Of a DNA stretch of 64,000 nucleotides, positions 1-64,000 are shown in pieces. The notes under the pieces are model-generated. The model did not search any database and was not told where the DNA came from. It saw only the letters and a program-made list of their open reading frames with translations. Source of the DNA: a virus; IMG/VR virus record IMGVR_UViG_3300036851_000497, positions 2,558 through 66,557 of that record; one strand, given 5' to 3'. How positions within the stretch are numbered: position 1 is the first letter of the stretch; each line of letters begins with the position of its first letter. The translations under genes and the position numbers were made by a program.

Positions 1-479
1 GGGCGCCCCAACGCTTTGAGTGCCTTTACATAGTCAGCCAAATAGCGACCGTCAAACGAAATATTCGTAAGCGGCGCTGGTTTGCTAGGCACGACGCGCT
101 GCCAATCTGGGAATTTGCCGTCAATCAATTTGACGATTTGCCGACCAGCCGCTGAAACCAAAGCGACTTCTTCGCACGCGCTGGCATCATCAGGGTAATT
201 GACGATGAAATCCCCCATACGGCATTTGGCGGTCGCTTTAACAAACGCCGCGGTCATCGTATCCCACGGCAGGATGAAATTCGTTCCATTAGGCGCATCG
301 TCACATTCTTCCTTGTGGCAGCGAATGATCGTCAGACGATGCCCGTCGGTTGCGACGAGCAGAGTATCTTTCTCGCGCACTTCGACATTCACGCCGTTCA
401 GATAATAGCGAACATCGTCTTTCGCGATGAACGGCTCAAGCGCGAGCAATTTGTTTGCGGGGATGGTGATAGTAGACAT
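1..479 (-). CDS. DNA polymerase III beta-clamp (DnaN)-like protein, runs off the window
   Basis: Not in the ORF track. Manual translation from ATG at 479 (SD AGGAG upstream) gives MSTITIPANKLLALEPFIAKDDVRYYLNGV...LVATDGHRL...KLIDGKFPDWQRVVP, matching DnaN motifs DVRYYLNG, VATDGHRL and DGRFPDY. Confidence 0.8.
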   Translation of the reverse strand, partial: MSTITIPANKLLALEPFIAKDDVRYYLNGVNVEVREKDTLLVATDGHRLTIIRCHKEECDDAPNGTNFILPWDTMTAAFVKATAKCRMGDFIVNYPDDASACEEVALVSAAGRQIVKLIDGKFPDWQRVVPSKPAPLTNISFDGRYLADYVKALKALGR

Positions 480-491
480 TTTCTTTCTCCT

Positions 492-519
492 ACCCCTGTT
501 TAACCCCGAGGTGCAGGTG
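492..519 (-). repeat. 28-nt leader motif copy 1 (putative pseudoknot)
   Basis: CACCTGCACCTCGGGGTTAAACAGGGGT directly upstream of the SD of the DnaN-like gene. Confidence 0.8.
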
Positions 520-574
520 TGGGCGAAAATCGCCGCGATTGCGCCCGCTTGTGGCAGGCGCAGGGTGCGGAGAC

Positions 575-916
575 TCAAGCAACTTTTTTGCGCGGTGCCG
601 CGAGGCGATTCGCGCTCAATGCACGTTGGAATTCTCTGCCGAATGTGTCCAACCCTTCGGCATAGCTGATGGTTTTGCCGATCGCTGGCGTGCGGCCGTC
701 GCGAAATTCGATGCCAAGCTGGACCGCGTCGCGCTCGAATTTGAATGAGAGGCAGCCGTGCGGTTGCGTCGTGCCGCTGTCCGGCACGAGCCATAGGCGG
801 CCAGTATTCGTTTCGAGTTGTTGCAGCACCGAAGCGTAGCCTGCGGCCTCGGCGGCTCTGGCGAGTGTCATGAGATAGAGTCTTTCGAGTTCGAGCATTC
901 CTGTTTCGCCGGTCAT
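575..916 (-). CDS. hypothetical protein
   Basis: ATG at 916 with AAGGAG SD; lies in the minus-strand operon. Confidence 0.7.
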   Translation of the reverse strand: MTGETGMLELERLYLMTLARAAEAAGYASVLQQLETNTGRLWLVPDSGTTQPHGCLSFKFERDAVQLGIEFRDGRTPAIGKTISYAEGLDTFGREFQRALSANRLAAPRKKVA

Positions 917-967
917 TTGATTTCTCCTTGAAGGAAATGGGGCGCCTCCCACGGCGCCCCTGTGATA

Positions 968-1957
968 TTAGGCAACGAGTTCCATGGCGCGGTGGAAGGC
1001 GGCGGCTTTGACCGCTTGCCCTTGACCGAACCAAGCTGATGCGAGGCGGTTGTCATCGATGCGCGCGCGCTTCTCGTGATCGTAGTATTGCGTGATCGCG
1101 TTGACGAACCCCCATGCCGTGCCGTTTGCGCTTTCAAGCTCTGACCCGAGCGCGCCACCGTTGTAAAGATCGATGATGCGATGCGTAGTCGGCAGTTTCG
1201 CGAATTCTTGCGCGTCCTGTTTTTTCTCAAAGACGTCCTCGAATACTTGATGCAGGACGGCGAGCGCTTTCGTGTCGCTCAGTTTGACCTTGGCAAGTTC
1301 CTTCGCTTGCTCGATGAAACTCGCCCAGCTTTGAACGACTAGCCCAAGCTCGGATTTAACCTTGGCGTGATCGAATTTGGTCGAATGCGGGACGCGCACA
1401 TGTTCGCGTGTTGATTCGCCATCGCGAATGGACATCGTAAGCGTGTTATTGCAAACGACGCGGACAGTGGTGAATTGCGCGGTGGTTGCGAGCGAGCCGT
1501 CGCACGCCGTCGCGAGCAGCAGATAGCAGCCCACCTTGTCAGCGGGGACGCTGACCGTGCCTTTGAGGCCCGTTTCGGCCAGTGCCCAGATTTTCTTGCC
1601 GCCGAAAAGCGAGCCGGCGGTGTGCAATCTGAATCCGCCCGCTTCGACGAGCTCGCGGAAGAATTCAAGCACCTCGCCCGGCTGGACGATTTGATACCGA
1701 TTAGAAACGATTGAGAGCGGCACTTGCGTATCCGAGCGGTAAAGAACGACGCGCTCAAGCCCATTAGCGTCAATGTAAACGTCGTTGACGCGCATGCCGA
1801 TGGGGGCGCGATTGATTGAGAAATTGAGACCTGCGGCTTGACGCCAAGAATCGACATCTGCGTCTGGCTGGAGCTCGGTCCCGAGATTATGCCAAGGCGT
1901 CTTGCCCACGAACGCCATGTTAGCGCGGCCATTGCTGAAATCTATTTCATGTGACAT
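968..1957 (-). CDS. DUF932 / TIGR03299 phage-plasmid protein
   Basis: Motifs PWHNLG, AGLNF, YQIVQP, TAGSLFGGKKIWALA, TTVRVVCNNTL, GTAWGFVNAITQYYDH. Confidence 0.88.
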   Translation of the reverse strand: MSHEIDFSNGRANMAFVGKTPWHNLGTELQPDADVDSWRQAAGLNFSINRAPIGMRVNDVYIDANGLERVVLYRSDTQVPLSIVSNRYQIVQPGEVLEFFRELVEAGGFRLHTAGSLFGGKKIWALAETGLKGTVSVPADKVGCYLLLATACDGSLATTAQFTTVRVVCNNTLTMSIRDGESTREHVRVPHSTKFDHAKVKSELGLVVQSWASFIEQAKELAKVKLSDTKALAVLHQVFEDVFEKKQDAQEFAKLPTTHRIIDLYNGGALGSELESANGTAWGFVNAITQYYDHEKRARIDDNRLASAWFGQGQAVKAAAFHRAMELVA

Positions 1958-1971
1958 TTGAATTTTCTCCT

Positions 1972-1999
1972 GCCCCTGAATGTCCCCGAGGCGCGGGTG
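1972..1999 (-). repeat. 28-nt leader motif copy 2 (putative pseudoknot)
   Basis: CACCCGCGCCTCGGGGACATTCAGGGGC followed by AGGAG SD of the DUF932 gene. Confidence 0.8.
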
Positions 2000-2025
2000 A
2001 TGCGGGATTTAGTCCTCGTGATTCG

Positions 2026-2229
2026 TTAATGGCGGATGAGTATGTCGAGACCGTGCGGTGTCCATATTATTCGTTTTATTGCGGGTATTCGGCGAAGTGT
2101 AGCTTCAATTCCGAATCGTTTAACGAGTCTGGCATAGTAAATTGCGACCATTTCGCGGTGATAGTCTGAGATTTTGAAGGCGTGCTGGCGAAGTTCCTCT
2201 GTCCAGCGGATTTGTTCCTGTCTGCTCAT
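2026..2229 (-). CDS. small hypothetical protein, first gene of left operon
   Basis: ATG at 2229 with AAGGA SD; MSRQEQIRWTEELRQH... Confidence 0.65.
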   Translation of the reverse strand: MSRQEQIRWTEELRQHAFKISDYHREMVAIYYARLVKRFGIEATLRRIPAIKRIIWTPHGLDILIRH

Positions 2230-2241
2230 TTTTGTCCTTTT

Positions 2242-2269
2242 ACCCCTGAAAGTCCCCGAGGCGCGGGTG
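2242..2269 (-). repeat. 28-nt leader motif copy 3 (putative pseudoknot)
   Basis: CACCCGCGCCTCGGGGACTTTCAGGGGT, about 11 nt downstream of the predicted -10. Confidence 0.8.
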
Positions 2270-2280
2270 TTACTGACTTC

Positions 2281-2308
2281 ATTGTATAGGAGCCGTAGGG
2301 GAATGCAA
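2281..2308 (-). promoter_or_regulatory. sigma70-type promoter of left operon
   Basis: TTGCAT-16 nt-TACAAT on the minus strand, divergent from terS. Confidence 0.65.
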
Positions 2309-2347
2309 GGACTATTAACCAACGTAAATCAAGGAGTTAGGCCATAA

Positions 2348-2809
2348 ATGAGAGGTCGAAAACCCGTCCCGACGCATCTGAAAATCATTCGGGGCAATCC
2401 CGGCAAACGGCCGCTTCCTGAGAACGAGCCGCAGCCCGAATTCGGCGCTGAGATGCCAGCATGGTTATCCGATGTGGCCAAAGAACATTGGCCCGCCATC
2501 GCGACGCAATTGGAAGAAATCGGTTTGTTGACTAAGCTCGACGCGCCCGCGCTCGCGATCTACTGTGAAGCATTCGTGCAATGGAAAAGCGCCAACGATA
2601 TCGTCATCAAACACGGACCCATCGTCAAACATCCGAAGACCGGCTATCCAATGCGGTCCCCATATTTGAGAGTCGCAAAGGACGCTTTCGATCAAATGAT
2701 CAAAATGATGAGCGAATTCGGGATGACGCCGACCAGTCGCGCCAGAGTCACAACCACGAAGAAAAAACAGGAGAAATCGCGTCTGCGCGCAGTATTGGAC
2801 GCGGGCTAA
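2348..2809 (+). CDS. terS: terminase small subunit, P27 family
   Basis: MRGRKPVPTHLKIIRGNPGKRPL N-terminus; EFGMTPTSRARV motif. Confidence 0.93.
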   Translation: MRGRKPVPTHLKIIRGNPGKRPLPENEPQPEFGAEMPAWLSDVAKEHWPAIATQLEEIGLLTKLDAPALAIYCEAFVQWKSANDIVIKHGPIVKHPKTGYPMRSPYLRVAKDAFDQMIKMMSEFGMTPTSRARVTTTKKKQEKSRLRAVLDAG

Positions 2810-2810
2810 T

Positions 2811-4514
2811 GTGCGCCCTCATATTGAAGCGCTTATTGGCTATGCGAAGGATGTTGTAGCCAAGAAGATCCCCGCTGGCAAATACGTCCGCCTTGCATGC
2901 AAGCGTCATCTTGACGATCTCAAGCGTTCGAAAAAAAAGAATTATCCCTATTACTTCGACGAAGCGGCGGCCGAGCGAATCTGCGCGTTTGCCGAATTAT
3001 TGCCGCACGTCAAAGGTAAGTGGGCGCGCGATAAAGAATTAATCCGATTACGGCCATGGCAATCATTCTGCCTTGGTGTGCCATTCGGCTGGAAGCGCAA
3101 GAGCGATGGCTTGCGCCGCTTCCGCGAAATCTACGATGAGATCCCGCGAAAAAACGCGAAATCAACAATGGGTGCCATCATTGGCGATTACATGCTGGGC
3201 TGCGACGGAGAATTTGGCGCAGAAGTCTACAGCGGCGCAACTACAGAGAAACAGGCGTGGGAAGTTTTCCGCCCAGCCAAACAAATGCTCGAGCGCGCAA
3301 CGGATATTCGCACGGAACTCGGCGTCGAAGTATGGGCGAAATCATTGGTGCGATTGGAGGATGAATCGCGCTTTGAGCCAATCATCGGCAATCCCGGGGA
3401 TGGTGCATCTCCGTCCTGCTCGATCATTGACGAATATCATGAGCACGATACGCCAAACATGTATGACACGATGACGACCGGCATGGGCGCACGTGAGCAG
3501 CCCATGAATGTCATCATTACGACCGCTGGCGATAATATCGCTGGCCCTTGTTACAACAAGCATTTGGAAGTCCGACGCGTGCTTGAAGGCGTCATCGAGA
3601 ACGATGAGCTTTTTGGAATCATCTACTCGATCGACGAAAAGGACGACCCTTTCGATCCCAAGGTTTTGCCCAAGGCAAACCCAAATTATGATGTCTCGGT
3701 TTTCGGGGACTTCCTGCAGGCGAAACAGCGCCAAGCCATCATCAATACGCACGAGCAGGCGAAGTTCAAGACTAAACACCTGAACGTCTGGCTGCAGGCG
3801 CGGGCCGGGCTTATCAATTTGAAGCAATGGCAAGTGGCTGGTGATGCCATGCTGAAAATCGAGGAATTACAAGGTGAGGACTGCTGGTTCATTCTCGACT
3901 TAGCGCAAAAGTCGGACTTATGTGCATTCGTACAACTCTTTCGCAAACGCTTAAACGGTCTCGATCATTGGTACTGCTTCGCGAAGCATTACCTACCGGA
4001 AAAAACGCTCGAAGAAGGGACAAGCAATCAGGCCGCCTATCGCAAGTGGATGATCGATGGGCATCTCACCGTGACCGACGGTGCCACGGTGGATTACGAA
4101 ACGATCAAGGAAGATGTGATTGAGCTCGCAAAGCGATTCAATCCGAAAGAAATCATTTATGACCCGTACAACGCGACGCATCTTGCACAAAGGATCCATG
4201 CGGAAATCGCGGAATCCATAGTGCTCGTTGAATATCCGCAGACACCGCAGAACATGGCGGTGCCAATGGATGAGATCAATACGGCGCTCAAAGACGCACG
4301 ATTGCATCACGACGCCAATCCTCTGCTCGCGTGGGAAGCGGCTAATACAGTGGGTCGGCCATCGAAAAAAGGACTAATGGTGCCCTCCAAGGAAAAACCG
4401 GAACAGAAGATTGACGGGATCGTAGCACTCACTATGGGCTTCGGTCGCGCGATAGTTCAAAAGGACGGCGGGTCAATTGATGACTTCCTCGCGCAACCGC
4501 TCACGGTCGGTTGA
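2811..4514 (+). CDS. terL: terminase large subunit
   Basis: Walker A IPRKNAKST, Walker B IIDEYHEH, ITTAG, nuclease motifs LDLAQKSDL and KIDGIVA. Confidence 0.96.
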   Translation: MRPHIEALIGYAKDVVAKKIPAGKYVRLACKRHLDDLKRSKKKNYPYYFDEAAAERICAFAELLPHVKGKWARDKELIRLRPWQSFCLGVPFGWKRKSDGLRRFREIYDEIPRKNAKSTMGAIIGDYMLGCDGEFGAEVYSGATTEKQAWEVFRPAKQMLERATDIRTELGVEVWAKSLVRLEDESRFEPIIGNPGDGASPSCSIIDEYHEHDTPNMYDTMTTGMGAREQPMNVIITTAGDNIAGPCYNKHLEVRRVLEGVIENDELFGIIYSIDEKDDPFDPKVLPKANPNYDVSVFGDFLQAKQRQAIINTHEQAKFKTKHLNVWLQARAGLINLKQWQVAGDAMLKIEELQGEDCWFILDLAQKSDLCAFVQLFRKRLNGLDHWYCFAKHYLPEKTLEEGTSNQAAYRKWMIDGHLTVTDGATVDYETIKEDVIELAKRFNPKEIIYDPYNATHLAQRIHAEIAESIVLVEYPQTPQNMAVPMDEINTALKDARLHHDANPLLAWEAANTVGRPSKKGLMVPSKEKPEQKIDGIVALTMGFGRAIVQKDGGSIDDFLAQPLTVG

Positions 4515-6118
4515 AAAAAAGATTATTGATGCACAACGCTGCAAATTATTTGCTAGTCCCAGCTGAAGAACAAAAATCGGGCTGGTTTCGCCGCCAATAT
4601 TTCAGATGGGGGAAGAAATTCAATCTCATCGATCCAGAATACTGGAAATGGAAATATGGCAAGAGCTGGCAGGGCGGCAGCGTTTATAGCGACGTCGAAG
4701 AAACATGGCTGCGCTTAAGTGCCGTCTGGTGTTGCGTGCGTTTGATCACCGAGACGATCGGAAGCCTGCCCATCGCGGTATATCGTCGTGATAGCCAAGG
4801 CAACAAGACCAAGGATCAAAATCATCCGGTAGCAAAATTGTTGCGTGCGCCGAATGAATTGATGACGCCGGTTGAATTTTTTGAGGCGATGCAAATGCGC
4901 CTCGTCACGTGCGGTAATTCATATGCGGAAATCACGCGCTCGGTTGTGAGCGGCGAACCTATTTCATTGACGCCGTTACGATCACAGCAGGTCAGCCGTG
5001 TACGCAAGGACGGCGTGCGATTCTATCGTTATTCCTACGATGGAAAAGTCAGAGAGATCCGCGAAGAGAACATGTTTCACTTACGCGGTTTCGGGGATGG
5101 TGAGTTGGGTTTGTCGCCAATCGGCTACGCACAAGAACAACTTGGTCTGGCCAAGGCACAGGAATCCTATGGGTCGAAGTTTTTCGAGAACAGTGCTCGG
5201 CCTGGCGGTTATCTCAAGGTGCCGCAATTTTTGAATCCCGCTCAGCGCACGCAGATGCTCGATGTATTCAATAATCTCCATCAGGGTGAGCCACACAAGT
5301 TGGGGTTGCTCGAGGGCGGCATTGATTACGTGGCGGCCGGCATTCCGCCAGATGAGGCCCAATTTATCGAAAGTCGGAAGTTTTCCGTGGTCGAGATCTG
5401 CCGCATTTTCCGAACGCCGCCGCATATGGTATTCGAGCTCGACAGAGCGACATTCTCAAATATTGAGAATCAAGGTATTGAATTTACAATGTATACGCTG
5501 CGCCCCTATCTCACGCGGTGGGAGCAGCGCATCAATAAAAAGCTTTTCGAGGCCGGCAGCGATCACTTCGCCGAATTCAATCTCGATGGATTGCTCCGCG
5601 GAGATTCAGCCGCGCGCACGGCTTATTATTCGGCGGCGCTGCAAAACGGATGGATGAACCGCAACGAAGTGCGCGCCAAAGAAAACATGAACAGGATCGA
5701 AGGCGGCGAGGAATATACGGTGCAGGTCAATCTGACTCCGCTCGATCAACTTGGTGTGCCAGCGGCACCGGTTCCGGCACCAGCCGCGAGAAGAGAGTTG
5801 CTTGAGGAGGCGCTTAAAGTTCTCTCATGGAAGATGCAGCCACCGCCGCAACCAATCGAAATGCGGCAACCTTTGAATATACATTTGAGCCATCCGGTGA
5901 CGATGCCGGAGCAGAAACCGGTGCAAGTTGATGTACGTGTTGAAGGCGCGAAAACTGATGTGACGCTTATCACTCCGCCTAAGCGCGCGGTTCTGACTGA
6001 AATCATTTCGCGCGATCCGCAAACATTGTTGGCGAAGCAGTCAATTCAGCGCGAAATAGACGAAGAGGAAGCGAATGCGCTCAAAGGCAATGGCGCACAT
6101 CCGCCTGAAGGAAATTAG
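4511..6118 (+). CDS. portal protein, HK97 family, with C-terminal extension
   Basis: SAVWCCVRLI, GLSPI, EICRIFRTPP, FSNIE, LLRGD, GWMNRNEVRAKEN. Confidence 0.95.
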   Translation: MKKRLLMHNAANYLLVPAEEQKSGWFRRQYFRWGKKFNLIDPEYWKWKYGKSWQGGSVYSDVEETWLRLSAVWCCVRLITETIGSLPIAVYRRDSQGNKTKDQNHPVAKLLRAPNELMTPVEFFEAMQMRLVTCGNSYAEITRSVVSGEPISLTPLRSQQVSRVRKDGVRFYRYSYDGKVREIREENMFHLRGFGDGELGLSPIGYAQEQLGLAKAQESYGSKFFENSARPGGYLKVPQFLNPAQRTQMLDVFNNLHQGEPHKLGLLEGGIDYVAAGIPPDEAQFIESRKFSVVEICRIFRTPPHMVFELDRATFSNIENQGIEFTMYTLRPYLTRWEQRINKKLFEAGSDHFAEFNLDGLLRGDSAARTAYYSAALQNGWMNRNEVRAKENMNRIEGGEEYTVQVNLTPLDQLGVPAAPVPAPAARRELLEEALKVLSWKMQPPPQPIEMRQPLNIHLSHPVTMPEQKPVQVDVRVEGAKTDVTLITPPKRAVLTEIISRDPQTLLAKQSIQREIDEEEANALKGNGAHPPEGN

Positions 6119-6499
6119 ATGGCTGTCGTTTACCGCGCGAGCCTGAAAAACACTCGTCTCGCCGCAGTCCGCGATGACATTGATTCCGGCGCGGAAGCTG
6201 GAACGCTTGAAATCCTAGATTCAGATGACGTGATTCTGGTCGGCTACCTGCTCGAGGATCCTTGCGCCAATGTAGTGAATGGCGTGCTCATCTTCAGCGG
6301 CTTTCCGAAAACGAGCAGCAACATCGCAATCGGAAGCGCATCAATGGCGCGGATAAAGGAATCTGGCGGCGGCATTGTCGTGAGCGGCCTTACGGTGGGC
6401 GTTGCCGGCAGTGGCGCCGACATTGAATTGACGACGACGAATATCTCGTCGGTTGGGCTCCTTGTCCAATTGAGCAGCGCAAGCATAACGCACGCGTGA
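6119..6499 (+). CDS. putative virion structural protein (head cassette 1)
   Basis: Beta-rich 126 aa ORF coupled to the portal gene. Confidence 0.55.
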   Translation: MAVVYRASLKNTRLAAVRDDIDSGAEAGTLEILDSDDVILVGYLLEDPCANVVNGVLIFSGFPKTSSNIAIGSASMARIKESGGGIVVSGLTVGVAGSGADIELTTTNISSVGLLVQLSSASITHA

Positions 6500-7593
6500 C
6501 CACAACCTACGTTCTACGGGCCGCCAATTCTGATTTAAGCGGCGGCGCGGATTTCTCGAAGCGCTTGCAGGTCGGTACTGAGACCGCCGGGTCGATTACA
6601 ATCTCAGTCGCGGGCAATGCCACTGAAGATTCATTTGGATTTACCGATACCGGACACCCAGATGATGATGGTGTAACCGGAGATTACACGGTCGAGGTCA
6701 GCGTTCTAGGCTTAGGACTCGCGACGATCAATCTGTCGGTGGCCGTCGCGAGAATCAATTCTGCCGGGGTTCAGCAAACAATCAGCGCGTTCGCTGCCGA
6801 GCAAGCGGGAACGCCTGGCGTCAAGACGTTCGCCTTTACCGCGATCAACCTCGGGACATGGGCGGCTGGCGACCGGCTAAAAGTTGTCTATCGCTTCCGC
6901 AACACGCTTGCGCTCACTGGTTCGCTTGACATTCAGACCGGTACAACGGACGCGCAAGTCATCGCGCCGTGGACGATTCCGCCGCGATTCTCGTCCGGTT
7001 CGGCCGTGGATTCAGGACGCAATTGGGATACGCCGCACCAAGATATTACGATAACGTTCACGGAATCCGCGCAGGATGCGGCATTGTCCGTGGACGGGGT
7101 GGCGACTGGCCACACAATCAAGATTGATGGCGTTGCCCAGACGACAACCTACCGCAGCGGCAGTGACACGGCGAGTTGGGTATTTCGTGTGCCGGTGTTG
7201 GTCAAAAACGGGCAGAGCATCACATATTCATATGATCGCTCAGTCGGCAATTCCACGTCAGTTTCAACTGGCGTAAAAGTGGACACGATCACGAATGCGA
7301 CCGTTACCAATTCGCTTACGAAGCGCTTGCGCTTCACGCTGAAGAACGCAGCGGGCGCGGCTGTCGCGACCACTGCAGTCAAGTGCGCCGCGCTCTCGCA
7401 TCAAGGTGGCAACGTTGCTAATGCGTCATGGATGAGCCGAGAGACCAAGATTGTCGCCACGAGCAATGCCGCCGGATTTATTGACATGGAATATACCGGG
7501 GCGGCGGCAGTGGACGCGTTGGTGTATCTCGCTGCGTTGCACCCAGATAGCTCGCCGGGTCAGTCCTTCATCTGGCCTGAAACGGTGACGTGA
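6496..7593 (+). CDS. putative virion appendage protein
   Basis: Thr/Gly/Ala/Val-rich beta-sandwich-like composition; 4-nt gene overlaps. Confidence 0.55.
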   Translation: MTTTYVLRAANSDLSGGADFSKRLQVGTETAGSITISVAGNATEDSFGFTDTGHPDDDGVTGDYTVEVSVLGLGLATINLSVAVARINSAGVQQTISAFAAEQAGTPGVKTFAFTAINLGTWAAGDRLKVVYRFRNTLALTGSLDIQTGTTDAQVIAPWTIPPRFSSGSAVDSGRNWDTPHQDITITFTESAQDAALSVDGVATGHTIKIDGVAQTTTYRSGSDTASWVFRVPVLVKNGQSITYSYDRSVGNSTSVSTGVKVDTITNATVTNSLTKRLRFTLKNAAGAAVATTAVKCAALSHQGGNVANASWMSRETKIVATSNAAGFIDMEYTGAAAVDALVYLAALHPDSSPGQSFIWPETVT

Positions 7594-8060
7594 GTACGCG
7601 CTGGACAAACGACCCGTTGCGCAACGCGGGCGCGTTAACCTCGCATGATCCGACGCAGGAACAGGGCGGGATAATTGTCAGCGGTCAACTCGCTGCGGTA
7701 GAAACCGCAGATACATTCAACGCGAGCGGGACATTCTTAAGTTTTGGCGGATTCCGTGAGGAACAGCCAGCTATCAGCGGCGGTTTAATCGCCAAAGAGA
7801 TCAGCGACGATTTTGTTTGCTGCGGCCAAGTGATATTGGCTGGCAAGGGAAATGCCCGGGAAACAAGCGATGCATTCACCAGCGTTGGCGAAATATATCT
7901 GCGCGGTGCACTAGGCGGAAATGAGAACTCCGATATTTACCAGATTGACGGCCGCTTCGTAAGCGAAAGAAGCGATCAGCCCGCAATAAATGGTAAGGCA
8001 GAAACAATCATTGATCGCGCGCGCCGGATCGATGATGAAGAGCAATTGCTGGCGGCTTGA
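7590..8060 (+). CDS. repeat-containing putative structural protein
   Basis: Four GxxxxxExxDx(F/Y)xxxG repeats; ends DDEEQLLAA. Confidence 0.55.
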   Translation: MSTRWTNDPLRNAGALTSHDPTQEQGGIIVSGQLAAVETADTFNASGTFLSFGGFREEQPAISGGLIAKEISDDFVCCGQVILAGKGNARETSDAFTSVGEIYLRGALGGNENSDIYQIDGRFVSERSDQPAINGKAETIIDRARRIDDEEQLLAA

Positions 8061-8091
8061 GTTTTTTAACCCAACTGAAGGAGTGTAAAGA

Positions 8092-8496
8092 ATGAGAACT
8101 ATCTTGAAATTGGCGGCAGCTTTGGTTGCGGTCATCTTCGCCAGCAGTTTATTTGCCGACACGATCACCATACCGAAGCGTTATCGCAATAGTGCGGGCG
8201 TTACTTTCACTGCATTGTCGGCGAATGGTTCGACGGCGAGCTATGACACCGAAGCGGTGATGAACAATCACACGGTGACGGTTGTTCCGACTGGTGGCCC
8301 GAGCGGTTGTACATTGACGATGGAAGGCAGTCTCGATGGAACAAATTGGTTCACTATCATCACCGCTGCAACCTGCACTTCCGTCGTATCAGCGCATGGC
8401 GTCGATAAGCCCGCGCGTTATGTGCGAGGCACCTTATCTGCCTTGGCCGGCGGCACCACGCCGACTGTGACTGTCAAATACGTTGGCGCCAGATAA
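8092..8496 (+). CDS. signal-peptide protein with beta-sandwich-like domain
   Basis: MRTILKLAAALVAVIFASSLFA signal; LEGSLDGTNW-type motif (MEGSLDGTNWF); AAGGAG SD. Confidence 0.6.
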   Translation: MRTILKLAAALVAVIFASSLFADTITIPKRYRNSAGVTFTALSANGSTASYDTEAVMNNHTVTVVPTGGPSGCTLTMEGSLDGTNWFTIITAATCTSVVSAHGVDKPARYVRGTLSALAGGTTPTVTVKYVGAR

Positions 8497-8516
8497 GAGA
8501 ATTTACCGCCGCGCGC

Positions 8517-8546
8517 AAAGCCGCCTTTTGGCGGCTTTTTCTTTTT
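8517..8546 (+). terminator. intrinsic terminator
   Basis: aaagccgcc-tttt-ggcggcttt followed by T run. Confidence 0.85.
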
Positions 8547-8559
8547 CAGGAGCAGACAA

Positions 8560-9207
8560 ATGCTAACGATGGATTTCCAGATCGAGGAGTTCAAGACGAT
8601 TGAGGCGACAGGCGAGATTGAAGGATATGCCGCCACGTACGGCAATGTGGATATGGGCGGCGACATCATCGAGCATGGCGCTTTCAAAGAATTCGCTTTG
8701 ACCAAAGATGGGCAAATCCGCGTGCTCATGCAACATCAATTCAGCGCGTGGTTAGGCAAGGGGATGCTCCACGAGAACGACCGCGGAATGAAACTCAAAG
8801 CAAAGCTCAACATCGGGGTTCCGCGCGTGCGCGAAGTTTATGAATTTATGAAGGATGGCACGCTCGACGGTCTATCCGTCGGCTATGACGTGCTCCCTGG
8901 CGGCGCAGAAATGGACAAAAACGTTCGGCGTCTGACCAAACTCAAGTTGTGGGAAGTCAGCGTGGTGACATTCGGTATGAATCCGAAGGCGCTGATTTCG
9001 AGCGTCAAGGCTTGCGATATTGAAACGATTAGAGAATTTGAGGGCTTTCTACGGGAAGTAGGCGGTTTCTCAAAACGCGAGGCGACTATCATCGCCACGC
9101 GTGGGTTCAAGGCGTTAGAAACCCAGCGGGATGCTGGTGACGAAGCCGTTTTACAGCCGGTTCATGACTGGCTCAAGAACTATTCACCAACATTTCTGAA
9201 AGGGTAA
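8560..9207 (+). CDS. prohead maturation protease, HK97 family
   Basis: IEGYAATYGNVD, LMQH, GLSVGY, LWEVSVVTFGMN. Confidence 0.95.
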   Translation: MLTMDFQIEEFKTIEATGEIEGYAATYGNVDMGGDIIEHGAFKEFALTKDGQIRVLMQHQFSAWLGKGMLHENDRGMKLKAKLNIGVPRVREVYEFMKDGTLDGLSVGYDVLPGGAEMDKNVRRLTKLKLWEVSVVTFGMNPKALISSVKACDIETIREFEGFLREVGGFSKREATIIATRGFKALETQRDAGDEAVLQPVHDWLKNYSPTFLKG

Positions 9208-9212
9208 ACCAA

Positions 9213-10367
9213 ATGGAAGCGAAAGATCTGCTTGAGCTGATCAAGCAAACGATGCACGACCGCGACGAGGCAATGAAAAAAGTCCTCGACGAAATCAAGA
9301 CCAAGGGCGAGGCGGGTGCTGCCGCGAAGGCAGAGCTCGAAGCGGTAAAGGCGGAATACAACAAATTGACGGATCGCCTGTTTCTTTTGGAGCAGAAGAT
9401 TTCTGCGCCGCCAGAAACAAATACTGCGGAAAAAACGCTCGGTGAGCAATTCACCGATAGCGACGACTTCAAGCATCTGCTAAAGACTCGTCGCGGCTCT
9501 GCGGTGTTGAAGGTGCCGAGTCTGCAACAAAAAACGACGATCACCTCAGCGGCCGTTGGCACGGTGCTCCGCGCACAACGCTTGGAAGGCATTATCACTC
9601 CGCAACTTCGGCAGTTTCGAGTACGCGACTTGATGGCGCAAGGTAACACCACTTCCAACGCGATCGAATACGTGAAGGAAAACGTATACACGAACGCGGC
9701 GGCGCCAACGGCTGAAACAATCGCAAAGCCTGAAAGCGCGCTGACGTTCACTGTCGCAACCGCGCCAGTGCGCACCATCGCGCATTGGATTCCTGCTACG
9801 AAGCAGGTTTTGGACGATATGGCCCAACTACGCGGCTATATCGATGGGCGTTTGATTTGGGGACTCGAATTTGTCGAAGAAACGCAATTACTCTCGGGCG
9901 ACGGGACTGGCGTAAACGTCCTCGGCATTATTCCTCAAGCCACCGCCTATGACACCGCACTTACTGTCGCCGGTGATACCAAGATTGACAAAGTGCGCCA
10001 CGCGATTTTGCAGGCGAGACTCGCCGAGTTTCCGGTTGACGGAATTATCCTAAACCCAACGGATTGGCATGACATTGAATTGGTTAAGGACACGACCGAT
10101 AAATATGTCTTCGGTGATCCTAACACCAGCAAGCCATTCAATCTGTGGAGCCGGGCCATTGTCGAAACGGCGGCCATCGCTGCTGGCACTTTTCTAGTTG
10201 GCGCGTTCCGTATGGCCGCACAAGTGTGGGATCGCGAGGATGCGAATGTGGAAGTGTCAACGGAGCATAGCGATTTCTTCGTGAAAAATTTGGTTGCCAT
10301 CAGAGCCGAAGAACGGCTCGCGCTCACAGTCTACAGGCCCGGGGCCTTCATCACGGGTTCATTCTGA
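9213..10367 (+). CDS. major capsid protein, HK97 family
   Basis: Coiled-coil delta domain; TIAHWIPATKQVLDD, EETQLLSGDG, NLVAIRAEERLAL. Confidence 0.96.
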   Translation: MEAKDLLELIKQTMHDRDEAMKKVLDEIKTKGEAGAAAKAELEAVKAEYNKLTDRLFLLEQKISAPPETNTAEKTLGEQFTDSDDFKHLLKTRRGSAVLKVPSLQQKTTITSAAVGTVLRAQRLEGIITPQLRQFRVRDLMAQGNTTSNAIEYVKENVYTNAAAPTAETIAKPESALTFTVATAPVRTIAHWIPATKQVLDDMAQLRGYIDGRLIWGLEFVEETQLLSGDGTGVNVLGIIPQATAYDTALTVAGDTKIDKVRHAILQARLAEFPVDGIILNPTDWHDIELVKDTTDKYVFGDPNTSKPFNLWSRAIVETAAIAAGTFLVGAFRMAAQVWDREDANVEVSTEHSDFFVKNLVAIRAEERLALTVYRPGAFITGSF

Positions 10368-10416
10368 TCCACGTAAACGGGCAGAGAAATCTGCCCGATT
10401 TTTTGAGGAGATCATC

Positions 10417-10659
10417 ATGGTAGAGCAAGAACGCGTAGTCGAGATGGTCGCGCAGCGGCAGACTACAGGAACGTACGGCACGAAATTCAAAGATGAGGAA
10501 TTCATAACTGACCCAGACACGGCAAAAACGCTGGAAGCGATGGGTATCGCGAAACGCAAGCATAAAAAGAACGAAGCGACAGAAGAAGAAGAGGCTAAAG
10601 CAATGCCTGCGCACTCAACGAAGATCAAGGAAACGCACGCGAACAAATCTCACAAGTAA
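10417..10659 (+). CDS. small head-associated hypothetical protein
   Basis: GAGGAG SD, ATG at 10417; position after capsid gene. Confidence 0.6.
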   Translation: MVEQERVVEMVAQRQTTGTYGTKFKDEEFITDPDTAKTLEAMGIAKRKHKKNEATEEEEAKAMPAHSTKIKETHANKSHK

Positions 10660-10683
10660 CTCCTCCTCCTACGAGGAACATCG

Positions 10684-10711
10684 CGGGAGCGTTCATCGCT
10701 CCCGTTTTTTT
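10684..10711 (+). terminator. intrinsic terminator
   Basis: cgggagcg-ttcat-cgctcccg followed by T run. Confidence 0.8.
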
Positions 10712-10738
10712 GTGCGGATTTAATTCAAGGAAAAAACC

Positions 10739-11173
10739 GTGGCCACATTCGTTCATTTTCATGAATACAAAGGCAATCTTGGCAAGAAGATCCATGATCT
10801 TGTCAACGATACCTTCAAGGTGATGTTCACCAATACCGCGCCGGATGCCGCCGCCAATACAGTCAAGGCCGATATCACCGAAATTACCGCTGGCAATGGT
10901 TACACGGCTGGCGGGGCCACGCTAACCGGCACTTCGTGGGCGGAAACAGGCGCCGGCACTGGCATCTGGCGCTTGACATTCACAGATCCGTCATGGACGG
11001 CGAGCGGCGGCAGCATTGGCCCTGCCCGCTATGTCGTGATCTATGACGATACGCCCACTTCGCCCGCTGATCCGCTCCTTGGATATTGGGATTACGAAAC
11101 AGCCTTCACCATAACTGACGGCAATACCTTCACTGCGGATATTGGCGCGCAGGGTGTTTCTGAATTGAGCTAG
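10739..11173 (+). CDS. putative virion structural protein (head cassette 2)
   Basis: GNGYTAGGATL, DPSWTASGGSIGPARYVVIYDDT; type of protein I recall preceding LamG fibre genes. Confidence 0.65.
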   Translation: MATFVHFHEYKGNLGKKIHDLVNDTFKVMFTNTAPDAAANTVKADITEITAGNGYTAGGATLTGTSWAETGAGTGIWRLTFTDPSWTASGGSIGPARYVVIYDDTPTSPADPLLGYWDYETAFTITDGNTFTADIGAQGVSELS

Positions 11174-11181
11174 GAGTGCAG

Positions 11182-11616
11182 ATGGATTACGTCGCACTCA
11201 AAGCAGAAATAGAAACAGGTCCGCTTGCCTCCGAGCTCGCGCCGCACATCGCGAACGGCAACGATCAGGCGATTGCCGATGCGTTGAATCGCGTGGATGC
11301 CGCCAGACTGATCGATCGCACAATCGTTCCCGCGCACGAGATCATAGATGCCACAGTGGTTGCCGATTGGACAGGGCTTTCCGCCGCCGAGCGATTGCGC
11401 TATCAGACGATCACCGGCGCCGGCGAAGTCAATCTCAAAAATCCAAATGTGCGCGCATCGTTTCAGCAGATGTTTGGGGCCGGAAGCGGCACGCGTACGG
11501 CGTTGTTGGCGCTGCAAAAAAGATCGGGGAGCCGCGCAGAAGAGATCGCCGACACGCTGAAAACGAATGGCGCAATCACGCCTACCGACGTCTCAATCGC
11601 ATTGAGGAAAACATAA
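11182..11616 (+). CDS. hypothetical protein
   Basis: GGAG SD; coupled to next gene. Confidence 0.65.
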   Translation: MDYVALKAEIETGPLASELAPHIANGNDQAIADALNRVDAARLIDRTIVPAHEIIDATVVADWTGLSAAERLRYQTITGAGEVNLKNPNVRASFQQMFGAGSGTRTALLALQKRSGSRAEEIADTLKTNGAITPTDVSIALRKT

Positions 11617-12098
11617 TGGCCGCCGGCGATCTCGTTTACGGAACGCGAACTGTCCTGGCCAATATCTCGCGGCTTCATTCCGACACCAACAATCTGGCGA
11701 CTGCATTCGGTGAAGTCGATAACTCTGCGACGCTCGCTCTTGATTACGACATTCATATCGTTGTTCCAATTTCATCGAGCGCAACGGCTGGCAGCTACGA
11801 TCTCTATATGGTTGAGAGTCAGGATGGCGCGGAATGGACAGACAACATTGATCCGGCCACCGATTCTGATTATGCCGACGCAATGAAGGACGCAATCCTG
11901 ATCAAGCAGGCGCCGACGATCTACGATAACTCGCCAACAGGAATCCGAACCGAAGTCGAATTTCATTTCAGGCTGGGCGATTACGTATCGTTTCCATCCA
12001 AGTTCTTCGGTTTCGTGCTCGTCAATAAAAGCGGGCAGACCATCCCGGCATCCGGTGCGGATGGCGATTCGCAAAGCATCAAAATAGCCGCAGCATGA
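11616..12098 (+). CDS. putative structural beta-sandwich protein
   Basis: ATG overlaps previous stop (TAATG); true start MAAGDL. Confidence 0.6.
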   Translation: MAAGDLVYGTRTVLANISRLHSDTNNLATAFGEVDNSATLALDYDIHIVVPISSSATAGSYDLYMVESQDGAEWTDNIDPATDSDYADAMKDAILIKQAPTIYDNSPTGIRTEVEFHFRLGDYVSFPSKFFGFVLVNKSGQTIPASGADGDSQSIKIAAA

Positions 12099-13561
12099 CC
12101 ATCATTGCCATACCGCGCCGCGCGCGCGTATGGAGGCAATCCGGCTCGACCCTTTTCGATGCGAGCGGGGATTTTCTCAATCGCACAACCGGATTGCTCG
12201 ATGCCAATGATGTTTATACATGGAGCGCGTGGTGGCAGCTTGTTTCCGATCTCAACGCGCAGGGAAACATGTTCATCCTGTCGAATGCAGCAGGAACAGT
12301 GCAGGAGCGGATGCAAGTTGGCGCCAATGGCACTTTGCTTTCTTCGTTTGGCAGCGGAACTGTAACTGGAAGCGATCTCACCATCGGTGTCTGGTATTAC
12401 CTGACCATGCTCCGTGAATCGGATACCAGCCAAAAAATTTACATCAATCGCGCTCTCGATATCACCAACACTAATGATGTTTCGGCGCGCGCGGCTCTCG
12501 ATGGTTTTCAGCGGATTAATCACACTAGCACACGCGTGCATGCCCGCGTCGCGAACCCGATGGAGTGGACGGTCGCTCTCACTCAAAATGAAATCGGGCG
12601 GCAGATGCATTCCTTAAGGCCGATTGTCCGCCTCGACAAGTTGCATGCGTGGCACCCTGGATTCCCACGTAGTGTTGATCGAACCAAAGATTTTTCGGGC
12701 AATGGGCGCAACTGGACGGAAAACGGGACGCTTACTACTGAGCGTGGTCAATTGCTTTGGGTTCCGGTTCAGCGCAAACGGTTTTTTATCATCGGCGCCG
12801 CTCCGATCACGCTCGATGCGGGCAAGGGCGATTTAACGCTAACTCCGCGCGCGGCGATATTTCAGATCAAGCTCGCCGCAAATAGTGCAGCGCTGACCGC
12901 GACTCCGAGAACCGCAACACTTGATACCGCGCTGGCAACGGCACCAGCTCAGGTCACAACCACTGGTGAAACGGCAGCGCTCAATACGACGCTTGCGGCA
13001 AATAAGGGAAGTTTAAGTCTTGCCGGCGGAACAGCCGAGCTTAAGATTGTATTAGCCGCCGGAGAAGGCGCGCTCAGCGCGGACGCGAGAACTGCGGCAC
13101 TTAATACCGCGCTCGCTGCTGGGCGTGGACAACTTACAGCAACCGGTCGCGATGCGGCGCTCAACTTGGGCGGCAATATCACGCTTGCGGCATCGGTCGG
13201 AACGCTATCACTTGCCGGACAGCCAGCGACCTTTGCGCTGAAACAAATCTCAAGCGCTGCAGCGCTGGTGCTCGCGGGGCAACTTGGCACATTCAAACTG
13301 AATCTATCAGCGAGCGAAGGCGGAATCCTCGTGACGCCGCGTGGCGTGACATTCGCGACGAATCTGCTGGTTGGACCTGGAGCCTTACCACTCGTCGGTA
13401 GAGCCGCGGTATTTCAGCATCTTTTCGCCGTAGGCAATGGCGCTATTCTGCTCACCGGCAGAACAGCCGATTTGGTGATTCTATCCGCAGGCACGCCAGC
13501 AGTGATTACCGCCTATGACCGCGCATTGACCGCCGTAACCTCTTCCGAGCAGGATTTATGA
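12095..13561 (+). CDS. LamG/concanavalin-A-like domain plus eleven ~20-aa repeats (putative fibre)
   Basis: YTWSAW, GVWYYL, KIYIN, ALTQNEI, KDFSGNGRN (LamG-like); repeats encoded at ~12803-13474. Confidence 0.7.
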   Translation: MTIIAIPRRARVWRQSGSTLFDASGDFLNRTTGLLDANDVYTWSAWWQLVSDLNAQGNMFILSNAAGTVQERMQVGANGTLLSSFGSGTVTGSDLTIGVWYYLTMLRESDTSQKIYINRALDITNTNDVSARAALDGFQRINHTSTRVHARVANPMEWTVALTQNEIGRQMHSLRPIVRLDKLHAWHPGFPRSVDRTKDFSGNGRNWTENGTLTTERGQLLWVPVQRKRFFIIGAAPITLDAGKGDLTLTPRAAIFQIKLAANSAALTATPRTATLDTALATAPAQVTTTGETAALNTTLAANKGSLSLAGGTAELKIVLAAGEGALSADARTAALNTALAAGRGQLTATGRDAALNLGGNITLAASVGTLSLAGQPATFALKQISSAAALVLAGQLGTFKLNLSASEGGILVTPRGVTFATNLLVGPGALPLVGRAAVFQHLFAVGNGAILLTGRTADLVILSAGTPAVITAYDRALTAVTSSEQDL

Positions 13562-13562
13562 A

Positions 13563-13859
13563 ATGGGGATCAATCGTTACGATAAAGGCGACATCGTGCG
13601 CGTCTTCGGAGAATTCAGGAATCTCGCTGGCGCGCTGATCGATCCGACGAATCTTTCCATAAAATTCACCAACATTGATGGCGTTGTGACGACATATATC
13701 TACGGCACGAATGCAGAGCTCGCCAGAGATTCAACTGGCATATTCCATGCTGATCTCGTCGCAAATCTGGCTGGTCGTTGGTATTACCGCTGGCAATCAA
13801 CTGGGGTTGGACAGGGCGGACAGGAAGGTGAATTCGTCGTCGAGAGCGGAGCATTCTGA
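13563..13859 (+). CDS. small Ig-like structural protein
   Basis: STGIFHAD...AGRWYYRWQSTG motif; precedes adaptor gene. Confidence 0.55.
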   Translation: MGINRYDKGDIVRVFGEFRNLAGALIDPTNLSIKFTNIDGVVTTYIYGTNAELARDSTGIFHADLVANLAGRWYYRWQSTGVGQGGQEGEFVVESGAF

Positions 13860-13861
13860 AA

Positions 13862-14485
13862 ATGGGACTCGCGCTCATTATTGCACCAACCGGTGAACCG
13901 CTCACATCCAATGAAGCGAAACTCGATGGCAAGATCGAGTACACGGAAGATGATGCGTTGATTCTCTCCATGATCATTACAGCGCGGCAATTAGCCGAGC
14001 ACAAGACTGGACGACAATTGATGACGGCAACCTACGATCTCACGCTCGATTGTTTTCCGCCGTGGAATGGACACACGATCACATTAGGGCGGCGAGGACA
14101 GATTGTCTTGCCGCTGCCGCCATTGCAAAGTGTTAGCAGCATCGTTTATGTGGATCCGAATGGTGCCACGCAAACGCTGGCGACGAGCGAATATGTTGTC
14201 GATGGCGCAGATACGAATGACGATAAATGTCCGCCGGGAAGAATATTCCCCGCTTACGATAAAGTCTGGCCGGATATTCGAAGACAACCGAACGCGGTGA
14301 AGATTCGCTTTGTGGCGGGCTACGCCAATGTCGCCAAGGTGCCGGAGGCAATTCGCCGCTGGATGCTCATGCGAATTGGTGCCATGGATAAGAACCGTGA
14401 GGCGGCGGCAATGGGTCAAATCAATGAACTGCCGCGCGATTTCTTGGACGGGCTTTTAGATCCATTCAGAATTTATTCGCTCTAA
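13862..14485 (+). CDS. head-tail connector (gp6/gp15-like)
   Basis: EPLTSNEAK, ARQLAEHKTGR, PPLQSVSSI, AVKIRFVAGY, VPEAIR. Confidence 0.9.
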   Translation: MGLALIIAPTGEPLTSNEAKLDGKIEYTEDDALILSMIITARQLAEHKTGRQLMTATYDLTLDCFPPWNGHTITLGRRGQIVLPLPPLQSVSSIVYVDPNGATQTLATSEYVVDGADTNDDKCPPGRIFPAYDKVWPDIRRQPNAVKIRFVAGYANVAKVPEAIRRWMLMRIGAMDKNREAAAMGQINELPRDFLDGLLDPFRIYSL

Positions 14486-14818
14486 ATGCTCGCCGCCGGT
14501 CAAATGCGTGATCGCATCACGTTGCTAGAGAAGTCTGTCCTGCGGGATGCCTTCGGTGGTGAAGTTATTACATGGGTTGATAGAACTACGGTTTTTGCCA
14601 AAGCTCAGCCCTTGCGTGGTAGAGAATTCTTCGCTGCCCAGCAAGTGCAATCTGAAATCAGCGTGCGCTTCGTGCTGCGTTATGACTCCGCACCGGCTGG
14701 ATTGAACTCAGCTTGGCGCGTGAACTGGCGCAATCAGCAATACGACATCGTCGAAATCATCGACGTTGACGCACGCAAAACCGATATGGAGCTCATGTGC
14801 AGAACGGCGCAGAACTGA
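14486..14818 (+). CDS. head-tail adaptor / stopper (SPP1 gp16-like)
   Basis: AGQMRDRITL, PLRGREFFAAQQ, YDIVEI. Confidence 0.9.
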   Translation: MLAAGQMRDRITLLEKSVLRDAFGGEVITWVDRTTVFAKAQPLRGREFFAAQQVQSEISVRFVLRYDSAPAGLNSAWRVNWRNQQYDIVEIIDVDARKTDMELMCRTAQN

Positions 14819-15036
14819 AGAAAGCGAAGATAACGATTAGAGTCGATGATAGCGGCTTGACAGCTTATTTGGATGATGGCCGACCACTTCATGGAGTCAC
14901 AAAGATAGAAACGACACTTCTTCCGAATGAAATCGTGAAAACTGTCATCGAATTGATTGGCATTGAACATCAAATTCCGCCGGAAGTGTTGATTCCTGGC
15001 AGAAAGAAGAAACCATTAGCTGGGCAGGTTGAATGA
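14797..15036 (+). CDS. hypothetical protein
   Basis: Fills the gap between neck genes; start uncertain. Confidence 0.45.
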   Translation: MQNGAELKKAKITIRVDDSGLTAYLDDGRPLHGVTKIETTLLPNEIVKTVIELIGIEHQIPPEVLIPGRKKKPLAGQVE

Positions 15037-15575
15037 TCGAGGTTAGACACAATCTCCCTGAGTTCAAAGCGCAACTAGCCGCCTTCGGTCAGGACTTCGA
15101 GAAGCGAACCGTGCGCGCTGCCGCGAATGCTGCGGCACAAGTATTCAAAAAGCTGGCCGTCTCAAATGTCAGGCAACGCACGAAGGGAACCGGTTTGCTG
15201 GCGCGTTCTATATACGTCAAACGCTCTCGTCGCGGTTCAGTGCGAGGTCAAGAGCATTACATGGTCGGTTTCAGACAAGGCCGAGCCGCCAGAGCAGTTA
15301 AGCGTAAAGGCGGCGCAATTAACCTAGATGCCTTCTATGGTCGCTTTCTCGAATATGGCTGGATTCCACGCGGGCGAGGCAAAGGCTTCCGTGGCGGGCG
15401 CCGCTCGCGCGCATTGCAACGCGAGCGCGCTCTTAGTTCCGGCGCACAGAAAATCACGAAATACCGATTTCTCGCGCCGGCATTCGCGCAAGGTAAGGAT
15501 GCGGCGCTTAAGGCATTCTTCGCCAAAGTCGAGCAGCGCATCGCTAAAGAAAATGCAAAACGAAGTATTCGATGA
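15033..15575 (+). CDS. HK97 gp10-family tail-completion protein
   Basis: TGLLARSI, AFYGRFLEYG, FLAPAF. Confidence 0.85.
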   Translation: MIEVRHNLPEFKAQLAAFGQDFEKRTVRAAANAAAQVFKKLAVSNVRQRTKGTGLLARSIYVKRSRRGSVRGQEHYMVGFRQGRAARAVKRKGGAINLDAFYGRFLEYGWIPRGRGKGFRGGRRSRALQRERALSSGAQKITKYRFLAPAFAQGKDAALKAFFAKVEQRIAKENAKRSIR

Positions 15576-15928
15576 GCGCAGAAACCGCAGTTTATGACGC
15601 GCTCAGATTGAATGCGGGAGTGACCGCAGTCATCGCTCAGCGCATTTACCCTGATTTGCTCGCGCAGGAAATCGTTTTGCCGGCCGTCGTCTATCAACGC
15701 GCCGGGACCGATTACGTGACAACGATACATACGAACGCAGTGCAAGCCACTCGCGTTGCGCTCGAGGTGTGGTGTCTAGCCGCGACTCGTGTCGCTGCTG
15801 AATCGCTGGCTGACCTTGTTGAACTCGCAATCGTTTTAACCGGACTGCGCCCAGTTGGGCGCCGACCCGAATTCAATCCAGAAACTGAAACTTTCGCAGC
15901 AGTGCTCGCCTTGGATATCTGGCAATAA
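15572..15928 (+). CDS. tail terminator (DUF3168-like)
   Basis: RIYPD...LPAVVYQR; position before tube gene. Confidence 0.8.
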   Translation: MSAETAVYDALRLNAGVTAVIAQRIYPDLLAQEIVLPAVVYQRAGTDYVTTIHTNAVQATRVALEVWCLAATRVAAESLADLVELAIVLTGLRPVGRRPEFNPETETFAAVLALDIWQ

Positions 15929-15953
15929 ACACTTGAGTTTGTGATCTGGCATC

Positions 15954-15980
15954 GAGCCGCGTGAATCGCGGCTTTTTTTA
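15954..15980 (+). terminator. intrinsic terminator
   Basis: agccgcg-tgaat-cgcggct followed by T run. Confidence 0.75.
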
Positions 15981-15997
15981 TTTCTAAGGAGTCTCAC

Positions 15998-16636
15998 ATG
16001 GCAATCAACAAATGGAGTGGCGTCGCTGTCGCGATTCAATCCGCGCTCGCTGCGGCTGACACGATTACAGGCATCACCAAGGCGAATCCCGGCGTCGCCA
16101 CTGCGACAAGCCATGGTTTTGCCAATGGCGACTATGTGAAGCTTACGATTCAAGGGATGCATCAACTTGATGGCCGTGTATTTCGGGTCGCCGCCGTTAC
16201 TACGAATACGTTCGAGCTCGAAGGCGAAAATACGACTAATTACGACACTTTCGTTAGCGGCGAAGCAGAACTCATTACCTTTGGCACAACGATGTCTACG
16301 GCCAGAGGCGTCACCTCATCCGGTGGCGATTTCAATTTCATCGATACCTCGACCATCCACGACAATATTCAGAAACAAATTCCTGGCCAAGCCAATGCGC
16401 TGTCTTTCACTTTTGAAAACTTGTGGGATCCGAGCGATGCGGCGCAGACGGCATTAAAAGCGGCGTCTGACGTTCAAGGTGAGCGCGCAATCAGAATCAC
16501 TTTCGCGACAGGCAACAAGATCGTTTTCAACGGATTCGTTGGGGCAACATTATCGCCCGGCGGAACCGCGCAAGACGTGGTGACGACATCAATCGTTATC
16601 ACGGCGAAGGGTCGATTGACCGTCTATCAAACCTAA
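15998..16636 (+). CDS. major tail tube protein
   Basis: ITGITKANPGVAT, SSGGDFNF, WDPSDAAQ; synteny. Confidence 0.88.
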   Translation: MAINKWSGVAVAIQSALAAADTITGITKANPGVATATSHGFANGDYVKLTIQGMHQLDGRVFRVAAVTTNTFELEGENTTNYDTFVSGEAELITFGTTMSTARGVTSSGGDFNFIDTSTIHDNIQKQIPGQANALSFTFENLWDPSDAAQTALKAASDVQGERAIRITFATGNKIVFNGFVGATLSPGGTAQDVVTTSIVITAKGRLTVYQT

Positions 16637-16641
16637 ACCAT

Positions 16642-16971
16642 ATGGCAATCAAAAAATCACAGATCACCGCACCAACGCTTCCAGAAGAAACTGTGGACGT
16701 GCAGGAGCTCGGCGGCGAAATCATCGTGCGCGGATTATTGCTCAAGGACAAGCTATCGCTTTCTCTCAGGGACGATTATGGCCGCGTGGCGGCGATGCTC
16801 GCGGTATGCGTAGTTGATGCAGAACGCCAGCCAGTCTTCACCGAAGAGCAATGGGAAGCCTACGGTGCGCAGTATTTCAGTTCCGCCATGAATCTTTGGG
16901 ATATTGCCCAACGCCTGTCAGGCATGAATTTGGAAGGCGCAAAAAAAAAGTTGACAGCAGTCCCGAGTTGA
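16642..16971 (+). CDS. tail assembly chaperone (G-like)
   Basis: Between tube and tape-measure genes; ends just after a slippery site. Confidence 0.85.
   Translation: MAIKKSQITAPTLPEETVDVQELGGEIIVRGLLLKDKLSLSLRDDYGRVAAMLAVCVVDAERQPVFTEEQWEAYGAQYFSSAMNLWDIAQRLSGMNLEGAKKKLTAVPS
16944..16950 (+). promoter_or_regulatory. -1 ribosomal frameshift site A AAA AAG
   Basis: In-frame A AAA AAG; the -1 frame is open to 17267 (G-T fusion). Confidence 0.85.
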
Positions 16972-17267
16972 AAATCGCGTTGTTGCTCGCCTTGCAGCTC
17001 GGGCGAACGCTGGAAGAGCTCGGCAATTCTATGAGCGCAGATGAGTTCGGCTTGTGGCTGGCGCTCTATCAGACTGATCCGTGGGATCAAATGCGTAGTG
17101 ATCTCCGCGCTGGAATTATCGCTGCGACCATTGCGAATCACGCCGGTCTCACGCGCAAAGCAGGGGTTCCGCCGTCGATGCCTTCCGACTTCATGCCTTA
17201 TCTCAAGAAGCATGAGGAGCCGGAAGCGGAAGCCGATCCGGTCGCATACTTCAAACAATTCTCGTAA
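16950..17267 (+). CDS. frameshifted chaperone extension (T-like)
   Basis: LALQLGRTLEEL..MSADEFGLW..Y...PW...RSDLRAG motif. Confidence 0.82.
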   Translation, partial: VDSSPELKIALLLALQLGRTLEELGNSMSADEFGLWLALYQTDPWDQMRSDLRAGIIAATIANHAGLTRKAGVPPSMPSDFMPYLKKHEEPEAEADPVAYFKQFS

Positions 17268-17273
17268 AAGATA

Positions 17274-19442
17274 ATGCCGACTTTACAAATTGACATTGCG
17301 GCGCGCTTTGCGCAATTCAGCGATAGTCTTAATAAAATCGAACGCAATACAGCGGCGAGCGTGCAGCGAATGCGCGCCTCTTTCGTGGCACTCGGCAGAA
17401 TCATCGGCACGGTCGGCGTCACCATCGGCACTGCAGCCTTCGCCGGTATCGTCAAGCAAAGCATTCAGGCGGCAGCGGCACTTGATGATCTTTCGGAAAT
17501 CACTGGTAGCTCGGTCGAAAATTTAAGCAAGCTTGACCAAGTCGCGCGAATCAGCGGTATCGGCCTCGAGACCGTTGAGCTTGGGCTTGTACGGCTTACC
17601 AAGGCGCTCGCTGGTGCCGATGATGAAAGCAAAGGTGCTGCTCGCGCACTGGCTCAGATTGGCCTCAGCGCCGCAGAATTGCGAACGCTAGATCCTGCCG
17701 ATGCATTGCAGAAAATAGCCGTCGCACTTTCCAAATACGCCGATGGTGCCGGCAAGACGAACATCGCGCAGCAAATCTTCAAGAAAGGCGGCGAGCAGCT
17801 TTTGCCGCTCTTGAAAGATATGGCAACCGTTGGCAATGTGCACGCGCGTGTTACCGGTGAACAAGCAGCGCAAGCCGAGCAACTTCAGAAACAAATAGCG
17901 CGGCTCAAAGTGGAATTCGGCGGCGCCGCGCAAGCGATTGCGCTCAATTTCATTGCACCGCTGACCCGCTTTTTCGCATTGCTGTCCGAAGGCATACGTC
18001 TGCTTCGCGAATTTCGCCGCGAGGCGGCCGAATTAGCCACATTCGATAAATTCGGGCTTTTCTTTGAGAAGCGCGCAGAACTTCTCAAATTCAAGCAGCA
18101 ACAGGAAGCACTCGCGCTAACGGAAGGCTTGGGAGGCGGTCGGCTTGATCCGCGCGACCTAGGTCCAGCAGCCGCACTTGAAAAATTACCTTTTGAAGTT
18201 GGCGGCGAGGACGCTGCGAATAAAGCCAAGAAGGCCGCAGAAGCAATCAAATCTTTTATAGATAACCTAAAAAAACAGCGCGAGGAATTACGCTTAAACG
18301 AGGTCGCACTGACGCTTTACAACGCGCAACAACTTGCGCTTGAACACGGATTATCAGGCGCGGCGACAACCAAATTTTTAGAGAATGTCCGCGCGATTGC
18401 TCAGCAAACTCAAGAGCTCAAACAACAAGATGAAGTACTTGAGAAAACACGTGATGCGTTCGCTGATTTCACCGATAAGCAATTAGAAGCTGGGTTTGCG
18501 ATGAGAGCGGTTATTGATGACATCCGCTTCGAGACTGGGTTAATCGGTCGTTCCAATGAAGAGCGCGAATTGGCTATAGCTCTGCGGAGAATTGAAAACG
18601 AAACTATCGATAAGCAGAGCGAAAAATACGCAAAACTCGCGGAGAATATTCGCAATGCATTTAAAGAGCGTGAGGCAAAAGTTATCGTGGATCAGCAGAC
18701 GCGCTCTCTATTGCGTGACGTCGGTGTAAAAGATATCGACGCACGTGAGCACGAAAAACTTATAGCCGAGCGTGAAAAAGCGAGAAGCTTGGCTATCGGA
18801 GGGTTTCTTTCGGCTGATGAACTTGAAAAAGAAGAACATCGTATTACTGCCTCCATCATCAATATCGGGAATGTCGCAAAGGAAACGAAAGATCCATTTG
18901 AAGATTTGAAGCGCTCGATTGAAGGATTCGGCCGCGATACCTCAAAAGTGTTTGTTGATCTGCTATTCACCGGCAAAGGCAGTTTTCGCGATTTGATTCA
19001 ATCCATGATCCGCGAGCTCGCTGAGCTGGCCGTCTATAAGGCTATTTTTCAGCCGCTGTTTAACAGTTTCGGCGGATTCGTGACTAAGGGGCTTGTTGCG
19101 CACAGCGGCGGCATCATAGGTTTCGACAGCTTGCCATCAAGGCATATCAACGCCTTGGCGTTTGCTGGTGCACCGCGCTTGCATTCCGGTTTCTTGCCAG
19201 GCGAGTTCCCGGCGATCCTGCAAAAGGGTGAAGCCGTTTTTACCAAAAAGCAGCAGGACAATTTGGTGCCAGCCAGCGGCGGCATGGTCGTCAACAATTC
19301 CATCACAGTGACCGGCGCAGGTGCCAATCTTACCGGCCCGTCTCAAGGAAACGAAATGGCGCGCAGCCTTCAAGCTGTGCTCAACGATTGGGCGCAGCGA
19401 GAATCGCGCCCTGGCGGCTTTTTCGCCTCGCGCAATACCTGA
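17274..19442 (+). CDS. tape measure protein
   Basis: Long Ala-rich helical ORF; C-terminal HSGG...GEFPAILQKGEAV. Confidence 0.92.
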   Translation: MPTLQIDIAARFAQFSDSLNKIERNTAASVQRMRASFVALGRIIGTVGVTIGTAAFAGIVKQSIQAAAALDDLSEITGSSVENLSKLDQVARISGIGLETVELGLVRLTKALAGADDESKGAARALAQIGLSAAELRTLDPADALQKIAVALSKYADGAGKTNIAQQIFKKGGEQLLPLLKDMATVGNVHARVTGEQAAQAEQLQKQIARLKVEFGGAAQAIALNFIAPLTRFFALLSEGIRLLREFRREAAELATFDKFGLFFEKRAELLKFKQQQEALALTEGLGGGRLDPRDLGPAAALEKLPFEVGGEDAANKAKKAAEAIKSFIDNLKKQREELRLNEVALTLYNAQQLALEHGLSGAATTKFLENVRAIAQQTQELKQQDEVLEKTRDAFADFTDKQLEAGFAMRAVIDDIRFETGLIGRSNEERELAIALRRIENETIDKQSEKYAKLAENIRNAFKEREAKVIVDQQTRSLLRDVGVKDIDAREHEKLIAEREKARSLAIGGFLSADELEKEEHRITASIINIGNVAKETKDPFEDLKRSIEGFGRDTSKVFVDLLFTGKGSFRDLIQSMIRELAELAVYKAIFQPLFNSFGGFVTKGLVAHSGGIIGFDSLPSRHINALAFAGAPRLHSGFLPGEFPAILQKGEAVFTKKQQDNLVPASGGMVVNNSITVTGAGANLTGPSQGNEMARSLQAVLNDWAQRESRPGGFFASRNT

Positions 19443-19508
19443 CCATTCCGCGCCGATTTAAACGCGCCCAGATGCGTTTACATGCATTACACGGGGTATT
19501 TCGAATAG

Positions 19509-19844
19509 ATGGCTGAATTCACTTGGGCGGTTACGAAGGGCACGCAGCTTTCAATGCAGCCGCGCGTCCTGGAAGCGCGTTTTGGCGATGGTTATAGCCA
19601 GCGCACCGCTGACGGCATCAATACCAATCCGCAGATCTGGAGCATCGTCATCGACAACCGCGAAAAGGCCGAGGGTGACGCCATACAGACGTTTCTCGAA
19701 GCGCGCGCTGGACATGAATCATTCGATTGGACGCCGCCGGATATGGCAATGGCCAAATTCATCTGCAAACAGTGGTCGCGCGCCTATCCGATCATGGAAG
19801 AGGTGAGCAGTTTCAATCTGATCTTCGAGCAAATCTTTGAATAA
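19509..19844 (+). CDS. distal tail protein (lambda M-like)
   Basis: FGDGYSQRTADGIN, FLEARAG..SFDWTPP. Confidence 0.92.
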   Translation: MAEFTWAVTKGTQLSMQPRVLEARFGDGYSQRTADGINTNPQIWSIVIDNREKAEGDAIQTFLEARAGHESFDWTPPDMAMAKFICKQWSRAYPIMEEVSSFNLIFEQIFE

Positions 19845-19848
19845 GTTC

Positions 19849-20544
19849 ATGCCAATTTCTCAAGATATCCTCAAGGCCAACGCCGATAAGTTGGTCCAGC
19901 TATTCGAGCTTGACCTCAACGAAATCGGGGTTGTTCAGGTTTACCGCTTCCACGCCGGCGAAAATGAATTGCTTGAAAATGTCATCTGGCGTGGCGTGAC
20001 TTATTTGCCACGGCCAATTGAGGCATCCGGCTTCGAATTTTCCGGCAAAGGGCAAATTCCGAGACCCACGCTTTTAGTTGCCGATATTGATGGCGCCGTT
20101 ACGGGCTTGGTGAATTCCTATCAGGATTTGGTCGGTGCCAAGCTCATTCGCCGACGCACGCACGTCAAATATCTGGATGCGGCGAATTTCACAGACGGCG
20201 TCAACGATACGGCCAATCCGAATGAGCGCTACGCAGATGACATTTATTTCGTCGAGCGCAAGATTGCACACAACAAAATTCTGATCGAGTTTGAACTGTC
20301 AGCAGCTTTTGATGTGCACGGCGTCAAGCTGCCGGGTCGCCGCATAATTCCGAATTGTCCATGGATCTATAAAGAGGCCGAGTGCAGCTACATCCCTGGC
20401 CAGATGTTCACGATGATGGATGAATTGACGAGTGATCCGACGAAGGACATCTGCGCGAAGCGGCTAAAAAGCTGCGAGATTCGTTTCGGCATTACCAATC
20501 CGCTGCCCTTCGGGGGCTTTCCTGGAGTGGGGTTATTCAGATGA
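19849..20544 (+). CDS. minor tail protein (lambda L-like)
   Basis: PIEASGFE, KYLDAANF, CPWIY..ECSY, DICAKRLKSC, LPFGGFPG. Confidence 0.94.
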   Translation: MPISQDILKANADKLVQLFELDLNEIGVVQVYRFHAGENELLENVIWRGVTYLPRPIEASGFEFSGKGQIPRPTLLVADIDGAVTGLVNSYQDLVGAKLIRRRTHVKYLDAANFTDGVNDTANPNERYADDIYFVERKIAHNKILIEFELSAAFDVHGVKLPGRRIIPNCPWIYKEAECSYIPGQMFTMMDELTSDPTKDICAKRLKSCEIRFGITNPLPFGGFPGVGLFR

Positions 20545-20738
20545 AATCACTGCGTTGCTTTTTCGGTTTCCATAACAATCGTCGCTATCATGGTAATGAT
20601 GACGGTGCGCCGTATGAACAATTAATTTGCCAACGGTGCGGTAGCAGCACGCGCAAACTTTATACCCCAGGCTTTTATAATTGCCGCTTTGAATATAACG
20701 AGGGAGAAGGTTTCTTTCGGCAGCCGCCTGCTAAATGA
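20541..20738 (+). CDS. small Cys/His protein inserted between L and K
   Basis: CFFGFH...CQRCG; ATGA overlaps on both sides. Confidence 0.5.
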   Translation: MKSLRCFFGFHNNRRYHGNDDGAPYEQLICQRCGSSTRKLYTPGFYNCRFEYNEGEGFFRQPPAK

Positions 20739-21454
20739 ACGATGCGCACTTGCAAGCGATTCTCGCGCACGCCGCAGAGGTCGCGCCGGCAGAATGTTGC
20801 GGACTCATTGCAAAGGGTGAGTATCACCGCTGCACGAATCTCGCTGCTGATCAAACGCACTTTGTGATTGGTTCAGATGATATCGAGCGCTTCAACGGCA
20901 GCATTGAGGCGGTAGTGCATTCGCATCCGTTCGCCTCACCTGAACCCACGACGCACGATCGAGTCGCCTGCGAACGCTCCAGGCTGCCTTGGATCATCGT
21001 TTCGCATCCAAGCAGCGCATATCGGGAAATTCTCCCGTGCGGCTATCGGGCGCCGCTCATCGGCCGTGAATTCTTTCATGGCTCGCTCGATTGTTATGGG
21101 CTGGTGCGTGACTACTATTTTGAAAAGCTCGGCGTCGATCTGCTGGATTTTTGGCGAATGGACGAATGGTGGAACCGCGGGGAAAGTCTATTGGTGGACA
21201 ATTATGAAAAGGCCGGTTTCATTCTTGTGTGTCAGCCGTTGGCGAGTAAGTTGAAAGAATTTCTGCGGGAAATCCGGCCGCATGATGTGATTTTTATGCA
21301 ACGTCGCGCACCGGTGCCGAATCACTGTGCTGTCTATCAAGGTGAGGGAAAAATTTTGCATCATTGCATGGGCGCGCTTTCCAAGCCGGACATTTATGGC
21401 GGCTATTGGCATAGTCTGAGCACACACCATTTGCGCCATCAATCGCTGATATGA
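20735..21454 (+). CDS. tail assembly protein (lambda K-like, JAB + NlpC/P60)
   Basis: ECCGL, VVHSHP, DCYGLVRDYY, PNHCAVY...ILHH. Confidence 0.93.
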   Translation: MNDAHLQAILAHAAEVAPAECCGLIAKGEYHRCTNLAADQTHFVIGSDDIERFNGSIEAVVHSHPFASPEPTTHDRVACERSRLPWIIVSHPSSAYREILPCGYRAPLIGREFFHGSLDCYGLVRDYYFEKLGVDLLDFWRMDEWWNRGESLLVDNYEKAGFILVCQPLASKLKEFLREIRPHDVIFMQRRAPVPNHCAVYQGEGKILHHCMGALSKPDIYGGYWHSLSTHHLRHQSLI

Positions 21455-22050
21455 CGCCGGTTTATCTGCATGAACACTTGGCCGATGAGTTCGGCCATTT
21501 TTTTGAGTTCGATGTGCATTCACCAGCGGAAGCGGTGCGCGCGCTCTGCGCGAACTTCCCCGACTTCAGCGGCTATCTGATCCGCAACAATCTACCTGGC
21601 TATTACGTTCGAGTAAGTGACACCTATCGCGACGGGCCAGAAATACAAAAGCTGTCAGGCCGAGAACCGATCCATTTCATCCCAGTAGTCGCGGGCGGCG
21701 GTGATGGTAAAGGGTTATTGACGATCATCGCTGGTGTCGCGCTGATCGCATTCTCTGGTGGTATCGGCGGAGCAATAGGAGCGGCCGGTTTGGCTACTGC
21801 TGCCGGAGCTACTGCCGGCGTATCTGCGTTCGGTCTGGCCCTTGCCCTCGGCGGCGTCTCACAACTCCTGTTCAAGCCGCCGAAATCGCCAAAGCCGAAC
21901 GAGCGCCCGGAGAACAAGCCGTCTTTCGTTTTCGATGGACCTGTCAACACCATTGCCGCAGGCCATCCGGTGCCGGTCGGCTATGGCGAACTCATCGTCG
22001 GCTCGGCGGTGATTTCCGCCGGCATTATCACTGAGGATATTCCGGCATGA
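21451..22050 (+). CDS. tail assembly protein (lambda I-like)
   Basis: EAVRAL, IHFIPVVAG, GHPVPVGYGELIVGSAVISAG. Confidence 0.93.
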   Translation: MTPVYLHEHLADEFGHFFEFDVHSPAEAVRALCANFPDFSGYLIRNNLPGYYVRVSDTYRDGPEIQKLSGREPIHFIPVVAGGGDGKGLLTIIAGVALIAFSGGIGGAIGAAGLATAAGATAGVSAFGLALALGGVSQLLFKPPKSPKPNERPENKPSFVFDGPVNTIAAGHPVPVGYGELIVGSAVISAGIITEDIPA

Positions 22051-25000
22051 CGCTGCCGATCATCGGTTACAAGGGCGGCAAGGGCGGCGGCAGCACTCGA
22101 CGCACGCCAATTGAAGCGGCCGATACTCTGCGCTCGCGCGCTTCAGCGCGTGTTTTAGATTTGATTGCCGAAGGCGAGATCGAGGGATTTGTAAACGGAC
22201 TGCAATCGGTTTATCTCGATGAGACGCCGATTCAGAACGCGAACGGCACGTTTAATTTCGATGGCGTAACAGTCTACTTCGTACCGGGAACGCAGGATCA
22301 GCAGTACATCCCTGGCTTCAGCAATATTGAATCAGAGTTCGCGGTCGCAACTGAAGTCAAAGTGGCTGACCCAGTTGTGCGGACGATTAACAATCCGAGC
22401 GTCAACGCGGTGCGTGTGCGGATTTCCATTCCCGCGTTATCAAGCTTGAATACGACTACCGGCGATTTAATTGGCACTACGGTTCAATTCGCGATTGATG
22501 TACAAGCGGCTGGTGGTGAATTCCAAGCCGCACCGCTTTCCGCAGGATGGCTATCGGCGAATCTTTCTGGCGGCATCGTCAGCATGGCTCAAGCTGGCAC
22601 TGGGATCGCAGCATCGGTAACGTGGAATAAACCAAGCGATCAGTATTCGCCATTCGTCCAGCCGCCGCGCAGAACGATTACTTATGACGTAGAATTCCGC
22701 CTGCAGGGCGCAATTGCCTGGCAACTCTATAAACGAGAATCTATAACCGACGATGATTTCAGAACACGCGGCAATCAGGCTGGCGCATTTGTATACGGAC
22801 CATTTGGATTGGGGGCGACGTTGGCAACTCCAGCCGGAGTCCTCGGTTTTAATCCGGCGCCTTTTCCGCTCTATCAACAGACCGCGATTCCGGCGCGGAT
22901 CTATGAAATCAGCAATCTTGCTTCAGGCAAATATGAGTTGCGAGTTAGCAAAGTTTCCGGTGATGGCGCGCTTTCCATCTCGAATCCTCGGGTTTATGTG
23001 CCAATCAACAATGTGACGATCACCGATAAGGCATCGTCGAAATATGAACGCTCCTACTACATTCCGCTGACGGGAACGGCACCGTGGAATATCAGGGTGC
23101 GCCGAATCACGCCTGATTCGACATCGAGCGCGCTCAATAACAAAACTGTTTTTGAAGGCTACACGGAAATCATCGAACGCAAACTGCGCTATCCGAATTC
23201 GGCGCTTGCCGGATTGATTGTCGATTCCTCGCACTTCAGTGCGGTCCCGCAGCGTGCGTATCACGTGAAACTGCTAAGAATCCAAGTACCGAGCAACTAT
23301 GATCCGATTCTGCGCACGTATACCGGGATTTGGGATGGCACTTTTAAAATCGCGTGGTCGAATAATCCGGCCTGGTGCTCTTATGACTTGGCGATAAACA
23401 CACGCTATGGCTTGGGCCGTTATCTAGACCCGATGACGACCGACAAGTGGGCGCTCTACACGATAGGCAAATACTGCGATGTGCTTGTGCACGATGGCTT
23501 CGGCGGGCTCGAGCCACGTTTTACCTGCAACATTTATTTGCAGACGCAAGAGGAAGCATTTGATGTGCTCTCGGCTATGGCCTCCGTCTTTCGTGGCTTG
23601 TTATATTGGGCTGAAGGTCAGATCGTTCCGGTGCAGGATGCACCAGCCAGCGCGGATTTCCAATTCTCCGCAGCCAATGTTATTGACGGATTATTCACGT
23701 ATGCGGGTTCCTCTCGCAAGGCACGGCATACGGTCGCATTGGTTTCTTGGAACGACCCTGAGAATTTCTATCGGCAAAAGATCGAATACGTCGAGGATGC
23801 CGCAGGCATCGCGCGTTACGGCGTAGTTGAAACAGATATTGTTGCCGTAGGTTGCACTTCCCGCGGACAGGCGCATCGCGTTGGCAAGTGGCTGCTTTAT
23901 TCGGAACTCAATGAATCCGAGGTCGTCAGCTTTCGCACCGGCTTATATGGTGCTGCGGTGCGGCCGGGCAACATCATCCAGATCAATGATTCGCATCGCG
24001 CCGGCCTGCGCTTTTCCGGGCGGATTATTTCGGCTACAACGACAGCAATCATATTAGATGCGCCGGTGACGATAGAAGCACTCGCTGGCTTGAATTACAC
24101 GCTCTCTTGCATGATCGCGGTAAGTGAGCAATGGGGGCCAGGCGCCACGAAAGCAGCAAATGATCGCGTCTATTCTGTGGCACCAAATTTGCATTTGCAC
24201 TTTGAATGCACAACTGCCGGCACGACTGGCGTGAGCGAGCCGGTATTCAATAAGCAGATTGGCGGCACGACGCAGGATGGTGACGTGATATGGACGACGC
24301 GCTCGAACCTGGAAGAACGCGCAGTCACCAATGATCCTGGCTCCACTTCAACATTGAATGTAGCTGCGCCATTTACTGCTGCGCCGGAGCCGCAAACGAT
24401 TTGGTTGCTGATGTCCTCAGCGCTTCAGGCGTCGAAATGGCGGGCATTGTCGATCGCGGAAGTCGAGCCGCATCTCTATGAGATCGCGGCAGTCGCGCAC
24501 AACCCTAATAAATTCGCAGCGATTGAGGAAAATGTTGTACTCGAAATGCCGAGCACATCAGTTCTGACAGGCACGCCATTGCCGCCGACTGGGCTTGTAT
24601 TGGATGAATTGCTCATCAGTTTTCGCGGGCGCTTAACTTCCGTATTGACGATCAAATGGGATGCAGTCGCTGGTGCCAGAGCTTATGCGATTGAATACCG
24701 CAAGGATCAGGGAACGTGGATAAAGCTGCCAGATCAACTTCAGCCTTATGCTGAAGTAGTGGATGTTATCCCAGGCGCCTATCAAGTGCGTTTGGTTGCA
24801 ATCAACCAATTAGGCAATCCATCGGCGCCGCTTCTCAAATCGAGATTAGTTCTTGGCAAGGCTAATCCGCCGCAAAATGTAAGCGGTTTTGCAGTCGCTC
24901 GCAGTAGCGGCATTCTGAAATTCTCATGGCAGCACATAGCTGATGCCGATCTCGATTACTACGAGCTGCGGCGCGGCTCGACGTGGGAATCAGCAATCCC

Positions 25001-25895
25001 GTTGGGCGAGACGATTAGCAATCATTTTGATCTCGATACGAATTCTGGCGGCACGTATCTGCTCAAGGCATTTGATACGTCCGGCAATCAGAGCGCTCTG
25101 GCTGCGGTCATCATCGCGCCCAATTACGCCAATGTGAACGTTGTCGTGAATGACGATGATAAGGATGCCGGATGGCCTGGGGCGAAAACAAACGTAAGCG
25201 TTGATGGCGGCAATGCGATTGTTTTAGCTGGTCGCAAGCCGTGGGCTGAATTTACGCAGCCGTGGGCGACCTATACGGGCGATTGGTTCGCGAGTTCCGT
25301 GCCGTTCACTGATGGTTCCTACACGACCGATGTGCTCGATCTCGGCGATGTATTGAATTCACGCGTAGAGATTATTCCGACTATCGAGCAGCAAGTTCTC
25401 GGTGGCCGTCCTTGGGTGAGTTATACGGATCCTTGGTTCACTTACACCGAGCCATGGGCTGGCACGCCAGGAAAGATTTCCGCAACTTTTGAAATCAGAA
25501 CTAGCAACGATAACGTCACTTTCACGGCTTGGTCGCCATTTGTCACTGGTTTTTACAGCGCGCGCTATTTGCAGGTCCGCGCAAACTTGGCGACGCTCGA
25601 CATCAATTATTTGCCGCGCATGACATCGCTGCTTGTGAAGGTCGATGTTCCTGATCGTGTTTTGCATTTTGAAGATGCGTCAGTGCCATCAAGCGGATTG
25701 CATCTGACTTTTACGCCACCATTCGTGAATGTCCAAACTGTGCAGGTAACGATCCAAGGCGGATTAGTTGGCGACGATTATCGCGTGACGAATAAAAATA
25801 ACGATGGCTGCGATGTGCAGGTTTTCAATTCGGCCGGAACTGCCAAGGCCGGTATTTTGGATGTAGATGCATTCGGCTATGGAGAACGGCCTTGA
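22047..25895 (+). CDS. central tail tip / host specificity protein (lambda J-like)
   Basis: EGEIEG, YPNSAL, WSNNPAWC, EPRFTCN, GCTSRGQAHRVGKW; FN3-like region. Confidence 0.95.
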   Translation: MTLPIIGYKGGKGGGSTRRTPIEAADTLRSRASARVLDLIAEGEIEGFVNGLQSVYLDETPIQNANGTFNFDGVTVYFVPGTQDQQYIPGFSNIESEFAVATEVKVADPVVRTINNPSVNAVRVRISIPALSSLNTTTGDLIGTTVQFAIDVQAAGGEFQAAPLSAGWLSANLSGGIVSMAQAGTGIAASVTWNKPSDQYSPFVQPPRRTITYDVEFRLQGAIAWQLYKRESITDDDFRTRGNQAGAFVYGPFGLGATLATPAGVLGFNPAPFPLYQQTAIPARIYEISNLASGKYELRVSKVSGDGALSISNPRVYVPINNVTITDKASSKYERSYYIPLTGTAPWNIRVRRITPDSTSSALNNKTVFEGYTEIIERKLRYPNSALAGLIVDSSHFSAVPQRAYHVKLLRIQVPSNYDPILRTYTGIWDGTFKIAWSNNPAWCSYDLAINTRYGLGRYLDPMTTDKWALYTIGKYCDVLVHDGFGGLEPRFTCNIYLQTQEEAFDVLSAMASVFRGLLYWAEGQIVPVQDAPASADFQFSAANVIDGLFTYAGSSRKARHTVALVSWNDPENFYRQKIEYVEDAAGIARYGVVETDIVAVGCTSRGQAHRVGKWLLYSELNESEVVSFRTGLYGAAVRPGNIIQINDSHRAGLRFSGRIISATTTAIILDAPVTIEALAGLNYTLSCMIAVSEQWGPGATKAANDRVYSVAPNLHLHFECTTAGTTGVSEPVFNKQIGGTTQDGDVIWTTRSNLEERAVTNDPGSTSTLNVAAPFTAAPEPQTIWLLMSSALQASKWRALSIAEVEPHLYEIAAVAHNPNKFAAIEENVVLEMPSTSVLTGTPLPPTGLVLDELLISFRGRLTSVLTIKWDAVAGARAYAIEYRKDQGTWIKLPDQLQPYAEVVDVIPGAYQVRLVAINQLGNPSAPLLKSRLVLGKANPPQNVSGFAVARSSGILKFSWQHIADADLDYYELRRGSTWESAIPLGETISNHFDLDTNSGGTYLLKAFDTSGNQSALAAVIIAPNYANVNVVVNDDDKDAGWPGAKTNVSVDGGNAIVLAGRKPWAEFTQPWATYTGDWFASSVPFTDGSYTTDVLDLGDVLNSRVEIIPTIEQQVLGGRPWVSYTDPWFTYTEPWAGTPGKISATFEIRTSNDNVTFTAWSPFVTGFYSARYLQVRANLATLDINYLPRMTSLLVKVDVPDRVLHFEDASVPSSGLHLTFTPPFVNVQTVQVTIQGGLVGDDYRVTNKNNDGCDVQVFNSAGTAKAGILDVDAFGYGERP

Positions 25896-26878
25896 GTCAA
25901 GCTTGGACAGTAGATGATATCAATCCGGCCGCCGGTGGCAGTTCGCCAGCGACGGATGCGCCGAAGATCAAGGAAAGCTTTGAATCATTGCGCAGCAATT
26001 TCAGCGGGGCCACTGCGCCCATTGATACCGTTGCTCATATGTTTTGGTCGGATACGACCGCCAATCTGCTCAAGCAACGCAATGCAGCGAATAGCGCATG
26101 GATCACGATAGGTTCCCTACTCGAGCCAAATACCGGCGTCGGGATGTCGCGCGGCAATGATTCAAAGAACAATGCGACTACGCCGAATACGCAGTGGGAC
26201 CTGAATGCCGATGCGATCGTGCTCAAAGATGGAAACAATATGTCGATCGCCAAAAATCCGGCCGTCATTACATGCAACATCTCGACGGCTGGTCCAATTG
26301 CAAACGGACGCGATCAGTCTGCCGCATTTGCGGTTAATAGTTTCGTCAACTTTTTCTGGATCTGGAACGGGACGACTCTCGCGACCCTTGCTTCAGCATC
26401 GCTCACGCCGACATTGCCAACCGGCTATACGCATTCTGTCTACGAAGGGACGGTGCCGCTCGATGGCTCAGGCAATCTCAGGAGAATGCGGCATAAGGGA
26501 GAATTCGCTTTTTATGAAGCACAGCCAACTATTCTCACTGCTGGTGCCGCACAAACAGAAAGTGTTGTAAGCAGTGCAACATTTGTACCACCCAATGCGT
26601 TCGCGGTCTTATTGCGAATAACCTCCTTCGCAAATTCTATAAATGCCGGTGCCGCGCAGGCGAATTATGATATCAGGCTCGTTACGGGCATTGATTATTT
26701 TCATTTCGTTTTATATTGGCATTCATCTGGGGCTGGAGGGAATGCCTTTCATAGTCATCAAATCATGATTCCCAATCTTTCACAATCGTTACGGTATATA
26801 TGGAGCGCGTTGTCAAATGCAACGACACCGCAATTAAGTATCGACGTAAATGGTTTCACGATGCCCAATGGGGGATAA
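25892..26878 (+). CDS. putative tail fibre / receptor-binding protein
   Basis: Follows J; LRSNFSGATAP, WSDTTANLLKQRN N-terminus. Confidence 0.7.
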   Translation: MSQAWTVDDINPAAGGSSPATDAPKIKESFESLRSNFSGATAPIDTVAHMFWSDTTANLLKQRNAANSAWITIGSLLEPNTGVGMSRGNDSKNNATTPNTQWDLNADAIVLKDGNNMSIAKNPAVITCNISTAGPIANGRDQSAAFAVNSFVNFFWIWNGTTLATLASASLTPTLPTGYTHSVYEGTVPLDGSGNLRRMRHKGEFAFYEAQPTILTAGAAQTESVVSSATFVPPNAFAVLLRITSFANSINAGAAQANYDIRLVTGIDYFHFVLYWHSSGAGGNAFHSHQIMIPNLSQSLRYIWSALSNATTPQLSIDVNGFTMPNGG

Positions 26879-27202
26879 ATGAAAAAAGCCTTCTTTGATT
26901 CGAGCACGCGGCTGTTGAAGACCCACGGCTATATTGAATCGAACGAGCCGGATGATCTTGTGCTCGAAGTGCCGGATACATTCAATGCAACCATCGGCAG
27001 GGTCAAGCTCAATGCTGCCGGCGATGGCATGGAGCCGTACACACCGCCGCCATTGACCGAGACGCAGAAGGATGCGGAGGCACAGATTCATTTGGATAGC
27101 CAAAAGCTGATCAAAGCAGTTGCGCTTTGGATTGCCGATGCTCTCAATATTCCGCCTGCGCAAGCGAAACAAGCGATTCTCACGAAATATCGGAATCTTT
27201 AA
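26879..27202 (+). CDS. putative tail fibre assembly protein
   Basis: Small ORF directly after fibre gene, before terminator. Confidence 0.5.
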   Translation: MKKAFFDSSTRLLKTHGYIESNEPDDLVLEVPDTFNATIGRVKLNAAGDGMEPYTPPPLTETQKDAEAQIHLDSQKLIKAVALWIADALNIPPAQAKQAILTKYRNL

Positions 27203-27203
27203 G

Positions 27204-27230
27204 AGCCGCCTTTTGGCGGCTTTTTCTTTT
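27204..27230 (+). terminator. intrinsic terminator
   Basis: agccgcc-tttt-ggcggct plus T run; identical to the 8519-8545 terminator. Confidence 0.85.
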
Positions 27231-27259
27231 GTCCCAATCGACATTGCTTGGAGGATTCG

Positions 27260-27577
27260 ATGGAGCAAAACGGCAACAACAATGGTTTCAAGCGTCGCGC
27301 GCTGGATGCCGCCTTCAGGTGGGTAACTGGTGTTGCGATTATTATCACGCTCGCAGTAATTGGCGCGCTCTGGACTTCATATCAGGCAAGCCAAGCTGTA
27401 GCAATGTTGATAACTAAAGTCGAACAATTAGAGAAGGCCAACGCCGCTCTATTCGACCGACAAAATGAATTGAAGATCAGCGCGATTGAAAAGCAGTTGG
27501 CGCAATTAGACGCCGAAAATAAGAGGCTCAAAGACGAACTAACCCGTACTACCAGCGCCGTCGCCAGCAAAAAATGA
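27260..27577 (+). CDS. membrane protein with coiled coil (lysis region)
   Basis: One TM segment then heptads; GGAGG SD. Confidence 0.6.
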   Translation: MEQNGNNNGFKRRALDAAFRWVTGVAIIITLAVIGALWTSYQASQAVAMLITKVEQLEKANAALFDRQNELKISAIEKQLAQLDAENKRLKDELTRTTSAVASKK

Positions 27578-27867
27578 ATCTGGGAACGCTCATTGATGCC
27601 GGCGCCGGCATTCATGGAGCGTTCGTGGCGGCAGCTTCGTTACGAGTGATGTGGCTTTATTGGAACGATGAAAGCAAATTGTTAAGGCATATCGGCGATC
27701 TTGCATTCTCATATCTCGGTCTAACTATGTGCAGTATCTGGTGGCTGTGGTTTCACGTCCACGATGAATATTGGCCAGCAATCATTCTCGCCATTTTCTA
27801 CTGGCGCGGTGACATTGGTTTGGCAAAAGTGATCCGGCGGCGCCACGCTCGAATTTCTAAACAGTAA
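27574..27867 (+). CDS. multi-TM protein, holin candidate
   Basis: About three hydrophobic segments and a basic C-terminus. Confidence 0.45.
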   Translation: MNLGTLIDAGAGIHGAFVAAASLRVMWLYWNDESKLLRHIGDLAFSYLGLTMCSIWWLWFHVHDEYWPAIILAIFYWRGDIGLAKVIRRRHARISKQ

Positions 27868-27962
27868 CTAACTCCTCCCGGTAAACCTTCCGGCTTTGCC
27901 CCACCGCGCGGCAACGTTAATGAGTCGCTTGACTCACCGCGGGCATCCAAAGGAGGCCAATC

Positions 27963-28277
27963 ATGGCCGACTTGCTGAGAATCTTTTACGCCGCGTTGTT
28001 TCTGGCCTTGGTCACTGTTCACTTCAACGCTGAAGCATACCCGCGAGGCTCCTGTGCAGACCGTATCGCTTTGGTCGCTATCATCATGGCCGCCAAAAAC
28101 GATGGGTTCAGCAAAGCGGAATATCTCAGGTATCTCGATCATGTTTTCGAGCGCGGGGATTTTGAAGCCAGCTTAACCGAACGCGAGGAAATCAGGCACT
28201 ACGTTGATCTCGTGTTCGACGGTACCGCAGCGTTAAATCTAATGGTGCAATGTGGCGGGCCAAAGGTTTCGTCTTGA
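27963..28277 (+). CDS. exported hypothetical protein
   Basis: AAGGAGG SD; signal-like N-terminus. Confidence 0.55.
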   Translation: MADLLRIFYAALFLALVTVHFNAEAYPRGSCADRIALVAIIMAAKNDGFSKAEYLRYLDHVFERGDFEASLTEREEIRHYVDLVFDGTAALNLMVQCGGPKVSS

Positions 28278-28462
28278 CGCCTGCCGATACGCTGCCTCAA
28301 TCAGCGAGCAATTGAATGCATGGCTGGGCGGCAAGCCGGGCGAATCCTTGTGCGAGCGCGCTGCATGCTCGACTAGCTGGCGCGGTCGATTGTTTTGCCG
28401 CGTTGTTGATACGGTGATTCCGAAACATTGCGAGTCCCGCAGAACTCGAAGTGGAGGCTGAC

Positions 28463-28633
28463 ATGGGCGCATTACTCGTTTTGGTTTTGATCGCGGTTCT
28501 CGTAACCCTGGCACCAATGGACGCGCGGCTGAAAACCACGTTTATCTGGATTCTTATTGTTCTCGCCATCCTTTGGCTGCTTAGCGCCTTGGGTCTATTC
28601 GGCGCGTTGGACTTCGATTGGCCACGCAGATGA
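28463..28633 (+). CDS. small two-TM membrane protein
   Basis: GGAGG SD; two hydrophobic helices. Confidence 0.55.
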   Translation: MGALLVLVLIAVLVTLAPMDARLKTTFIWILIVLAILWLLSALGLFGALDFDWPRR

Positions 28634-28839
28634 AGTGCTCATGGGTTGATTGCAGCAATGAAGCCGAGCATGAGCAGGTAGGAAAGATTGGCGATGTTTG
28701 GGCACGGCTGTGTACGGAACATAACAATAAGTTGGTCGCGTGCCTTGATAGCGGAGACGCGAAAAAGATATTGAGTGCTTGGGTAAGGGCGCAAGGTGGA
28801 GCGAAAGCAGCAACTTCTCGAATGGTTAGCACGAGATGA
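28630..28839 (+). CDS. hypothetical protein
   Basis: ATGA overlap; CxxxxC...LCxxH. Confidence 0.5.
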   Translation: MKCSWVDCSNEAEHEQVGKIGDVWARLCTEHNNKLVACLDSGDAKKILSAWVRAQGGAKAATSRMVSTR

Positions 28840-29199
28840 CCGACAAACCCCAATGCGGAAATTGTGCGCATTTCAAAGAGCCGAAGAGCCAGAAAATGCT
28901 GGAATTCGGGTTCAGGCAATGCGAGCTGCAAGAGAAACACTTTTATCGCCCCGCGCATCTGACGTGCGCCTTTGAGCCGCCGCGATTTTCGCCGAAGGCG
29001 TATCTGGAAGCGTAACGATGAAAGTTACTATTCGCGACCCGGCCGGATTTGAACACACACTGCTTTTTGAGGGTGACGGAGTTTGGGGCGCGGAGAACAT
29101 AGCGCATTGGGCAGAAGTTTCCGAGCGGAAGGTTATAACCAGCTCATTAGTGAATGCGCTGAGATCATCTAGCCCGCTACCTTTTGGCTTTCAATACGC

Positions 29200-29394
29200 A
29201 TGAGCAAGCTGCGCATCCGTTTCACTTGGCCTGGTCGCGGTGACAAGAAACCATTAGAGCGCACCTTCGATCATCCGCAGGATTTCGAGGATTGGTTAGA
29301 CCCAATGTTTGCCAAGCCTGAAATCATCACGGTGGAGGAAATGATTCCGGCGGCAGACGGAACTCCGAGATGGGTGGCGAAGGAGATGGCGTGA
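29200..29394 (+). CDS. hypothetical protein
   Basis: ATGA-coupled small ORF. Confidence 0.45.
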   Translation: MSKLRIRFTWPGRGDKKPLERTFDHPQDFEDWLDPMFAKPEIITVEEMIPAADGTPRWVAKEMA

Positions 29395-29618
29395 ACTACA
29401 CAATTCCGCGCGATCATTGGGAACACGTCTCCGAACGCTCGCGAAAGACGTTCAAGGCGATAGTAATTTGCCCAAAGTGCAACAACAAAAGCTCAATCAG
29501 AGAGCATGCTATTGCGGCAAATGGAGATCTTAGTCCAAGTCTCTTTTGCCCATTTACGCCATGCGATTTCCATGAGTACGTGACCCTTGAAGGATGGGAC
29601 AAAGGCGCGCTGCCATGA
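29391..29618 (+). CDS. small Zn-binding protein
   Basis: CPKC...SPSLFCP..CDFH; GTG start with AAGGAG SD. Confidence 0.5.
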   Translation: MNYTIPRDHWEHVSERSRKTFKAIVICPKCNNKSSIREHAIAANGDLSPSLFCPFTPCDFHEYVTLEGWDKGALP

Positions 29619-30136
29619 GCTATCTCTCCGCCTTGGAAATCGTGCTCGGAAGTGAAGGCGAATGGTCTGATCATCCGTTGGATAAAGGCGGAGCGACGAT
29701 GCGGGGGGTCACGCAGTCCACCTATAACCGCTGGCGCGATAAACACGGCCAAGCGCGGCAGTCAGTTGAGCAGATCGCCCGCGAGGAACTCGTCGAGCTC
29801 TATTTTGAGCAATACTGGAAGCCAATCCGCGGCGATGACCTGCCGCCTGCGGTCGCTGTGGCTGTATTCGATTGCGCAGTCAATTCCGGTATCGGTCGCA
29901 CTATCACGCTGCTGCAGAGCGCGTTATGCGTCAAGCAGGATGGCATTTTCGGGCCGATGACTCTGAATGCCGTCCTATCCTCGAAGCCGAAGAAACTGCT
30001 GTTCGATTTCGGCAATGAGCGCACGCGTTTCTTGTGCAACATCGTGCAGGCTGACCCGAGCCAAGTCGTGTTTATCGAGGGCTGGGTAATGCGCCCGAGG
30101 TTTATCGAGCAGAAGGTATTGATCAACGGAAGTTAG
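29615..30136 (+). CDS. endolysin, glycoside hydrolase family 108
   Basis: SEGEWSDHPLDKGGATMRGVT, FDCAVNSG, DGIFGPMTL, GWVMR. Confidence 0.92.
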   Translation: MSYLSALEIVLGSEGEWSDHPLDKGGATMRGVTQSTYNRWRDKHGQARQSVEQIAREELVELYFEQYWKPIRGDDLPPAVAVAVFDCAVNSGIGRTITLLQSALCVKQDGIFGPMTLNAVLSSKPKKLLFDFGNERTRFLCNIVQADPSQVVFIEGWVMRPRFIEQKVLINGS

Positions 30137-30355
30137 GTTGTGGGCCGGGCGCTACTCCGGCAACGTATCGGTCGGTTGGCGTATGCTGTCTCCGCTTGAT
30201 CGGGAATTGATTTAACCGGCGCGAAACGCCGATCCCCGGCAGTGCATTCCGTCCCGGTTTCCGCGACTGGCTCGCCTTGCGCGGATATCCCTGATGCGTG
30301 TTCCAGCGGCCATCGACCGGCCCTAGCCACCTTGCTTTCCACGCCGCCACAACCT
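30135..30355 (-). ncRNA. putative tRNA-like scaffold ncRNA, copy 1
   Basis: AGGTTGTGG...CCACAACCT closing stem, GCGTG/CACGC arm, GCCGG-AGTAGCGC-CCGGC arm; extended -10 TGcTAAAAT at 30362-30370. Confidence 0.65.
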
Positions 30356-30411
30356 GAGCAGATTTTAGCACCGCCCAGCGCGGCTCGCTGGAAATCCGAA
30401 AGGAGATTCAA

Positions 30412-30615
30412 ATGAAAGGATGGAAGACGTTCCTTGGAATTGGACTTGTCACCCTGGCACAACTTTCCGATGCAACAGGATGGGGTTTCATGGGAGACCC
30501 AGCTGGATGGGCAACTGATATTGAAACCTTTGTCGGTTTGGCTCTTGCACTCTACGGACGTATCGTTGCCACGACAAAAATCTTTACCGATAAGCCGGTA
30601 GAGCCGACACCGTGA
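30412..30615 (+). CDS. small two-TM protein, holin candidate
   Basis: MKGWKT N-terminus, two TM segments, AAGGAG SD. Confidence 0.6.
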   Translation: MKGWKTFLGIGLVTLAQLSDATGWGFMGDPAGWATDIETFVGLALALYGRIVATTKIFTDKPVEPTP

Positions 30616-30947
30616 GAGTTTTGTGGGCGTGCGTGTTTAGCATACTCGCTGTGAAAGTTGTGTGGGTGCTTGTGTGCAGCATGTTCCTCGCCAGTTGCGG
30701 CTCTATCAACATCATGGATTCGGCCCCTCCTGAATCGGATGTAGTCGAGGAGGAGCCGGAGCAACAGGAAAAGGAGAAATGGGAATGATTGATAGCATAC
30801 GGTGGTGGTTGGTTAAGCTTTTAGTTGGTAATCGCCCGGTGATGATGAATATGTTCGTTAATGGGAGAGTTGCCGTCCGCAAGGATAGCCTCATTGTAGG
30901 CAATACAATCACTGGCAACGTTGGTCGTGGATTATTTATAGAGGAAT

Positions 30948-31118
30948 AGGTTGTGGGCCGGTCGCTACTCCGGCTTACATAGATATGTCGCTATGCTCGA
31001 ACACTGGTGGGATGGGTCCTATATGTATATATATGTCGCCAGCACGACTTAGAGGGAACGCCTCCGCCACGTTGTTCTCAACGAACGAGCGTGTCTGCTT
31101 TCCACGCCGCCACAACCT
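30948..31118 (-). ncRNA. putative tRNA-like scaffold ncRNA, copy 2
   Basis: Same terminal stem and arms; extended -10 TGtTAAAAT at 31125-31133 with identical spacing. Confidence 0.65.
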
Positions 31119-31151
31119 GAATAGATTTTAACACATGAAGGAGAAACCGAA

Positions 31152-31505
31152 ATGGGAATGAAACAATTGCAATCGCTGTGGGCCGTCTTCTTGGCGGCCT
31201 TTTTTTTGGCGCTCGCTGGATGCGGCACGCAACCGCTCTCGCAGCAGATCAAGACTGGCTACGACGTCACCGAGCAATACGTCGATCGCACTGAGCGCCT
31301 CTATGACGCCAAGGTAATCACCAAGCTAGAAGCACAGGCTAGGGTCGCGCAAGCCAAACGCGCGAAGGCTGGGCTGGATTCTGCACGCGTCGCCTTAGCA
31401 TCGTGCGCAGATGAAGTCTGCGCGGATGCGCGATCAAAGTTTCTCGCAGCGCAGATTCTCATGAATGAACTTGAAATGTTTCTCATCGCGAAGGAGCAGA
31501 AATGA
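31152..31505 (+). CDS. lipoprotein (spanin-like candidate)
   Basis: Lipobox LAGC then helical domain. Confidence 0.65.
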   Translation: MGMKQLQSLWAVFLAAFFLALAGCGTQPLSQQIKTGYDVTEQYVDRTERLYDAKVITKLEAQARVAQAKRAKAGLDSARVALASCADEVCADARSKFLAAQILMNELEMFLIAKEQK

Positions 31506-31708
31506 AGACAGGATACACAACACTTTTTGATTTCATCAACGTGCTTACGCTAATCGGCCTTCGCGCCAGCGAAGAGAATCGCGATGTGTCGCCCGAAGAA
31601 CTGAAACAAGCCTCAGATCGCCTCGGCGCAAAAATTACCGCGCTGGAAGAAAAACTACAATCGGAGCCAGCGGTTCAACCCGAGCCACCGCAAACGCCTC
31701 AAGCATGA
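31502..31708 (+). CDS. hypothetical protein coupled to lipoprotein
   Basis: ATGA overlap, AAGGAG SD. Confidence 0.55.
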   Translation: MKTGYTTLFDFINVLTLIGLRASEENRDVSPEELKQASDRLGAKITALEEKLQSEPAVQPEPPQTPQA

Positions 31709-31911
31709 GACAAAGAATCATCATTCCACGCGGTGCGCGCGTGAGCCAAGACTTTTGTTCATTCCAATGGCCGGGTCCGTATGAAGTCGAGACCGAGTTC
31801 GAGGCTGAAATCTACAGCGACTGCGTTCGCTGTGTGCCTCTCAGCTACGCCCTGCGTGGTCATTCCTTCGACGGCAGTGCCGCGATTTACATTCACCAAC
31901 CAACTTAGAAA

Positions 31912-33735
31912 ATGAAACAACGCCTCGTTTTCTGGCTGCTCGCGATTCTCGGGTCAGTCTCGTTCTTCCTGGCCTTCTGGCTACCGTTACTCGCGCTCAT
32001 GAGTCCGGCGGCTGCGGCCGCAACCTTCGTCATCGAGGATGGCGTCAGGATCAGCAGTGTCTCGCCGCAATCCGGCGATCTCGTGTTGATCAAAGGCGTC
32101 CACCGCGAGCAGATCGCGTTCAAGTCCGGTGTGATCTACGAGGGACTCGAAGGCGCAATCATCAAAGGCTCGGATATCGTGATCGGTTGGGAAGCCATTG
32201 GCGACGGACGCTTTGTTAAGCGCAATTGGAGCGTCAATTCGCAGCAAGTGTTTGTCGACGGGAAACCGCTACGCCAGATTGGCGGAACGATACCGGGTTG
32301 GAATAGCACCGGTGGGCCATGGTCGGCACCCGGCAATATCAAAAATACTTGGCCGGGACGAATCGCCGGAACCACGAGCAGCATGCAGGTCGGGGATTTC
32401 TACTATGACTCGGCCAATCGCGCCTTGTATATCAAGCCTGCTGGCGGGATCGAAGGCAAGGTTATCGAGGTTTCGGTGCGTGGATACTGGGCGAGTGGCG
32501 ATAACGTTGATGGCTGGAAGGCTATTGGCATTTCGTTCCGCCACGCCAATCTTTCGGCGACCGGACGAGGCGCCAGTCTGCGCTGTGTTGGCTGCGATGA
32601 TGTCGTTGTTAAAGGCAATGATTTTCAATATCCAGATGTTACTGCCATCGTTCTGCGCGGCAATAACAACATCATCCGCGATAACCGCATCTGGCATTCC
32701 GGGCAAATTGCGATCGCCGGCGACGGCAACAATCTTCACATACTCAACAACGACATCCGGCATTGCAACACACGCGGCTTTGAGCGCGAATGGGAGGCGG
32801 CTTGTATTAAGCTCATCGGGGCTGGCGGCCTTCGCGGTGCGCGGATCGTCGGCAACAAAATCGCCCATTGCAATGCGAGCGGCATCTGGCTTGATGGTGC
32901 TGCGGGATCGCAGTTCGACAACCTGCTTACCGACAATTACGTGTGGGATACGTGGCGCGCTTTTTTCATCGAATTGACATCCCGCAATACGCTGGAGCGC
33001 AATTACGCATGGGGAAATACTCAATACGGAATCTACATCACCGGCGGCGGCAACAAAGTCCAGCATAACCTCGTTATCGGGAATGCTCAGCGCGGAATCG
33101 TCTCAATCTACGACTCGCGTTCCGCGAGCAAAACAGACCACTTGCCGCAAGGCAATGTCGTCGAAAAGAACGTCGTTGGCTGGCATCCAAGTCACCAATT
33201 AACGCTGCCGGCACCGAATTATTCCAATACGAGTGAAAGCAATCTCTACCTCGATAATTCGTTTGGCAGTGTTGCGCGCTGGGCGCATCAGACGGGACCG
33301 ACCTCGGCAACGTTGAGTGCATGGCAGTCGGCAAGCGGTAAGGATAGGCAATCATTCGCGAAAGTCATGGCCATGCCTGCCGAGATCGTCAGCGCTATCA
33401 ATTCAAAGAGCGCTGCGCCGAATTGGTCGGCACTCGAATCCGCGGCACGTGAAATGGATTCTGCAGATCCGCCTGGGCCTTGGGCTGCCGAAGCTCCACC
33501 ACCACCGCCACCACCACCTCCACCGCCAGATGAGGAGGATTCCGACGCCGAGAAACTCGCACGGCTTGAAGCGGAGCTTGTGATCGAACGCGCGCGCTTG
33601 ACGAGCGCATTGGCGACGAGCGTCAAGCTTCAAGAGGACAGCGCAGGACTTTCCGCAGAAATCGCGCTGATTACCGAGAGAATCGGAATCCTCGAGGATG
33701 CGCTCAGATGTTTGGCGGGAGTGACGACGTGTTAA
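31912..33735 (+). CDS. right-handed beta-helix (pectin lyase-like) protein with signal peptide
   Basis: Repeated Asn-ladder motifs (IRDNRI, IVGNKI, VQHNLV), signal sequence, poly-Pro linker, C-terminal coiled coil. Confidence 0.8.
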   Translation: MKQRLVFWLLAILGSVSFFLAFWLPLLALMSPAAAAATFVIEDGVRISSVSPQSGDLVLIKGVHREQIAFKSGVIYEGLEGAIIKGSDIVIGWEAIGDGRFVKRNWSVNSQQVFVDGKPLRQIGGTIPGWNSTGGPWSAPGNIKNTWPGRIAGTTSSMQVGDFYYDSANRALYIKPAGGIEGKVIEVSVRGYWASGDNVDGWKAIGISFRHANLSATGRGASLRCVGCDDVVVKGNDFQYPDVTAIVLRGNNNIIRDNRIWHSGQIAIAGDGNNLHILNNDIRHCNTRGFEREWEAACIKLIGAGGLRGARIVGNKIAHCNASGIWLDGAAGSQFDNLLTDNYVWDTWRAFFIELTSRNTLERNYAWGNTQYGIYITGGGNKVQHNLVIGNAQRGIVSIYDSRSASKTDHLPQGNVVEKNVVGWHPSHQLTLPAPNYSNTSESNLYLDNSFGSVARWAHQTGPTSATLSAWQSASGKDRQSFAKVMAMPAEIVSAINSKSAAPNWSALESAAREMDSADPPGPWAAEAPPPPPPPPPPPDEEDSDAEKLARLEAELVIERARLTSALATSVKLQEDSAGLSAEIALITERIGILEDALRCLAGVTTC

Positions 33736-33897
33736 TCATCGAATAGAACTGGCAGGCCCAAGTCGCATCCGTAGTTCTCCCTGGTTAGTTGCGAGCGAAG
33801 CGCAGATTTGGGCAACCTGCTCGCGTCTCATGGCCATATATAACGGCCGTGGGGCGCGTTCTTCCCCATTCCGTTTAATCCAAATTCCCTATCAAAG

Positions 33898-36645
33898 ATG
33901 ACGAATCGAACCGTCACTTCTCCACAGACTATCGCCAGCGTTATGAATCAGATGGTCGCTGGCGATAAGCTCACCGTTAATCCAGGCACCTACCGCGAGC
34001 AGATCAATCCCATTAATAACATTGAACTCGTACTCACCGCTGGTGTGATCATCAAGGGTTCGGATGTCGTCACGGGTTGGCAGGCGGTCTCTGGCGGATT
34101 AAGCAATAGATTTGTCGTCGCTTGGACGACCGAATCGCAGCAGGCATTCGTCACGTCCGGATCGACAGTGACAAAGCTGCAACAGATCGGCGGGCGTAAG
34201 AGCAGTGCCTATAGCAACGGCAGTTTTCCGCCGACTTATCCGAATGAATCGCCAGGTGTATGGGGCGGCAAAGTTGCCGGCGATGAGACGACCATGCCGC
34301 TCGATTCGTTCTACCACAAAGTTAGCACAGGGCAGATGTTCATCCGCGTGACGGGCGGAATCTCAGGCAAGACAATCGAACTCTCAAAGCGCGGTTTTTT
34401 GCTCCATGCGTTTGACAAGCATGACGTCATTCTGAACGCGGCGAGCGCCAAGTTCACGCATTCGAACAGCACCAGCCGATCGCACGCGAGCACGCCAGCT
34501 GCGTTACGCATATTAGGTGATCGCTGGTATATCAACATCGGGGATGTCATCGAATGCGATGGCCAGGGATTGCTTTATCGCGGCAACGACTCAGAGATCC
34601 TCGGCAGATATAACAAAAATGGCCAGCTCGGCGTGGCAATGACCGGGCGCAATCTGAATTTCCACAATTTCGAGGCCAACGAAAATAATACCGAAGATTA
34701 CGAGCAGCAGTGGGAGGCTGGTGGAGTTAAATGCATCGGCTCATCGCCGATTGATGGGGTATCCGGTTGGGTCGGCGGCAAGATGACCGATTGGGTTTGC
34801 GCCAAGAATAACGGCAGCGGCTTATGGTGGGATACCAACCCGAACGCTGGCAGCATGACCGTCGAGCGCGGAATCGCCTGCTACAACGGCCCGGAAAATA
34901 TTTTCTTCGAAAACAGCCGAGGCGGGATCTTCCGGCATATCTACAGCTTTGGCGCGCAGCTCCGCGGCATGTACATGAATGGCGCCGGCACGCTGATCGA
35001 GCGCAATCTGGTCGCCTTCAATGGCTCGCGCACAATCATGGTGACATTGGACACTCGCCTATCCGGTGGACCAATCAATAACACCGTCAGAAGAAATCTC
35101 ATCGCCTGGAATAATCCGGGCAAACCTACCGAGCATGATTTGACTCTGCCAGAAAGCATCTATTCAGGCAATACCTCGAATTTTAACCTTTGGGTCGAAG
35201 CATCAGGCTTGCCACAACTCGCCCGGCAAGCTCAGGGCCAATGGAATGGTCTAACGGCTTGGCGCGCGGCTACTGGCTTGGATCAGGGTTCGTGGGAGCG
35301 TGTACTCGCGATCGTGGCTTCGATGCAGAGCGCGATCAACTCAAAGACGATCAACATTGATTGGACGCCACTTTTCAATGTTGCCAATGATGTCAATCCA
35401 AGCGATCCGCCAGGGCCCGCGCAAGGCGCAGCGCCTCCTGCAGGTCCAGCCGTACCGACCGGGCTCAATGTCACTGCTGGCGATACCACGGCGAATATGA
35501 CGTGGAATACGGTGGCTGGTGCGGTCAAATACGGCGCCAAACATGGAACGACAAATGGCGGTCCCTATAGCAATGTGCAGAAACCGACAGCGCCGCCCTG
35601 GCTAAAAACGAATCTTATCAACGGCCAGACGTATTATTTTGTGGTCTCCGCGATCGACGCCAATGATATCGAATCAGCGAATTCCCCGGAATTTGCAGCA
35701 ACGCCTACTGCCGGATTGCCAGCTGCGCCATTGGCACCCACAGGATTAACCGCAGCAGCGGGTAATGCAGAAGTTCAACTCAATTGGACAGCAGCCGCCG
35801 GTTCGCCAACAAGCTACACGGTGAAATGGGGCACGAGCAATGGCGGTCCCTATCCCAACACGATCACCGGCATTATCACAACGAGCCGACTTGTCACCGG
35901 GCTCACCAATGGTACGCCGCATTATTTTGTTGCCAGCGCCAGCAACGATGGCGGCGAATCGCCGAATTCTACCCAAGCATCGGCAACTCCAATAGCCCCC
36001 GTTCTGCAACCGCCGGATCCACCAACAGGCTTGAATGTAGAACCGCAAAATCAAGCTTTGAGCGCAAGCTGGAATGCATCGCCGAATGCGCTCGAATATA
36101 CGGTGAAATGGGGCACGACGGCGGGAGGTCCATATCCCGATTCGCAAACCGGGATTACCGATACAAATTTCCTGATTCCGAATCTAATAAACGGGACTAC
36201 TTATCGCGTTGTGGTCTCTGCCTCCAACGCAGATGGGGAATCGGCCAATTCGAATGAATTTGCTGCGACACCGCAAGCATCTGTGTCATTGCCGCCACCG
36301 CCGCCAGAGAATCTAATTCCCATCGCTGGAGATGGTAATGTTTTCCTCGGATGGAACGCCTCGCAAACTGCTTTAAGCTACACAGTAAAATGGGGGACGA
36401 TATCCGGTGGGCCTTATCCGAATTCGATTTCCGATCTCACTGTGACGAATGTGCTGATCGAGGATCTTGAGAACGGGCTGGCGCATTATTTCATTGTCAC
36501 TGCTTCAAATAACGCCGGAGAAGGATTAAGTTCTGCCGAAGTCTCAGCGACACCGCAAGAGCCGTTGCCGGAGCCGGAGCCAGAAGAAGAACCGGAAGCC
36601 GTGCTTAAGCTGAAGACGGGAACGCAGCAGATTGTTACGGCTTAA
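33898..36645 (+). CDS. beta-helix protein with four fibronectin type III repeats
   Basis: Paralogue of the upstream gene (IIKGSD, QIGG, WEA, DPPGP); repeats PTGL..W...YTVKWGT..GGPY..L.NG..Y.VV.A. Confidence 0.85.
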   Translation: MTNRTVTSPQTIASVMNQMVAGDKLTVNPGTYREQINPINNIELVLTAGVIIKGSDVVTGWQAVSGGLSNRFVVAWTTESQQAFVTSGSTVTKLQQIGGRKSSAYSNGSFPPTYPNESPGVWGGKVAGDETTMPLDSFYHKVSTGQMFIRVTGGISGKTIELSKRGFLLHAFDKHDVILNAASAKFTHSNSTSRSHASTPAALRILGDRWYINIGDVIECDGQGLLYRGNDSEILGRYNKNGQLGVAMTGRNLNFHNFEANENNTEDYEQQWEAGGVKCIGSSPIDGVSGWVGGKMTDWVCAKNNGSGLWWDTNPNAGSMTVERGIACYNGPENIFFENSRGGIFRHIYSFGAQLRGMYMNGAGTLIERNLVAFNGSRTIMVTLDTRLSGGPINNTVRRNLIAWNNPGKPTEHDLTLPESIYSGNTSNFNLWVEASGLPQLARQAQGQWNGLTAWRAATGLDQGSWERVLAIVASMQSAINSKTINIDWTPLFNVANDVNPSDPPGPAQGAAPPAGPAVPTGLNVTAGDTTANMTWNTVAGAVKYGAKHGTTNGGPYSNVQKPTAPPWLKTNLINGQTYYFVVSAIDANDIESANSPEFAATPTAGLPAAPLAPTGLTAAAGNAEVQLNWTAAAGSPTSYTVKWGTSNGGPYPNTITGIITTSRLVTGLTNGTPHYFVASASNDGGESPNSTQASATPIAPVLQPPDPPTGLNVEPQNQALSASWNASPNALEYTVKWGTTAGGPYPDSQTGITDTNFLIPNLINGTTYRVVVSASNADGESANSNEFAATPQASVSLPPPPPENLIPIAGDGNVFLGWNASQTALSYTVKWGTISGGPYPNSISDLTVTNVLIEDLENGLAHYFIVTASNNAGEGLSSAEVSATPQEPLPEPEPEEEPEAVLKLKTGTQQIVTA

Positions 36646-36964
36646 TTTGTGCTAAGAAAGCGCTAGCCTCGGCGAGCACCTTATTGAATTCTTCTGCAGT
36701 GCATTGATATTTGCCGCGTCCTAATACGTAATCAGCGCCTTCATTGCCGTAACTTTTTGCCGATTCTTTGCCAATTTCAAATTCCAATTCTCTACCGCGT
36801 TCAATGCGTTGCACATGCCATACAACGTCATCAGCGTCCCAACGATAATAAATAACGTTGTCTGCCTCATCTACCATGAGGTCATGCTTGCGATAAATGG
36901 GAAATTCCACTTCGATAGTGGTTTCCTCCCGGCGGGATTGCCAAACTTTAATTGTGCGTTTCAT
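36635..36964 (-). CDS. hypothetical protein
   Basis: Last gene of the leftward arm, convergent with the beta-helix gene. Confidence 0.55.
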   Translation of the reverse strand: MKRTIKVWQSRREETTIEVEFPIYRKHDLMVDEADNVIYYRWDADDVVWHVQRIERGRELEFEIGKESAKSYGNEGADYVLGRGKYQCTAEEFNKVLAEASAFLAQIKP

Positions 36965-36976
36965 TTTCGCAATTTG

Positions 36977-37339
36977 TTAGAACATGCTAACCGGCATCGC
37001 GGCTGCGGCATTCGAACGCCAAATCTTGCCGTTTTTCATGAGCGCTTCGACGACGAATTGGTAGCAAACATTATTGATCAATCCCCACACATCGAAGCGA
37101 CAATATTCAGGGGATCTCGATATGCCTGAGTTATTCGCCATTTCGACGATGGAATAGAAAAGCACTCCATTGGCCTTCCGATATGGTCCATGCTCGTCAT
37201 CGCGCCCACCGAATTCGCGGGCAGCGTAATAAACCGAGAAGCATTCGACATCTGGAAAATTCAACCAGGTCAATTTCACGTATGAATCGCCAGGGCAAAC
37301 GGTCAATTCAAAGCGTGGGCGTTTTTGATCTTCAATCAT
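36977..37339 (-). CDS. stand-alone FN3-like protein
   Basis: LTVCPGDSYVKLTW...YYA...GPY...GLINNVCYQFVVEAL...SN. Confidence 0.6.
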   Translation of the reverse strand: MIEDQKRPRFELTVCPGDSYVKLTWLNFPDVECFSVYYAAREFGGRDDEHGPYRKANGVLFYSIVEMANNSGISRSPEYCRFDVWGLINNVCYQFVVEALMKNGKIWRSNAAAAMPVSMF

Positions 37340-37566
37340 GGTTCAATGTGACGATCCTCACGCCTCAGAAGGATCGTAATTCCATTGATATCGATCCCGA
37401 TTAATGAATGCTCGAAATGCTTTTCGCATTGTAGTCTTAGGGGCACGCCTTGCGGACCTTTGTAGATTAAACGACTGCCGCAGGAAGGGCATTTGAAAGC
37501 GGGTTCAATCAAAACCATTTTGATGAGATCCTTTGCACCGGAATCATTGACAATAATTTTCAGCAT
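37336..37566 (-). CDS. small Zn-ribbon protein
   Basis: CPSCG...CEKH. Confidence 0.5.
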   Translation of the reverse strand: MLKIIVNDSGAKDLIKMVLIEPAFKCPSCGSRLIYKGPQGVPLRLQCEKHFEHSLIGIDINGITILLRREDRHIEP

Positions 37567-38288
37567 TGCTGATCCTTCCGAACCCGATGCAATATCCCAT
37601 CGACCTGTAACAACTCCCCGGTTTTTGGATCAGCGAACCCTGGCTCTAGCGAGACAATTCGATAACCCTGCCCGCGCAGCATTTTTAACATATCCTCTAT
37701 TAGAACCTCGCCGTCGTAGAGCGGGATCAACGACAATTCGAGCTGGATCGTATCAATATAATCAAGCGAACTTTCAGCGCCTCTAAGCACATTGGCTTCA
37801 AACCCCTGGGTATCAATTTTGAGCAGGATATTGGCCCCTGACGGAGAGAGCTCAGAAAACCACGAATCCAATTGCTCAATAAAAATTTCCTCTTGGCCGA
37901 TGTACCTAGACTCTGGTGCGGCGGCCAAGTGAGACGGCAGCATGGCGCGGATCGAACTGCTGTAAGAATTACCGGCAATATTGATGAACGCAGTTTCTCT
38001 TTTATCGCCCAAGGCGAAATTGTAGGTTAGCCATAATGGATCATCGGCAGCGCGTCGTTTTAATTCAACATAGGCCAGATAGAGCGGTTCAAAGGAAACG
38101 ATTTTTCCCCTGTAGCCCATCTTGCGCAGCTCGCGCACGTACTGGCCGCTATTGGCTCCAACGTCGATCACGAGATTAATTTCGTAAGTTTGCAGAAGTT
38201 GTTGCCTGCGCACGAGTGGGGCATCGCGGATGATATCAAGGCCAGCTTTTCTCAGTTGATGGCGAATCATTTGGTTGATGGCACTCAT
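37560..38288 (-). CDS. FkbM-family SAM methyltransferase
   Basis: VIDVGANSGQY, IVSFEP, ALGD, LLKIDTQGFE..VLRGA. Confidence 0.92.
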   Translation of the reverse strand: MSAINQMIRHQLRKAGLDIIRDAPLVRRQQLLQTYEINLVIDVGANSGQYVRELRKMGYRGKIVSFEPLYLAYVELKRRAADDPLWLTYNFALGDKRETAFINIAGNSYSSSIRAMLPSHLAAAPESRYIGQEEIFIEQLDSWFSELSPSGANILLKIDTQGFEANVLRGAESSLDYIDTIQLELSLIPLYDGEVLIEDMLKMLRGQGYRIVSLEPGFADPKTGELLQVDGILHRVRKDQQC

Positions 38289-38439
38289 TCCGGTCCCTTC
38301 ACATCACACCAGTGGGTTGCGCTTGAGGGCCAATCACGATCATCTGCCCAGAACGCGCTCGTGAATTTCCACGGCATATCGGGTAGCCACACCAGATACC
38401 ATCCCTCCCGTTCCGGTTTCTCGCTTATCGGATGCCAGT

Positions 38440-38757
38440 TCACAACACTACCTTTCCAGTCAGTAACGGCGTAGCTCGATAGCAAGTCGTCGGGAAGTCC
38501 CCAACGTATTGCGCGCAGAAACAAACTTCCCCACATGGCTCAGTAACATCAGTGGGCGCGATCAGGCCGAATTTTGCGGCAATCTCTTGTAAGACATCGC
38601 CTTCTATACCCACATCATTAGGCCAGTTTTCCATGATGCGACGCGCAAAATCGCGCAGAGCGTTTAGTTCTGTTGCCATCCGCTGGATATGTTCAGGTGA
38701 CGCAGCGTGTGGATGAATCTCAAACTGGTTAAGTCTTTCATTCCACGGTAGCGACAT
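38440..38757 (-). CDS. hypothetical protein
   Basis: C-terminal EPCGEVCFCA...CYR. Confidence 0.55.
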   Translation of the reverse strand: MSLPWNERLNQFEIHPHAASPEHIQRMATELNALRDFARRIMENWPNDVGIEGDVLQEIAAKFGLIAPTDVTEPCGEVCFCAQYVGDFPTTCYRATPLLTGKVVL

Positions 38758-39397
38758 TGCGTTTGCTCCTAGCATTTCTTTTTTTCTCTGATTCCCTATG
38801 GCATGTGCGACACACGCGGTGACCGTTACGCGAGTACCGCGTGTTCGTTTCATCAAATGCGTGCCCGTGCACGCAATGCGTGAGGCTCCGTTTCCAAGGT
38901 GTAGTGCGGAGGCGCCCTTTGTTGGATGCGTCCCTCATATTGTCTATTTGTGTTCCTAGGAAAAGGTGTGCCGGATTGACGCAACACGGGTTGTCGCACT
39001 TATGACATACATATAAGCCGTTAGATATAGGGCCGTTATGCAACTCCCAAGAAAGCCTGTGCGCGCCAAAGACACCTAGCCCCATGATGGAAAATCGTCC
39101 ATACCCGAGTGGGTAACGCGACCCAAGCCAAACCCAACATTCTTCTGTTTTTTTTATCTTCGATAAAAAGCGTTCACGCCAAGGTTCGCGCTCTGAATGG
39201 ACTTGCTGCTTAGCAAATATCGTAAAGTTGGCATTGCGACATTTATGACAAATGGCGCTCTGAGGTCTGCCATTTTTCAGTAATACCCAACGACCAGAAC
39301 TGCATTGAGAACACAGTAGCCATTGGTGCTTGTGGCGCGATTTCATTCCAATTGATGGCCCACTGACGATCTCCCCAACGATAGGTACTTCCTTCAT
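38738..39397 (-). CDS. HNH homing endonuclease (HNH_3 type)
   Basis: ECWVWLG..GYG, AHRLSW, VCHKCDNPCCVNPAHLFLGTQIDN, THCVHGH. Confidence 0.92.
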   Translation of the reverse strand: MKEVPIVGEIVSGPSIGMKSRHKHQWLLCSQCSSGRWVLLKNGRPQSAICHKCRNANFTIFAKQQVHSEREPWRERFLSKIKKTEECWVWLGSRYPLGYGRFSIMGLGVFGAHRLSWELHNGPISNGLYVCHKCDNPCCVNPAHLFLGTQIDNMRDASNKGRLRTTPWKRSLTHCVHGHAFDETNTRYSRNGHRVCRTCHRESEKKRNARSKRNVATVE

Positions 39398-39780
39398 TCC
39401 TTCCCCTCCAGCACCTTGTCCAAACGTGAAATGCATTCAGAGTGATATGCGGCACGAGCAAGCGATCCTCCTGTTTGTTGACTAGCCTGCTTACGCAATT
39501 CATGATGTTCCTTCTCCGCCACTAGCGCGGCGCGGAGGCGGGCGATTTCCTCGTTTGCTTCGATCAACTTTTCGTTTATTCTCGCAGATAGTCCGCGCTC
39601 GCCATTTAGCCATTCCTTGTGCTGCTCTAGTGCCTCACTATCGACAAGGATGGCATTCAGTTCGTCGCGTGAAATTAACCCTTCGCAGATTACATTGGGG
39701 TTTTCATACGCTAACTCGTGTTCTAGGATACTGAGACGCTGACTCAGCCTCAGACGCAATTCAGCCCTTGATTCGCTCAT
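39394..39780 (-). CDS. hypothetical coiled-coil protein
   Basis: Coupled ORF in nin-like region. Confidence 0.55.
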   Translation of the reverse strand: MSESRAELRLRLSQRLSILEHELAYENPNVICEGLISRDELNAILVDSEALEQHKEWLNGERGLSARINEKLIEANEEIARLRAALVAEKEHHELRKQASQQTGGSLARAAYHSECISRLDKVLEGKE

Positions 39781-40139
39781 TTCTCCTCCCTCGCCTGATC
39801 TACCGCCGCGTCGCGGATGGCTTGAAATTCTTGGAATTGGGACGTGTCAATGTCAAATGCCAGTTTCATGAATCTCGCCGCGCCGAAGTTAGCGATCTTA
39901 AGAGAGACACCAGCATCGTAAGCTGCCATCGCTATATTGCAGTGCCAGCTCCATGCATAATGTGGGTCGGCTTTCATTGCCGTCTTCAATATCGTAATAG
40001 CTTCGGCTGGCGTGCGCATCGCGGCCTCGGCTTCGGCGTACAGTTCACGCATGAGTTTATTCATCCCCTCATCGTCATCGACTTTCACGCTGTCAACAGC
40101 GATAAAAAATTTAAGCAAGCGTTCATTTGTCAGCGGCAT
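39777..40139 (-). CDS. MPLTxER-family protein 3
   Basis: Shared N-terminus; YAWSWHCNIAMA domain. Confidence 0.65.
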   Translation of the reverse strand: MPLTNERLLKFFIAVDSVKVDDDEGMNKLMRELYAEAEAAMRTPAEAITILKTAMKADPHYAWSWHCNIAMAAYDAGVSLKIANFGAARFMKLAFDIDTSQFQEFQAIRDAAVDQAREEK

Positions 40140-40372
40140 TCTTCATCCTTCATCGCGCGGATGGCCAGCGCGCAGTGACGTGTGGCTTTCACGTATATTT
40201 CTGGTGAATACGTCGCGTGTGGGACAGGATGATCCTCGCACACCTTCGCGCACCGCTCCCGCATCGCGGCCTCGGCTTCGGCTATGGCGAGCTTGAGAAC
40301 TTCTGGTATTGCCGCATTATCGTCCCAGCACGACGATTGCAACTCTTTAATCCGTTCATCTGTCAGCGGCAT
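40130..40372 (-). CDS. MPLTxER-family protein 2
   Basis: MPLTDERI...RERCAKVCE...CALAIRA. Confidence 0.6.
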   Translation of the reverse strand: MPLTDERIKELQSSCWDDNAAIPEVLKLAIAEAEAAMRERCAKVCEDHPVPHATYSPEIYVKATRHCALAIRAMKDEECR

Positions 40373-40559
40373 TCTTTTCTCCCTCCATCTCGCGGATGAG
40401 TTTGGCGCAAAAACTAGCTGGTTCGTATTGATCACATATCTTCGCGCACTGTTCCTCGGCTTCAGCGACGGCAATTCGGATAGCTCGGCTTAATGTATTT
40501 GCCATGCCCAGATCATGGGAATACACCAATTCTGCAATGCGTTCATCTGTCAGCGGCAT
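40356..40559 (-). CDS. MPLTxER-family protein 1
   Basis: MPLTDERI...CAKICD...CAKLIRE. Confidence 0.6.
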   Translation of the reverse strand: MPLTDERIAELVYSHDLGMANTLSRAIRIAVAEAEEQCAKICDQYEPASFCAKLIREMEGEKNAADR

Positions 40560-40773
40560 TGCGTCTCCCTTCTTCCGGGCCGTCATCCGCAGCCTTGGAG
40601 CTGTTTATTAGCGCACGATCAAGACTGTCTCGTGCAAACACTATGTATTCGCGGCTTAACTGTTTGCTAGAAAGCGCATCTACAAACCTAGCGAATAGGT
40701 CTGGATCGCTTAAGGCTCCGGCCACAATTCCAGTGGCGAATACGAGTTGTTTGTATCGTTCTTCATTATCCAT
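40543..40773 (-). CDS. hypothetical protein
   Basis: First ORF downstream of the tandem RNA units. Confidence 0.5.
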   Translation of the reverse strand: MDNEERYKQLVFATGIVAGALSDPDLFARFVDALSSKQLSREYIVFARDSLDRALINSSKAADDGPEEGRRNAADR

Positions 40774-40789
40774 ATGTCTCAGTCCTTTT

Positions 40790-40988
40790 TAAGCCTCCAG
40801 CTTGGTGCTGGCCGTCTCACCGATAACCTTTATCGTTATCTGCCCGAACCAAGGCACCAAGCCTTTAGCAACTCAAAATGGAAGATTAAGCCTCCAGCTT
40901 GGTGCTTTAACATCCCGTGTTGCTGAGCCGGATGCCTCTGACTATCGGGTTCTCACCAGTCCTAGTTGTCAGCACCAAGCCTTTGGCA
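40790..40988 (-). ncRNA. tandem pair of structured RNA units
   Basis: Two copies of TGCYAAAGGCTTGGTGC-variable-GCACCAAGCTGGAGGCTTAA; strand inferred from downstream genes. Confidence 0.5.
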
Positions 40989-41157
40989 CAAATTACCTGG
41001 GCGCTTTCGCTCTTTGGCGCGGGCCTTGTACCGCCTTGTTCTGCTCCTCGATTTGCCTAAGTGCCCTTCCGAAACCCGCGCCAATTCTAGCGCCAAAATT
41101 GAGCCAGAACTTAGGCGCTGATACACTACTGCCTTGTTTCGGGCGAACTGCGCCCCG

Positions 41158-41204
41158 GCATGGGGTGCAGGTGGTCGCTGGTTCGAATCCAGTCGCCCCG
41201 ACCA
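41158..41204 (+). other. attP core: 3' half of tRNA-Pro(GGG)
   Basis: GCATGGGGTGCAGGTGGTCGCTGGTTCGAATCCAGTCGCCCCGACCA without a 5' half; GCCTAAG arm-like repeats at 41055, 41110 (inverted), 41254, 41267; near integrase. Confidence 0.88.
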
Positions 41205-41215
41205 AAACAAATCAA

Positions 41216-41698
41216 CTAGTTGTGGCATTGGTCGCTATCTCCGATTTCTTCCTGCCTAAGCACATTGCCTAAGCGCGACCTTTTCCACTTTCCCCCCTTG
41301 AAACAATTCAATGCATGGATATCCAGCCTGATGGCATCTGCTATCGCCTTGGCTTTGTCATTCCATATTCGCAATGTTCCGTACTCAGGAAGATTCAGCC
41401 ATACCCGCTCCAGCTGCAAAATTTTATATGCCTGTCGCTTTTTCAAAAGTAGGTATGGAACTACGGCATGAGTGAATGCGTAACAATCCGTCACTGCGAG
41501 CACCAATGTTAAGCAGCGATTAGTGCGATGCTTTTGGAGGGAGCCGCCATACTTTTCTTGGGCCAAAAACAAGACCTCAAAGGAGCCTAGACCTAAGCGT
41601 ATTTCCGCCCTTGGATAGAAATGTTTCTCTCGTACTTTATTGATGACGTAATGGCCTTCGCCATCGAATAGGCCGGCGAAATATTCGTCAGATCTCAT
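41216..41698 (-). CDS. free-standing LAGLIDADG endonuclease (single motif)
   Basis: EYFAGLFDGEGHY; YGGSL; VVPYLLLKKRQA. Confidence 0.82.
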   Translation of the reverse strand: MRSDEYFAGLFDGEGHYVINKVREKHFYPRAEIRLGLGSFEVLFLAQEKYGGSLQKHRTNRCLTLVLAVTDCYAFTHAVVPYLLLKKRQAYKILQLERVWLNLPEYGTLRIWNDKAKAIADAIRLDIHALNCFKGGKWKRSRLGNVLRQEEIGDSDQCHN

Positions 41699-41873
41699 TT
41701 TGCCTACGTTTTCGCTCAAAACGCATTTGCACTTCACGTCCTTGCCAAGATTTCATGCGGTCTCCGCGCAACGCCTTTGTTGTGCAGCGCAGACAAATAC
41801 CGCTCGGCACAACACCGCTCATGCCACATTCAGCGCACCTTTTCCCCATATCAATCGTGACATCTGCTTTCAT
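41688..41873 (-). CDS. small Zn-finger protein
   Basis: CAECG...CLRC. Confidence 0.5.
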   Translation of the reverse strand: MKADVTIDMGKRCAECGMSGVVPSGICLRCTTKALRGDRMKSWQGREVQMRFERKRRQNEI

Positions 41874-42922
41874 GCAAATTTCCCCCTCTCCGGCTCCGGC
41901 AAGCGAGCGTCGCTCAACACTTCCCGATACTGATCCAAATATCCTTCAGTCGTCGCTATATTCCGGTGCGCCGCCGCTTTCTTGATCTCTTCCCTGCTGT
42001 ACCCGAGCCGATCCATCTGCGCGAGCGAGTAGGCGCGAATGTCGCGCGTGGTGACGCCTTCCGCTGCAGCTTTTGCTCTGGCTCGCTTCCACATCGAATT
42101 CAAGCCTGACTTCGTGAACGCGGTTCCGCCGGCCGTTTGAATGATGAAAGCGTTCCCGCCAGGAAGCGCCTTCACCTTGGCGAATGATCGCGCGCGCTCC
42201 AGCGTTTGCTGGATTTCTGCGGTAATCAGCACCGACACATCGGCACCGCTTGAATCTTCAGTCTTGGTCGGCGTGAAATGAATCCGCCCCTCGCTAATCT
42301 GCGACTCGCGCAATAGCCTGATCTCGGTCGGCCGCTGGCGCGTGAGGTAGGTTAGGCGCAGAAAGCACTGGCCGATTGGCGGCAGCGCATCGTAGAGCGC
42401 CCAATAGATTTTTGCAGTGAAACGACCTTTGCGTTTCTTCGGCGCCTTGAGCCGGATTTCCGCGCAGGGATTGACTTTGATCCAATCGTTGCGGTAGACG
42501 ACGCACCAAGAAAAGAAAGTGGAAAGCCGCGCTTTATAGCTGCGCCGCGCGGTTGGCACTTCGGCAAAGTTCGAGAGGAAATCCAGCACGTCTTTCGGAG
42601 TGACCTCGCCGACGTCGAACTCGATGAAGGATTGCTCGATGGTCTCAAACATCCGCTCATACTCGCGGCGGACATCATAGGACTTGAGCTCGGGGAGCTT
42701 GGCCTTGAGAAAGGCGGCGATGCACTTTCCCATGTTGCCGCCGACTTTGGCATCTTCGCCGAGAAAGGCAGCGAGCGCATCGAGGAGCGCCTGTTCGCCG
42801 TCCTCAACCTTCGTGAGCGGATTCCACTTCTGCTTCGGTCGCCCCGTCTTCGGATTGCGCTCGGCGAGATCTTGGATGTAATAGTGGCGATTGTGTGATT
42901 GGACAACGCGAGTGATCTTCAT
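41870..42922 (-). CDS. int: tyrosine integrase
   Basis: TRQRPTEI (R), TTRDIRA (HxxR variant), AAHRNIATTEGY (H, Y). Confidence 0.9.
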   Translation of the reverse strand: MKITRVVQSHNRHYYIQDLAERNPKTGRPKQKWNPLTKVEDGEQALLDALAAFLGEDAKVGGNMGKCIAAFLKAKLPELKSYDVRREYERMFETIEQSFIEFDVGEVTPKDVLDFLSNFAEVPTARRSYKARLSTFFSWCVVYRNDWIKVNPCAEIRLKAPKKRKGRFTAKIYWALYDALPPIGQCFLRLTYLTRQRPTEIRLLRESQISEGRIHFTPTKTEDSSGADVSVLITAEIQQTLERARSFAKVKALPGGNAFIIQTAGGTAFTKSGLNSMWKRARAKAAAEGVTTRDIRAYSLAQMDRLGYSREEIKKAAAHRNIATTEGYLDQYREVLSDARLPEPERGKFA

Positions 42923-43062
42923 GGTCTGCCTCTATTTTCTTCGACGGACGGATTTACACCGATAGAAAAAGAACGGAATGCCGTAATATGATCTCGACCA
43001 AGCGGTGCATGAGTACCAATAATCACCATTCGCGCAGACAGAGATAGAAAACTCAATTGTGT

Positions 43063-43251
43063 TCATGCCATGCGCCGTAGTTCAAAACAGTCATAGTCAG
43101 AATTGGCCTCAATTAACTGCGCGATACATGGACCGCAAAGCAGACCAGCGTCCTCACTTTTCCCGGGCGGCTTTATTCGTTCCCATAGTTCATTCGGCAC
43201 GATGATGTCCACCTTGAAATAACTCCCGCATGCTTGGCATTTGCAGCTCAT
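43063..43251 (-). CDS. small Zn-binding protein
   Basis: CQACG...LLCGPC. Confidence 0.55.
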   Translation of the reverse strand: MSCKCQACGSYFKVDIIVPNELWERIKPPGKSEDAGLLCGPCIAQLIEANSDYDCFELRRMA

Positions 43252-43496
43252 GTCGTCCTCCCCGGAATGGGATGCACCCTCGGACCACTATTGTCTCCCC
43301 GGCTTCGGCTCGGCTCAACCGCGCCGGCGCAGACTGCCTCGTAGTGGGCGCGCTCAAGAATGACGCCGCCTTTCCGCGAAAGACGGGCGCGCCAGAAACC
43401 GCGGTCGCGCAGCTCTTCAAGTTGCTTGCTGGACTGAGACCAGCCAGTGAGCTCGATCAGTTCGTCTTCGTCAAGACGGATTGACTTGGTACTCAC
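43248..43496 (-). CDS. DUF4224-like excisionase candidate
   Basis: LDEDELIELTGWSQSSKQLEELRDRG; upstream of int. Confidence 0.75.
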   Translation of the reverse strand: MSTKSIRLDEDELIELTGWSQSSKQLEELRDRGFWRARLSRKGGVILERAHYEAVCAGAVEPSRSRGDNSGPRVHPIPGRTT

Positions 43497-43768
43497 TGGC
43501 TCAACTCCTCCATCTGGCGTTCGAGCTCGGTGACTCGCCGCTCCAGCACATCGACCTTAGCGTGGAGCACGATGACGTTGCGATTCCGGTTATTCCAAGC
43601 GTTTCGGCAGGGAATGCCGCAAAACCTTTGCCACGCAGTTTTCGGGGTAAAGGCTACGTCACACCATGCGCATGGCTTTCCATCGCGTTGTGGCTGCGTT
43701 AAATGCATTTGCGAGCCTATTTCCGTAGAATTTGTCGGCCAGTTCACGCAGCGATAGGTTCTAGCCAT
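43493..43768 (-). CDS. Zn-binding coiled-coil protein
   Basis: CAWC..F......QRFCGIPCR. Confidence 0.55.
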   Translation of the reverse strand: MARTYRCVNWPTNSTEIGSQMHLTQPQRDGKPCAWCDVAFTPKTAWQRFCGIPCRNAWNNRNRNVIVLHAKVDVLERRVTELERQMEELSQ

Positions 43769-43777
43769 GTTCCTTAT

Positions 43778-43963
43778 TCAAGCGAAGTGGCGCGACCAAA
43801 TCTCATCTATCTTTTCGACCTGCTTCGGCGACAGATAAGTGGTGTCCATGCCGCCGAGTGTTCCACCGTCGAGCTTGCGAATGAATTCATGTTCCCACTC
43901 GTTGATGTCCTTGGTCCCGAGCAGGCCGGTCAACTGCCGTATTTTCTGTCCGATTGATTTCAT
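43778..43963 (-). CDS. small protein, paralogue B
   Basis: KIRQL...RHF shared with upstream gene. Confidence 0.65.
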   Translation of the reverse strand: MKSIGQKIRQLTGLLGTKDINEWEHEFIRKLDGGTLGGMDTTYLSPKQVEKIDEIWSRHFA

Positions 43964-44148
43964 GAGAAGTGCCGCTCATGAATCTGCTGCAGGTGCTCGA
44001 TATCGGCCAGCGTCAGCCTCCGCAGGTCCATTTCGACTCCGGCAGTGCGCGCGACGATGCTCATGACGAAATCGGATTCGCGGTCATCGAGCTCGGCCGT
44101 ATCAACGAGAATCTCAAGCTGCCGGATTTTGGTGGCGAGGGTAGTCAT
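43960..44148 (-). CDS. small protein, paralogue A
   Basis: KIRQL...RHF. Confidence 0.65.
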   Translation of the reverse strand: MTTLATKIRQLEILVDTAELDDRESDFVMSIVARTAGVEMDLRRLTLADIEHLQQIHERHFS

Positions 44149-44408
44149 CCTTCACCAGCTCGCTCATGTTCAGGTGCCCGTTCTTCGCCGGACCACTCTG
44201 GTTTTATTCCTGTTACATCTTTGACAATGTGCCCTACCGCGTCTTTCATTAGTTGTTTCCAGCGATCATACAAATCAGGCGATTGATCACAAATGCGGAC
44301 GCGTATCATGCCGAGCGGCAGCGCGTCTTTCATCGTGTCCGGCAGGGCATAGTACGCATTCACCCATTGTCCTTCTTTGCGGATGGCAAGGCGTCCAGTT
44401 TGGATCAT
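44145..44408 (-). CDS. hypothetical protein
   Basis: MIQTGRLAIRKEG...APEHERAG. Confidence 0.6.
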   Translation of the reverse strand: MIQTGRLAIRKEGQWVNAYYALPDTMKDALPLGMIRVRICDQSPDLYDRWKQLMKDAVGHIVKDVTGIKPEWSGEERAPEHERAGEG

Positions 44409-44872
44409 GGTCCTTCCCCCGGCGGCGTCACCGAAACCTCGCACTCGCGAGCAATTAAGAAACACAATTGCCCCAGCCCGCGCTCATCGGGATGCGCCTG
44501 AATCTGCAGATGCACGCCGCACGTACCGCCTTGCTTAGGCTCGACGCTGAACTTATGCACCTTGCAATCGGCGAGCGTCACATCAACTGAACCCGCAAGG
44601 TCGCCCCATTTGACCTGGGCCTTGTAGCCCAGGCATTCGGTCTTGATGCGCAGACGACCGAGCACGCCATCGAAGCGGAGCTCTGGTTCCTCTTCCTGCT
44701 TCGCCTTCACATAGAGCGCTGCGCGCAGTCCGCTTGCGAATTGGTCGAGGACGGATGCGGGCATCTCAAGGTCAAGATCAATGTCGCAGGCGACAACCGG
44801 CGTCTCGCCGTGTTTTTCCGCCCTGGGATTGACCGATACCACGCGGGCGGTTTCTTGATTAAGGCTGAACAT
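44405..44872 (-). CDS. hypothetical phage protein
   Basis: VNPRAEKHGE motif; coupled ORF. Confidence 0.65.
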   Translation of the reverse strand: MFSLNQETARVVSVNPRAEKHGETPVVACDIDLDLEMPASVLDQFASGLRAALYVKAKQEEEPELRFDGVLGRLRIKTECLGYKAQVKWGDLAGSVDVTLADCKVHKFSVEPKQGGTCGVHLQIQAHPDERGLGQLCFLIARECEVSVTPPGEGP

Positions 44873-45251
44873 TGACGCTCTCCACTTTGACTCCAGCGTT
44901 CAGGAGCTCAATGAGCTCATCCTGGGTCGGAACCTTGCAGGTGAACATTCCGCGCTCGACGAACTTGATGGCCTGCGCTTGACTGCTCGCGCGCACCAAT
45001 CGGTACTCGACAGGACTCGTTTTAATTCCAACGCGATAAATTCTCAGTGCCATATGTGGTCTCCAATGTGTGATGTCTTCAAAATGTTCCAGCATTGAGC
45101 AGCCTCGATCACCGAACAAGCCGTAACCGTGATACAGAGTGACCTGTTCACTTCCGTCTTTTCTACGTACCGCAACCTTCCGCCCTGTGTGAAAGCCGTG
45201 GATTCGGAAATTCGGCAGTCCATCTTTTTGGGCGTCAATCCACTTGATCAT
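44859..45251 (-). CDS. hypothetical protein, probable two-domain fusion
   Basis: ITHWRP then RLVRASSQAQA. Confidence 0.55.
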   Translation of the reverse strand: MIKWIDAQKDGLPNFRIHGFHTGRKVAVRRKDGSEQVTLYHGYGLFGDRGCSMLEHFEDITHWRPHMALRIYRVGIKTSPVEYRLVRASSQAQAIKFVERGMFTCKVPTQDELIELLNAGVKVESVNVQP

Positions 45252-46252
45252 TTGCTTTCGATTAATTCGGCGCGGCGGGATTTGAAGCGTTCTCTCGCTT
45301 TCACGCGCTCTTCCTCGTTATCAAGCGCTTCGATGAGCCCGCCATCTGTATCGAGCACGTCGATGTCAATCGTTTTCTCGAAGCGCTCAAGCAACCATGC
45401 CAGTAACACTTTCGGAGCTTCGTTCTTTGGCTCTACACCGGCGTCCTTTGCCTTGCGCAAGCGTTGCTTGACGGCTTCAGTTTGCGAACTCGGTTGTTCC
45501 GCAGATGATTTCGGTGGAAACGCCTGCTCGACTGTGGTTTCGCCTTCCCTGATCGCAGTCAAAAGTCCGCGCAAAATGACTAGATGCTCCAGCGTGATGT
45601 CCTCGCGTCCAGTCACATTCAGCGTTTCAAAAATTCGTTCTTCAGAAACGCCAAAACCTTGGAATGCCTTCATCGCATCTGCGCGGCGGTTCTCGAGCGT
45701 CTTGAAATCGCCCATCACGGTTTTACGCGCGGCGGCGTAGACGTCATTCCAGAATGCCTTGGGAATTCCTTTCATGATGGCATTGCGTAACGCGATCGAG
45801 CATGCCGCATTGGCGGTAACGCTGATCATGTCGGCTTTATAGCGTCGCCCATGCTTATCCGTGATCCGGCGCCTGATTTCGTATCCAATTTTGACGTTTC
45901 TCTGCATGTCCCAAAAAATCCCTTGTGCAGTGACGAATTGTTCGCCTTCATCAACGATGCGCGCAGCGGCATAGCAATTGCCCCAAGCCGATGCCAACAC
46001 TTCGGCGAGCCGTGCGCTCGGTCCTTCGATGACCTTGTTATCACGCGGCAGCGCATAGAAACATTCCTCGGCGATGGTTTCGTTGAGTGAGACCATGGCC
46101 AGTGCTTCGTCGCGGAATTGCTTGATGGATCGCGGATAGCGCTTGGCGGTAGTGACCTGCATATTGATCTCGCTGGCATTTAATTGCGCGAGCGTTGAGG
46201 CGTCCATTTCCACGACGGGTAAATCGCGTTCAAATGTTTCTGGCTGGTTCAT
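45248..46252 (-). CDS. putative single-strand annealing / recombination partner of YqaJ
   Basis: AKRYPR, YALPR...IEGPSARLAE..WGN; coupled to exonuclease gene. Confidence 0.55.
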   Translation of the reverse strand: MNQPETFERDLPVVEMDASTLAQLNASEINMQVTTAKRYPRSIKQFRDEALAMVSLNETIAEECFYALPRDNKVIEGPSARLAEVLASAWGNCYAAARIVDEGEQFVTAQGIFWDMQRNVKIGYEIRRRITDKHGRRYKADMISVTANAACSIALRNAIMKGIPKAFWNDVYAAARKTVMGDFKTLENRRADAMKAFQGFGVSEERIFETLNVTGREDITLEHLVILRGLLTAIREGETTVEQAFPPKSSAEQPSSQTEAVKQRLRKAKDAGVEPKNEAPKVLLAWLLERFEKTIDIDVLDTDGGLIEALDNEEERVKARERFKSRRAELIESK

Positions 46253-47130
46253 GACTTCAATCCTTTCAGCAAAAAGGTTCTTACTCCGGGCGAGGTTTTA
46301 ATGAATTGGTCGTAAATCTGCGGATGCGCTTCTCTGAAGGCTAATTTATCAAAGCGATGAATTTCACGGCATTGCTTCCAAGTTGCCCATGGCTTTCCTC
46401 GATACACAAGCGTGTCGGCTTCGCCCATGAATCGCTTGATGAAGAGTTCTAATTGTTTTTCTTCTATTTCGCATGTTTTCATCTGCGCACGTAATGAGGC
46501 GAGCTGCTGCACGGCAACCATGACTTCAAAATTGGCCTCGATTTCTATCGCCCTGGATGTGCGATAGCGCAATTGAACATCCTCAAGCGTGACCGGCTCA
46601 GGCGGCTCTTGGCGCTCGACATGCCACCAGAATTCGCGCTCGGATTCGGTGATAAGTTCAATCAATTCGTCATCGCGTTCTATCCGATAAAGTTTGAAAT
46701 CGCGGCCGGCGATGAGTACCGGAACGTAAGCTAGAACGAATCCAGTAACTGCGAATTGATGTTGGATTTGGATGACATACGATTGCGGAATTTGATCCGT
46801 TTGCTCTTCGCCAAAATCATGCGCGGTCGCACTTGTTTTAGCTTCGACGATTGCGCCATTGGCAATACCGTCAATCGTTGCCCAACGCCAAGGGTTTGCT
46901 GGGTCGATAATCTTTTCCTGATGGCGAGTGACCGGCATTCCGGTTTGCTGAGTGAAGGTGTCAAGCACGATTGGCTCAAGCGCCTTGCCGATATGCATGG
47001 CGAGGGTGGTCGGTTGTTGTGGCAATTGGCCGAGTTTTTCGAGGAAGAGTTCAAGTGGTGTTTTCCAAGGCGAAATGCCGAGCGCTGCCGGTGCATCGGA
47101 GGCGCCTAAACCATCGCGGCGGTCAGTCAT
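46249..47130 (-). CDS. YqaJ-like (lambda exonuclease family) nuclease
   Basis: GLGASDA, SPWKTP, GKALEP, ATIDG, VEAKT, YVIQIQHQ. Confidence 0.92.
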   Translation of the reverse strand: MTDRRDGLGASDAPAALGISPWKTPLELFLEKLGQLPQQPTTLAMHIGKALEPIVLDTFTQQTGMPVTRHQEKIIDPANPWRWATIDGIANGAIVEAKTSATAHDFGEEQTDQIPQSYVIQIQHQFAVTGFVLAYVPVLIAGRDFKLYRIERDDELIELITESEREFWWHVERQEPPEPVTLEDVQLRYRTSRAIEIEANFEVMVAVQQLASLRAQMKTCEIEEKQLELFIKRFMGEADTLVYRGKPWATWKQCREIHRFDKLAFREAHPQIYDQFIKTSPGVRTFLLKGLKS

Positions 47131-47473
47131 ACTCCACCAGCGTGGACTCAGACTGCTTAGGCTCCGCGCGCTCGCCGAGAATGAATTCAACATCAATGAC
47201 GGCACCGGGTTCAAGCTCGTCGAAGTTGTCGATGATGTGCCTGTGCGCGACGCGCATGGTGCGATTTGGCCAACTGTAACGGTCGTAATTCAGCGGGCCG
47301 CCAGCGCCGTCCAATTTCGCCAGCAGCACATAGCTCGATTGTTTCTCTGGCGTGCCGCCATACCCTGCGCGCGCAAGCAGATAGCCATCGGCCTCGCATC
47401 CCGGTTCAAGCTTGATGGCAAGCGCGGGAATAAAAGTTGCCGCGTCGCGAATCTCAAAAGTTTTGGTGATCAT
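47123..47473 (-). CDS. hypothetical phage protein
   Basis: EIRDAATFIP...GAVIDVEFILGE. Confidence 0.65.
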   Translation of the reverse strand: MITKTFEIRDAATFIPALAIKLEPGCEADGYLLARAGYGGTPEKQSSYVLLAKLDGAGGPLNYDRYSWPNRTMRVAHRHIIDNFDELEPGAVIDVEFILGERAEPKQSESTLVEYD

Positions 47474-47692
47474 TTGGTTTTCCTCTCTGATGTCGGATCA
47501 ATCGTCTGCTGATGCGACCAATCCATGAATTCCATGAGTGTGGTCCCGCTCGGGAGTTTGCCGGTGTGGTAGATGAAATCAGCCAGCAATTCATCGAAAG
47601 CGCTATGCAACTCTTGGTGCCGCTTCTTGTGTTCTTCGTAAGTCATGCTCATGCGACATAGCGGGTTAAATCGCGCTCGCGGAGTAACTTTC

Positions 47693-49183
47693 TCATAAGA
47701 CATCACGCAATTTTGATTGCTTGAAATCCTGCGGCATTCTGCTGAGATAGTCGCACAGCATCTTGGCAAATCGATCTATCGGCTGGAGTTCTGAGTATCT
47801 GGCTAGCCTGTGATTTGTCCATTGCAGATAAGAACACAACGCCGTGCAAACCATTGCCCATAGCGCAGAAACCTTAAGCGGCTTCGTGATAGCCTCTTTG
47901 ACGTAGTTCAGATCAATATTGAGCTCAATAATAAAAGTGCCGGCTTCCTCTGTTACTCGATGCGCATCTTCTCCCAAGGATCTTGGAATTATCTTAAGCA
48001 GACGAGTAGGCTGATCATTTTCTTTTCTTTGTTTGTCACCATCGCGATCGCCTTCCTGTTTGCTGATTAGTTTGCCGCGTGGTTCCGGGGTTGGCTTGCC
48101 ATATGTCTGATGAGGCGTTGTGATCGGTATGATGTCCATCCCGCCATACTTGCCACCTGCCCGTGTTGTTCTCATAACCTGAGAAAGACGCGCACCTATG
48201 TCATCAAGACATAATTCTAGCTCGAGCTCTTTCTCATAATCGGATAACAATTCCAATAGGTCTTTACACTGTTCGTAGATGGCGTCGAGCAATTCATCCC
48301 TATACAGGGCAACAGCGGTCTTATTTGTCGAAAGACGAGTCTTCCATGTATCCGCTAAATCTACTCGGCCATAAAAACTTATCGGCAGCGCGCGGCGATC
48401 CTTCCAAGGATTGCGGTCGATCTCGATAACGCGGTGACCGAAATTGATAAACAATGCATTGTGGCGACTCTCGTATTTTTCCTTGGCACCAATGAACACG
48501 CCATAGGCGGCTCCTTTGATCTCGCCGCTGAAAGATCGCTTATGTGTCAATATAGGTTCTGGTGGTTCGTCGGTCTCTACCTCGTAAATGACTGGATACT
48601 TTCTTCGCGTATCCGTGATCTTGATGTGCCGCCCCTCACGCAGCGCAGGCGCAAATGTCATTCCGAGCAAGCGACACAACGCGTCCATATGGAGCCGAGA
48701 CCTGCCCGCATGCACTTTCTTGATGGTGATAGTTGTGCCGCTGCGTCGAGTAGTGCGCTTCCCCGAGCCGGCATATTCGGATGGCCATTTTCTAGCCCGC
48801 GACCAGTTAACTGTGTGCTGATGCAGAAAGCCCTTTTTTATGGTCTCAACGCTTATTTCATAGCCGAGCCATAGTGACGCTGCTTTAGCGCCAACACCAT
48901 AAAGACCTATGTCACTTTTAGAAAATTTGGATTCAGATTGCCCAAGTCTAAATAGCGCGTTGACATTTTGAAGGCCGCTGCCGTCATCCTCTATGGTGAT
49001 TTCGTTGGGACCAATCGTGAATGAGATGACAGAAGCTGCCCCCGCATCGGCGGCAAAACTGTTATCCACGAATTCTGCCAATGCCGCGGACCAGCCGAGG
49101 TCTGCATTTACATAGGATCGGATGATATGTAGGTCAGGGATTAACTGTCCCAATGTCTTCGAATGGTGTGTCTTGCGTTTCAT
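47693..49183 (-). CDS. GHKL (MORC/HATPase_c_3-like) ATPase
   Basis: ALAEFVDNS (N box), IEDDGSG (G1), IGLYGVGAK (G2), SGTTITI (G3). Confidence 0.85.
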   Translation of the reverse strand: MKRKTHHSKTLGQLIPDLHIIRSYVNADLGWSAALAEFVDNSFAADAGAASVISFTIGPNEITIEDDGSGLQNVNALFRLGQSESKFSKSDIGLYGVGAKAASLWLGYEISVETIKKGFLHQHTVNWSRARKWPSEYAGSGKRTTRRSGTTITIKKVHAGRSRLHMDALCRLLGMTFAPALREGRHIKITDTRRKYPVIYEVETDEPPEPILTHKRSFSGEIKGAAYGVFIGAKEKYESRHNALFINFGHRVIEIDRNPWKDRRALPISFYGRVDLADTWKTRLSTNKTAVALYRDELLDAIYEQCKDLLELLSDYEKELELELCLDDIGARLSQVMRTTRAGGKYGGMDIIPITTPHQTYGKPTPEPRGKLISKQEGDRDGDKQRKENDQPTRLLKIIPRSLGEDAHRVTEEAGTFIIELNIDLNYVKEAITKPLKVSALWAMVCTALCSYLQWTNHRLARYSELQPIDRFAKMLCDYLSRMPQDFKQSKLRDVL

Positions 49184-49815
49184 CTGGATGACTCCTTTTG
49201 CCCTTTCTCCCATGCCTTGCGTAAATCATCGAAGTTGAGTCCCTTAGCGATAATCAAAGCCACTACCTCGCGCAATAGTTCGGACGGTTTGAGGCGCATG
49301 TAAATCGCATGCGCCCCAATTACCGCTTTCTTTGGTGAAACCACTGGTTTCACCGGTGTCTTCTTTACCCGCAACCGCTTTACCTGCTCTCTGGTCATCA
49401 GCGGATGAATTTTTTCCTTTGCGGCGGCAAGTTCATCATTGCTCAATAGCGATAGCTCATACAGGGTTCCCCAGTGAGGTGGTAGTTCTTTTGGTGAGAA
49501 TGCATTCTCACCAGTGCCATGTAGCGAGAAACGGTGATACACCTTGATGAGCCGATCTGCGGTATCACTCCCGAATGGGAATGCGTTATCGGCGACTTTG
49601 GTGCGACCAGTGGTCTCACCAAAGGCCGCAAGCCACTTGTGTTCATCCGATTGAAGCACGATCTTAAGGCCGTTCAAGCGCGAACCCATCTCGATCCATG
49701 CTTGCGCCGTCTGGTTTACGAGCCGCCAACATAAGTCGGCCGTTTTTTTGATGGTGATGTGCTCTGGCTCTGGTGCTGCGAATTGCACGACGACGCCTGC
49801 TGACTTCCGATTCAT
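49180..49815 (-). CDS. DUF3102-like protein
   Basis: WIEMGSRL..LK, FPFGSDTADRLIK, LPPHWGTLYELS; GGAGG SD before ATG 49815. Confidence 0.65.
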   Translation of the reverse strand: MNRKSAGVVVQFAAPEPEHITIKKTADLCWRLVNQTAQAWIEMGSRLNGLKIVLQSDEHKWLAAFGETTGRTKVADNAFPFGSDTADRLIKVYHRFSLHGTGENAFSPKELPPHWGTLYELSLLSNDELAAAKEKIHPLMTREQVKRLRVKKTPVKPVVSPKKAVIGAHAIYMRLKPSELLREVVALIIAKGLNFDDLRKAWEKGQKESSR

Positions 49816-49879
49816 ACCGAACCTCCGTACCCTCGTTGTCCTTCTAACCCTTCGATCAAGTAGGAATTCCGGCTTGGTA

Positions 49880-50077
49880 TCATTCTCTGCGACTCGCATC
49901 TTCGAGATGATGCTGCCATGCTAGAAGTGCCTCATGAGGTATTGGTCTTTTGCGACCGAATTTGAAGGACCGAAGGCGACCAGAAGTGATTTCTTCGTAA
50001 AGCTTCGTTATGCCGACATTGGCCAGCTTGCTGGCCTGCGCGACCGTGTGATTTAGGCGCATGGATTGATCACTCAT
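49880..50077 (-). CDS. excisionase-like HTH DNA-binding protein
   Basis: TVAQASKLANVGITKLYEEITSGRLRSFKFGRK. Confidence 0.78.
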   Translation of the reverse strand: MSDQSMRLNHTVAQASKLANVGITKLYEEITSGRLRSFKFGRKRPIPHEALLAWQHHLEDASRRE

Positions 50078-50279
50078 AGAATTTAGGCAAGCACCGGCGC
50101 CACGCGAAAGAACAGAAGAAAAGCGAGCAATCCGACGATGCCTATCGCGCCGATTAGCCAATCCCACCAATTGCGCTCTTGCTTCCAGGCGAGTCTGCGG
50201 AAGCGTTCTGGTTCGCCGCGCGGGAAAGTGTAGTGCTCCGCGTTTGCGTTCAGAATGTAGTAGCGGCCGATTTCGGGTT

Positions 50280-50459
50280 TCATTGAGTTTCCTTTATTTG
50301 ATTTACGAAATTGGCATATTTATTCAGCGCTCCCAACACATCCGGCTCAAGAATGATTGTATTCGTTGGTCCGTAGCCGTTATCAGTGGTCAGCATGATG
50401 GCGTAACCATCAAATTCGGCGTAGACGCTATCACCGAGATATTGTTTGTTCACAAACAT
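50280..50459 (-). CDS. small hypothetical protein (below ORF-track cutoff)
   Basis: Manual translation MFVNKQYLGDSVYAEFDG...IILEPDVL. Confidence 0.55.
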   Translation of the reverse strand: MFVNKQYLGDSVYAEFDGYAIMLTTDNGYGPTNTIILEPDVLGALNKYANFVNQIKETQ

Positions 50460-50714
50460 GTCCTGCTCATCGAAGCCCGCTCAATCTGTTTGAGGTCGAG
50501 TTCGCGTACGAGCTCGCGCAGCATTTTGTTTTCCTCGGTCAATTCTTCGAGCGAATCCACAATCGCCTGCGCTTCGTCGGCAGTGAAAAAGATTCCGTAC
50601 TCTTGGCCTTCTACTCTGGCTTCCATGGCATCGGCTCTGCAGCCACCGAGAAACAGCAGCATTACGATAAGCAGCGCTACAGTTGCAGCGATCAGCTTCT
50701 CAAGCAGAGTATTT

Positions 50715-50939
50715 TCATGCGGGGTCATGAAGGCCATTTGCATCGCACCGACCAATGCATACTTCAAAGCCGCCACGACCGCGACAGATGTCGCACCGCA
50801 GGTTATCCTCGGGGTCGAGACAGCAACACGTGTCCTCGCCGCAATCGTGGCCGCTATAACCTTCGCCGCCGCAGTAATCGCATTCCTCGTAAATGACTGT
50901 GCAGCAGTGGCAGCGCTTGCAGAATTCGTGCGGGTTCAT
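50715..50939 (-). CDS. Cys-rich CxxCxGxG zinc-finger protein
   Basis: CDYCGGEG, CDICRGRG, CCC. Confidence 0.6.
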   Translation of the reverse strand: MNPHEFCKRCHCCTVIYEECDYCGGEGYSGHDCGEDTCCCLDPEDNLRCDICRGRGGFEVCIGRCDANGLHDPA

Positions 50940-51232
50940 TGCTCTTCCGCTAAAGCAGTTTCCAGAACCTTCATGACGGCGTCGTAGCCGTAGCGGTCGT
51001 TTAAACATGCCAAGCTATTTGCGTCTGGATAGAGTTGTTTCTGAATGGAGCGCAACTTTATGAAGTCTCTGGGGTTGCTTGCATATTTATCGAGAGCGCC
51101 ATGTAAGCACCAGCAAACAGCATCCGGGCTATCGAAGCTCATGGAGTAGCCTGAGTTATCTCGCGCGAATTCTCCGGTTGTCCATTTACTCTTGTCCTGG
51201 AACAGCTCGTAGACTTGACGGATGGCGCTCAT
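50936..51232 (-). CDS. hypothetical phage protein
   Basis: WTTGEFARD...CWCLHGAL...ND. Confidence 0.65.
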   Translation of the reverse strand: MSAIRQVYELFQDKSKWTTGEFARDNSGYSMSFDSPDAVCWCLHGALDKYASNPRDFIKLRSIQKQLYPDANSLACLNDRYGYDAVMKVLETALAEEQ

Positions 51233-51387
51233 TGGGCTTCCACTAGCGCGCGCAGGTCATCAATGGCCTCTTGCTCTGTCCTGCCCCATCCGTAATTCCC
51301 GCGCTCTTCTTCGCCGTCGTAGAAGGCGCACCAATCAAAGCGACGGTCAGGAATCGGCGGGTAAACTAATCTTGTGATAATTTTCAC
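51229..51387 (-). CDS. small hypothetical protein (below ORF-track cutoff)
   Basis: Manual translation ...YPPIPDRRFDWCA...GWGRTEQEAIDDL. Confidence 0.55.
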   Translation of the reverse strand: MKIITRLVYPPIPDRRFDWCAFYDGEEERGNYGWGRTEQEAIDDLRALVEAQ

Positions 51388-51462
51388 GTCACAACTTCTC
51401 AAAGTGCGAACGCCATCGCGAGCGCGAAGGTGATAAGGGCTGCGCGGAGGGCGTTGCGTGCA

Positions 51463-51843
51463 TCAATCATCGGGATCGCACTTCTCTTGATTTAGGCGTT
51501 GACGAATTGCGTAATCAAGCGCCTGAATTTGCCTTTCGCTTAACCAAGTAACGATGGCGCCGCTATCGGATTCGCGTACGCATTCAATCTCGGCGAACGC
51601 TGGCTCATCCGGCTCAAGCTGCTGCCCACCAAGTTCCCACGAGCCTTTCAAGCTTTCGTGCCAGGTGTAGATGACTTCGATTTCGATCTGCGCCAATTGG
51701 CCGGCGCACATCGTTGTGATCTCGGTGTAGTATTTCGGCAGCCGTTCCAGGCGATTCCAGCGCAGTTGATTGGCGCGCGCGATTGCGGCATCCACCGCGG
51801 CTTCCTGGGACATACTCTGGATTCTCCCCAATCGTTGTGACAT
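51463..51843 (-). CDS. first gene of leftward early operon
   Basis: Directly downstream of pL. Confidence 0.55.
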   Translation of the reverse strand: MSQRLGRIQSMSQEAAVDAAIARANQLRWNRLERLPKYYTEITTMCAGQLAQIEIEVIYTWHESLKGSWELGGQQLEPDEPAFAEIECVRESDSGAIVTWLSERQIQALDYAIRQRLNQEKCDPDD

Positions 51844-51852
51844 GATTTGGGA

Positions 51853-51895
51853 AGAGTAGCAAAATGCTATTATCTAGTCAATAGCGTTCTGCTAC
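51853..51895 (-). promoter_or_regulatory. pL promoter with two operators
   Basis: TTGACT-17 nt-TACTCT; 15-bp operators GTAGCAAAATGCTAT (51856) and ATAGCGTTCTGCTAC (51881) match those between cI and cro. Confidence 0.8.
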
Positions 51896-51901
51896 TTTCA
51901 A

Positions 51902-51924
51902 TAAAAAAACCCGCCGAAGCGGGT
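51902..51924 (-). terminator. intrinsic terminator
   Basis: acccgc-ttcg-gcgggt plus T run on the minus strand. Confidence 0.85.
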
Positions 51925-51958
51925 CTAAAAAATGGAATTTTACTAAATGGCTAGTCAA

Positions 51959-52342
51959 TCATCGACCGTGAACCGCGATGACTTTACCGTTCTGTGTATA
52001 AGCAAAACCGTACTGGGTGACGTTGTAACCAGGATAACGGTATACCCATTGCTTCGTCGCTCCGTAATTGGTGATGATTTTGTTGACTCGATCTGGGATG
52101 CCCCACGAGCATGCCAGGGCAGCTTCGCTCATGCCGACGAAGACAGTCTGTTCGTTGATCGCTTGCCATTCGCGGTCAGTGATGGCGTTGCGCCGAATCA
52201 GTTCGGCCTTGATCTCGGGGCTCGTTAAGAACGCATTGCTGTAGCGTTCGCATAAGTCAACGGAATCCGCAGTGGAGATTCGTTCTGGACTCAAGGCGCA
52301 CGAGGCGATCAAGAGTGTGGACAATAGAATGGTGCTTTTCAT
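51959..52342 (-). CDS. lipoprotein, BamE/SmpA-like; superinfection-exclusion candidate
   Basis: Lipobox IASC; VGMSE...WGIP...QWVY...NGKV. Confidence 0.65.
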   Translation of the reverse strand: MKSTILLSTLLIASCALSPERISTADSVDLCERYSNAFLTSPEIKAELIRRNAITDREWQAINEQTVFVGMSEAALACSWGIPDRVNKIITNYGATKQWVYRYPGYNVTQYGFAYTQNGKVIAVHGR

Positions 52343-52364
52343 TGATGCTTCTTGCTTGCTTTTC

Positions 52365-52550
52365 TCATCTTTCTCTCCTATTCGATCCTTGCTCCAGATA
52401 TTGCAGCGCCAGCTCCAGATGCCCAGGCAGACTATATCGCCCGCCTTCCCAGGCTTGATAGGTGCGCAGATTAACGCGCAAGCGCTCGGCCATCTCTGAC
52501 TGCGATAGCTTGAGCGCGGCACGGCGGGATTTAAGTTCGGCGGCGGTCAC
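52365..52550 (-). CDS. small XRE HTH regulator (Aca-like)
   Basis: ELKSRRAALKLSQSEMAERLRVNLRTYQAWEGG. Confidence 0.82.
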   Translation of the reverse strand: MTAAELKSRRAALKLSQSEMAERLRVNLRTYQAWEGGRYSLPGHLELALQYLEQGSNRRER

Positions 52551-52731
52551 ATTGATTTGTAAAACGTGAGATCGTCAAGGACGGCGTGAATTGCGGATGC
52601 CTCGTCGTCTTCGTTTTCGTCCCAGTTCCAGTTGTCGCGCGCTGTTTCAATGCAGCCGATGACATGAGGGGCTTTTCGGCATCACTCGAAGGAGTTACCC
52701 CATTTCCCGTGAAAATGATGGTTTGCAAGTA

Positions 52732-52935
52732 TTAGGCGACGACTAAATCAAAAGTGGCGCGTTCTTCGTCGGTCAACCGGCGGTCAATCTTGATAAGACC
52801 GTAACGGGTTTTTCCTCGCGGGAGGTCATTACGGATATGCGCGATGTCCCAAGGTGCTTCCACGAATTCCCAAGTGATCCCACGGGGAAGCGTGAACACA
52901 GAAGCGGGGCGGAGTGTTGGGCGGTATATGAACAT
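52732..52935 (-). CDS. DarA C-terminal-domain-like small protein
   Basis: Y....RP......P.G...RYG.I..DR.LTDEE...FDL pattern, as I recall for P1 DarA_C. Confidence 0.55.
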   Translation of the reverse strand: MFIYRPTLRPASVFTLPRGITWEFVEAPWDIAHIRNDLPRGKTRYGLIKIDRRLTDEERATFDLVVA

Positions 52936-52968
52936 TTCGTTTCCTTGTTTGGTTGAGTTCATAGCCTT

Positions 52969-52996
52969 ATGATACGCGATTCGCGTAGGATGTCAA
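52969..52996 (-). promoter_or_regulatory. strong promoter with internal palindrome
   Basis: TTGACA-16 nt-TATCAT containing TACGCGA-n-TCGCGTA (52973-52987). Confidence 0.8.
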
Positions 52997-53025
52997 GTGT
53001 TTCTTTGCCTTTACTCAAAGCATGT

Positions 53026-53352
53026 TTATCGCATTTCAGGTCCGGTTGGTTTTTTCTTCCTTTTTGCGCGCGCTTCTTTAAGGGCACTCTCTTTGCTTTG
53101 ACGATATTGCAGCAATAAAGCTAATTCGTCCTGAGGCAACGAGGTTTCGTCGGCCCTATCCATCCATCCACGTTGCTGCCCTATTTTTAACTCAATTTTC
53201 CTCGCTACCCTATTACCCATATTGCGGGTGCCGTTTTTAATCTGACTCAGATAGGAAGCGGCAACGCCGGTTTTATCTTCAAGCGCCTCAAATGTTTTGT
53301 ATTCCGCTCGGAGTGCGAGCAATTTCCGACGCCGGATTTCCTGAATCTCCAT
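53026..53352 (-). CDS. cI: CI-like repressor without S24 peptidase domain
   Basis: RRRKL..L...SYLSQIKNG.RNMG...ARKIE......GWMD; divergent from cro. Confidence 0.8.
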   Translation of the reverse strand: MEIQEIRRRKLLALRAEYKTFEALEDKTGVAASYLSQIKNGTRNMGNRVARKIELKIGQQRGWMDRADETSLPQDELALLLQYRQSKESALKEARAKRKKKPTGPEMR

Positions 53353-53363
53353 GAGCGCATTAC

Positions 53364-53430
53364 ATAGCAGTTTGCTATGCGTAGGAATACGCAAAGTGCT
53401 ATTGCTATCGTAATAGCGTTTTGCTACTAT
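53364..53430. promoter_or_regulatory. OR operators and pR
   Basis: ATAGCAGTTTGCTAT (53364), TACGCAAAGTGCTAT (53388), ATAGCGTTTTGCTAC (53413); TTGCTA-17 nt-TACTAT. Confidence 0.78.
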
Positions 53431-53452
53431 CCGAGTCGCTAGTATATCGTCC

Positions 53453-53659
53453 ATGGATGCAAAAACATTTTTAGAGACCTTCGGGAAGGAAGAAGCGGCC
53501 CGCGTCGCTGAACGAGCGGGGACAAATTATGCGTATTTCAGCCAAATCGCATACGGTCATCGTCGTCCCTCTGTCGATTTGGCTCACGAACTCGTTATCG
53601 CTTCTAACAAGCGAATGAGCTTTGAGCTTTTGTTGCAACCAAAAGTGCGTAGTGCATAA
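53453..53659 (+). CDS. cro: Cro-like regulator
   Basis: AERAGTNYAYFSQIAYGHRRPS; position. Confidence 0.82.
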   Translation: MDAKTFLETFGKEEAARVAERAGTNYAYFSQIAYGHRRPSVDLAHELVIASNKRMSFELLLQPKVRSA

Positions 53660-53821
53660 AAATCGCGCATTGATGTTTTTAAGTCATATGCAGAAGGCAT
53701 TTCCGTGGCGCATTTTGTTCCATGGTACGACGATAACCGGTGATTCTGGAACCTAGCAAGCCCCAAGCTTGCACACTTTTTAGGCAGCAAGGTGCTCAAA
53801 TTGTGAGCAATTGGTGAATAT

Positions 53822-54169
53822 ATGCCAAGCGAATTGGGATTATTGATTCAGCGCCAGATCGCAATTGTTGGTCATCAGGCGATCACTGACGCGCTCGGCA
53901 AAGATCGGTCCACAGTCACAAAAATGGTATCCGGTGACATCCCATTCCGTCTCAGCAATCCTGAGTGTATCGAAACATTTCTCCGTGCCTGCATGTTAAG
54001 CGTAGTCGTGGATGAGCCGGATGGGTACCGCAGGATCAATGATCGTGAATATCAAGCGCTTGTTACGTTCGCCGATAAGGGTTTTCAAGGTCTTTTGAGA
54101 TCCGAACGTCCTGATGCAGCGCCGCGCGAGGACACAACGTCTGGCGAGAGTTTTAAGGTGGTGAAGTGA
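53822..54169 (+). CDS. CII-like transcription regulator
   Basis: GHQAITDALGKDRSTVTK HTH; follows cro. Confidence 0.7.
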   Translation: MPSELGLLIQRQIAIVGHQAITDALGKDRSTVTKMVSGDIPFRLSNPECIETFLRACMLSVVVDEPDGYRRINDREYQALVTFADKGFQGLLRSERPDAAPREDTTSGESFKVVK

Positions 54170-54177
54170 AAACAATT

Positions 54178-54252
54178 AGCGGGGTAGTTCAATTGGCAGA
54201 ACGTCGGGCTCATAACTCGAAGGTCGCAAGTTCAAATCTTGCCCCGCAACCA
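54178..54252 (+). tRNA. tRNA-Met(CAT), initiator-like, atypical
   Basis: Cloverleaf with TCGGG-CTCATAA-CTCGA, GCAAG-TTCAAAT-CTTGC, 1:72 mismatch, encoded CCA; one C short at the T/acceptor junction. Confidence 0.78.
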
Positions 54253-54597
54253 AAGAAAGTGGCTTGGCCGGTCTATGCACTGGACCGGGCCGAGGGCGAT
54301 GGGCTGGTAGCAATGTGCGTAAATCCAGCCAATCGTGCTTTATCTCAAAGGAGCATCTCCCATGAGTCCACGGTTTGAATGGTATGAGCGTGATATTGAT
54401 TTCCTAGCCAAACATGATGATGGCAAGCCCGCAGTGTTGAATCCCCTACTGCCGGAAGAAGCATACAAAGATGAGCCGCAGATAGGCGTGTTCTCTGGAT
54501 TTCTATACGGCTATCTTGCTGGCACGTTTATAACTGGATTAGCGATGGCGTTGTTTATGTAACAGGAGTTGTCAACTCAAGCGCGGAGGAGACCGAC

Positions 54598-54867
54598 ATG
54601 AGCGCAACTGTAGTTTATCTGAAGCAGAAAGTACCGAACTCTGCGCGAATCCCTGACAGGATCGCAGAAGTTGCGCTGGCAGGCCGCAACCAAACGCCTG
54701 CCGTATCCACCAGCAACGTCTCCTCCTTGCCCCGCGTCATCCGTCCACACACGGAACGCGCGGTTTTTTTTGACGGGCCTGGAATTGCCTTTGCCGTCGC
54801 GAGTGCTGCTTGGATCAGCGCGTGCGTTTACCTTGCAGTGTGGGCGTTAATTGTTACAGGAAAATAA
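54598..54867 (+). CDS. small membrane protein
   Basis: GGAGG SD; C-terminal TM segment. Confidence 0.5.
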   Translation: MSATVVYLKQKVPNSARIPDRIAEVALAGRNQTPAVSTSNVSSLPRVIRPHTERAVFFDGPGIAFAVASAAWISACVYLAVWALIVTGK

Positions 54868-55073
54868 ATGCCGCTAGATATACGTAGGCCAAAAAAGTAC
54901 CGCAGGGCATGGAATGGCGGAAAGAGACCAGAGCAAAGTAAGTTAGAAAAGGCTATTGCCGAAGCTAAAGCCGAAGTTCGGGAAATGAAATTGCATGGCA
55001 ACTGCGATGATCACTTTGAAGCGGTCGCTCGATTAGTCAGGTTAGAGCATGAAGCGTTTATTGTGGCGGGGCG

Positions 55074-55337
55074 ATGACCAAAGCCAAGCAACCCATCTCG
55101 CGCTTACGCGCAGCGCTCATCATGGCGAACGCCTTCGGCAGCATGGGCGCACTCGCGAACACGGCGCTCGATGGCTTCAAGGTTCGTGAACGCGGGAAGG
55201 GGCGCAAGAGCGGAATGCAGAAGTCGCATTTCTCAGCGCACGTGCACAACGGTTCGGGTAAGTACATGCCGCACCAGGGGGCTAAGGAAAGCGCGAGGCG
55301 TTACAAACAAATGAAAGGACATGGCAATGGACATTAA
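55074..55337 (+). CDS. basic hypothetical protein
   Basis: KYMPHQGAKESARR. Confidence 0.55.
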   Translation: MTKAKQPISRLRAALIMANAFGSMGALANTALDGFKVRERGKGRKSGMQKSHFSAHVHNGSGKYMPHQGAKESARRYKQMKGHGNGH

Positions 55338-55533
55338 GGGCTATCGGCAGTTGTCCCCGAATGAGATCGTGGACATCAACGACGTGAAAGCGCAGGCCGA
55401 TAAGGTTGAGAATCTTATGAAGTACCTGGAGCAGCTTGAGTACGATTCGCGCTGGCTCGCGATTGGTAAGACGCACTTGCAACAAGGGTTCATGGCGCTG
55501 GTCCGCGCGATTGCTAGGCCGGAGTCGTTTTAG
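55321..55533 (+). CDS. acb2: anti-CBASS cyclic-oligonucleotide sponge Acb2 / Vs.4 homologue
   Basis: IKGYRQLS..EI...N.VK...RWLAIGKTHLQQGFMALVRAIARPESF closely follows Acb2 motifs. Confidence 0.88.
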   Translation: MAMDIKGYRQLSPNEIVDINDVKAQADKVENLMKYLEQLEYDSRWLAIGKTHLQQGFMALVRAIARPESF

Positions 55534-55778
55534 ATGGAATGTGAACGAGTGTCCGCAGTCCGCTTGCGTATTCCTGGTGGAGATCTCTTGGATCAATACA
55601 TTTTCGTGGACGAGAAACATGCTACGGAATGGTTGAAACAAAGGTTTGTTAACGACGAAGAGTATTTCGTTGAGCTAGGCAGTGTGGAAAAGACACCGTG
55701 CTGCGGAAGGCGACTGAACTTTCAAGTTAGTCAGAGCATGAAGCCATCCGAATACTTACGGATAAAGCGGGAATGGGT

Positions 55779-57152
55779 ATGAATTATCTCTCGCTCTTCT
55801 CGGGAATCGAGGCCGCTACCGTCGCTTGGAAGCCATTCAGATGGCATGCAGTCGCATTTTCCGAAATCGAGAAATTCCCTTGTGCGCTACTCAAACATCA
55901 TTACCCGGACACACCCAATTACGGCGATGTGACGGAGTTCGCAAAATGGCCAGATCATGACGCAATTGACCTTATCGTTGGCGGCTCCCCATGCCAATCC
56001 TTCAGTGTCGCCGGACTTCGGCGCGGGCTGGATGATCCGCGTGGCAACCTCACGCTCACCTATCTTGCAGTTGTTGAGCGATATAAGCCCTGCTGGGTGG
56101 TATGGGAAAACGTGCCCGGAGTTTTGTCTGACGACCGAGGACGGACTTTTGGAGCCTTTCTCGGAATCTTGGGGCAACTCGGGTATGGGTTCGCCTACCG
56201 AGTTCTTGACGCTCAATTCTTCGGAGTTCCCCAACGGCGGCGCCGCGTGTTCGTTGTCGGCCATCTTGGAGACTGGCGATGTGTTGCAGCGGTACTTTTT
56301 GAGCGCGAAAGCCTGTCGTGGAATCCTGCGCCGAGCAGAGAAGCGCGGGAAGATATTGCCCCAACAATTAGCGCGCGCACTCAAGGCGGCGGCGGACTCG
56401 GAACCGACTTCGACTGCGATGGTGGATTAGTGGCTGACACTGTTCGGAGTCATCCGCGTCCCGGCTCAAACTCAGTAGGTCTCATAACTGGCGCTATCAG
56501 CAGCAAGTGGTCGAAGGGCACAGGCGGTCCCGCAGGAGATGAATGCTACAACTTGGTTACGCATGCATTACTGGCTGATGGATTCGATGCGGGCGAGGAT
56601 GGGACGGGGCGGGGAACACCATTGGTCGCCTCATTTCATCCCAACGATCCGGGCAAACACAACGACGCGAATACAGCACCTGCATTGCGCGCCGGACACA
56701 ACGGCGGTTGTTATGGCAGTAGGGCAGCAATCGCCTTCTCCTGCAAAGACCACGGCGCGGATATGAGCGAAATCGCCCCGAGTCTGCGCGCGATGGGGCA
56801 CGATGGAAGCCATGCGAATGCTGGCGGGCAGGTGGCGATCGCATTTCACGAAAATCAGCGCGCTGAAGTTACCTTGAACGATACAGCCGGTTGTCTCAAG
56901 GTCGGCGGTGGCAAGCCTGGTCAGGGGTATCCGGCAGTTGCGCACGGCATATCGGTACGCCGACTCACGCCCGTCGAGTGTGAAAGATTGATGGGCCTGC
57001 CGGATAACTACACGCTGATTCCCTATCGCGGCAAGCCAGCTGCAGATGGACCGCGTTACAAAGCGCTCGGCAATTCTTTCGCCGTTCCTGTGGTGCGGTG
57101 GATCGGCGAACGCATTCAGTTTGTTGATTCAATCGTGAGAAAGGCGGCATGA
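55779..57152 (+). CDS. C5-cytosine DNA methyltransferase
   Basis: LSLFSGI, GGSPCQSFS, WENVPG, PQRRRR, RRLTPVECERL, LGNS. Confidence 0.95.
   Translation: MNYLSLFSGIEAATVAWKPFRWHAVAFSEIEKFPCALLKHHYPDTPNYGDVTEFAKWPDHDAIDLIVGGSPCQSFSVAGLRRGLDDPRGNLTLTYLAVVERYKPCWVVWENVPGVLSDDRGRTFGAFLGILGQLGYGFAYRVLDAQFFGVPQRRRRVFVVGHLGDWRCVAAVLFERESLSWNPAPSREAREDIAPTISARTQGGGGLGTDFDCDGGLVADTVRSHPRPGSNSVGLITGAISSKWSKGTGGPAGDECYNLVTHALLADGFDAGEDGTGRGTPLVASFHPNDPGKHNDANTAPALRAGHNGGCYGSRAAIAFSCKDHGADMSEIAPSLRAMGHDGSHANAGGQVAIAFHENQRAEVTLNDTAGCLKVGGGKPGQGYPAVAHGISVRRLTPVECERLMGLPDNYTLIPYRGKPAADGPRYKALGNSFAVPVVRWIGERIQFVDSIVRKAA
55957..56430 (+). CDS. nested alternative-frame beta polypeptide (M.EcoHK31I-like)
   Basis: SLSAILETGDVLQRYFLSAKACRGILRRAEKRGKILP..L..AL, nested in the +1 frame of the MTase. 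Confidence 0.7.
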   Translation: MTQLTLSLAAPHANPSVSPDFGAGWMIRVATSRSPILQLLSDISPAGWYGKTCPEFCLTTEDGLLEPFSESWGNSGMGSPTEFLTLNSSEFPNGGAACSLSAILETGDVLQRYFLSAKACRGILRRAEKRGKILPQQLARALKAAADSEPTSTAMVD

Positions 57153-57382
57153 AGCAGCTCGATACAGTGAAGTGCCAGCACTGCGATGGCACTGGACGAG
57201 CGCTTGACCACAAGAGAGTCGGCTTAACTATGCGGGAACTGCGCATCACAAGCGGATTAAGCGGCAGAGAAGTGGCGCGCAGACTCAATATAACTGCAGG
57301 CCATCTTTCTCGGTTGGAACGCGGCCATAAAAAGTGGTACGCAGATACGATAACCGCATTCAAGAGAGTGTGTTCAGCATGA
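57149..57382 (+). CDS. XRE HTH protein with N-terminal CxxCxGxG
   Basis: GLSGREVARRLNITAGHLSRLERG. Confidence 0.75.
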   Translation: MKQLDTVKCQHCDGTGRALDHKRVGLTMRELRITSGLSGREVARRLNITAGHLSRLERGHKKWYADTITAFKRVCSA

Positions 57383-57591
57383 AACAACTCGCCCGCATCC
57401 TCGACGAACTCGCGAAGGCGCCGGCAACGGTAGAAGACTTGGCCGAAGAAACGGGGTTGCGTACTGAAGCTGTGCGCTCAGCTCTTCACGAATTGCAAAA
57501 GGACGGATATGCCCAAGTCATGGGCTCGTTTCCGAATGTACGTGGCCGAGGGCGTGAGCGGAATATTTGGCGGGTGAGCGATGCCATTTGA
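57379..57591 (+). CDS. winged-helix protein
   Basis: TVEDLAEETGL...VRSALHEL. Confidence 0.7.
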   Translation: MKQLARILDELAKAPATVEDLAEETGLRTEAVRSALHELQKDGYAQVMGSFPNVRGRGRERNIWRVSDAI

Positions 57592-58309
57592 AAAAGTTGA
57601 GATCGGCGAAGCGATTTTGCATCGCGGAGATTGCTTGGAAATCCTGCCGACCTTATCCAAGGTGGATGCGGTGATTACTGATCCGCCATATTTCTTACCA
57701 GCATCGCATTATCAGACGCGGACAAAGTTTCGCCGTACCTTTTCCGACCTTGGAATTCTTGAACACTGGGCGCGTTCTTTTTTCACAGAACTCGACCGGA
57801 TCGTTTCTCTGGATGGGTCTTTATATATTTTCTGTGATGGACAGAGTTATCCGCTTTTTTATTGGCATGCATACGGAATATGTAAATCATGCCGTCCTTT
57901 GATTTGGGACAAGTTAAATTCTATAAACGGTTACGGATGGAGACACCAGCACGAGATCATTTTGTGGTGCGAGCGTTGCGACGCTAAACCGCTTCCGACT
58001 GGCGATGGCGATGTACTTAGAACACCGCCAGTCGGAATTGAAGTGAGAAATCATCCGGCAGAGAAACCAGTAGAGTTGACGATAGCGCTCTGCAAAAAAA
58101 CATATGGCGTAATCCTTGATCCCTTCATGGGTTCTGGCACAACCGGCGTTGCCTGTATGAATCTAGGTCGCAAGTTTATCGGCGTGGAAATAGAGGAACG
58201 CTATTTCCAGATTGCGTGCGAACGAATTGAAGCGGCACAACGTCAACAGCGCCTATTTGAGCACGAGCCCTGCTCGCGGTCCGAAACCGCGAGTCTCCCA
58301 GGTATGTAG
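57581..58309 (+). CDS. N4/N6 DNA methyltransferase (beta class)
   Basis: ITDPPY, HPAEKP, ILDPFMGSGTTG. Confidence 0.94.
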   Translation: MPFEKVEIGEAILHRGDCLEILPTLSKVDAVITDPPYFLPASHYQTRTKFRRTFSDLGILEHWARSFFTELDRIVSLDGSLYIFCDGQSYPLFYWHAYGICKSCRPLIWDKLNSINGYGWRHQHEIILWCERCDAKPLPTGDGDVLRTPPVGIEVRNHPAEKPVELTIALCKKTYGVILDPFMGSGTTGVACMNLGRKFIGVEIEERYFQIACERIEAAQRQQRLFEHEPCSRSETASLPGM

Positions 58310-58500
58310 GCGATGACAGTTAGCACACAGCAGCTCGATATTCCCAGCATTGGCCTTCCAATCCGCAAAGCGATGCGCCCAAACATACTGCCCATTCTTA
58401 GCGCGACGCTTCTTCGTCGGGTCGATATGGTTGATATCGAGCGCACGGTAATCGGTGAATCCGCAGCGTACGCATTTGGCTCCGAGCAAATCAATGAGCG
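58253..58500 (-). pseudogene. antisense HNH nuclease remnant
   Basis: LGAKCVRCGFTDYRALDINHIDP...LLCANCHR with no convincing start. Confidence 0.6.
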
Positions 58501-58590
58501 CGAGCGTATTGAGAACGCGCAACGGCAAGAAAAGATGTTTAACGATGAACCGCAAGCCCAGCGCACGGTGCAGCTCGGGATGGAGCTTCG

Positions 58591-59436
58591 GTGAATTTCT
58601 ACAAGCGCCATCTTGGCGACTACTCCAAAGACACGCCGCATTTACCGATGATGGAACATGGTGCTTATGCCTTGCTGCTGGATTATTACTATGCAACCGA
58701 ACGGCCATTGCCAGCCGAGATTACCGAGATTTATCGGTTTACTCGAGCCATGAGTAAAGCTGAGCAGAAAGCGGTGCAAAACGTAGTAGGCCAATTTTTT
58801 CCAATTTCAGAGGACGGATTGCGGCACAACAAAAGAGCTGACGAGGAGATTGAGAAATGGTCGATGATATCGTTGCACGCTAAATCTTCAGCAGAATCGC
58901 GGTGGATGCGAACGCATATACCAACGCATAAAAAAAGCGATGCGAACGCTATGCGAACGCAATGCGAACGAATACCAAAGCGTAATGCTAGCCATAAGCC
59001 ATTAGCCATAAGCCAAGAACCAATAACCAAGAATCAAAAAGAAAAGCTTATGTCGCGCCAAATACGCGACCGCAGCAAGGAACGCGGAACGCGACTAGCA
59101 AAAGACTGGCAATTACCTGATTCATGGAAGGAATGGGCTATAAAAGAACATCCGGCATGGAGCGAGGATGACATGCAACAAGTAGCCATCACCTTCAGGG
59201 ATTATTGGCTTGCAAAGCCAGGTGCACAAGCCAGAAAAGTGGATTGGGAGCTCACTTGGCGCAATTGGGTGCGGAAGGAACCGGAGATGAAGGGAAACGG
59301 CAAAACGCCTTGGTGGACAAGCGAACAGGCGACACTCGGCAAAGCGAAAGAACTCGGAATCGAAGCGCGACCTGGCGAGGAGTTCAATGCGCTTCGCGAC
59401 AGAATTCGGCAGCGGTTATCTGGAGGGCAACATTGA
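58591..59436 (+). CDS. replication initiator (DUF1376/YdaU-type N-terminus)
   Basis: FYKRHLGDY..DT.HL...EHGAYALLLDYYY; FRDYW...DWELTWRNW. Confidence 0.88.
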   Translation: MNFYKRHLGDYSKDTPHLPMMEHGAYALLLDYYYATERPLPAEITEIYRFTRAMSKAEQKAVQNVVGQFFPISEDGLRHNKRADEEIEKWSMISLHAKSSAESRWMRTHIPTHKKSDANAMRTQCERIPKRNASHKPLAISQEPITKNQKEKLMSRQIRDRSKERGTRLAKDWQLPDSWKEWAIKEHPAWSEDDMQQVAITFRDYWLAKPGAQARKVDWELTWRNWVRKEPEMKGNGKTPWWTSEQATLGKAKELGIEARPGEEFNALRDRIRQRLSGGQH

Positions 59437-60005
59437 CCGGCGACTTTGAACTGAAAGCCTTGAATCCGGGAATAGTGGCCGGATGTGCCAGTGTGACCAA
59501 TGCGACAAACCCTCTCGGATATGTGCTACCGCCGCTTGAAGTCATCCGCTTCACCGTCCCCGGCGAACCGAAAGGCAAAGCGCGTCACCGCAGCGCGCCG
59601 CTCATGCGCGGGGGTCGGCCAGTGCTCAAGAATGGGCGCCCCATCGTCATTCAACATTCTGATGCGAAGACGGTGATGTATGAAAACTTGGTGTCGCAAA
59701 TCGCACACGAAGCAATGAGTGGACGACCGCCTCTTGAAGGTCCGCTTATGCTGGGAGTTGAAATTCTTCTTTCCATCCCGCAGAGCTGGTCGAACAAAAA
59801 GAAGCTCGCGGCAGTCAATGGCAATGTCATGCCAACAACCAAACCGGATTATTCCAATGTTGTGAAGGCGATCGAAGACGGGATGAATGCCATTGTCTTT
59901 CGCGATGATTCGCAAATCTGCGAGGCGCGTATTTCGAAACGCTACGCAGGCATTCCTCGGGTCGAAGTCAGCGTATCACTTTTAAGTGCGAAAGGCGCGC
60001 GATGA
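59433..60005 (+). CDS. rusA: RusA Holliday junction resolvase
   Basis: FTVPGEPKGKAR, TKPDYSNVVKAIEDG, DDSQI; start uncertain. Confidence 0.88.
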   Translation: MTGDFELKALNPGIVAGCASVTNATNPLGYVLPPLEVIRFTVPGEPKGKARHRSAPLMRGGRPVLKNGRPIVIQHSDAKTVMYENLVSQIAHEAMSGRPPLEGPLMLGVEILLSIPQSWSNKKKLAAVNGNVMPTTKPDYSNVVKAIEDGMNAIVFRDDSQICEARISKRYAGIPRVEVSVSLLSAKGAR

Positions 60006-60217
60006 TATTCAGACGGAACAAGCGAGAGCTTGAAGAGCTGCACAAGCGTCTTGAGTGACAAGAGCGGCGATTGGACGCACTACTTGAACATTTGAAATTG
60101 CACGTTGGGTATGAACCGACTTCGCAGCCAGTGAGGAATATCCGAGTGTATACGAACGTCGAACATGGGTTGTGTCTAAACCCGCCGCAATCGTAGAGTC
60201 TTGCGAAAGGAGCGCGA

Positions 60218-60461
60218 TGAAATGCCAAGCTGGTTGAGTTCTAAACAAAAACTACTAGATGACATGCTGCAATTGCCACAAGGGTGGGATTCGTATGGCG
60301 CAAACCCGATTAACCCGAAAGCGGTGAAGAAGGCTAAAGAATTGCTTGATTCGTTACCGCTTTGGGCTTGGCAATGTGTGCCGGTAGCAACTGGAGGAGT
60401 CCAAATAGAGTTGCATGAAAAAGGTTTCGACATCGAGATTTCTATTGAGGCCAGCAAATGA
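60218..60461 (+). CDS. hypothetical protein
   Basis: LPQGWDSYGA...GGVQIE; AAGGAG SD. Confidence 0.6.
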
Positions 60462-60802
60462 AACTCGAATCACCGGAAGTATTGGAACAAGAGAGACCAC
60501 TTACGCTTGAGGAAAAGGCAAAGCTCTTTCCTCTCTCATTCTGGATGCGGTTGGGGGCGAAGATGAAGCCGCAGTGTTTCGGGGCGATAGCTAAAGATGG
60601 CGGTAGTTGTGCAATAGGGGCGGCATTGGATGCCGTGGGTATATCGTTGACTCATGATGTTAGTTTCTTCCGATTTTTCCCGTGCCTCTATGACCGAATT
60701 ACGCCTAAGGTTAATTTGATCGGCGAGATTGCTTTTCGCAATGATAGTGAGCGCATGACCCGCGAACAAATCGCCGACTGGCTAGAGAGCATAGGGTATT
60801 AG
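60458..60802 (+). CDS. hypothetical protein
   Basis: CAIGAA...ND...TREQIADWLE. Confidence 0.6.
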   Translation: MKLESPEVLEQERPLTLEEKAKLFPLSFWMRLGAKMKPQCFGAIAKDGGSCAIGAALDAVGISLTHDVSFFRFFPCLYDRITPKVNLIGEIAFRNDSERMTREQIADWLESIGY

Positions 60803-60805
60803 GCA

Positions 60806-61063
60806 ATGGCCGACCCAGCCGCAATCGTAGAATCCTGCGAAAGCATGGAACGCGGGTATTGGCGCTGCAAGGTGAGCCTGCCGGACATCGGCCCGTATTG
60901 GCACACGGTGCGCGCGAGATCAGTGAACGAAGCCGAGAAAAGAGTGCAAAGAAGAATCGCTGATCGCGACCGCGCGCTCGAATTCGGGCCTTATCGTGGC
61001 GGAAAGGAAAAACGGACCCGCAAACAGATGAAAGAATTGACGGAGACGATGAATGACGAATGA
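60806..61063 (+). CDS. hypothetical protein
   Basis: ORF in rightward operon. Confidence 0.5.
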   Translation: MADPAAIVESCESMERGYWRCKVSLPDIGPYWHTVRARSVNEAEKRVQRRIADRDRALEFGPYRGGKEKRTRKQMKELTETMNDE

Positions 61064-61213
61064 CTGTGCTGCCGTGATAGTGACCTTACTTAATCGTGAT
61101 GATGGTTCGGAGAAAAAATATTATTTGTATCCGGCTACAAGAATAGAATTGCAATCCATTGACGCTCAGCCACGCGATATATTTATTGCGCAAAATGGGG
61201 AATGGATTAAGGA

Positions 61214-61606
61214 ATGAAATTCAAAGTCTCTGAACTCGAAGGCGCGAAACTCGACTATTGGGTAGCGAGGGTGATGGGATACCGTTTTAGCGCCGAGGTT
61301 CCTGAGGAATTATGTGGCCTTGCGGCGGAAGGTGCGAACGCCGGTTGCCATGTTAAAGATTGGACTCCGTCGATTGATTGGTCACAAGGTGGGCCAATTA
61401 TCGAGACCGATAAGATGATTATTACCCCAAGCGGTGACGGCGATTGGTGTGCTGGCATGGATGGTTGGATTGATCCTGGTGGTGATGCTGGACCGCGATG
61501 GCAAACGCCGCCTAATGTGCCGCTCTGGATGCATGGGCAGACTGCGCTTATTGCTGCGATGCGTTGTAAAGTTGCAAGCAAATACGGAGAGGAGATCGAG
61601 GAATGA
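61214..61606 (+). CDS. NinX/DUF2591-family protein
   Basis: SELEGAKLDYWVA, PSIDWSQGGPIIE, LIAAMRC. Confidence 0.8.
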   Translation: MKFKVSELEGAKLDYWVARVMGYRFSAEVPEELCGLAAEGANAGCHVKDWTPSIDWSQGGPIIETDKMIITPSGDGDWCAGMDGWIDPGGDAGPRWQTPPNVPLWMHGQTALIAAMRCKVASKYGEEIEE

Positions 61607-61884
61607 CCGAACTACCGAAAGAAATTAAAGAGGCGGTCGCTTACTCGGCTCAAAATTGGCCGCGCATACTCACTGCTGAACAGCTTATTCGAGAACTTGA
61701 TACATTGGCGCGGCGCGTTTATATCCTGGCAACCGGAAGTTATCCTACGTTCTCATCAAACAAACCGAAGAAGAAAAACTGATGCTCTATCAACTCCCTT
61801 TTGATAAATTGGCCCAGGATATAAATCGAGTCTTGAAGGTACAAAAGCATTTAAATGAGATCGAGATGAAAGACGAGAAATGAT

Positions 61885-62412
61885 ATGGGTGCGCCCTTGT
61901 CCGTAGTCATTCGATCTGAGCCGCTTTTCCGTCATGCCAATGCTGCGCTTTACTTTGCCTTTCGTCAGCGAGTTGACTATGCTCAATCCACATTTTTTCG
62001 CACGCTCGAGGAACGCCTGTACGGCCATGGTCTTTCGGGATTGGACGCGGCCGCGCAAGCCGGCATGATCCGCGCAGAAGTGGATATGTTGAACAGAGCA
62101 GAGCGCAACATCATCATTACGCGTTTTGCCTCGGATCCCAAAGAATGGATTGCGGCGCGTCTGGAAATTCTCGATGTTGTGATCGCGACATTGGGCACTG
62201 GCATGCATAGCCGTCGGCTCATTGATGCGCTGGTGCAAAAGCATTTCGGCAAGTCGCTGACACTTGTATTCATCGCCTTTAAATTCGGGGTGCACCGCAA
62301 TACAGTGGCACCGAAGTGGCGAAGCGTGCGAGCTATGCTTTGGAAGCTTGAGGACCGGGCGATGCTTGAAATTACCGATGCGCTGGCTGCGGCTGGGGTG
62401 ATTGAGAAATAG
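61885..62412 (+). CDS. putative late regulator / antiterminator Q-like
   Basis: C-terminal HTH (IAFKFGVHRNTV); end of early region before the late promoter. Confidence 0.5.
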   Translation: MGAPLSVVIRSEPLFRHANAALYFAFRQRVDYAQSTFFRTLEERLYGHGLSGLDAAAQAGMIRAEVDMLNRAERNIIITRFASDPKEWIAARLEILDVVIATLGTGMHSRRLIDALVQKHFGKSLTLVFIAFKFGVHRNTVAPKWRSVRAMLWKLEDRAMLEITDALAAAGVIEK

Positions 62413-62563
62413 AATGCATACGACTGCGATGTTGTTTCTATCTGGCGCCGGCATCATTATTTCAATGTTTGGCATATTGGATCATAACGTCAGCCTCGGC
62501 GTTCGCGGATGGGCCGCAACTTCCGGCTTATGGGCTTTGAGCACATTTTTGGCTTATCTCTAA

Positions 62564-62794
62564 ATGTTTAGTTTGGGCGAAATCGCGCAGATGATGACTT
62601 GCGGGAAAGCCATCGAGTACCAAGGCGAGCAATGGATATTGCTGCAGCATTTGGCCACTTACCATACCGGTGAAATGGCGATTTATCTTGCTGTAAAAAG
62701 CAATACGGATATGCCGGCAGCAGTGCATGTCATTACGGCACCGGCTGTACTCAATTTGCCGCAGCGTGAACAGGACAAAGAGCAGGCGCCATGA
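62564..62794 (+). CDS. hypothetical protein
   Basis: ATGA-coupled to next gene. Confidence 0.45.
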   Translation: MFSLGEIAQMMTCGKAIEYQGEQWILLQHLATYHTGEMAIYLAVKSNTDMPAAVHVITAPAVLNLPQREQDKEQAP

Positions 62795-63039
62795 AAAAAC
62801 GCTTCTTCAAAATAAGCTGGGATGAATCCTCCGGTGCGGATCGTTATGTTGTGAGTTATCGCGACAGCAAAGGCCATTTTTTGCATTGTGAGTCGATAGA
62901 AACGATGGTGATTTTTGAGGACATCGACGCTGATGCCGATTTACGCGTGTGGGCGCATTTCCCAGAACAAATGCATGCAGTATTGGCTCCCATTCTTATC
63001 GGCGTGAGCGATATTGTTTGTGAGGAAATTGGAACGTGA
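62791..63039 (+). CDS. degenerate FN3-like protein
   Basis: ISWDESSGADRYVVSY. Confidence 0.4.
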   Translation: MKKRFFKISWDESSGADRYVVSYRDSKGHFLHCESIETMVIFEDIDADADLRVWAHFPEQMHAVLAPILIGVSDIVCEEIGT

Positions 63040-63350
63040 ACCGCCGCGGTTTCCTCCAATCGATTCTCGTTCTTGGTGTGGCACCGGTAGTTGTGCGCGC
63101 CGATTCGCTCATGCGAATTGTGCCGCGTGATACGCTAATAATGCCTCCCGGGTCATTGTGGGTGACGCCAGGAGACGGCGACCTCATTATTTCCTGGGAT
63201 CCTGTGGCAGGCGCTGAAAGCTACGAGCTCCAATGGGGTAGACAAGAATTATTGATAGGTCGAGCCGTAACAATTCGTAACAATTACACCGTCACCGGCT
63301 TGGGTTGCGGAGTTCCTATGAATTTTACTGTTAAGGCGCTGAACTCTTGA
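63036..63350 (+). CDS. Tat-signal FN3-like protein
   Basis: MNRRGFL twin-arginine motif; VTPGDG.L.ISWDPVAGAESYELQWG...YTVTGL.....FTVKA. Confidence 0.65.
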   Translation: MNRRGFLQSILVLGVAPVVVRADSLMRIVPRDTLIMPPGSLWVTPGDGDLIISWDPVAGAESYELQWGRQELLIGRAVTIRNNYTVTGLGCGVPMNFTVKALNS

Positions 63351-63375
63351 CAATTGTGCATTTTGGTATTAAAAG
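63347..63375 (+). promoter_or_regulatory. putative late promoter (pR'-like)
   Basis: Perfect TTGACA with an AT-rich, imperfect -10; terminator about 40 nt later. Confidence 0.55.
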
Positions 63376-63411
63376 TGCGCCCATCTCCCTAGTCTGGGAA
63401 AATATCCCCTG

Positions 63412-63436
63412 AAGCCGCAGAAGCGGCTTTTTTTAT
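63412..63436 (+). terminator. tR'-like terminator
   Basis: aagccgc-agaa-gcggctt plus T run. Confidence 0.8.
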
Positions 63437-63549
63437 ATGCCAACCTATCCAAAAGTACCGAAAAAGCCAGTCAAACCTAAACCACGTCGCCGGGCTAAAT
63501 ACAAGAACAAAGCATTAAAAGAGAGTCGACTCAAACGGTCTTAAAAGTT

Positions 63550-63927
63550 ATGCCGTTCCGTCCTAAGCGCCCCTGCCCACGTCCTGGATGTGGGGCGTTA
63601 GTGGAAAGTGGTTATTGTCCGAAGCATCGAAGAGAACTCAGCAAAGAACAGAATGCCGATCGGTTGAATGCGAATGCGCGTGGGTATGGACGCAGATGGC
63701 AGAAAGCAAGAGCAGCTTATCTTCGGCGTCATCCGCTTTGTGTGGATCATGAGAGCCGTGGGGAATTAGTGGCGTCGAGTCAGGTCGATCATATTGTCCC
63801 GCACAACGGCAATCAAAGGCTGTTCTGGGACAGTGAGAACAATTGGGCTGCGTTATGTGAATCGTGCCATTCAAGGAAGACCGCAAGAGAAGATGGTGGG
63901 TTTGGGAATGTTCTCTCTGAGCGCTGA
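63550..63927 (+). CDS. terminase-associated HNH endonuclease (HK97 gp74-like)
   Basis: RGYGRRWQKAR, HPLC, VDHIVPH.G, NWAALCESCHSRKT. Confidence 0.92.
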   Translation: MPFRPKRPCPRPGCGALVESGYCPKHRRELSKEQNADRLNANARGYGRRWQKARAAYLRRHPLCVDHESRGELVASSQVDHIVPHNGNQRLFWDSENNWAALCESCHSRKTAREDGGFGNVLSER

Positions 63928-63957
63928 GCAGGCCATACAAGCGAGCAAAAATCTATT

Positions 63958-64000
63958 GGGGAGGGGGGAGTCCAAAGTCTAGGGCCTCGCTGCCGTAGAC
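63958..64000 (+). other. probable approach to cos packaging site
   Basis: G-run after the HNH gene, typical position in HK97-like cos phages; exact cos not determinable. Confidence 0.35.

Follow-up and report, generated by a model that had tools for sequence, protein, structure and literature searches.

A short putative pseudoknot directly upstream of the ribosome-binding sites of unrelated phage genes looks like a portable signal for starting protein synthesis

In the phage record IMGVR_UViG_3300036851_000497 (IMG/VR), the Shine–Dalgarno (SD) sequences of three genes are directly preceded by a short, strongly conserved element that is predicted to fold. The element also lies before the ribosome-binding sites (RBS) of hundreds of unrelated genes in other phages of Proteobacteria, and it therefore appears to be a portable, so far undescribed start signal for translation. 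The comparative analysis showed a stem, invariant blocks able to pair with each other, a covarying closing pair, a fixed spacing and a strict link to the start codon.

The window, i.e., the 64,000 nt that were analyzed (positions 2,558 to 66,557 of the record), contains the three 28-nt copies exactly as quoted in the preliminary description, at 492–519 (copy 1), 1972–1999 (copy 2) and 2242–2269 (copy 3), all on the minus strand. Their location directly 5′ of the SD, their base differences (G8/C28 in copy 2, A8/U28 in copy 1, G8/U28 in copy 3) and the variable linker were likewise confirmed. In the whole record (66,557 bp) the pattern was matched three times in reverse and not once in forward orientation. 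The degenerate pattern with up to three mismatches found those three places only, and 100 dinucleotide shuffles gave a mean of 0.00 matches, with an identical shuffle result for the motif core. A fuzzy search that allowed eight substitutions revealed no sites beyond the same copies. In the unfiltered covariance model search the three copies obtained the scores listed in Table 1, and the next-best match in the window reached 7.4 bits (E=3.5). The distance from the end of the copy to the ATG is 12 nt for copy 3 (ATG at 2229), 14 nt for copy 2 (1957) and 12 nt for copy 1 (479), with SD-like AAGGA or AGGAG in between.

Table 1. Copies of the element and adjacent features in the window (S1, stem 1; S2, stem 2).
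Feature	Position	Strand	Basis or remark
Copy 3 of the putative pseudoknot element, first in leftward operon	2242..2268	-	pattern and covariance model (38.6 bits)
Copy 3, S1	2265-2267 with 2254-2256	-	structure from comparative alignment and RNAalifold
Copy 3, loop G-CGCCUCG	2257-2264	-	
Copy 3, S2	2258-2262 with 2242-2246	-	closed by G8.U28 wobble
SD-like GGA and ATG of 67-aa ORF (2029-2229)	GGA 2235-2237, ATG 2227-2229	-	
Copy 2, before DUF932 gene	1972..1998	-	pattern and covariance model (45.7 bits)
Copy 2, S1	1995-1997 with 1984-1986	-	
Copy 2, S2	1988-1992 with 1972-1976	-	G8-C28
SD AGGAG, ATG and 329-aa DUF932 gene	968..1971; SD 1967-1971, ATG 1955-1957	-	PF06067, E=1.3e-61
Copy 1, before beta-clamp-like gene	492..518	-	pattern and covariance model (35.8 bits)
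Copy 1, S1	515-518 with 503-506	-	A-U, C-G, C-G, U.G
Copy 1, S2	508-512 with 492-496	-	A8-U28
SD AGGAG, ATG and 220-aa gene	1..491; SD 487-491, ATG 477-479	-	
Candidate sigma-70 promoter of leftward operon: TTGCAT, 16 nt, TACAAT	2281..2308	-	read by eye

The genes behind the three copies are dissimilar. The 67-aa ORF matched no known family, and copy 2 starts 26 nt past its stop codon; the 220-aa gene, which runs off the left edge of the window, resembles the DNA polymerase III beta clamp (PF02767, E=4e-12). An unrelated GC-rich hairpin (939–960) occupies the equivalent place before another gene of the same operon. The consensus scan reported neither a promoter-like nor a terminator-like site at any of the three copies. 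The candidate promoter upstream of copy 3 matches the −35 box in three of six positions and is absent from the list of that scan; it is possible that a transcript would start from it about 5 nt before copy 3.

The preliminary description had counted three copies only, which holds for this phage but not for the family. Searches beyond this phage, called for in that description together with a tabulation of the downstream genes, yielded at least 134 different copies, some in viral contigs and others in DNA of Alpha-, Beta- and Gammaproteobacteria that resembles prophages, with two to three copies per genome. Going by record titles, Rhodoplanes serenus DSM 18633 and Orrella sp. JC864 are among the isolates with copies. 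All copy counts given here ignore relatedness and shared ancestry. The 130 downstream ORFs fell into 85 unrelated protein clusters. DUF6948 (32 ORFs) and Peptidase_M78 (four) were followed by DUF932, RadC, DUF3489, DUF1488, LPD29 and the beta-clamp-like protein with one or two ORFs each; most ORFs had no family match, and neither a metabolic theme nor a single pathway was apparent.

Hairpin stem 1 (S1) is proven by the comparative sequence data, although not in the register drawn at first. The conserved helix pairs x2–x5 with x14–x17, one base off the earlier drawing. Its covariation score over the 134 copies was 0.297 versus 0.076 ± 0.009 in shuffles, none of the 500 shuffles reached this value, and shifting the partner by one column lowered the score to 0.049 or less. 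In alignment A2, the pairs 8–17, 7–18 and 6–19 hold in 134, 134 and 123 of the 134 copies, respectively. In the 32 copies retrieved without reference to the stem, the pairs 3–16, 4–15 and 5–14 hold in 31, 32 and 32 cases, whereas of the pairs drawn originally (3–15, 4–14, 5–13 and 6–12) the first three hold in 17, 7 and 13 and only the last one in all 32. On the 134 copies, the originally drawn register scored 0.060 versus 0.059 in shuffles, a value reached by 216 of 500 of them. The CCCG/CGGG pairing can form within the window copies, and their relatives place the conserved helix one base over. S1 is 2–5 bp long with a median energy of −5.0 kcal/mol. It occurs with CG, GC, UA, AU and GU pairs, shows 139 double-change cells and has all four pairs changed on both sides; a single pair alone shows 12 U.G. 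Such G.U pairs in S1 and the U11.G25 pair described below exist on the sense strand only, which points to the mRNA strand rather than to double-stranded DNA as the level at which the element acts.

In contrast to the freely changing stem, hardly any variation is seen in the 8-nt loop G-CGCCUCG or in the GGGGC that follows downstream (G6 in 133, the loop CGCCUCG in 129 and GGGGY in 130 of 134 copies). This invariance is partly due to retrieval, as several bases of loop and tail were preset in the scan patterns and regular expressions. The loop GCCUC can pair with GGGGC in 100% of cells, giving a stem 2 (S2) of 5 bp with a median energy of −7.5 kcal/mol. RNAalifold picked S2 unaided as the nested consensus (−7.54 kcal/mol), and in the peptide-anchored set, the only fully unbiased one, the motif was present at 53 of 84 anchors, with 262 of 265 S2 cells pairable. 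The proposed G-C to A-U change between loop and tail was borne out at the closing pair 8–28: among the 133 G8 copies 126 carried C28 and seven U28, and among the 12 A8 copies nine carried U28 and three a mismatched C28 (odds ratio 54, Fisher p=3.6e-8, relatedness ignored). The A8–U28 copies have seven different S1 sequences. The S2 covariation that was to be looked for in homologues is thus present at the closing pair, while the other four of the five pairs were never changed on both sides. Apart from the 8–28 changes, S2 varied only by U11 to C in two copies (a better pair, U11.G25 being found in the other 132 of 134) and by a GU insertion at its far end in four. A search of the viral collection for S2 variants with a base other than C at position 9 or 10 gave no genuine copy, the five and 15 matches listed being devoid of a stem or a proper start. 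As four S2 pairs are invariant, S2 rests on one covarying pair, invariance and energy.

S1 and S2 have no common bases and so can coexist only as a pseudoknot. The loops measure 2 nt (L1; G6 and C7), 1 nt (L2; G13) and 3–9 nt (L3; modes 7 and 4–5), lengths that by the usual geometry of pseudoknots should let the two helices exist together. In sequence, the linker is either U-rich or short, with only 3–5 nt, typically AUCA, in 42 of 134 copies, and the conserved unpaired bases are few (G6, C7, G13, C22 and A23). The H-type topology of the preliminary description, with a covarying S1 and a pairable helix of loop and tail, is therefore retained, and we infer that the two stems together form a pseudoknot, which for folding in vivo is to be regarded as putative. 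The minimum free energy (MFE) z-scores of single copies (0.0 to 1.2) were not significant. Two other folds were considered and rejected. An inner mini-hairpin (C7–G13 and G8–C12 with a CCU triloop) is contradicted by uncompensated changes of C7 to A (two copies), of G8 to A and of G6/G13 to A/A (one copy). Sequestration of the SD by the 5′ strand of S1 appeared in the MFE folds of CCC-type copies; other stem variants cannot form it, and the pairing thus lacks conservation. Neither helix includes the SD, nor is the SD hidden by any other conserved fold.

The location of the element is as constrained as its core. From C28 to the start codon there are 10–14 nt in 130 of 134 copies, and the S2 helix ends 0–2 nt before a short SD, mostly GGAG. 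This spacing, together with the covarying stem, agrees with the earlier proposal of a structured cis-element immediately 5′ of the SD. Within 668 kb of loci that had been collected independently of the motif, a start codon and an ORF followed 75 of 82 core matches; among core matches unselected for downstream features it was 38 of 45, and the other seven resemble chance matches. The element is tied to the downstream start codon and not to the end of an upstream gene. No conservation was seen 5′ of x2, where the composition was random and no −10 box stood at a fixed distance. In some of the copies, a TANNNT box combined with a TTG box occurs 10–30 nt upstream. Inside operons, 8–55 nt separate the copies from the preceding stop codon. 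One complete phage genome has a copy that begins about 7 nt past a −10 box, and another that begins 8 nt past an upstream stop codon. In the phage L372, the element precedes only some of the promoter-proximal genes.

A conserved N-terminal peptide, M-x-N-H-P-N-R, often accompanies the element, and its seven residues open the proteins of 33 of the 85 unrelated clusters. The idea that the NHPNR codons pair with the element was rejected in view of synonymous third-base changes and CGN/AGR switches, which point to selection on the peptide. The 85 clusters behind the element and the 33 that also share the heptapeptide lend indirect support to the suggestion of the preliminary description that the repeat provides homology for the shuffling of gene cassettes.

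Sequence comparison with the ribosome revealed that the loop CCUC (CACCUC in A8 copies, copy 1 among them, with the same six letters) is identical to the 3′ tail of 16S rRNA, ...GGAUCACCUCCUUU, in three host genomes. A complement of the loop was missing from the 16S genes of all three hosts even with one mismatch, and a complement of CAGGGGC was never exact in them.

We tentatively propose, with slightly less than even confidence, that the element is an mRNA leader pseudoknot acting in cis on translation initiation. A stem of free sequence would close the invariant loop, whose GCCUC would pair with GGGGC 3–9 nt further on, so that everything upstream of the SD would be gathered by the fold into a single compact body. 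Being a copy of the 16S anti-SD, the CCUC of the loop would tie up the SD-like G-run upstream, and the true SD and the AUG would thereby be left single-stranded at a fixed distance. The 30S subunit would then meet the same pre-organized landing site whatever flanks it, and the compact body may dock on, or stack against, the 30S platform. Phages would reuse the resulting self-contained and context-independent RBS module for accessory genes that are exchanged horizontally, whether at transcript 5′ ends or between cistrons. From the features listed above we infer folding in vivo, the ribosome as the target and promotion rather than repression of translation. When the 5,994 ORFs of 124 loci were clustered all against all, no phage protein family was common to the loci and none was shared with the window phage; the commonest family occurred in 36 of the 124 loci. 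In these fragments of at most 15 kb a more distant gene could go unnoticed. The lack of a shared family points to a factor that all hosts have, such as the ribosome. DUF6948, the commonest downstream gene, was not found in the window phage either (best tblastn E=0.01 over 24 aa). That an upstream G-run should be kept merely to be masked is a point against the module and is not explained by it.

The invariance of S2 exceeds the purely architectural need, and a specific partner (a protein, a small molecule or an RNA) fits it at least as well. The pseudoknot could be an operator or switch whose trans-acting partner, be it an RNA-binding protein of host or phage, a small RNA or, as in a minimal riboswitch, a small molecule, turns the translation of accessory genes on or off, e.g., by blocking the adjacent SD or by trapping the 30S subunit. 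We regard this as unlikely, though as an alternative to be taken seriously. A freely covarying stem beside an invariant loop, junction and tail is the pattern of RNAs recognized by a ligand or protein, variants of C9 or C10 were not found in the viral collection, and in size and topology the element is similar to the smallest of the pseudoknot riboswitches, which likewise lie right next to the SD. Its optional use within L372 is as a regulon would show. The clustering described above, however, revealed no co-occurring phage protein that might serve as the partner, the SD is not sequestered by any conserved fold, and the 85 downstream clusters, mostly without an assigned function, have no metabolic theme. 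No Rfam riboswitch was matched at E<=10, and the five conserved unpaired bases offer little for a ligand pocket.

A role in RNA stability or processing, in which the fold would protect or mark the 5′ end of a cistron and its closeness to the SD would be secondary, appears improbable. Such an element might act as a 5′-terminal stabilizer against 5′-end-dependent decay, or as an RNase barrier or processing signal in polycistronic transcripts. It would suit the copies lying a few nt from a likely transcript start (in L372 and at the candidate promoter 2281–2308), the subset with TANNNT and TTG boxes, the internal copies at cistron boundaries and the unrelated hairpin in the equivalent place of the same operon. 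A stabilizer requires structure but not invariant sequence, has no need for the constant spacing to the SD and start codon, and its joint movement with the first seven codons would be unexpected. Very improbable, in our estimate, is an element acting at the DNA level, whether it be a hairpin promoter or one read by a special sigma factor or a phage RNA polymerase, a protein operator, or a recombination or boundary sequence whose only use is as homology in the exchange of gene cassettes. The element borders many genes on their 5′ side, the 33 unrelated clusters sharing both it and the heptapeptide suggest that recombination took place repeatedly, within the element or immediately behind it, and by inspection a GG-N10-GC spacing can be read in the canonical copy; the U28 copies of the window, however, lose the GC of such a sigma-54-like −12 box. 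Compensatory S1 changes and sense-strand-only G.U pairs are unexpected for double-stranded sites. No −35/−10 boxes are conserved at a fixed distance, copies are found shortly behind stop codons inside operons, and no RNA polymerase was detected among the 10 window ORFs scanned in Pfam (the 915- and 607-aa ORFs included; the 1282-aa ORF of the tail region left out). Homology alone does not account for purifying selection on at least 13 bases across three bacterial classes.

Two further candidates were rejected. In an intrinsic terminator, a run of U follows a GC-rich stem of five or more pairs; here the stem has 3–4 bp and an 8-nt loop, and a U-rich linker is not conserved, as the short-linker copies show. 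Integron attC sites are long imperfect inverted repeats with GTTRRRY core sites, located 3′ of cassettes; no GTTRRRY core was found in the three copies, and the element is about 28 nt long and locked to the start codon.

Among known RNAs, the preQ1-I riboswitch, an H-type pseudoknot of about 34 nt with an A-rich tail that abuts the SD, is similar to the element in its 4–5-bp stem, the loop–tail pairing, the very short L1 and L2, an L3 of 4–9 nt, a 3′ helix ending at the RBS, the covarying P1 and the invariant core bases. It differs in that the element has no Rfam match, a linker that is U-rich or AUCA instead of an A-rich tail, an SD outside the second helix, and heterogeneous phage accessory genes downstream rather than one pathway. 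Pseudoknots 5′ of or overlapping the RBS and acting on initiation are also present in the E. coli rpsO/S15, S4 alpha-operon and T4 gene 32 leaders; these operators are seated on the 30S platform or nucleate a repressor, and each serves the autoregulation of a single gene by a dedicated protein. In contrast, the element is multi-copy and multi-gene, occurs in many phages and had no cognate protein among the 124 loci. The lambda-type boxB of phage early transcripts, which accompanies boxA, shares with the element a 4–5-bp covarying stem and an invariant loop, that of boxB having 5 nt and being GNRA-like. BoxB, however, occurs once per early operon, away from the RBS, and functions in transcription antitermination, whereas the 8-nt loop of the element pairs with a downstream tail and is locked to the SD and start codon.

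The databases and literature gave no indication of a described family. Rfam 15, searched with window positions 1–3000 on both strands at E<=10, returned three weak unrelated matches (freshwater-2 and two microRNA models), none of them on the element. Blastn of copy 2 against the cultured phages of INPHARED gave one spurious 18-nt match, and tblastn of a DUF6948 protein against phages and plasmids none. The sequencing runs listed comprised a single one from soil-metagenome DNA and none from RNA. Full-text searches with motif and peptide strings hit unrelated primers only, among the matches listed. The matches listed for RNA motifs or pseudoknots of DUF932 genes and for SD-adjacent prophage pseudoknots held nothing relevant, and no literature on DUF6948 was found. 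No motif of this kind is described in the portions available of Weinberg et al. 2017 (PMC5737381) or in those of a 2026 preprint (10.64898/2026.09.22.753630); the supplement of the former, which draws 224 motifs, could include one.

A close precedent, according to the available part of Pope et al. 2011 (PMC3203893), is the start-associated sequence (SAS) of Cluster K mycobacteriophages, a 13-bp GGGATAGGAGCCC that includes the SD and is present in 11–19 copies per genome. Both SAS and the element are short asymmetric repeats in one orientation directly before the starts of a subset of genes from various families, conserved in related phages, absent from the host and proposed to act in translation initiation via a possible host or phage factor. 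The element differs from SAS in being unrelated to GGGATAGGAGCCC in sequence, in lying upstream of the SD instead of containing it, in its abundant compensatory stem changes, in its Proteobacteria hosts and in its two to three copies per genome. According to the same paper, the inverted repeats of the extended SAS (ESAS) have little hairpin support, as their departures are not compensatory (PMC3203893).

The translation-initiation module could be part of something larger, although we hold this extension to be quite unlikely. The element and the first seven codons would form a portable expression cassette of about 70 nt, which phages of Proteobacteria would graft onto unrelated accessory genes. 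The invariant pseudoknot core would be the receptor for a conserved cellular partner, either the 30S platform, which would be engaged through a helix mimicking the SD/anti-SD duplex, or a small molecule; in the latter case the element would be among the smallest riboswitch classes. The co-travelling peptide would constitute a second, N-terminal half of the control as a nascent-peptide signal or a targeting or degradation tag.

With at least 134 distinct copies, the element would represent a widespread family of structured leader RNAs that is new to the literature. Its architecture is unusually clear for about 30 nt, with one freely covarying stem and one invariant helix imitating the SD/anti-SD duplex. 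Short and self-contained, and found in three proteobacterial classes before no fewer than 85 unrelated genes, it is a natural candidate for a context-independent RBS part. The tight linkage of a heptapeptide on unrelated proteins to the element is directly testable, and the element provides a handle on how temperate phages express or co-regulate shuffled accessory genes. If the cassette proves true, it would represent a new way in which phages standardize and jointly regulate horizontally acquired genes.

The preliminary description had reported a 28-nt string in front of three genes, and all three strings were found, reading on the minus strand (table below). With a degenerate pattern allowing up to three mismatches they were the sole matches in the window, with no match in 100 shuffles; the core pattern returned the same three copies alone, with the same result from the shuffles. 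The entire 66,557-bp record, in which the window spans bases 2558-66557, gave no forward and three reverse matches, and a fuzzy search of eight allowed substitutions recovered no further copy. In an unfiltered covariance-model run, the three copies scored 45.7, 38.6 and 35.8 bits and the next match 7.4 bits. Their placement in register just 5' of the SD was also borne out: an ATG lies 12-14 nt past the end of each copy, with AAGGA or AGGAG between. Conservation among the three copies is lost sharply at either edge of the element.

A single leftward operon, divergent from the small-terminase gene, carries all three copies. Gene content, taken over the window and record bases 1-2557, is that of a temperate tailed phage, in which the motif-bearing operon, an insert in opposite orientation, separates the terminase from the last of the rightward genes. 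Copies 2 and 1 are spaced 26 and 55 nt from the preceding stop codon. A transcript start may lie about 5 nt ahead of copy 3, on the basis of TTGCAT-16-TACAAT (2281-2308), read by eye and absent from the promoter-scan listing; no promoter-like or terminator-like sites were listed at the window copies. Between a 113-aa ORF (575-916) and copy 1, the 55-nt spacer (520-574, minus strand) includes an imperfect inverted repeat rich in GC (GGCGCAATCG CGG CGATTTTCGCC), which could be an attenuator or processing hairpin. This ORF is the sole internal operon gene with its own intergenic leader but without the pseudoknot; directly before its SD lies a perfect 8-bp GC hairpin (GGGGCGCC GUGGGA GGCGCCCC; 939-960, minus strand), which matches Rfam freshwater-2 weakly and without significance (20.5 bits; gathering score 49.9; E=4.9).

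Copies of the element, adjacent genes and other phage genes in the window
Feature	Position	Strand	Remark
Copy 1	492-519	minus	28-nt string, exact in window
Copy 2	1972-1999	minus	28-nt string, exact in window
Copy 3	2242-2269	minus	28-nt string, exact in window
Gene after copy 1			220 aa; resembles DNA polymerase III beta clamp
Gene after copy 2			DUF932, E=1.3e-61
Gene after copy 3			67-aa ORF; no family match
Small-terminase gene	2348-2809		PF05119
P27-type small terminase, large terminase, portal	2348-6118		
Integrase	41870-42922	minus	
YqaJ-like exonuclease	46249-47214	minus	
GHKL-type ATPase	47693-49213	minus	
HTH protein	53026-53454	minus	
C5 and N6/N4 DNA methylases	55773-57152 and 57581-58309		

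In viral contigs, an exact-pattern scan gave at least 118 stretches, mostly chance matches; among the matches listed, 15 had the full extended motif, then SD and start codon. Scanning one genome per prokaryotic species gave 57 stretches, with 16 copies passing the SD-and-start filter, in genomes labelled Orrella, Hyphomicrobium, Bradyrhizobium, Acidocella, Sulfuritalea, Rhodocyclaceae, Sterolibacterium, Burkholderiaceae or Rhodoplanes and in several differently labelled MAGs. Additional scans each left another part of the element free. A common filter then required a core resembling the loop, a GGGG-like tail, an SD-like word, a start codon 8-20 nt on and an ORF that spans at least 35 aa or is truncated by the locus end. 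At least 140 distinct copies passed it; six, dubious by eye, were left out, and 134 formed the alignment. Copies termed genuine pass the SD-and-start filter and, in the scan for A at position 8, also show stem 1 pairing; copy counts are raw, with kinship ignored. Five other phage records searched whole had two matches each (E<=0.01). Four of them carry the pair on one strand, with 0.3-2.8 kb between the matches; the fifth has a weak second match (17.6 bits) at a distance of about 21 kb. At the fetched loci L128, L146, L165, L169, L172 and others, an actinobacterial chromosomal coding stretch fits the pattern by chance (CCTGCACCTCGGGGCG.CGCAGGGGCGGCACCGTC). These matches, a conserved gene segment, were rejected as the element and illustrate the contamination of pattern scans by GC-rich coding DNA.

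Positions were numbered by the window copy (C1 A2 C3 C4 C5 G6 C7 G8 C9 C10 U11 C12 G13 G14 G15 G16, x17-x21, C22 A23, G24-G27, Y28). A stem-free scan, with only C7-U11, C22-Y28 and GGAG fixed, yielded 32 new copies, in which pairs 5-14, 4-15, 3-16 and 2-17 of stem 1 (S1) were present in 32, 32, 31 and 24, respectively, over 15 distinct stem sequences (e.g., CCU/AGG, GUC/GAC, AGG/CCU, UCG/CGA). The S1 register of the preliminary description had to be abandoned: its pairs 5-13, 4-14 and 3-15 occurred in only 13, 7 and 17 of these 32 copies, and on the 134 copies it scored 0.060 versus 0.059 when shuffled (216/500 shuffles reached it), regaining score only if slid by +1. The corrected S1 showed 139 double-change cells and a covariation score of 0.297 versus 0.076 +/- 0.009 in shuffles, none of 500 reaching it; all slid controls scored at most 0.049. 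It also contains G.U pairs, possible on the sense strand only.

The loop G6-G13 reads G-CGCCUCG in 129 of the 134 copies, and the tail GGGGC in 123, GGGGU in 7 and UGGGC in 4, an invariance partly due to construction, since the scan patterns fixed several of those bases. Stem 2 (S2), G8-C12 with G24-Y28, is pairable in all 134, likewise in part by construction. Two sets lack the bias. Leaving positions 8-11 and 25-28 free gave 21 genuine copies in 59 stretches, with GCCU/GGGC throughout except for one GCCC and one GGGU, both still pairable. The other set, anchored only on SD, ATG and codons for x-N-H-P-N-R, had the motif at 53 of 84 distinct gene starts, with 262/265 S2 cells pairable; upstream of the other starts the sequence was unrelated, and no intermediate forms occurred.

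The change from G-C to A-U at 8-28, proposed as compensatory in the preliminary description, was supported by scanning viral and metagenome contigs for A at position 8 with position 28 free. Among 112 distinct rows listed, 14 combined a start codon with the full set of three S1 pairs; three of these (G28, GC-rich linker, GTG/TTG starts) look like coding-sequence chance matches and were left out, and the 11 kept had U28 in 8 and C28 in 3. With window copy 1, A8 copies comprised 9 U28 and 3 C28, versus 7 U28 and 126 C28 in G8 copies (odds ratio 54, p=3.6e-8, kinship ignored); inclusion of the left-out rows gave 9 U, 3 C and 3 G. The A8-U28 state was found with 7 different S1 sequences. Since A8 copies mostly have U28 and G8 copies mostly C28, the predicted closing pair of S2 covaries. 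The inner pairs are without variation: among the 5 and 15 rows listed when a non-C was forced at position 10 or 9, none had both the stem and a proper start. A mini-hairpin within the loop was rejected, being contradicted by uncompensated C7-to-A, G8-to-A and G6/G13-to-A/A changes.

The RNAalifold consensus was exactly the S2 helix (-7.54 kcal/mol); pseudoknots cannot be drawn by this program. Taken singly, S2 had a median energy of -7.5 kcal/mol and S1 one of -5.0, and single-sequence MFE folds used the S2 strand in 115/134 copies. Because covariation proves S1, S2 is the stronger helix, the stems have no bases in common and the 3' strand of S1 lies inside the S2 loop, an H-type pseudoknot (L1 2 nt, L2 1 nt, L3 3-9 nt) is a consistent reading of the two predicted stems.

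The tail-to-start distance was 10-14 nt in 130/134 copies. In 668 kb of loci fetched irrespective of the motif, a start codon and ORF followed at 8-18 nt in 75 of 82 core matches, and in 38 of the 45 unselected for downstream features; the other 7 look like chance. Neither conserved sequence nor a -10 box at fixed distance was present 5' of x2. One complete 44-kb phage genome with terminal repeats (L372) has a copy about 7 nt after the -10 box of a repeated operator/promoter unit and a second one that follows the upstream ORF's stop codon by 8 nt. At the left end of this genome (1-5062, minus strand), four operator-like palindromes (CTATCATnGATAG) overlap TTGAC(A/T) -35 boxes and each head a small gene unit, with the pseudoknot at only one of these four promoter-proximal genes. 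No phage protein family was common to the loci, taken as fragments of up to 15 kb (maximum 36/124). An ORF of about 110 aa, in which a GYGYGY/GSGDG repeat precedes a Cys/His-rich motif, is the most frequent neighbour of motif-bearing genes (36/124 loci, e.g., L343); the window phage lacks it.

The 131 downstream ORFs encode DUF6948 in 32 cases, Peptidase_M78 in 4, and DUF932, DUF7666, RadC, DUF3489, DUF6874, LPD29, DUF1488 or a beta-clamp domain in 1-2 each; the rest had no Pfam match. After removal of the first 12 residues, 130 ORFs fell into 85 clusters, 33 of which, mutually unrelated, include proteins starting M-x-N-H-P-N-R; 38/68 ORFs in sets unselected for the peptide start with it. This heptapeptide, more fully M-x-N-H-P-N-R(S/K), occurs at loci such as L012, L126, L239, L273 and L275 and not in the window; the window phage has neither DUF6948 nor M-x-N-H-P-N-R in any frame. 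DUF6948 genes fetched via internal peptides (80 loci, of which 69 could be classified once duplicates and 2 loci lacking a recognisable core were removed) had both motif and peptide in 47 cases, neither in 22 and no discordance. Motif and peptide are separable: 31/84 peptide-bearing starts lack the motif, and 58/131 motif-bearing ORFs, all three window genes among them, lack the peptide. Third-base changes and CGN/AGR arginine codons within the heptapeptide show that selection acts on the peptide; candidate explanations for it are a tag, a recombination scar or a nascent-peptide signal.

No Rfam 15 family matched the element (window 1-3000, both strands, E<=10). No counterpart was found in cultured phages (blastn of copy 2 against INPHARED; tblastn of the DUF6948 protein) or in plasmids (tblastn of that protein). 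The closest described things are the smallest pseudoknot riboswitches and the start-associated sequences of Cluster K mycobacteriophages. The former have the same topology, but in the Rfam comparison the element matched none of their models. The Cluster K sequences (PMC3203893) share the placement and a proposed role in translation initiation but differ in sequence and have no supported structure. The literature search, covering parts of Weinberg et al. 2017 (PMC5737381) and of the preprint 10.64898/2026.09.22.753630, revealed no description of the element.

The element was found at transcript 5' ends and between cistrons, independently of upstream context and downstream gene. Because of this occurrence and context independence, the sense-strand structure and the spacing locked to SD and AUG, its function would lie in translation initiation, on the mRNA. 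A DNA-level role is very improbable, contradicted as it is by the compensatory changes and G.U pairs, and a 5' stabiliser or processing mark, which leaves the invariance and spacing unexplained, is improbable too. The near-absolute invariance of loop and S2 next to a freely varying S1 points to a specific partner that recognises the element, and a regulator or small molecule, which fits this pattern, is a less remote candidate, albeit a doubtful one. The partner should be common to all hosts, since no phage protein travels with the element. It might be the ribosome itself, in which case recognition would merge with ribosome binding.

The loop CCUC (CACCUC in A8 copies, e.g., window copy 1) is identical to the anti-SD core in the 16S 3' tail, and the tail GGGG(C/U) is an SD-like run, so S2 would imitate the SD/anti-SD helix intramolecularly, right beside the true SD. 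No 16S rRNA stretch complementary to the loop was found in three of three host 16S genes. Recombination at the shared module probably occurs as a by-product. As its most likely role, which we propose tentatively, the element would serve these phages as a pre-organised, insulated ribosome-binding module.

Follow-up and report, generated by a model that had tools for sequence, protein, structure and literature searches.

A gene for a 67-aa protein of the DarA_C type was found at the head of what we read, with moderate confidence, as an acr-aca10-type accessory operon that represses itself, in which that protein would be the candidate counter-defence cargo. Cassettes of the acr-aca10 type are known, and this one would be a new member with a DarA_C cargo. 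The operon lies in a 64,000-nucleotide stretch of viral DNA (hereafter the window) from a lambda-like temperate siphovirus of a soil metagenome. All cassette features are on the minus strand (Table 1). Run X1 is probably the source sample, and its independently assembled Logan contigs are identical at positions 52300-53100. The sequence features and family assignments reported below were established by computation.

Table 1. Features of the cassette and its flanks (positions in the window)
Feature	Coordinates	Strand	Description and basis
Intrinsic terminator	51907..51926	minus	8 stem pairs and a T run; closes the unit
127-aa lipoprotein-like gene	51959..52342	minus	Signal peptide, lipobox LIASC; last gene of the unit
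9-codon mini-ORF	52339..52368	minus	Two ATGA overlaps, from HTH stop to lipoprotein start; GGAGAG upstream
61-aa XRE-type HTH	52365..52550	minus	Aca10/Aca2-like putative autorepressor; GTG start; Pfam and PDB sequence matches
Decayed ORF	52550..52747	minus	21 codons, in-frame TGA 52684-52682, 44 codons, acidic tail
Cargo gene, 67-aa stand-alone DarA_C-superfamily protein	52732..52935	minus	Pfam, family profile, AlphaFold2 model
Sigma-70 promoter	52969..52996	minus	TTGACA 52996-52991, 16-nt spacer, TATCAT 52974-52969
Palindrome TACGCGA-a-TCGCGTA	52973..52987	.	Perfect 7+1+7; putative HTH operator
cI-like repressor gene	53026..53454	minus	phrog_5736 and phrog_12107 at E about 1e-9

The first-pass annotation, made from the sequence of the window, had proposed a near-consensus promoter with a 7+1+7 palindrome in its spacer. 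The promoter held: TTGACA-16-TATCAT agrees with the consensus at 11 of 12 positions and was the sole match of at least 11/12 when both strands of the whole 64-kb window were scanned. The palindrome is likewise exact, occurs in one copy in the window and fills the spacer, but it is not wholly inside it, overlapping the first 2 nt of the -10 hexamer. A perfect 7+1+7 palindrome alone is not rare, since the window contains three against 3.9 +/- 2.0 in 200 shuffles; it is the location of one of them inside the single near-consensus promoter that goes beyond chance.

The 67-aa ORF is preceded by a Shine-Dalgarno sequence, AAGGAA, that begins 11 nt 5' of it. An alternative ATG at 52962 would give a protein of 76 aa, but the alignments with homologues start at residue 2-4 of the 67-aa form. 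The protein had been likened to the C-terminal domain of the phage P1 protein DarA, and the profile of its family bore this out: hhalign aligned it to residues 412-479 of P1 DarA (probability 82.6%, E 9.6e-6), where Pfam assigns DarA_C to residues 411-472, and a profile search of PDB sequences recovered DarA 412-480 at E 8.3e-4. Against Pfam DarA_C (PF18789) itself the match runs from one end of the profile to the other (positions 2-67 of 70), but the protein's own score of 20.2 bits (E 8.2e-4) is below the gathering cut-off of 27 bits, and for that reason we do not class it as a Pfam-defined member but assign it to a divergent superfamily branch. The family numbers 191 representatives at E<=1e-3; DarA_C was matched at E<=0.01 by 80 of the 105 short members and by 22 of the 28 long ones, and four long members score over the Pfam cut-off. 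Judged by these relationships, the 67-aa protein falls in a branch of the DarA_C superfamily that is divergent and whose members mostly stand alone. Its neighbours in the protein atlas are mostly viral, and every match there (30/30) was a stand-alone DarA_C-type cluster. The family also has giant multi-domain members (1359 and 1452 aa, plus a 1395-aa phage protein), of the kind that Iyer et al. (2017, PMC5512222) called polyvalent and interpreted as early conflict effectors.

The AlphaFold2 model of the 67-aa protein reached a mean pLDDT of 97.1. The BFVD viral structure library gave as top match a 70-aa phage protein (TM-score 0.86, E 1.9e-6), and weaker rows (E 4e-3 and weaker, TM 0.45-0.58) included small phage proteins labelled DarA_C. 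This comparison, which has predicted structures on both sides, suggests that the protein has the same fold as other DarA_C proteins. No solved fold matched the model (best Foldseek PDB E 1.8, best VIA-align Z 3.5), a result that does not show the fold to be new. Pfam detected no DarA_N domain in the protein; Pfam, PHROG, NCBIfam and PADLOC returned no match other than DarA_C and none to a toxin family or a known anti-defence protein, and PADLOC, which covers defence systems only, had no match for any protein of the cassette.

Relatives at the nucleotide level were sparse. There was no match in tblastn searches of the phage collection and plasmids with the 67-aa protein, of the phage collection with the central family members P0043 and P0085, or in a blastn search of phages with the whole locus, and the viral contigs searched with the close family alignments A1 and A3 contained no related locus. 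Among 401 genomes of one class, just one marginal match came up in a profile search (E 6.5e-4), and it was left unused. One candidate from the scan of genome contigs (L002) was rejected, its match being a chance one of 15 residues and the profile search of its genome empty. Full-text searches of the literature yielded no study of a stand-alone DarA_C protein.

The small XRE-type HTH reported downstream of the 67-aa ORF was recovered as such: it scored over the Pfam cut-offs both of HTH_31 (27.4 bits against 27) and of HTH_3 (25.6 bits against 23). The cI-like gene, reported beside the operon, ends 30 nt before the -35 hexamer of the cassette promoter. The top four sequence matches of the HTH among solved structures were Aca2 (8w35_A, 7vjo_B and 7b5j_A, which are distinct sequences) and Aca10 (7xi5_A), with E-values of 2e-5 to 1.7e-4 by profile and 1.2e-4 to 5.5e-4 by single sequence; the values for Aca10 (7XI5) were 1.3e-4 and 5.5e-4, respectively. 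The HMMER alignment of the two has 21 of 46 residues identical. In Aca10, as described by Lee et al. (PMC9410881), Q22, R34, Q37, Q38 and the critical R44 contact DNA, and G49 and E52 act in the dimer. Six of these seven functional residues are kept (Q22, R34, Q37, R44, G49 and E52 correspond to Q17, R29, Q32, R38, G43 and E46 of the HTH), the only change being Q38 to A33; one HTH homologue (P0154) has Asp in place of E46. Taken together, the resemblance to Aca proteins is moderate, with E about 1e-4. Small XRE domains are also frequent among antitoxins and phage repressors, and NCBIfam returned weak matches of the HTH to VC1465, RstR, NadS and MqsA. The predicted model of the HTH was poor (pLDDT 73.6, helices merged), and its first Foldseek row was Aca2 of ZF40 at E 1.0, a match given no weight here.

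The decayed ORF, the coupled lipoprotein gene, the terminator and the position in the immunity region were features absent from the first-pass annotation. The gap between the 67-aa ORF and the HTH measures 181 nt and holds a coding-like frame that has no start codon and whose stop overlaps the start of the HTH (ATGTGA). The GC content of this frame by codon position (0.56/0.39/0.58) resembles that of the real genes of the phage, and no homologue of it was found. The RNA of the gap matched no Rfam family and had no stable fold (z +0.93), and no second promoter was found between the ORF and the HTH. At the other end of the HTH the lipoprotein gene is translationally coupled to it; the sole match of the lipoprotein-like protein was phrog_11546.

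Copies of the cI operator TAGCAnnnTGCTA are placed at 51857 and 51882 (OL) and at 53365 and 53414 (OR), four against 1.13 expected, and the stretch from the cI-like gene to the cassette promoter showed no terminator. The cassette is inside the immunity region, at the place that rexAB occupies in lambda. The space between cI and OL is usual for the lysogen-expressed defence or exclusion genes of temperate phages, and a lipoprotein gene at the end of the unit is not normal in acr operons; both observations count against reading the unit as an acr-aca10-type operon. Three methyltransferase genes are present in the phage, as would fit exposure to restriction.

Two other copies of the HTH were found, and the gene context was readable for one, in the related phage L007. 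There the HTH is 94% identical, the DNA homology (89%) begins precisely at its start codon, and the gene that precedes it is an unrelated 69-aa orphan (ORF X). Upstream of the ORF X-HTH pair is a 37-nt island with the palindrome (2 mismatches); this copy is inverted relative to the HTH, ends at a recombination breakpoint and has no recognisable promoter. The lipoprotein is identical at 63 of 124 positions to L007:1614-2012, elsewhere in the L007 immunity region. Comparison of the two phages indicates by computation that the gene upstream of the HTH has been exchanged between them and would be swappable cargo. The decayed acidic ORF is probably what is left of an earlier cargo gene, and it hints that the HTH once had a third partner. 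Remoter relatives of the HTH (L017-L019; 48-55% identity over 29-38 residues) were too distant to inform on cargo. An Aca-like layout had been proposed from the start, and it is supported by the top matches to Aca2 and Aca10, the six residues of seven, the geometry of the operator and the different cargo before the L007 HTH.

The DarA_C relatives are arranged otherwise. No HTH was present within about 1.3 kb in any of the seven DarA_C loci scanned with Pfam (L004 and six non-redundant IMG/VR loci; L005 was too short to judge), and none of the eight other DarA_C loci had a sigma-70-type promoter of this kind. In seven other loci the relatives lay among early or accessory phage genes (dUTPase, homing endonucleases, DUFs) and not in immunity regions.

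From these features we infer binding of the palindrome by the HTH, an immediate timing of expression and a DarA_C protein that counters host defence. When the phage DNA enters the cell, the near-consensus sigma-70 promoter would fire immediately, with no need of a phage factor, and the burst of transcription would yield the 67-aa DarA_C-domain protein as candidate counter-defence effector. The same transcript would give the Aca10-like HTH, a dimer of which would then sit on the 15-bp palindrome and shut the promoter off, in the lysogen as well. The lipoprotein gene would be co-transcribed and, through its coupling, translated with the HTH. Restriction is our first guess for the target solely because of the label that P1 DarA bears. 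A more specific claim, which we put forward tentatively and regard as rather doubtful, is that the bare DarA_C domain may be a self-sufficient inhibitor of nuclease-based host defence and the active module carried by P1 DarA and the polyvalent proteins. P1 DarA and the giant proteins would bring the module in with the virion, whereas here it would be cytoplasmic, immediate-early and under Aca10-type control.

The position of the unit suggests another explanation, which we consider unlikely: the DarA_C protein, HTH and lipoprotein may form a moron cluster at the place of rexAB that serves the lysogen, protecting it by superinfection exclusion or defence. In the prophage its transcription would start at the promoter of the cassette and also come as read-through from that of cI, and the infecting phage would not be helped. 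The unit does lie between the cI-like gene and OL with its terminator just before OL, as rexA-rexB does in lambda, and read-through from cI would meet no terminator that we could find. Lipoproteins are a common type of prophage exclusion protein; here one is the last gene, translationally chained to the HTH, and L007 too retains it in its immunity region. On the other hand, a near-consensus promoter with its own operator would be superfluous for genes expressed from the cI promoter, the DarA_C relatives of the seven other scanned loci are outside immunity regions, Aca repressors are what the HTH matches best, and no PADLOC defence model was matched. It is also rather improbable, in our estimate, that the HTH is a generic phage XRE regulator, acting on the lipoprotein gene or on lysis-lysogeny timing, beside which a DarA_C gene with a role outside defence (for example as a structural or DNA-binding accessory) arrived by recombination as a passenger. 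The region is mosaic, as seen in the relic ORF, the inverted 37-nt scar of L007 and the homology that starts at the HTH start; the HTH is coupled to the lipoprotein gene, the DarA_C fold has no known activity, and its relatives stand in heterogeneous gene contexts. Against this reading, the promoter and operator directly precede the DarA_C gene and not the HTH, with no second promoter found in the gap, and the operator geometry and residue pattern match Aca10 specifically.

Toxin-antitoxin behaviour of the pair had been named in advance as an outcome that would speak against an anti-defence cassette, and the gene contexts gave it no support. A type II system in toxin-first order (as in higBA or mqsRA), with a 67-aa toxin and the HTH as antitoxin and autorepressor, would be in keeping with a small ORF followed by a small XRE HTH and with a palindromic operator; NCBIfam matches the HTH weakly, far below cut-off, to that of the MqsA antitoxin (E 2e-4), and HigA-2 is among its PDB sequence matches at E 0.73. 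We nevertheless judge such a system very improbable, as the two genes are separated by 181 nt with a dead ORF, all seven DarA_C loci scanned with Pfam are without an HTH within about 1.3 kb, the 94% identical HTH of L007 is paired with an unrelated gene, and searches with the 67-aa protein found no toxin family.

No signpost to new phage counter-defence genes has been more productive than Aca-controlled operons, and here it points to DarA_C, a domain that has borne an anti-restriction label since 2017 with no assigned activity and that falls outside the 2026 cryo-EM model of P1. With its very high-confidence model, simple promoter and operator, the 67-aa protein should be easy to clone, assay and crystallise. 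A counter-defence activity, if true, would explain the presence of the module in about 190 protein clusters and in the giant polyvalent phage proteins. If the bare domain were an inhibitor, this would be the first function for the phage-widespread DarA_C domain, and Aca10-type cassettes would deliver anti-restriction as well as anti-CRISPR cargo. If the protein had no such activity, the locus would be one more Aca10-type cassette with an orphan cargo.

Among known systems, DarA of phage P1, a 639-aa internal head protein of the Dar anti-restriction system, shares with the 67-aa protein a homologous stretch at about residues 412-479. It differs in having a DarA_N domain, in the place of its gene in a late operon that also contains hdf, ddrA and ddrB, and in its processing and packing into the capsid, whereas here a bare domain stands behind a sigma-70 promoter adjoining a cI-like gene. 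The anti-restriction label attaches to the whole DarA virion protein and not to the DarA_C domain. In the P1 cryo-EM work DarA is modelled at residues 70-382 only, with DarA_C (411-472) outside the model, and by that account the domain is without an experimental structure (PMC12810830). The P1 gene hxr, an 'Xre homologue' with which the dar operon ends, was considered as a parallel to the HTH and set aside, having no Pfam HTH. Stand-alone DarA_C proteins of uncultured phages (UniProt/BFVD entries such as A0A6J5MGN5 and A0A8S5S6L6) equal the 67-aa protein in size and share its predicted fold, with a TM-score of 0.86 for A0A6J5MGN5. In lambda, rexA and rexB lie between cI and OL/PL, codirectional with cI, and are closed by a terminator. 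The accessory genes here are likewise codirectional with cI, between cI and OL and with a terminator at the end, but they have no homology to RexA or RexB and are served by their own operator-controlled promoter.

The regulator may be compared with two Aca proteins. Aca2 of Pectobacterium phage ZF40 (PF08965, Aca2_YdiL) represses its own acr operon through inverted repeats in the promoter, according to the account in PMC9410881, and residues 1-49 of the HTH align with Aca2 5-54; Aca2 proteins of 115-125 aa, however, have a C-terminal domain that the HTH lacks, and against the full Aca2_YdiL profile the HTH covers positions 1-59 of 118 at 19.1 bits, below the cut-off of 23.8 bits. Aca10 was named by Leon et al. 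(2021, PMC7913775) in the acrIC7-acrIC6-aca10 operon of Pseudomonas citronellolis, and its structure (7XI5) and operator were described by Lee et al. (2022, PMC9410881). By the latter description the promoter of that operon is TTGCAA-N16-TATTCT, its palindrome has half-sites 1 bp apart and overlaps both -35 and -10, and the minimal site is ATACGCTCATTGAGCGTAT. The two operons differ in several respects. The operator here is 15 bp long against 19-21 bp, with an inner spacing 2 bp shorter, and stops short of the -35 hexamer; the cargo has a DarA_C domain where the aca10 operon has proven anti-CRISPRs; the repressor has a dead ORF between itself and the cargo and a lipoprotein gene behind it, and the unit is located in a phage immunity region. 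In both, a small single-domain HTH (65 aa in Aca10, 61 aa here) comes after small cargo genes, and a strong promoter has a 16-nt spacer (here TTGACA-N16-TATCAT with TACGCGAaTCGCGTA) spanned by a perfect palindrome with a 1-bp centre that overlaps the -10 hexamer. When compared by eye with the Aca10 operator IR2, the palindrome has the same outer TACGC/GCGTA half-sites and the same GCG-TAT junction with the -10 hexamer, and the geometry of the promoter and putative operator described here copies that of the aca10 operon.

The window covers 64 kb of a 66.6-kb IMG/VR record, and PHROG matches assign its phage to the lambda-like temperate siphoviruses. The 13-bp motif TAGCAnnnTGCTA occurs four times, against 1.13 expected, with copies at 51857 and 51882, likely the OL operators of the cI-like repressor, and at 53365 and 53414, likely its OR operators; the cassette would therefore fall within the immunity region. 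In lambda, rexA-rexB occupy this same place. The copies span 51857-51894 and 53365-53426, two per side of the region, with perhaps a fifth. A tRNA-Met gene (anticodon CAT, 54177-54251, plus strand) separates the cII-like gene from the early-right genes. A 506-aa protein of the early-left operon (47693-49213, minus strand) gave weak matches only (phrog_6203; PADLOC MzaB, E 2.4e-3, residues 42-128) and is possibly a GHKL-type ATPase.

Features of the cassette and of the surrounding phage genes
Feature	Position	Strand	Remarks
Promoter TTGACA, 16-nt spacer, TATCAT	52996-52991 and 52974-52969	minus	11/12 consensus positions
Palindrome TACGCGA-a-TCGCGTA	52987-52973		exact; single copy in window
67-aa cargo ORF	52935-52732	minus	good Shine-Dalgarno
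Relic frame	52550-52747	minus	no start codon; in-frame TGA; acidic C-terminal tail
HTH, 61 aa	52550-52365	minus	GTG start; above Pfam cut-offs for HTH_31 and HTH_3
Mini-ORF, 9 codons, MRKASKKHQ	52339-52368	minus	GGAGAG ahead of start
Lipoprotein-like gene, 127 aa	52342-51959	minus	start overlapped by mini-ORF stop
Terminator	51926-51907	minus	end of unit, immediately before putative OL
cI-like repressor	53454-53026	minus	PHROG
cro-like gene	53453-53659		divergent from cI-like repressor; PHROG
cII-like gene; primosomal protein	window		PHROG
Integrase	41870-42922	minus	PHROG
RecE-like exonuclease	window		PHROG
Small and large terminase, portal, major head protein, tape measure, J-type tail protein, endolysin	window		PHROG
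Methyltransferase	37560-38288	minus	PHROG
Methyltransferase	55773-57152	plus	DNA methyltransferase by PHROG
Methyltransferase	57581-58309	plus	DNA methyltransferase by PHROG

The first-pass annotation had described a near-consensus promoter followed by a 67-aa ORF and a small XRE HTH, and all three are present. No other site on the two strands of the 64 kb reaches 11/12 as the promoter does. Its palindrome, said to lie in the spacer, is a perfect 7+1+7 repeat that runs two bases into the -10. Since the window holds 3 perfect 7+1+7 palindromes and shuffles give as many (3.9 +/- 2.0), the palindrome by itself is unremarkable; what is remarkable is its site within the sole near-consensus promoter.

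A second assembly, made independently from the probable source run, has the identical sequence at 52300-53100. The 181-nt gap between the 67-aa ORF and the HTH had gone unnoticed, and the relic frame, the mini-ORF with the lipoprotein gene and the terminator were likewise absent from the earlier account. GC by codon position in the relic frame (0.56/0.39/0.58) follows the pattern of this phage's real genes, its tail carries 10 D+E in 44 residues, and the frame's stop codon shares bases with the HTH start (ATGTGA). Homologue searches with it found none; the frame is probably what is left of an earlier cargo gene once coupled to the HTH. Two ATGA stop-start overlaps, joining the HTH to the mini-ORF and the mini-ORF to the lipoprotein gene, suggest a chain of translational coupling. 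In the Logan assembly of the same run, contigs break within the HTH gene, where a 35-nt piece (52483-52517) has a depth of 33 against 11.6 and 15.7 in its flanks, hinting at a second variant in the sample with the same HTH part and other neighbours.

The cargo had been called DarA_C-like. The Pfam DarA_C profile was covered whole by the 67-aa protein, at a score under its cut-off (20.2 bits against 27). A word-index search found one relative, and a full HMMER scan with a two-sequence profile gave 191 representatives at E<=1e-3, 70 of them at E<=1e-10, mostly of 65-120 aa with a few long members (1359, 1452, 539 and 423 aa). DarA_C matches at E<=0.01 were obtained for 80/105 short and 22/28 long members, four of the latter above the cut-off. 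The family profile aligned to residues 412-479 of P1 DarA (hhalign 82.6%, E 9.6e-6), coinciding with the Pfam domain at 411-472, and to the deposited DarA sequence 9ukm_I (E 8.3e-4); all 30 protein-atlas hits were "DarA C-terminal domain-containing" clusters, mostly viral. Assignment to DarA_C is sound at superfamily level. In four family members (P0023, P0104, P0125 and P0143) DarA_C forms fusions with a GNAT acetyltransferase (423 aa) or with DUF3489 (179 aa), or lies within 1359- and 1452-aa proteins of polyvalent-type architecture.

An AlphaFold2 model from 105 sequences (pLDDT 97.1) predicts a beta-beta-beta-alpha-beta unit. Among the predicted viral structures of BFVD the top hit, at a TM-score of 0.86, was a same-sized phage protein without a name, followed by weaker rows labelled DarA_C. 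Solved structures gave no match, the best values being E 1.8 in Foldseek and Z 3.5 in VIA. The 2026 P1 cryo-EM study describes a DarA model of residues 70-382 only, which leaves the DarA_C part unresolved in that structure (PMC12810830).

With 11 K+R and 9 D+E, the 67-aa protein is mildly basic and therefore not a DNA mimic. By analogy with the P1 DarA label, restriction is suggested as the first target to test. The three phage methyltransferases, which may serve self-methylation against restriction, fit a phage under restriction pressure; the 459-aa DNA methyltransferase has a second match to a family labelled DNA primase.

Two relatives of the HTH are known, with readable context in one, the related phage L007 (early-left genes 79%, cII region 85% identical to the window). 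Its homology to the window (89%) starts exactly at the HTH start codon, and the gene ahead is an unrelated 69-aa orphan. Upstream of this gene, at a distance of about 50-130 nt, an inverted island of 37 nt retains the -10 and most of the palindrome; no promoter was recognisable there. A perfect 8+2+8 inverted repeat (CAGCCGTT-GA-AACGGCTG, L007 2205-2235), also upstream of the orphan, is unrelated to the window's palindrome. Cargo contexts were examined at eight further loci: L004, L005 and six non-redundant ones from IMG/VR. Three additional IMG/VR loci, outside this count, are near-duplicates. A Pfam scan found an HTH within about 1.3 kb at 0/7 loci, and promoters of at least 9/12 within 300 nt upstream were found at 0/8; the neighbours were dUTPase, GIY-YIG and HNH endonucleases, DUF932, DUF3850, DUF6900, DUF6378 and DUF968.

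Thus the regulator stays while the gene upstream is swapped, and the cargo occurs without the regulator, which is the pattern of acr-aca loci and argues against an obligate toxin-antitoxin pair. Such a pair, which the first-pass annotation had named as a counter-reading, is very improbable, as regulator and cargo each occur without the other. A unit serving the lysogen would agree with the location between cI and OL, with the lack of a terminator downstream of cI and with the coupled lipoprotein gene, whose L007 homologue (63/124 identical) occupies a different place in the immunity region; we consider this unlikely. Ranked below it, and also doubtful, is a generic regulator with a passenger gene.

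Under the preferred reading, an autoregulated anti-defence cassette, host RNA polymerase would start at the promoter immediately on DNA entry and the DarA_C protein and HTH would be produced together. An HTH dimer would then sit on the palindrome and block the -10, so that the burst would stop and the unit would be silent in the lysogen. An Aca10-type cassette is of a known kind; the new element is its cargo, a recognisable DarA_C domain without known activity. Literature searches, covering the main text of papers, found no paper on stand-alone DarA_C proteins. The cassette makes the function of this domain directly testable.

Against all PDB sequences, the top four matches of the HTH were Aca2 (three distinct sequences) and 7xi5_A, identified through a paper search as Aca10. 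The match to Aca2 is limited to its N-terminal HTH half. With Aca10 (65 aa), 21/46 aligned residues are identical (HMMER). Lee et al. (2022, PMC9410881) list five DNA contacts of Aca10, namely Q22, R34, Q37, Q38 and the critical R44, together with two conserved residues of the dimer, G49 and E52; the aligned HTH residues are Q17, R29, Q32, A33, R38, G43 and E46. The same paper describes a promoter TTGCAA-N16-TATTCT, a palindrome of two half-sites with one base between that overlaps both hexamers, and the minimal operator site ATACGCTCATTGAGCGTAT. Compared by eye, the 16-nt spacers (ATACGCTCATTGAGCG in Aca10, TCCTACGCGAATCGCG in the window) both end in GCG followed by the TAT of the -10, and the operators have TACGC/GCGTA ends in common, whereas the inner spacing of the window's palindrome is 2 bp shorter. 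The Aca-type layout proposed in the earlier reading is supported by these PDB matches, by the retention of 6/7 functional residues and by a like promoter-operator geometry.
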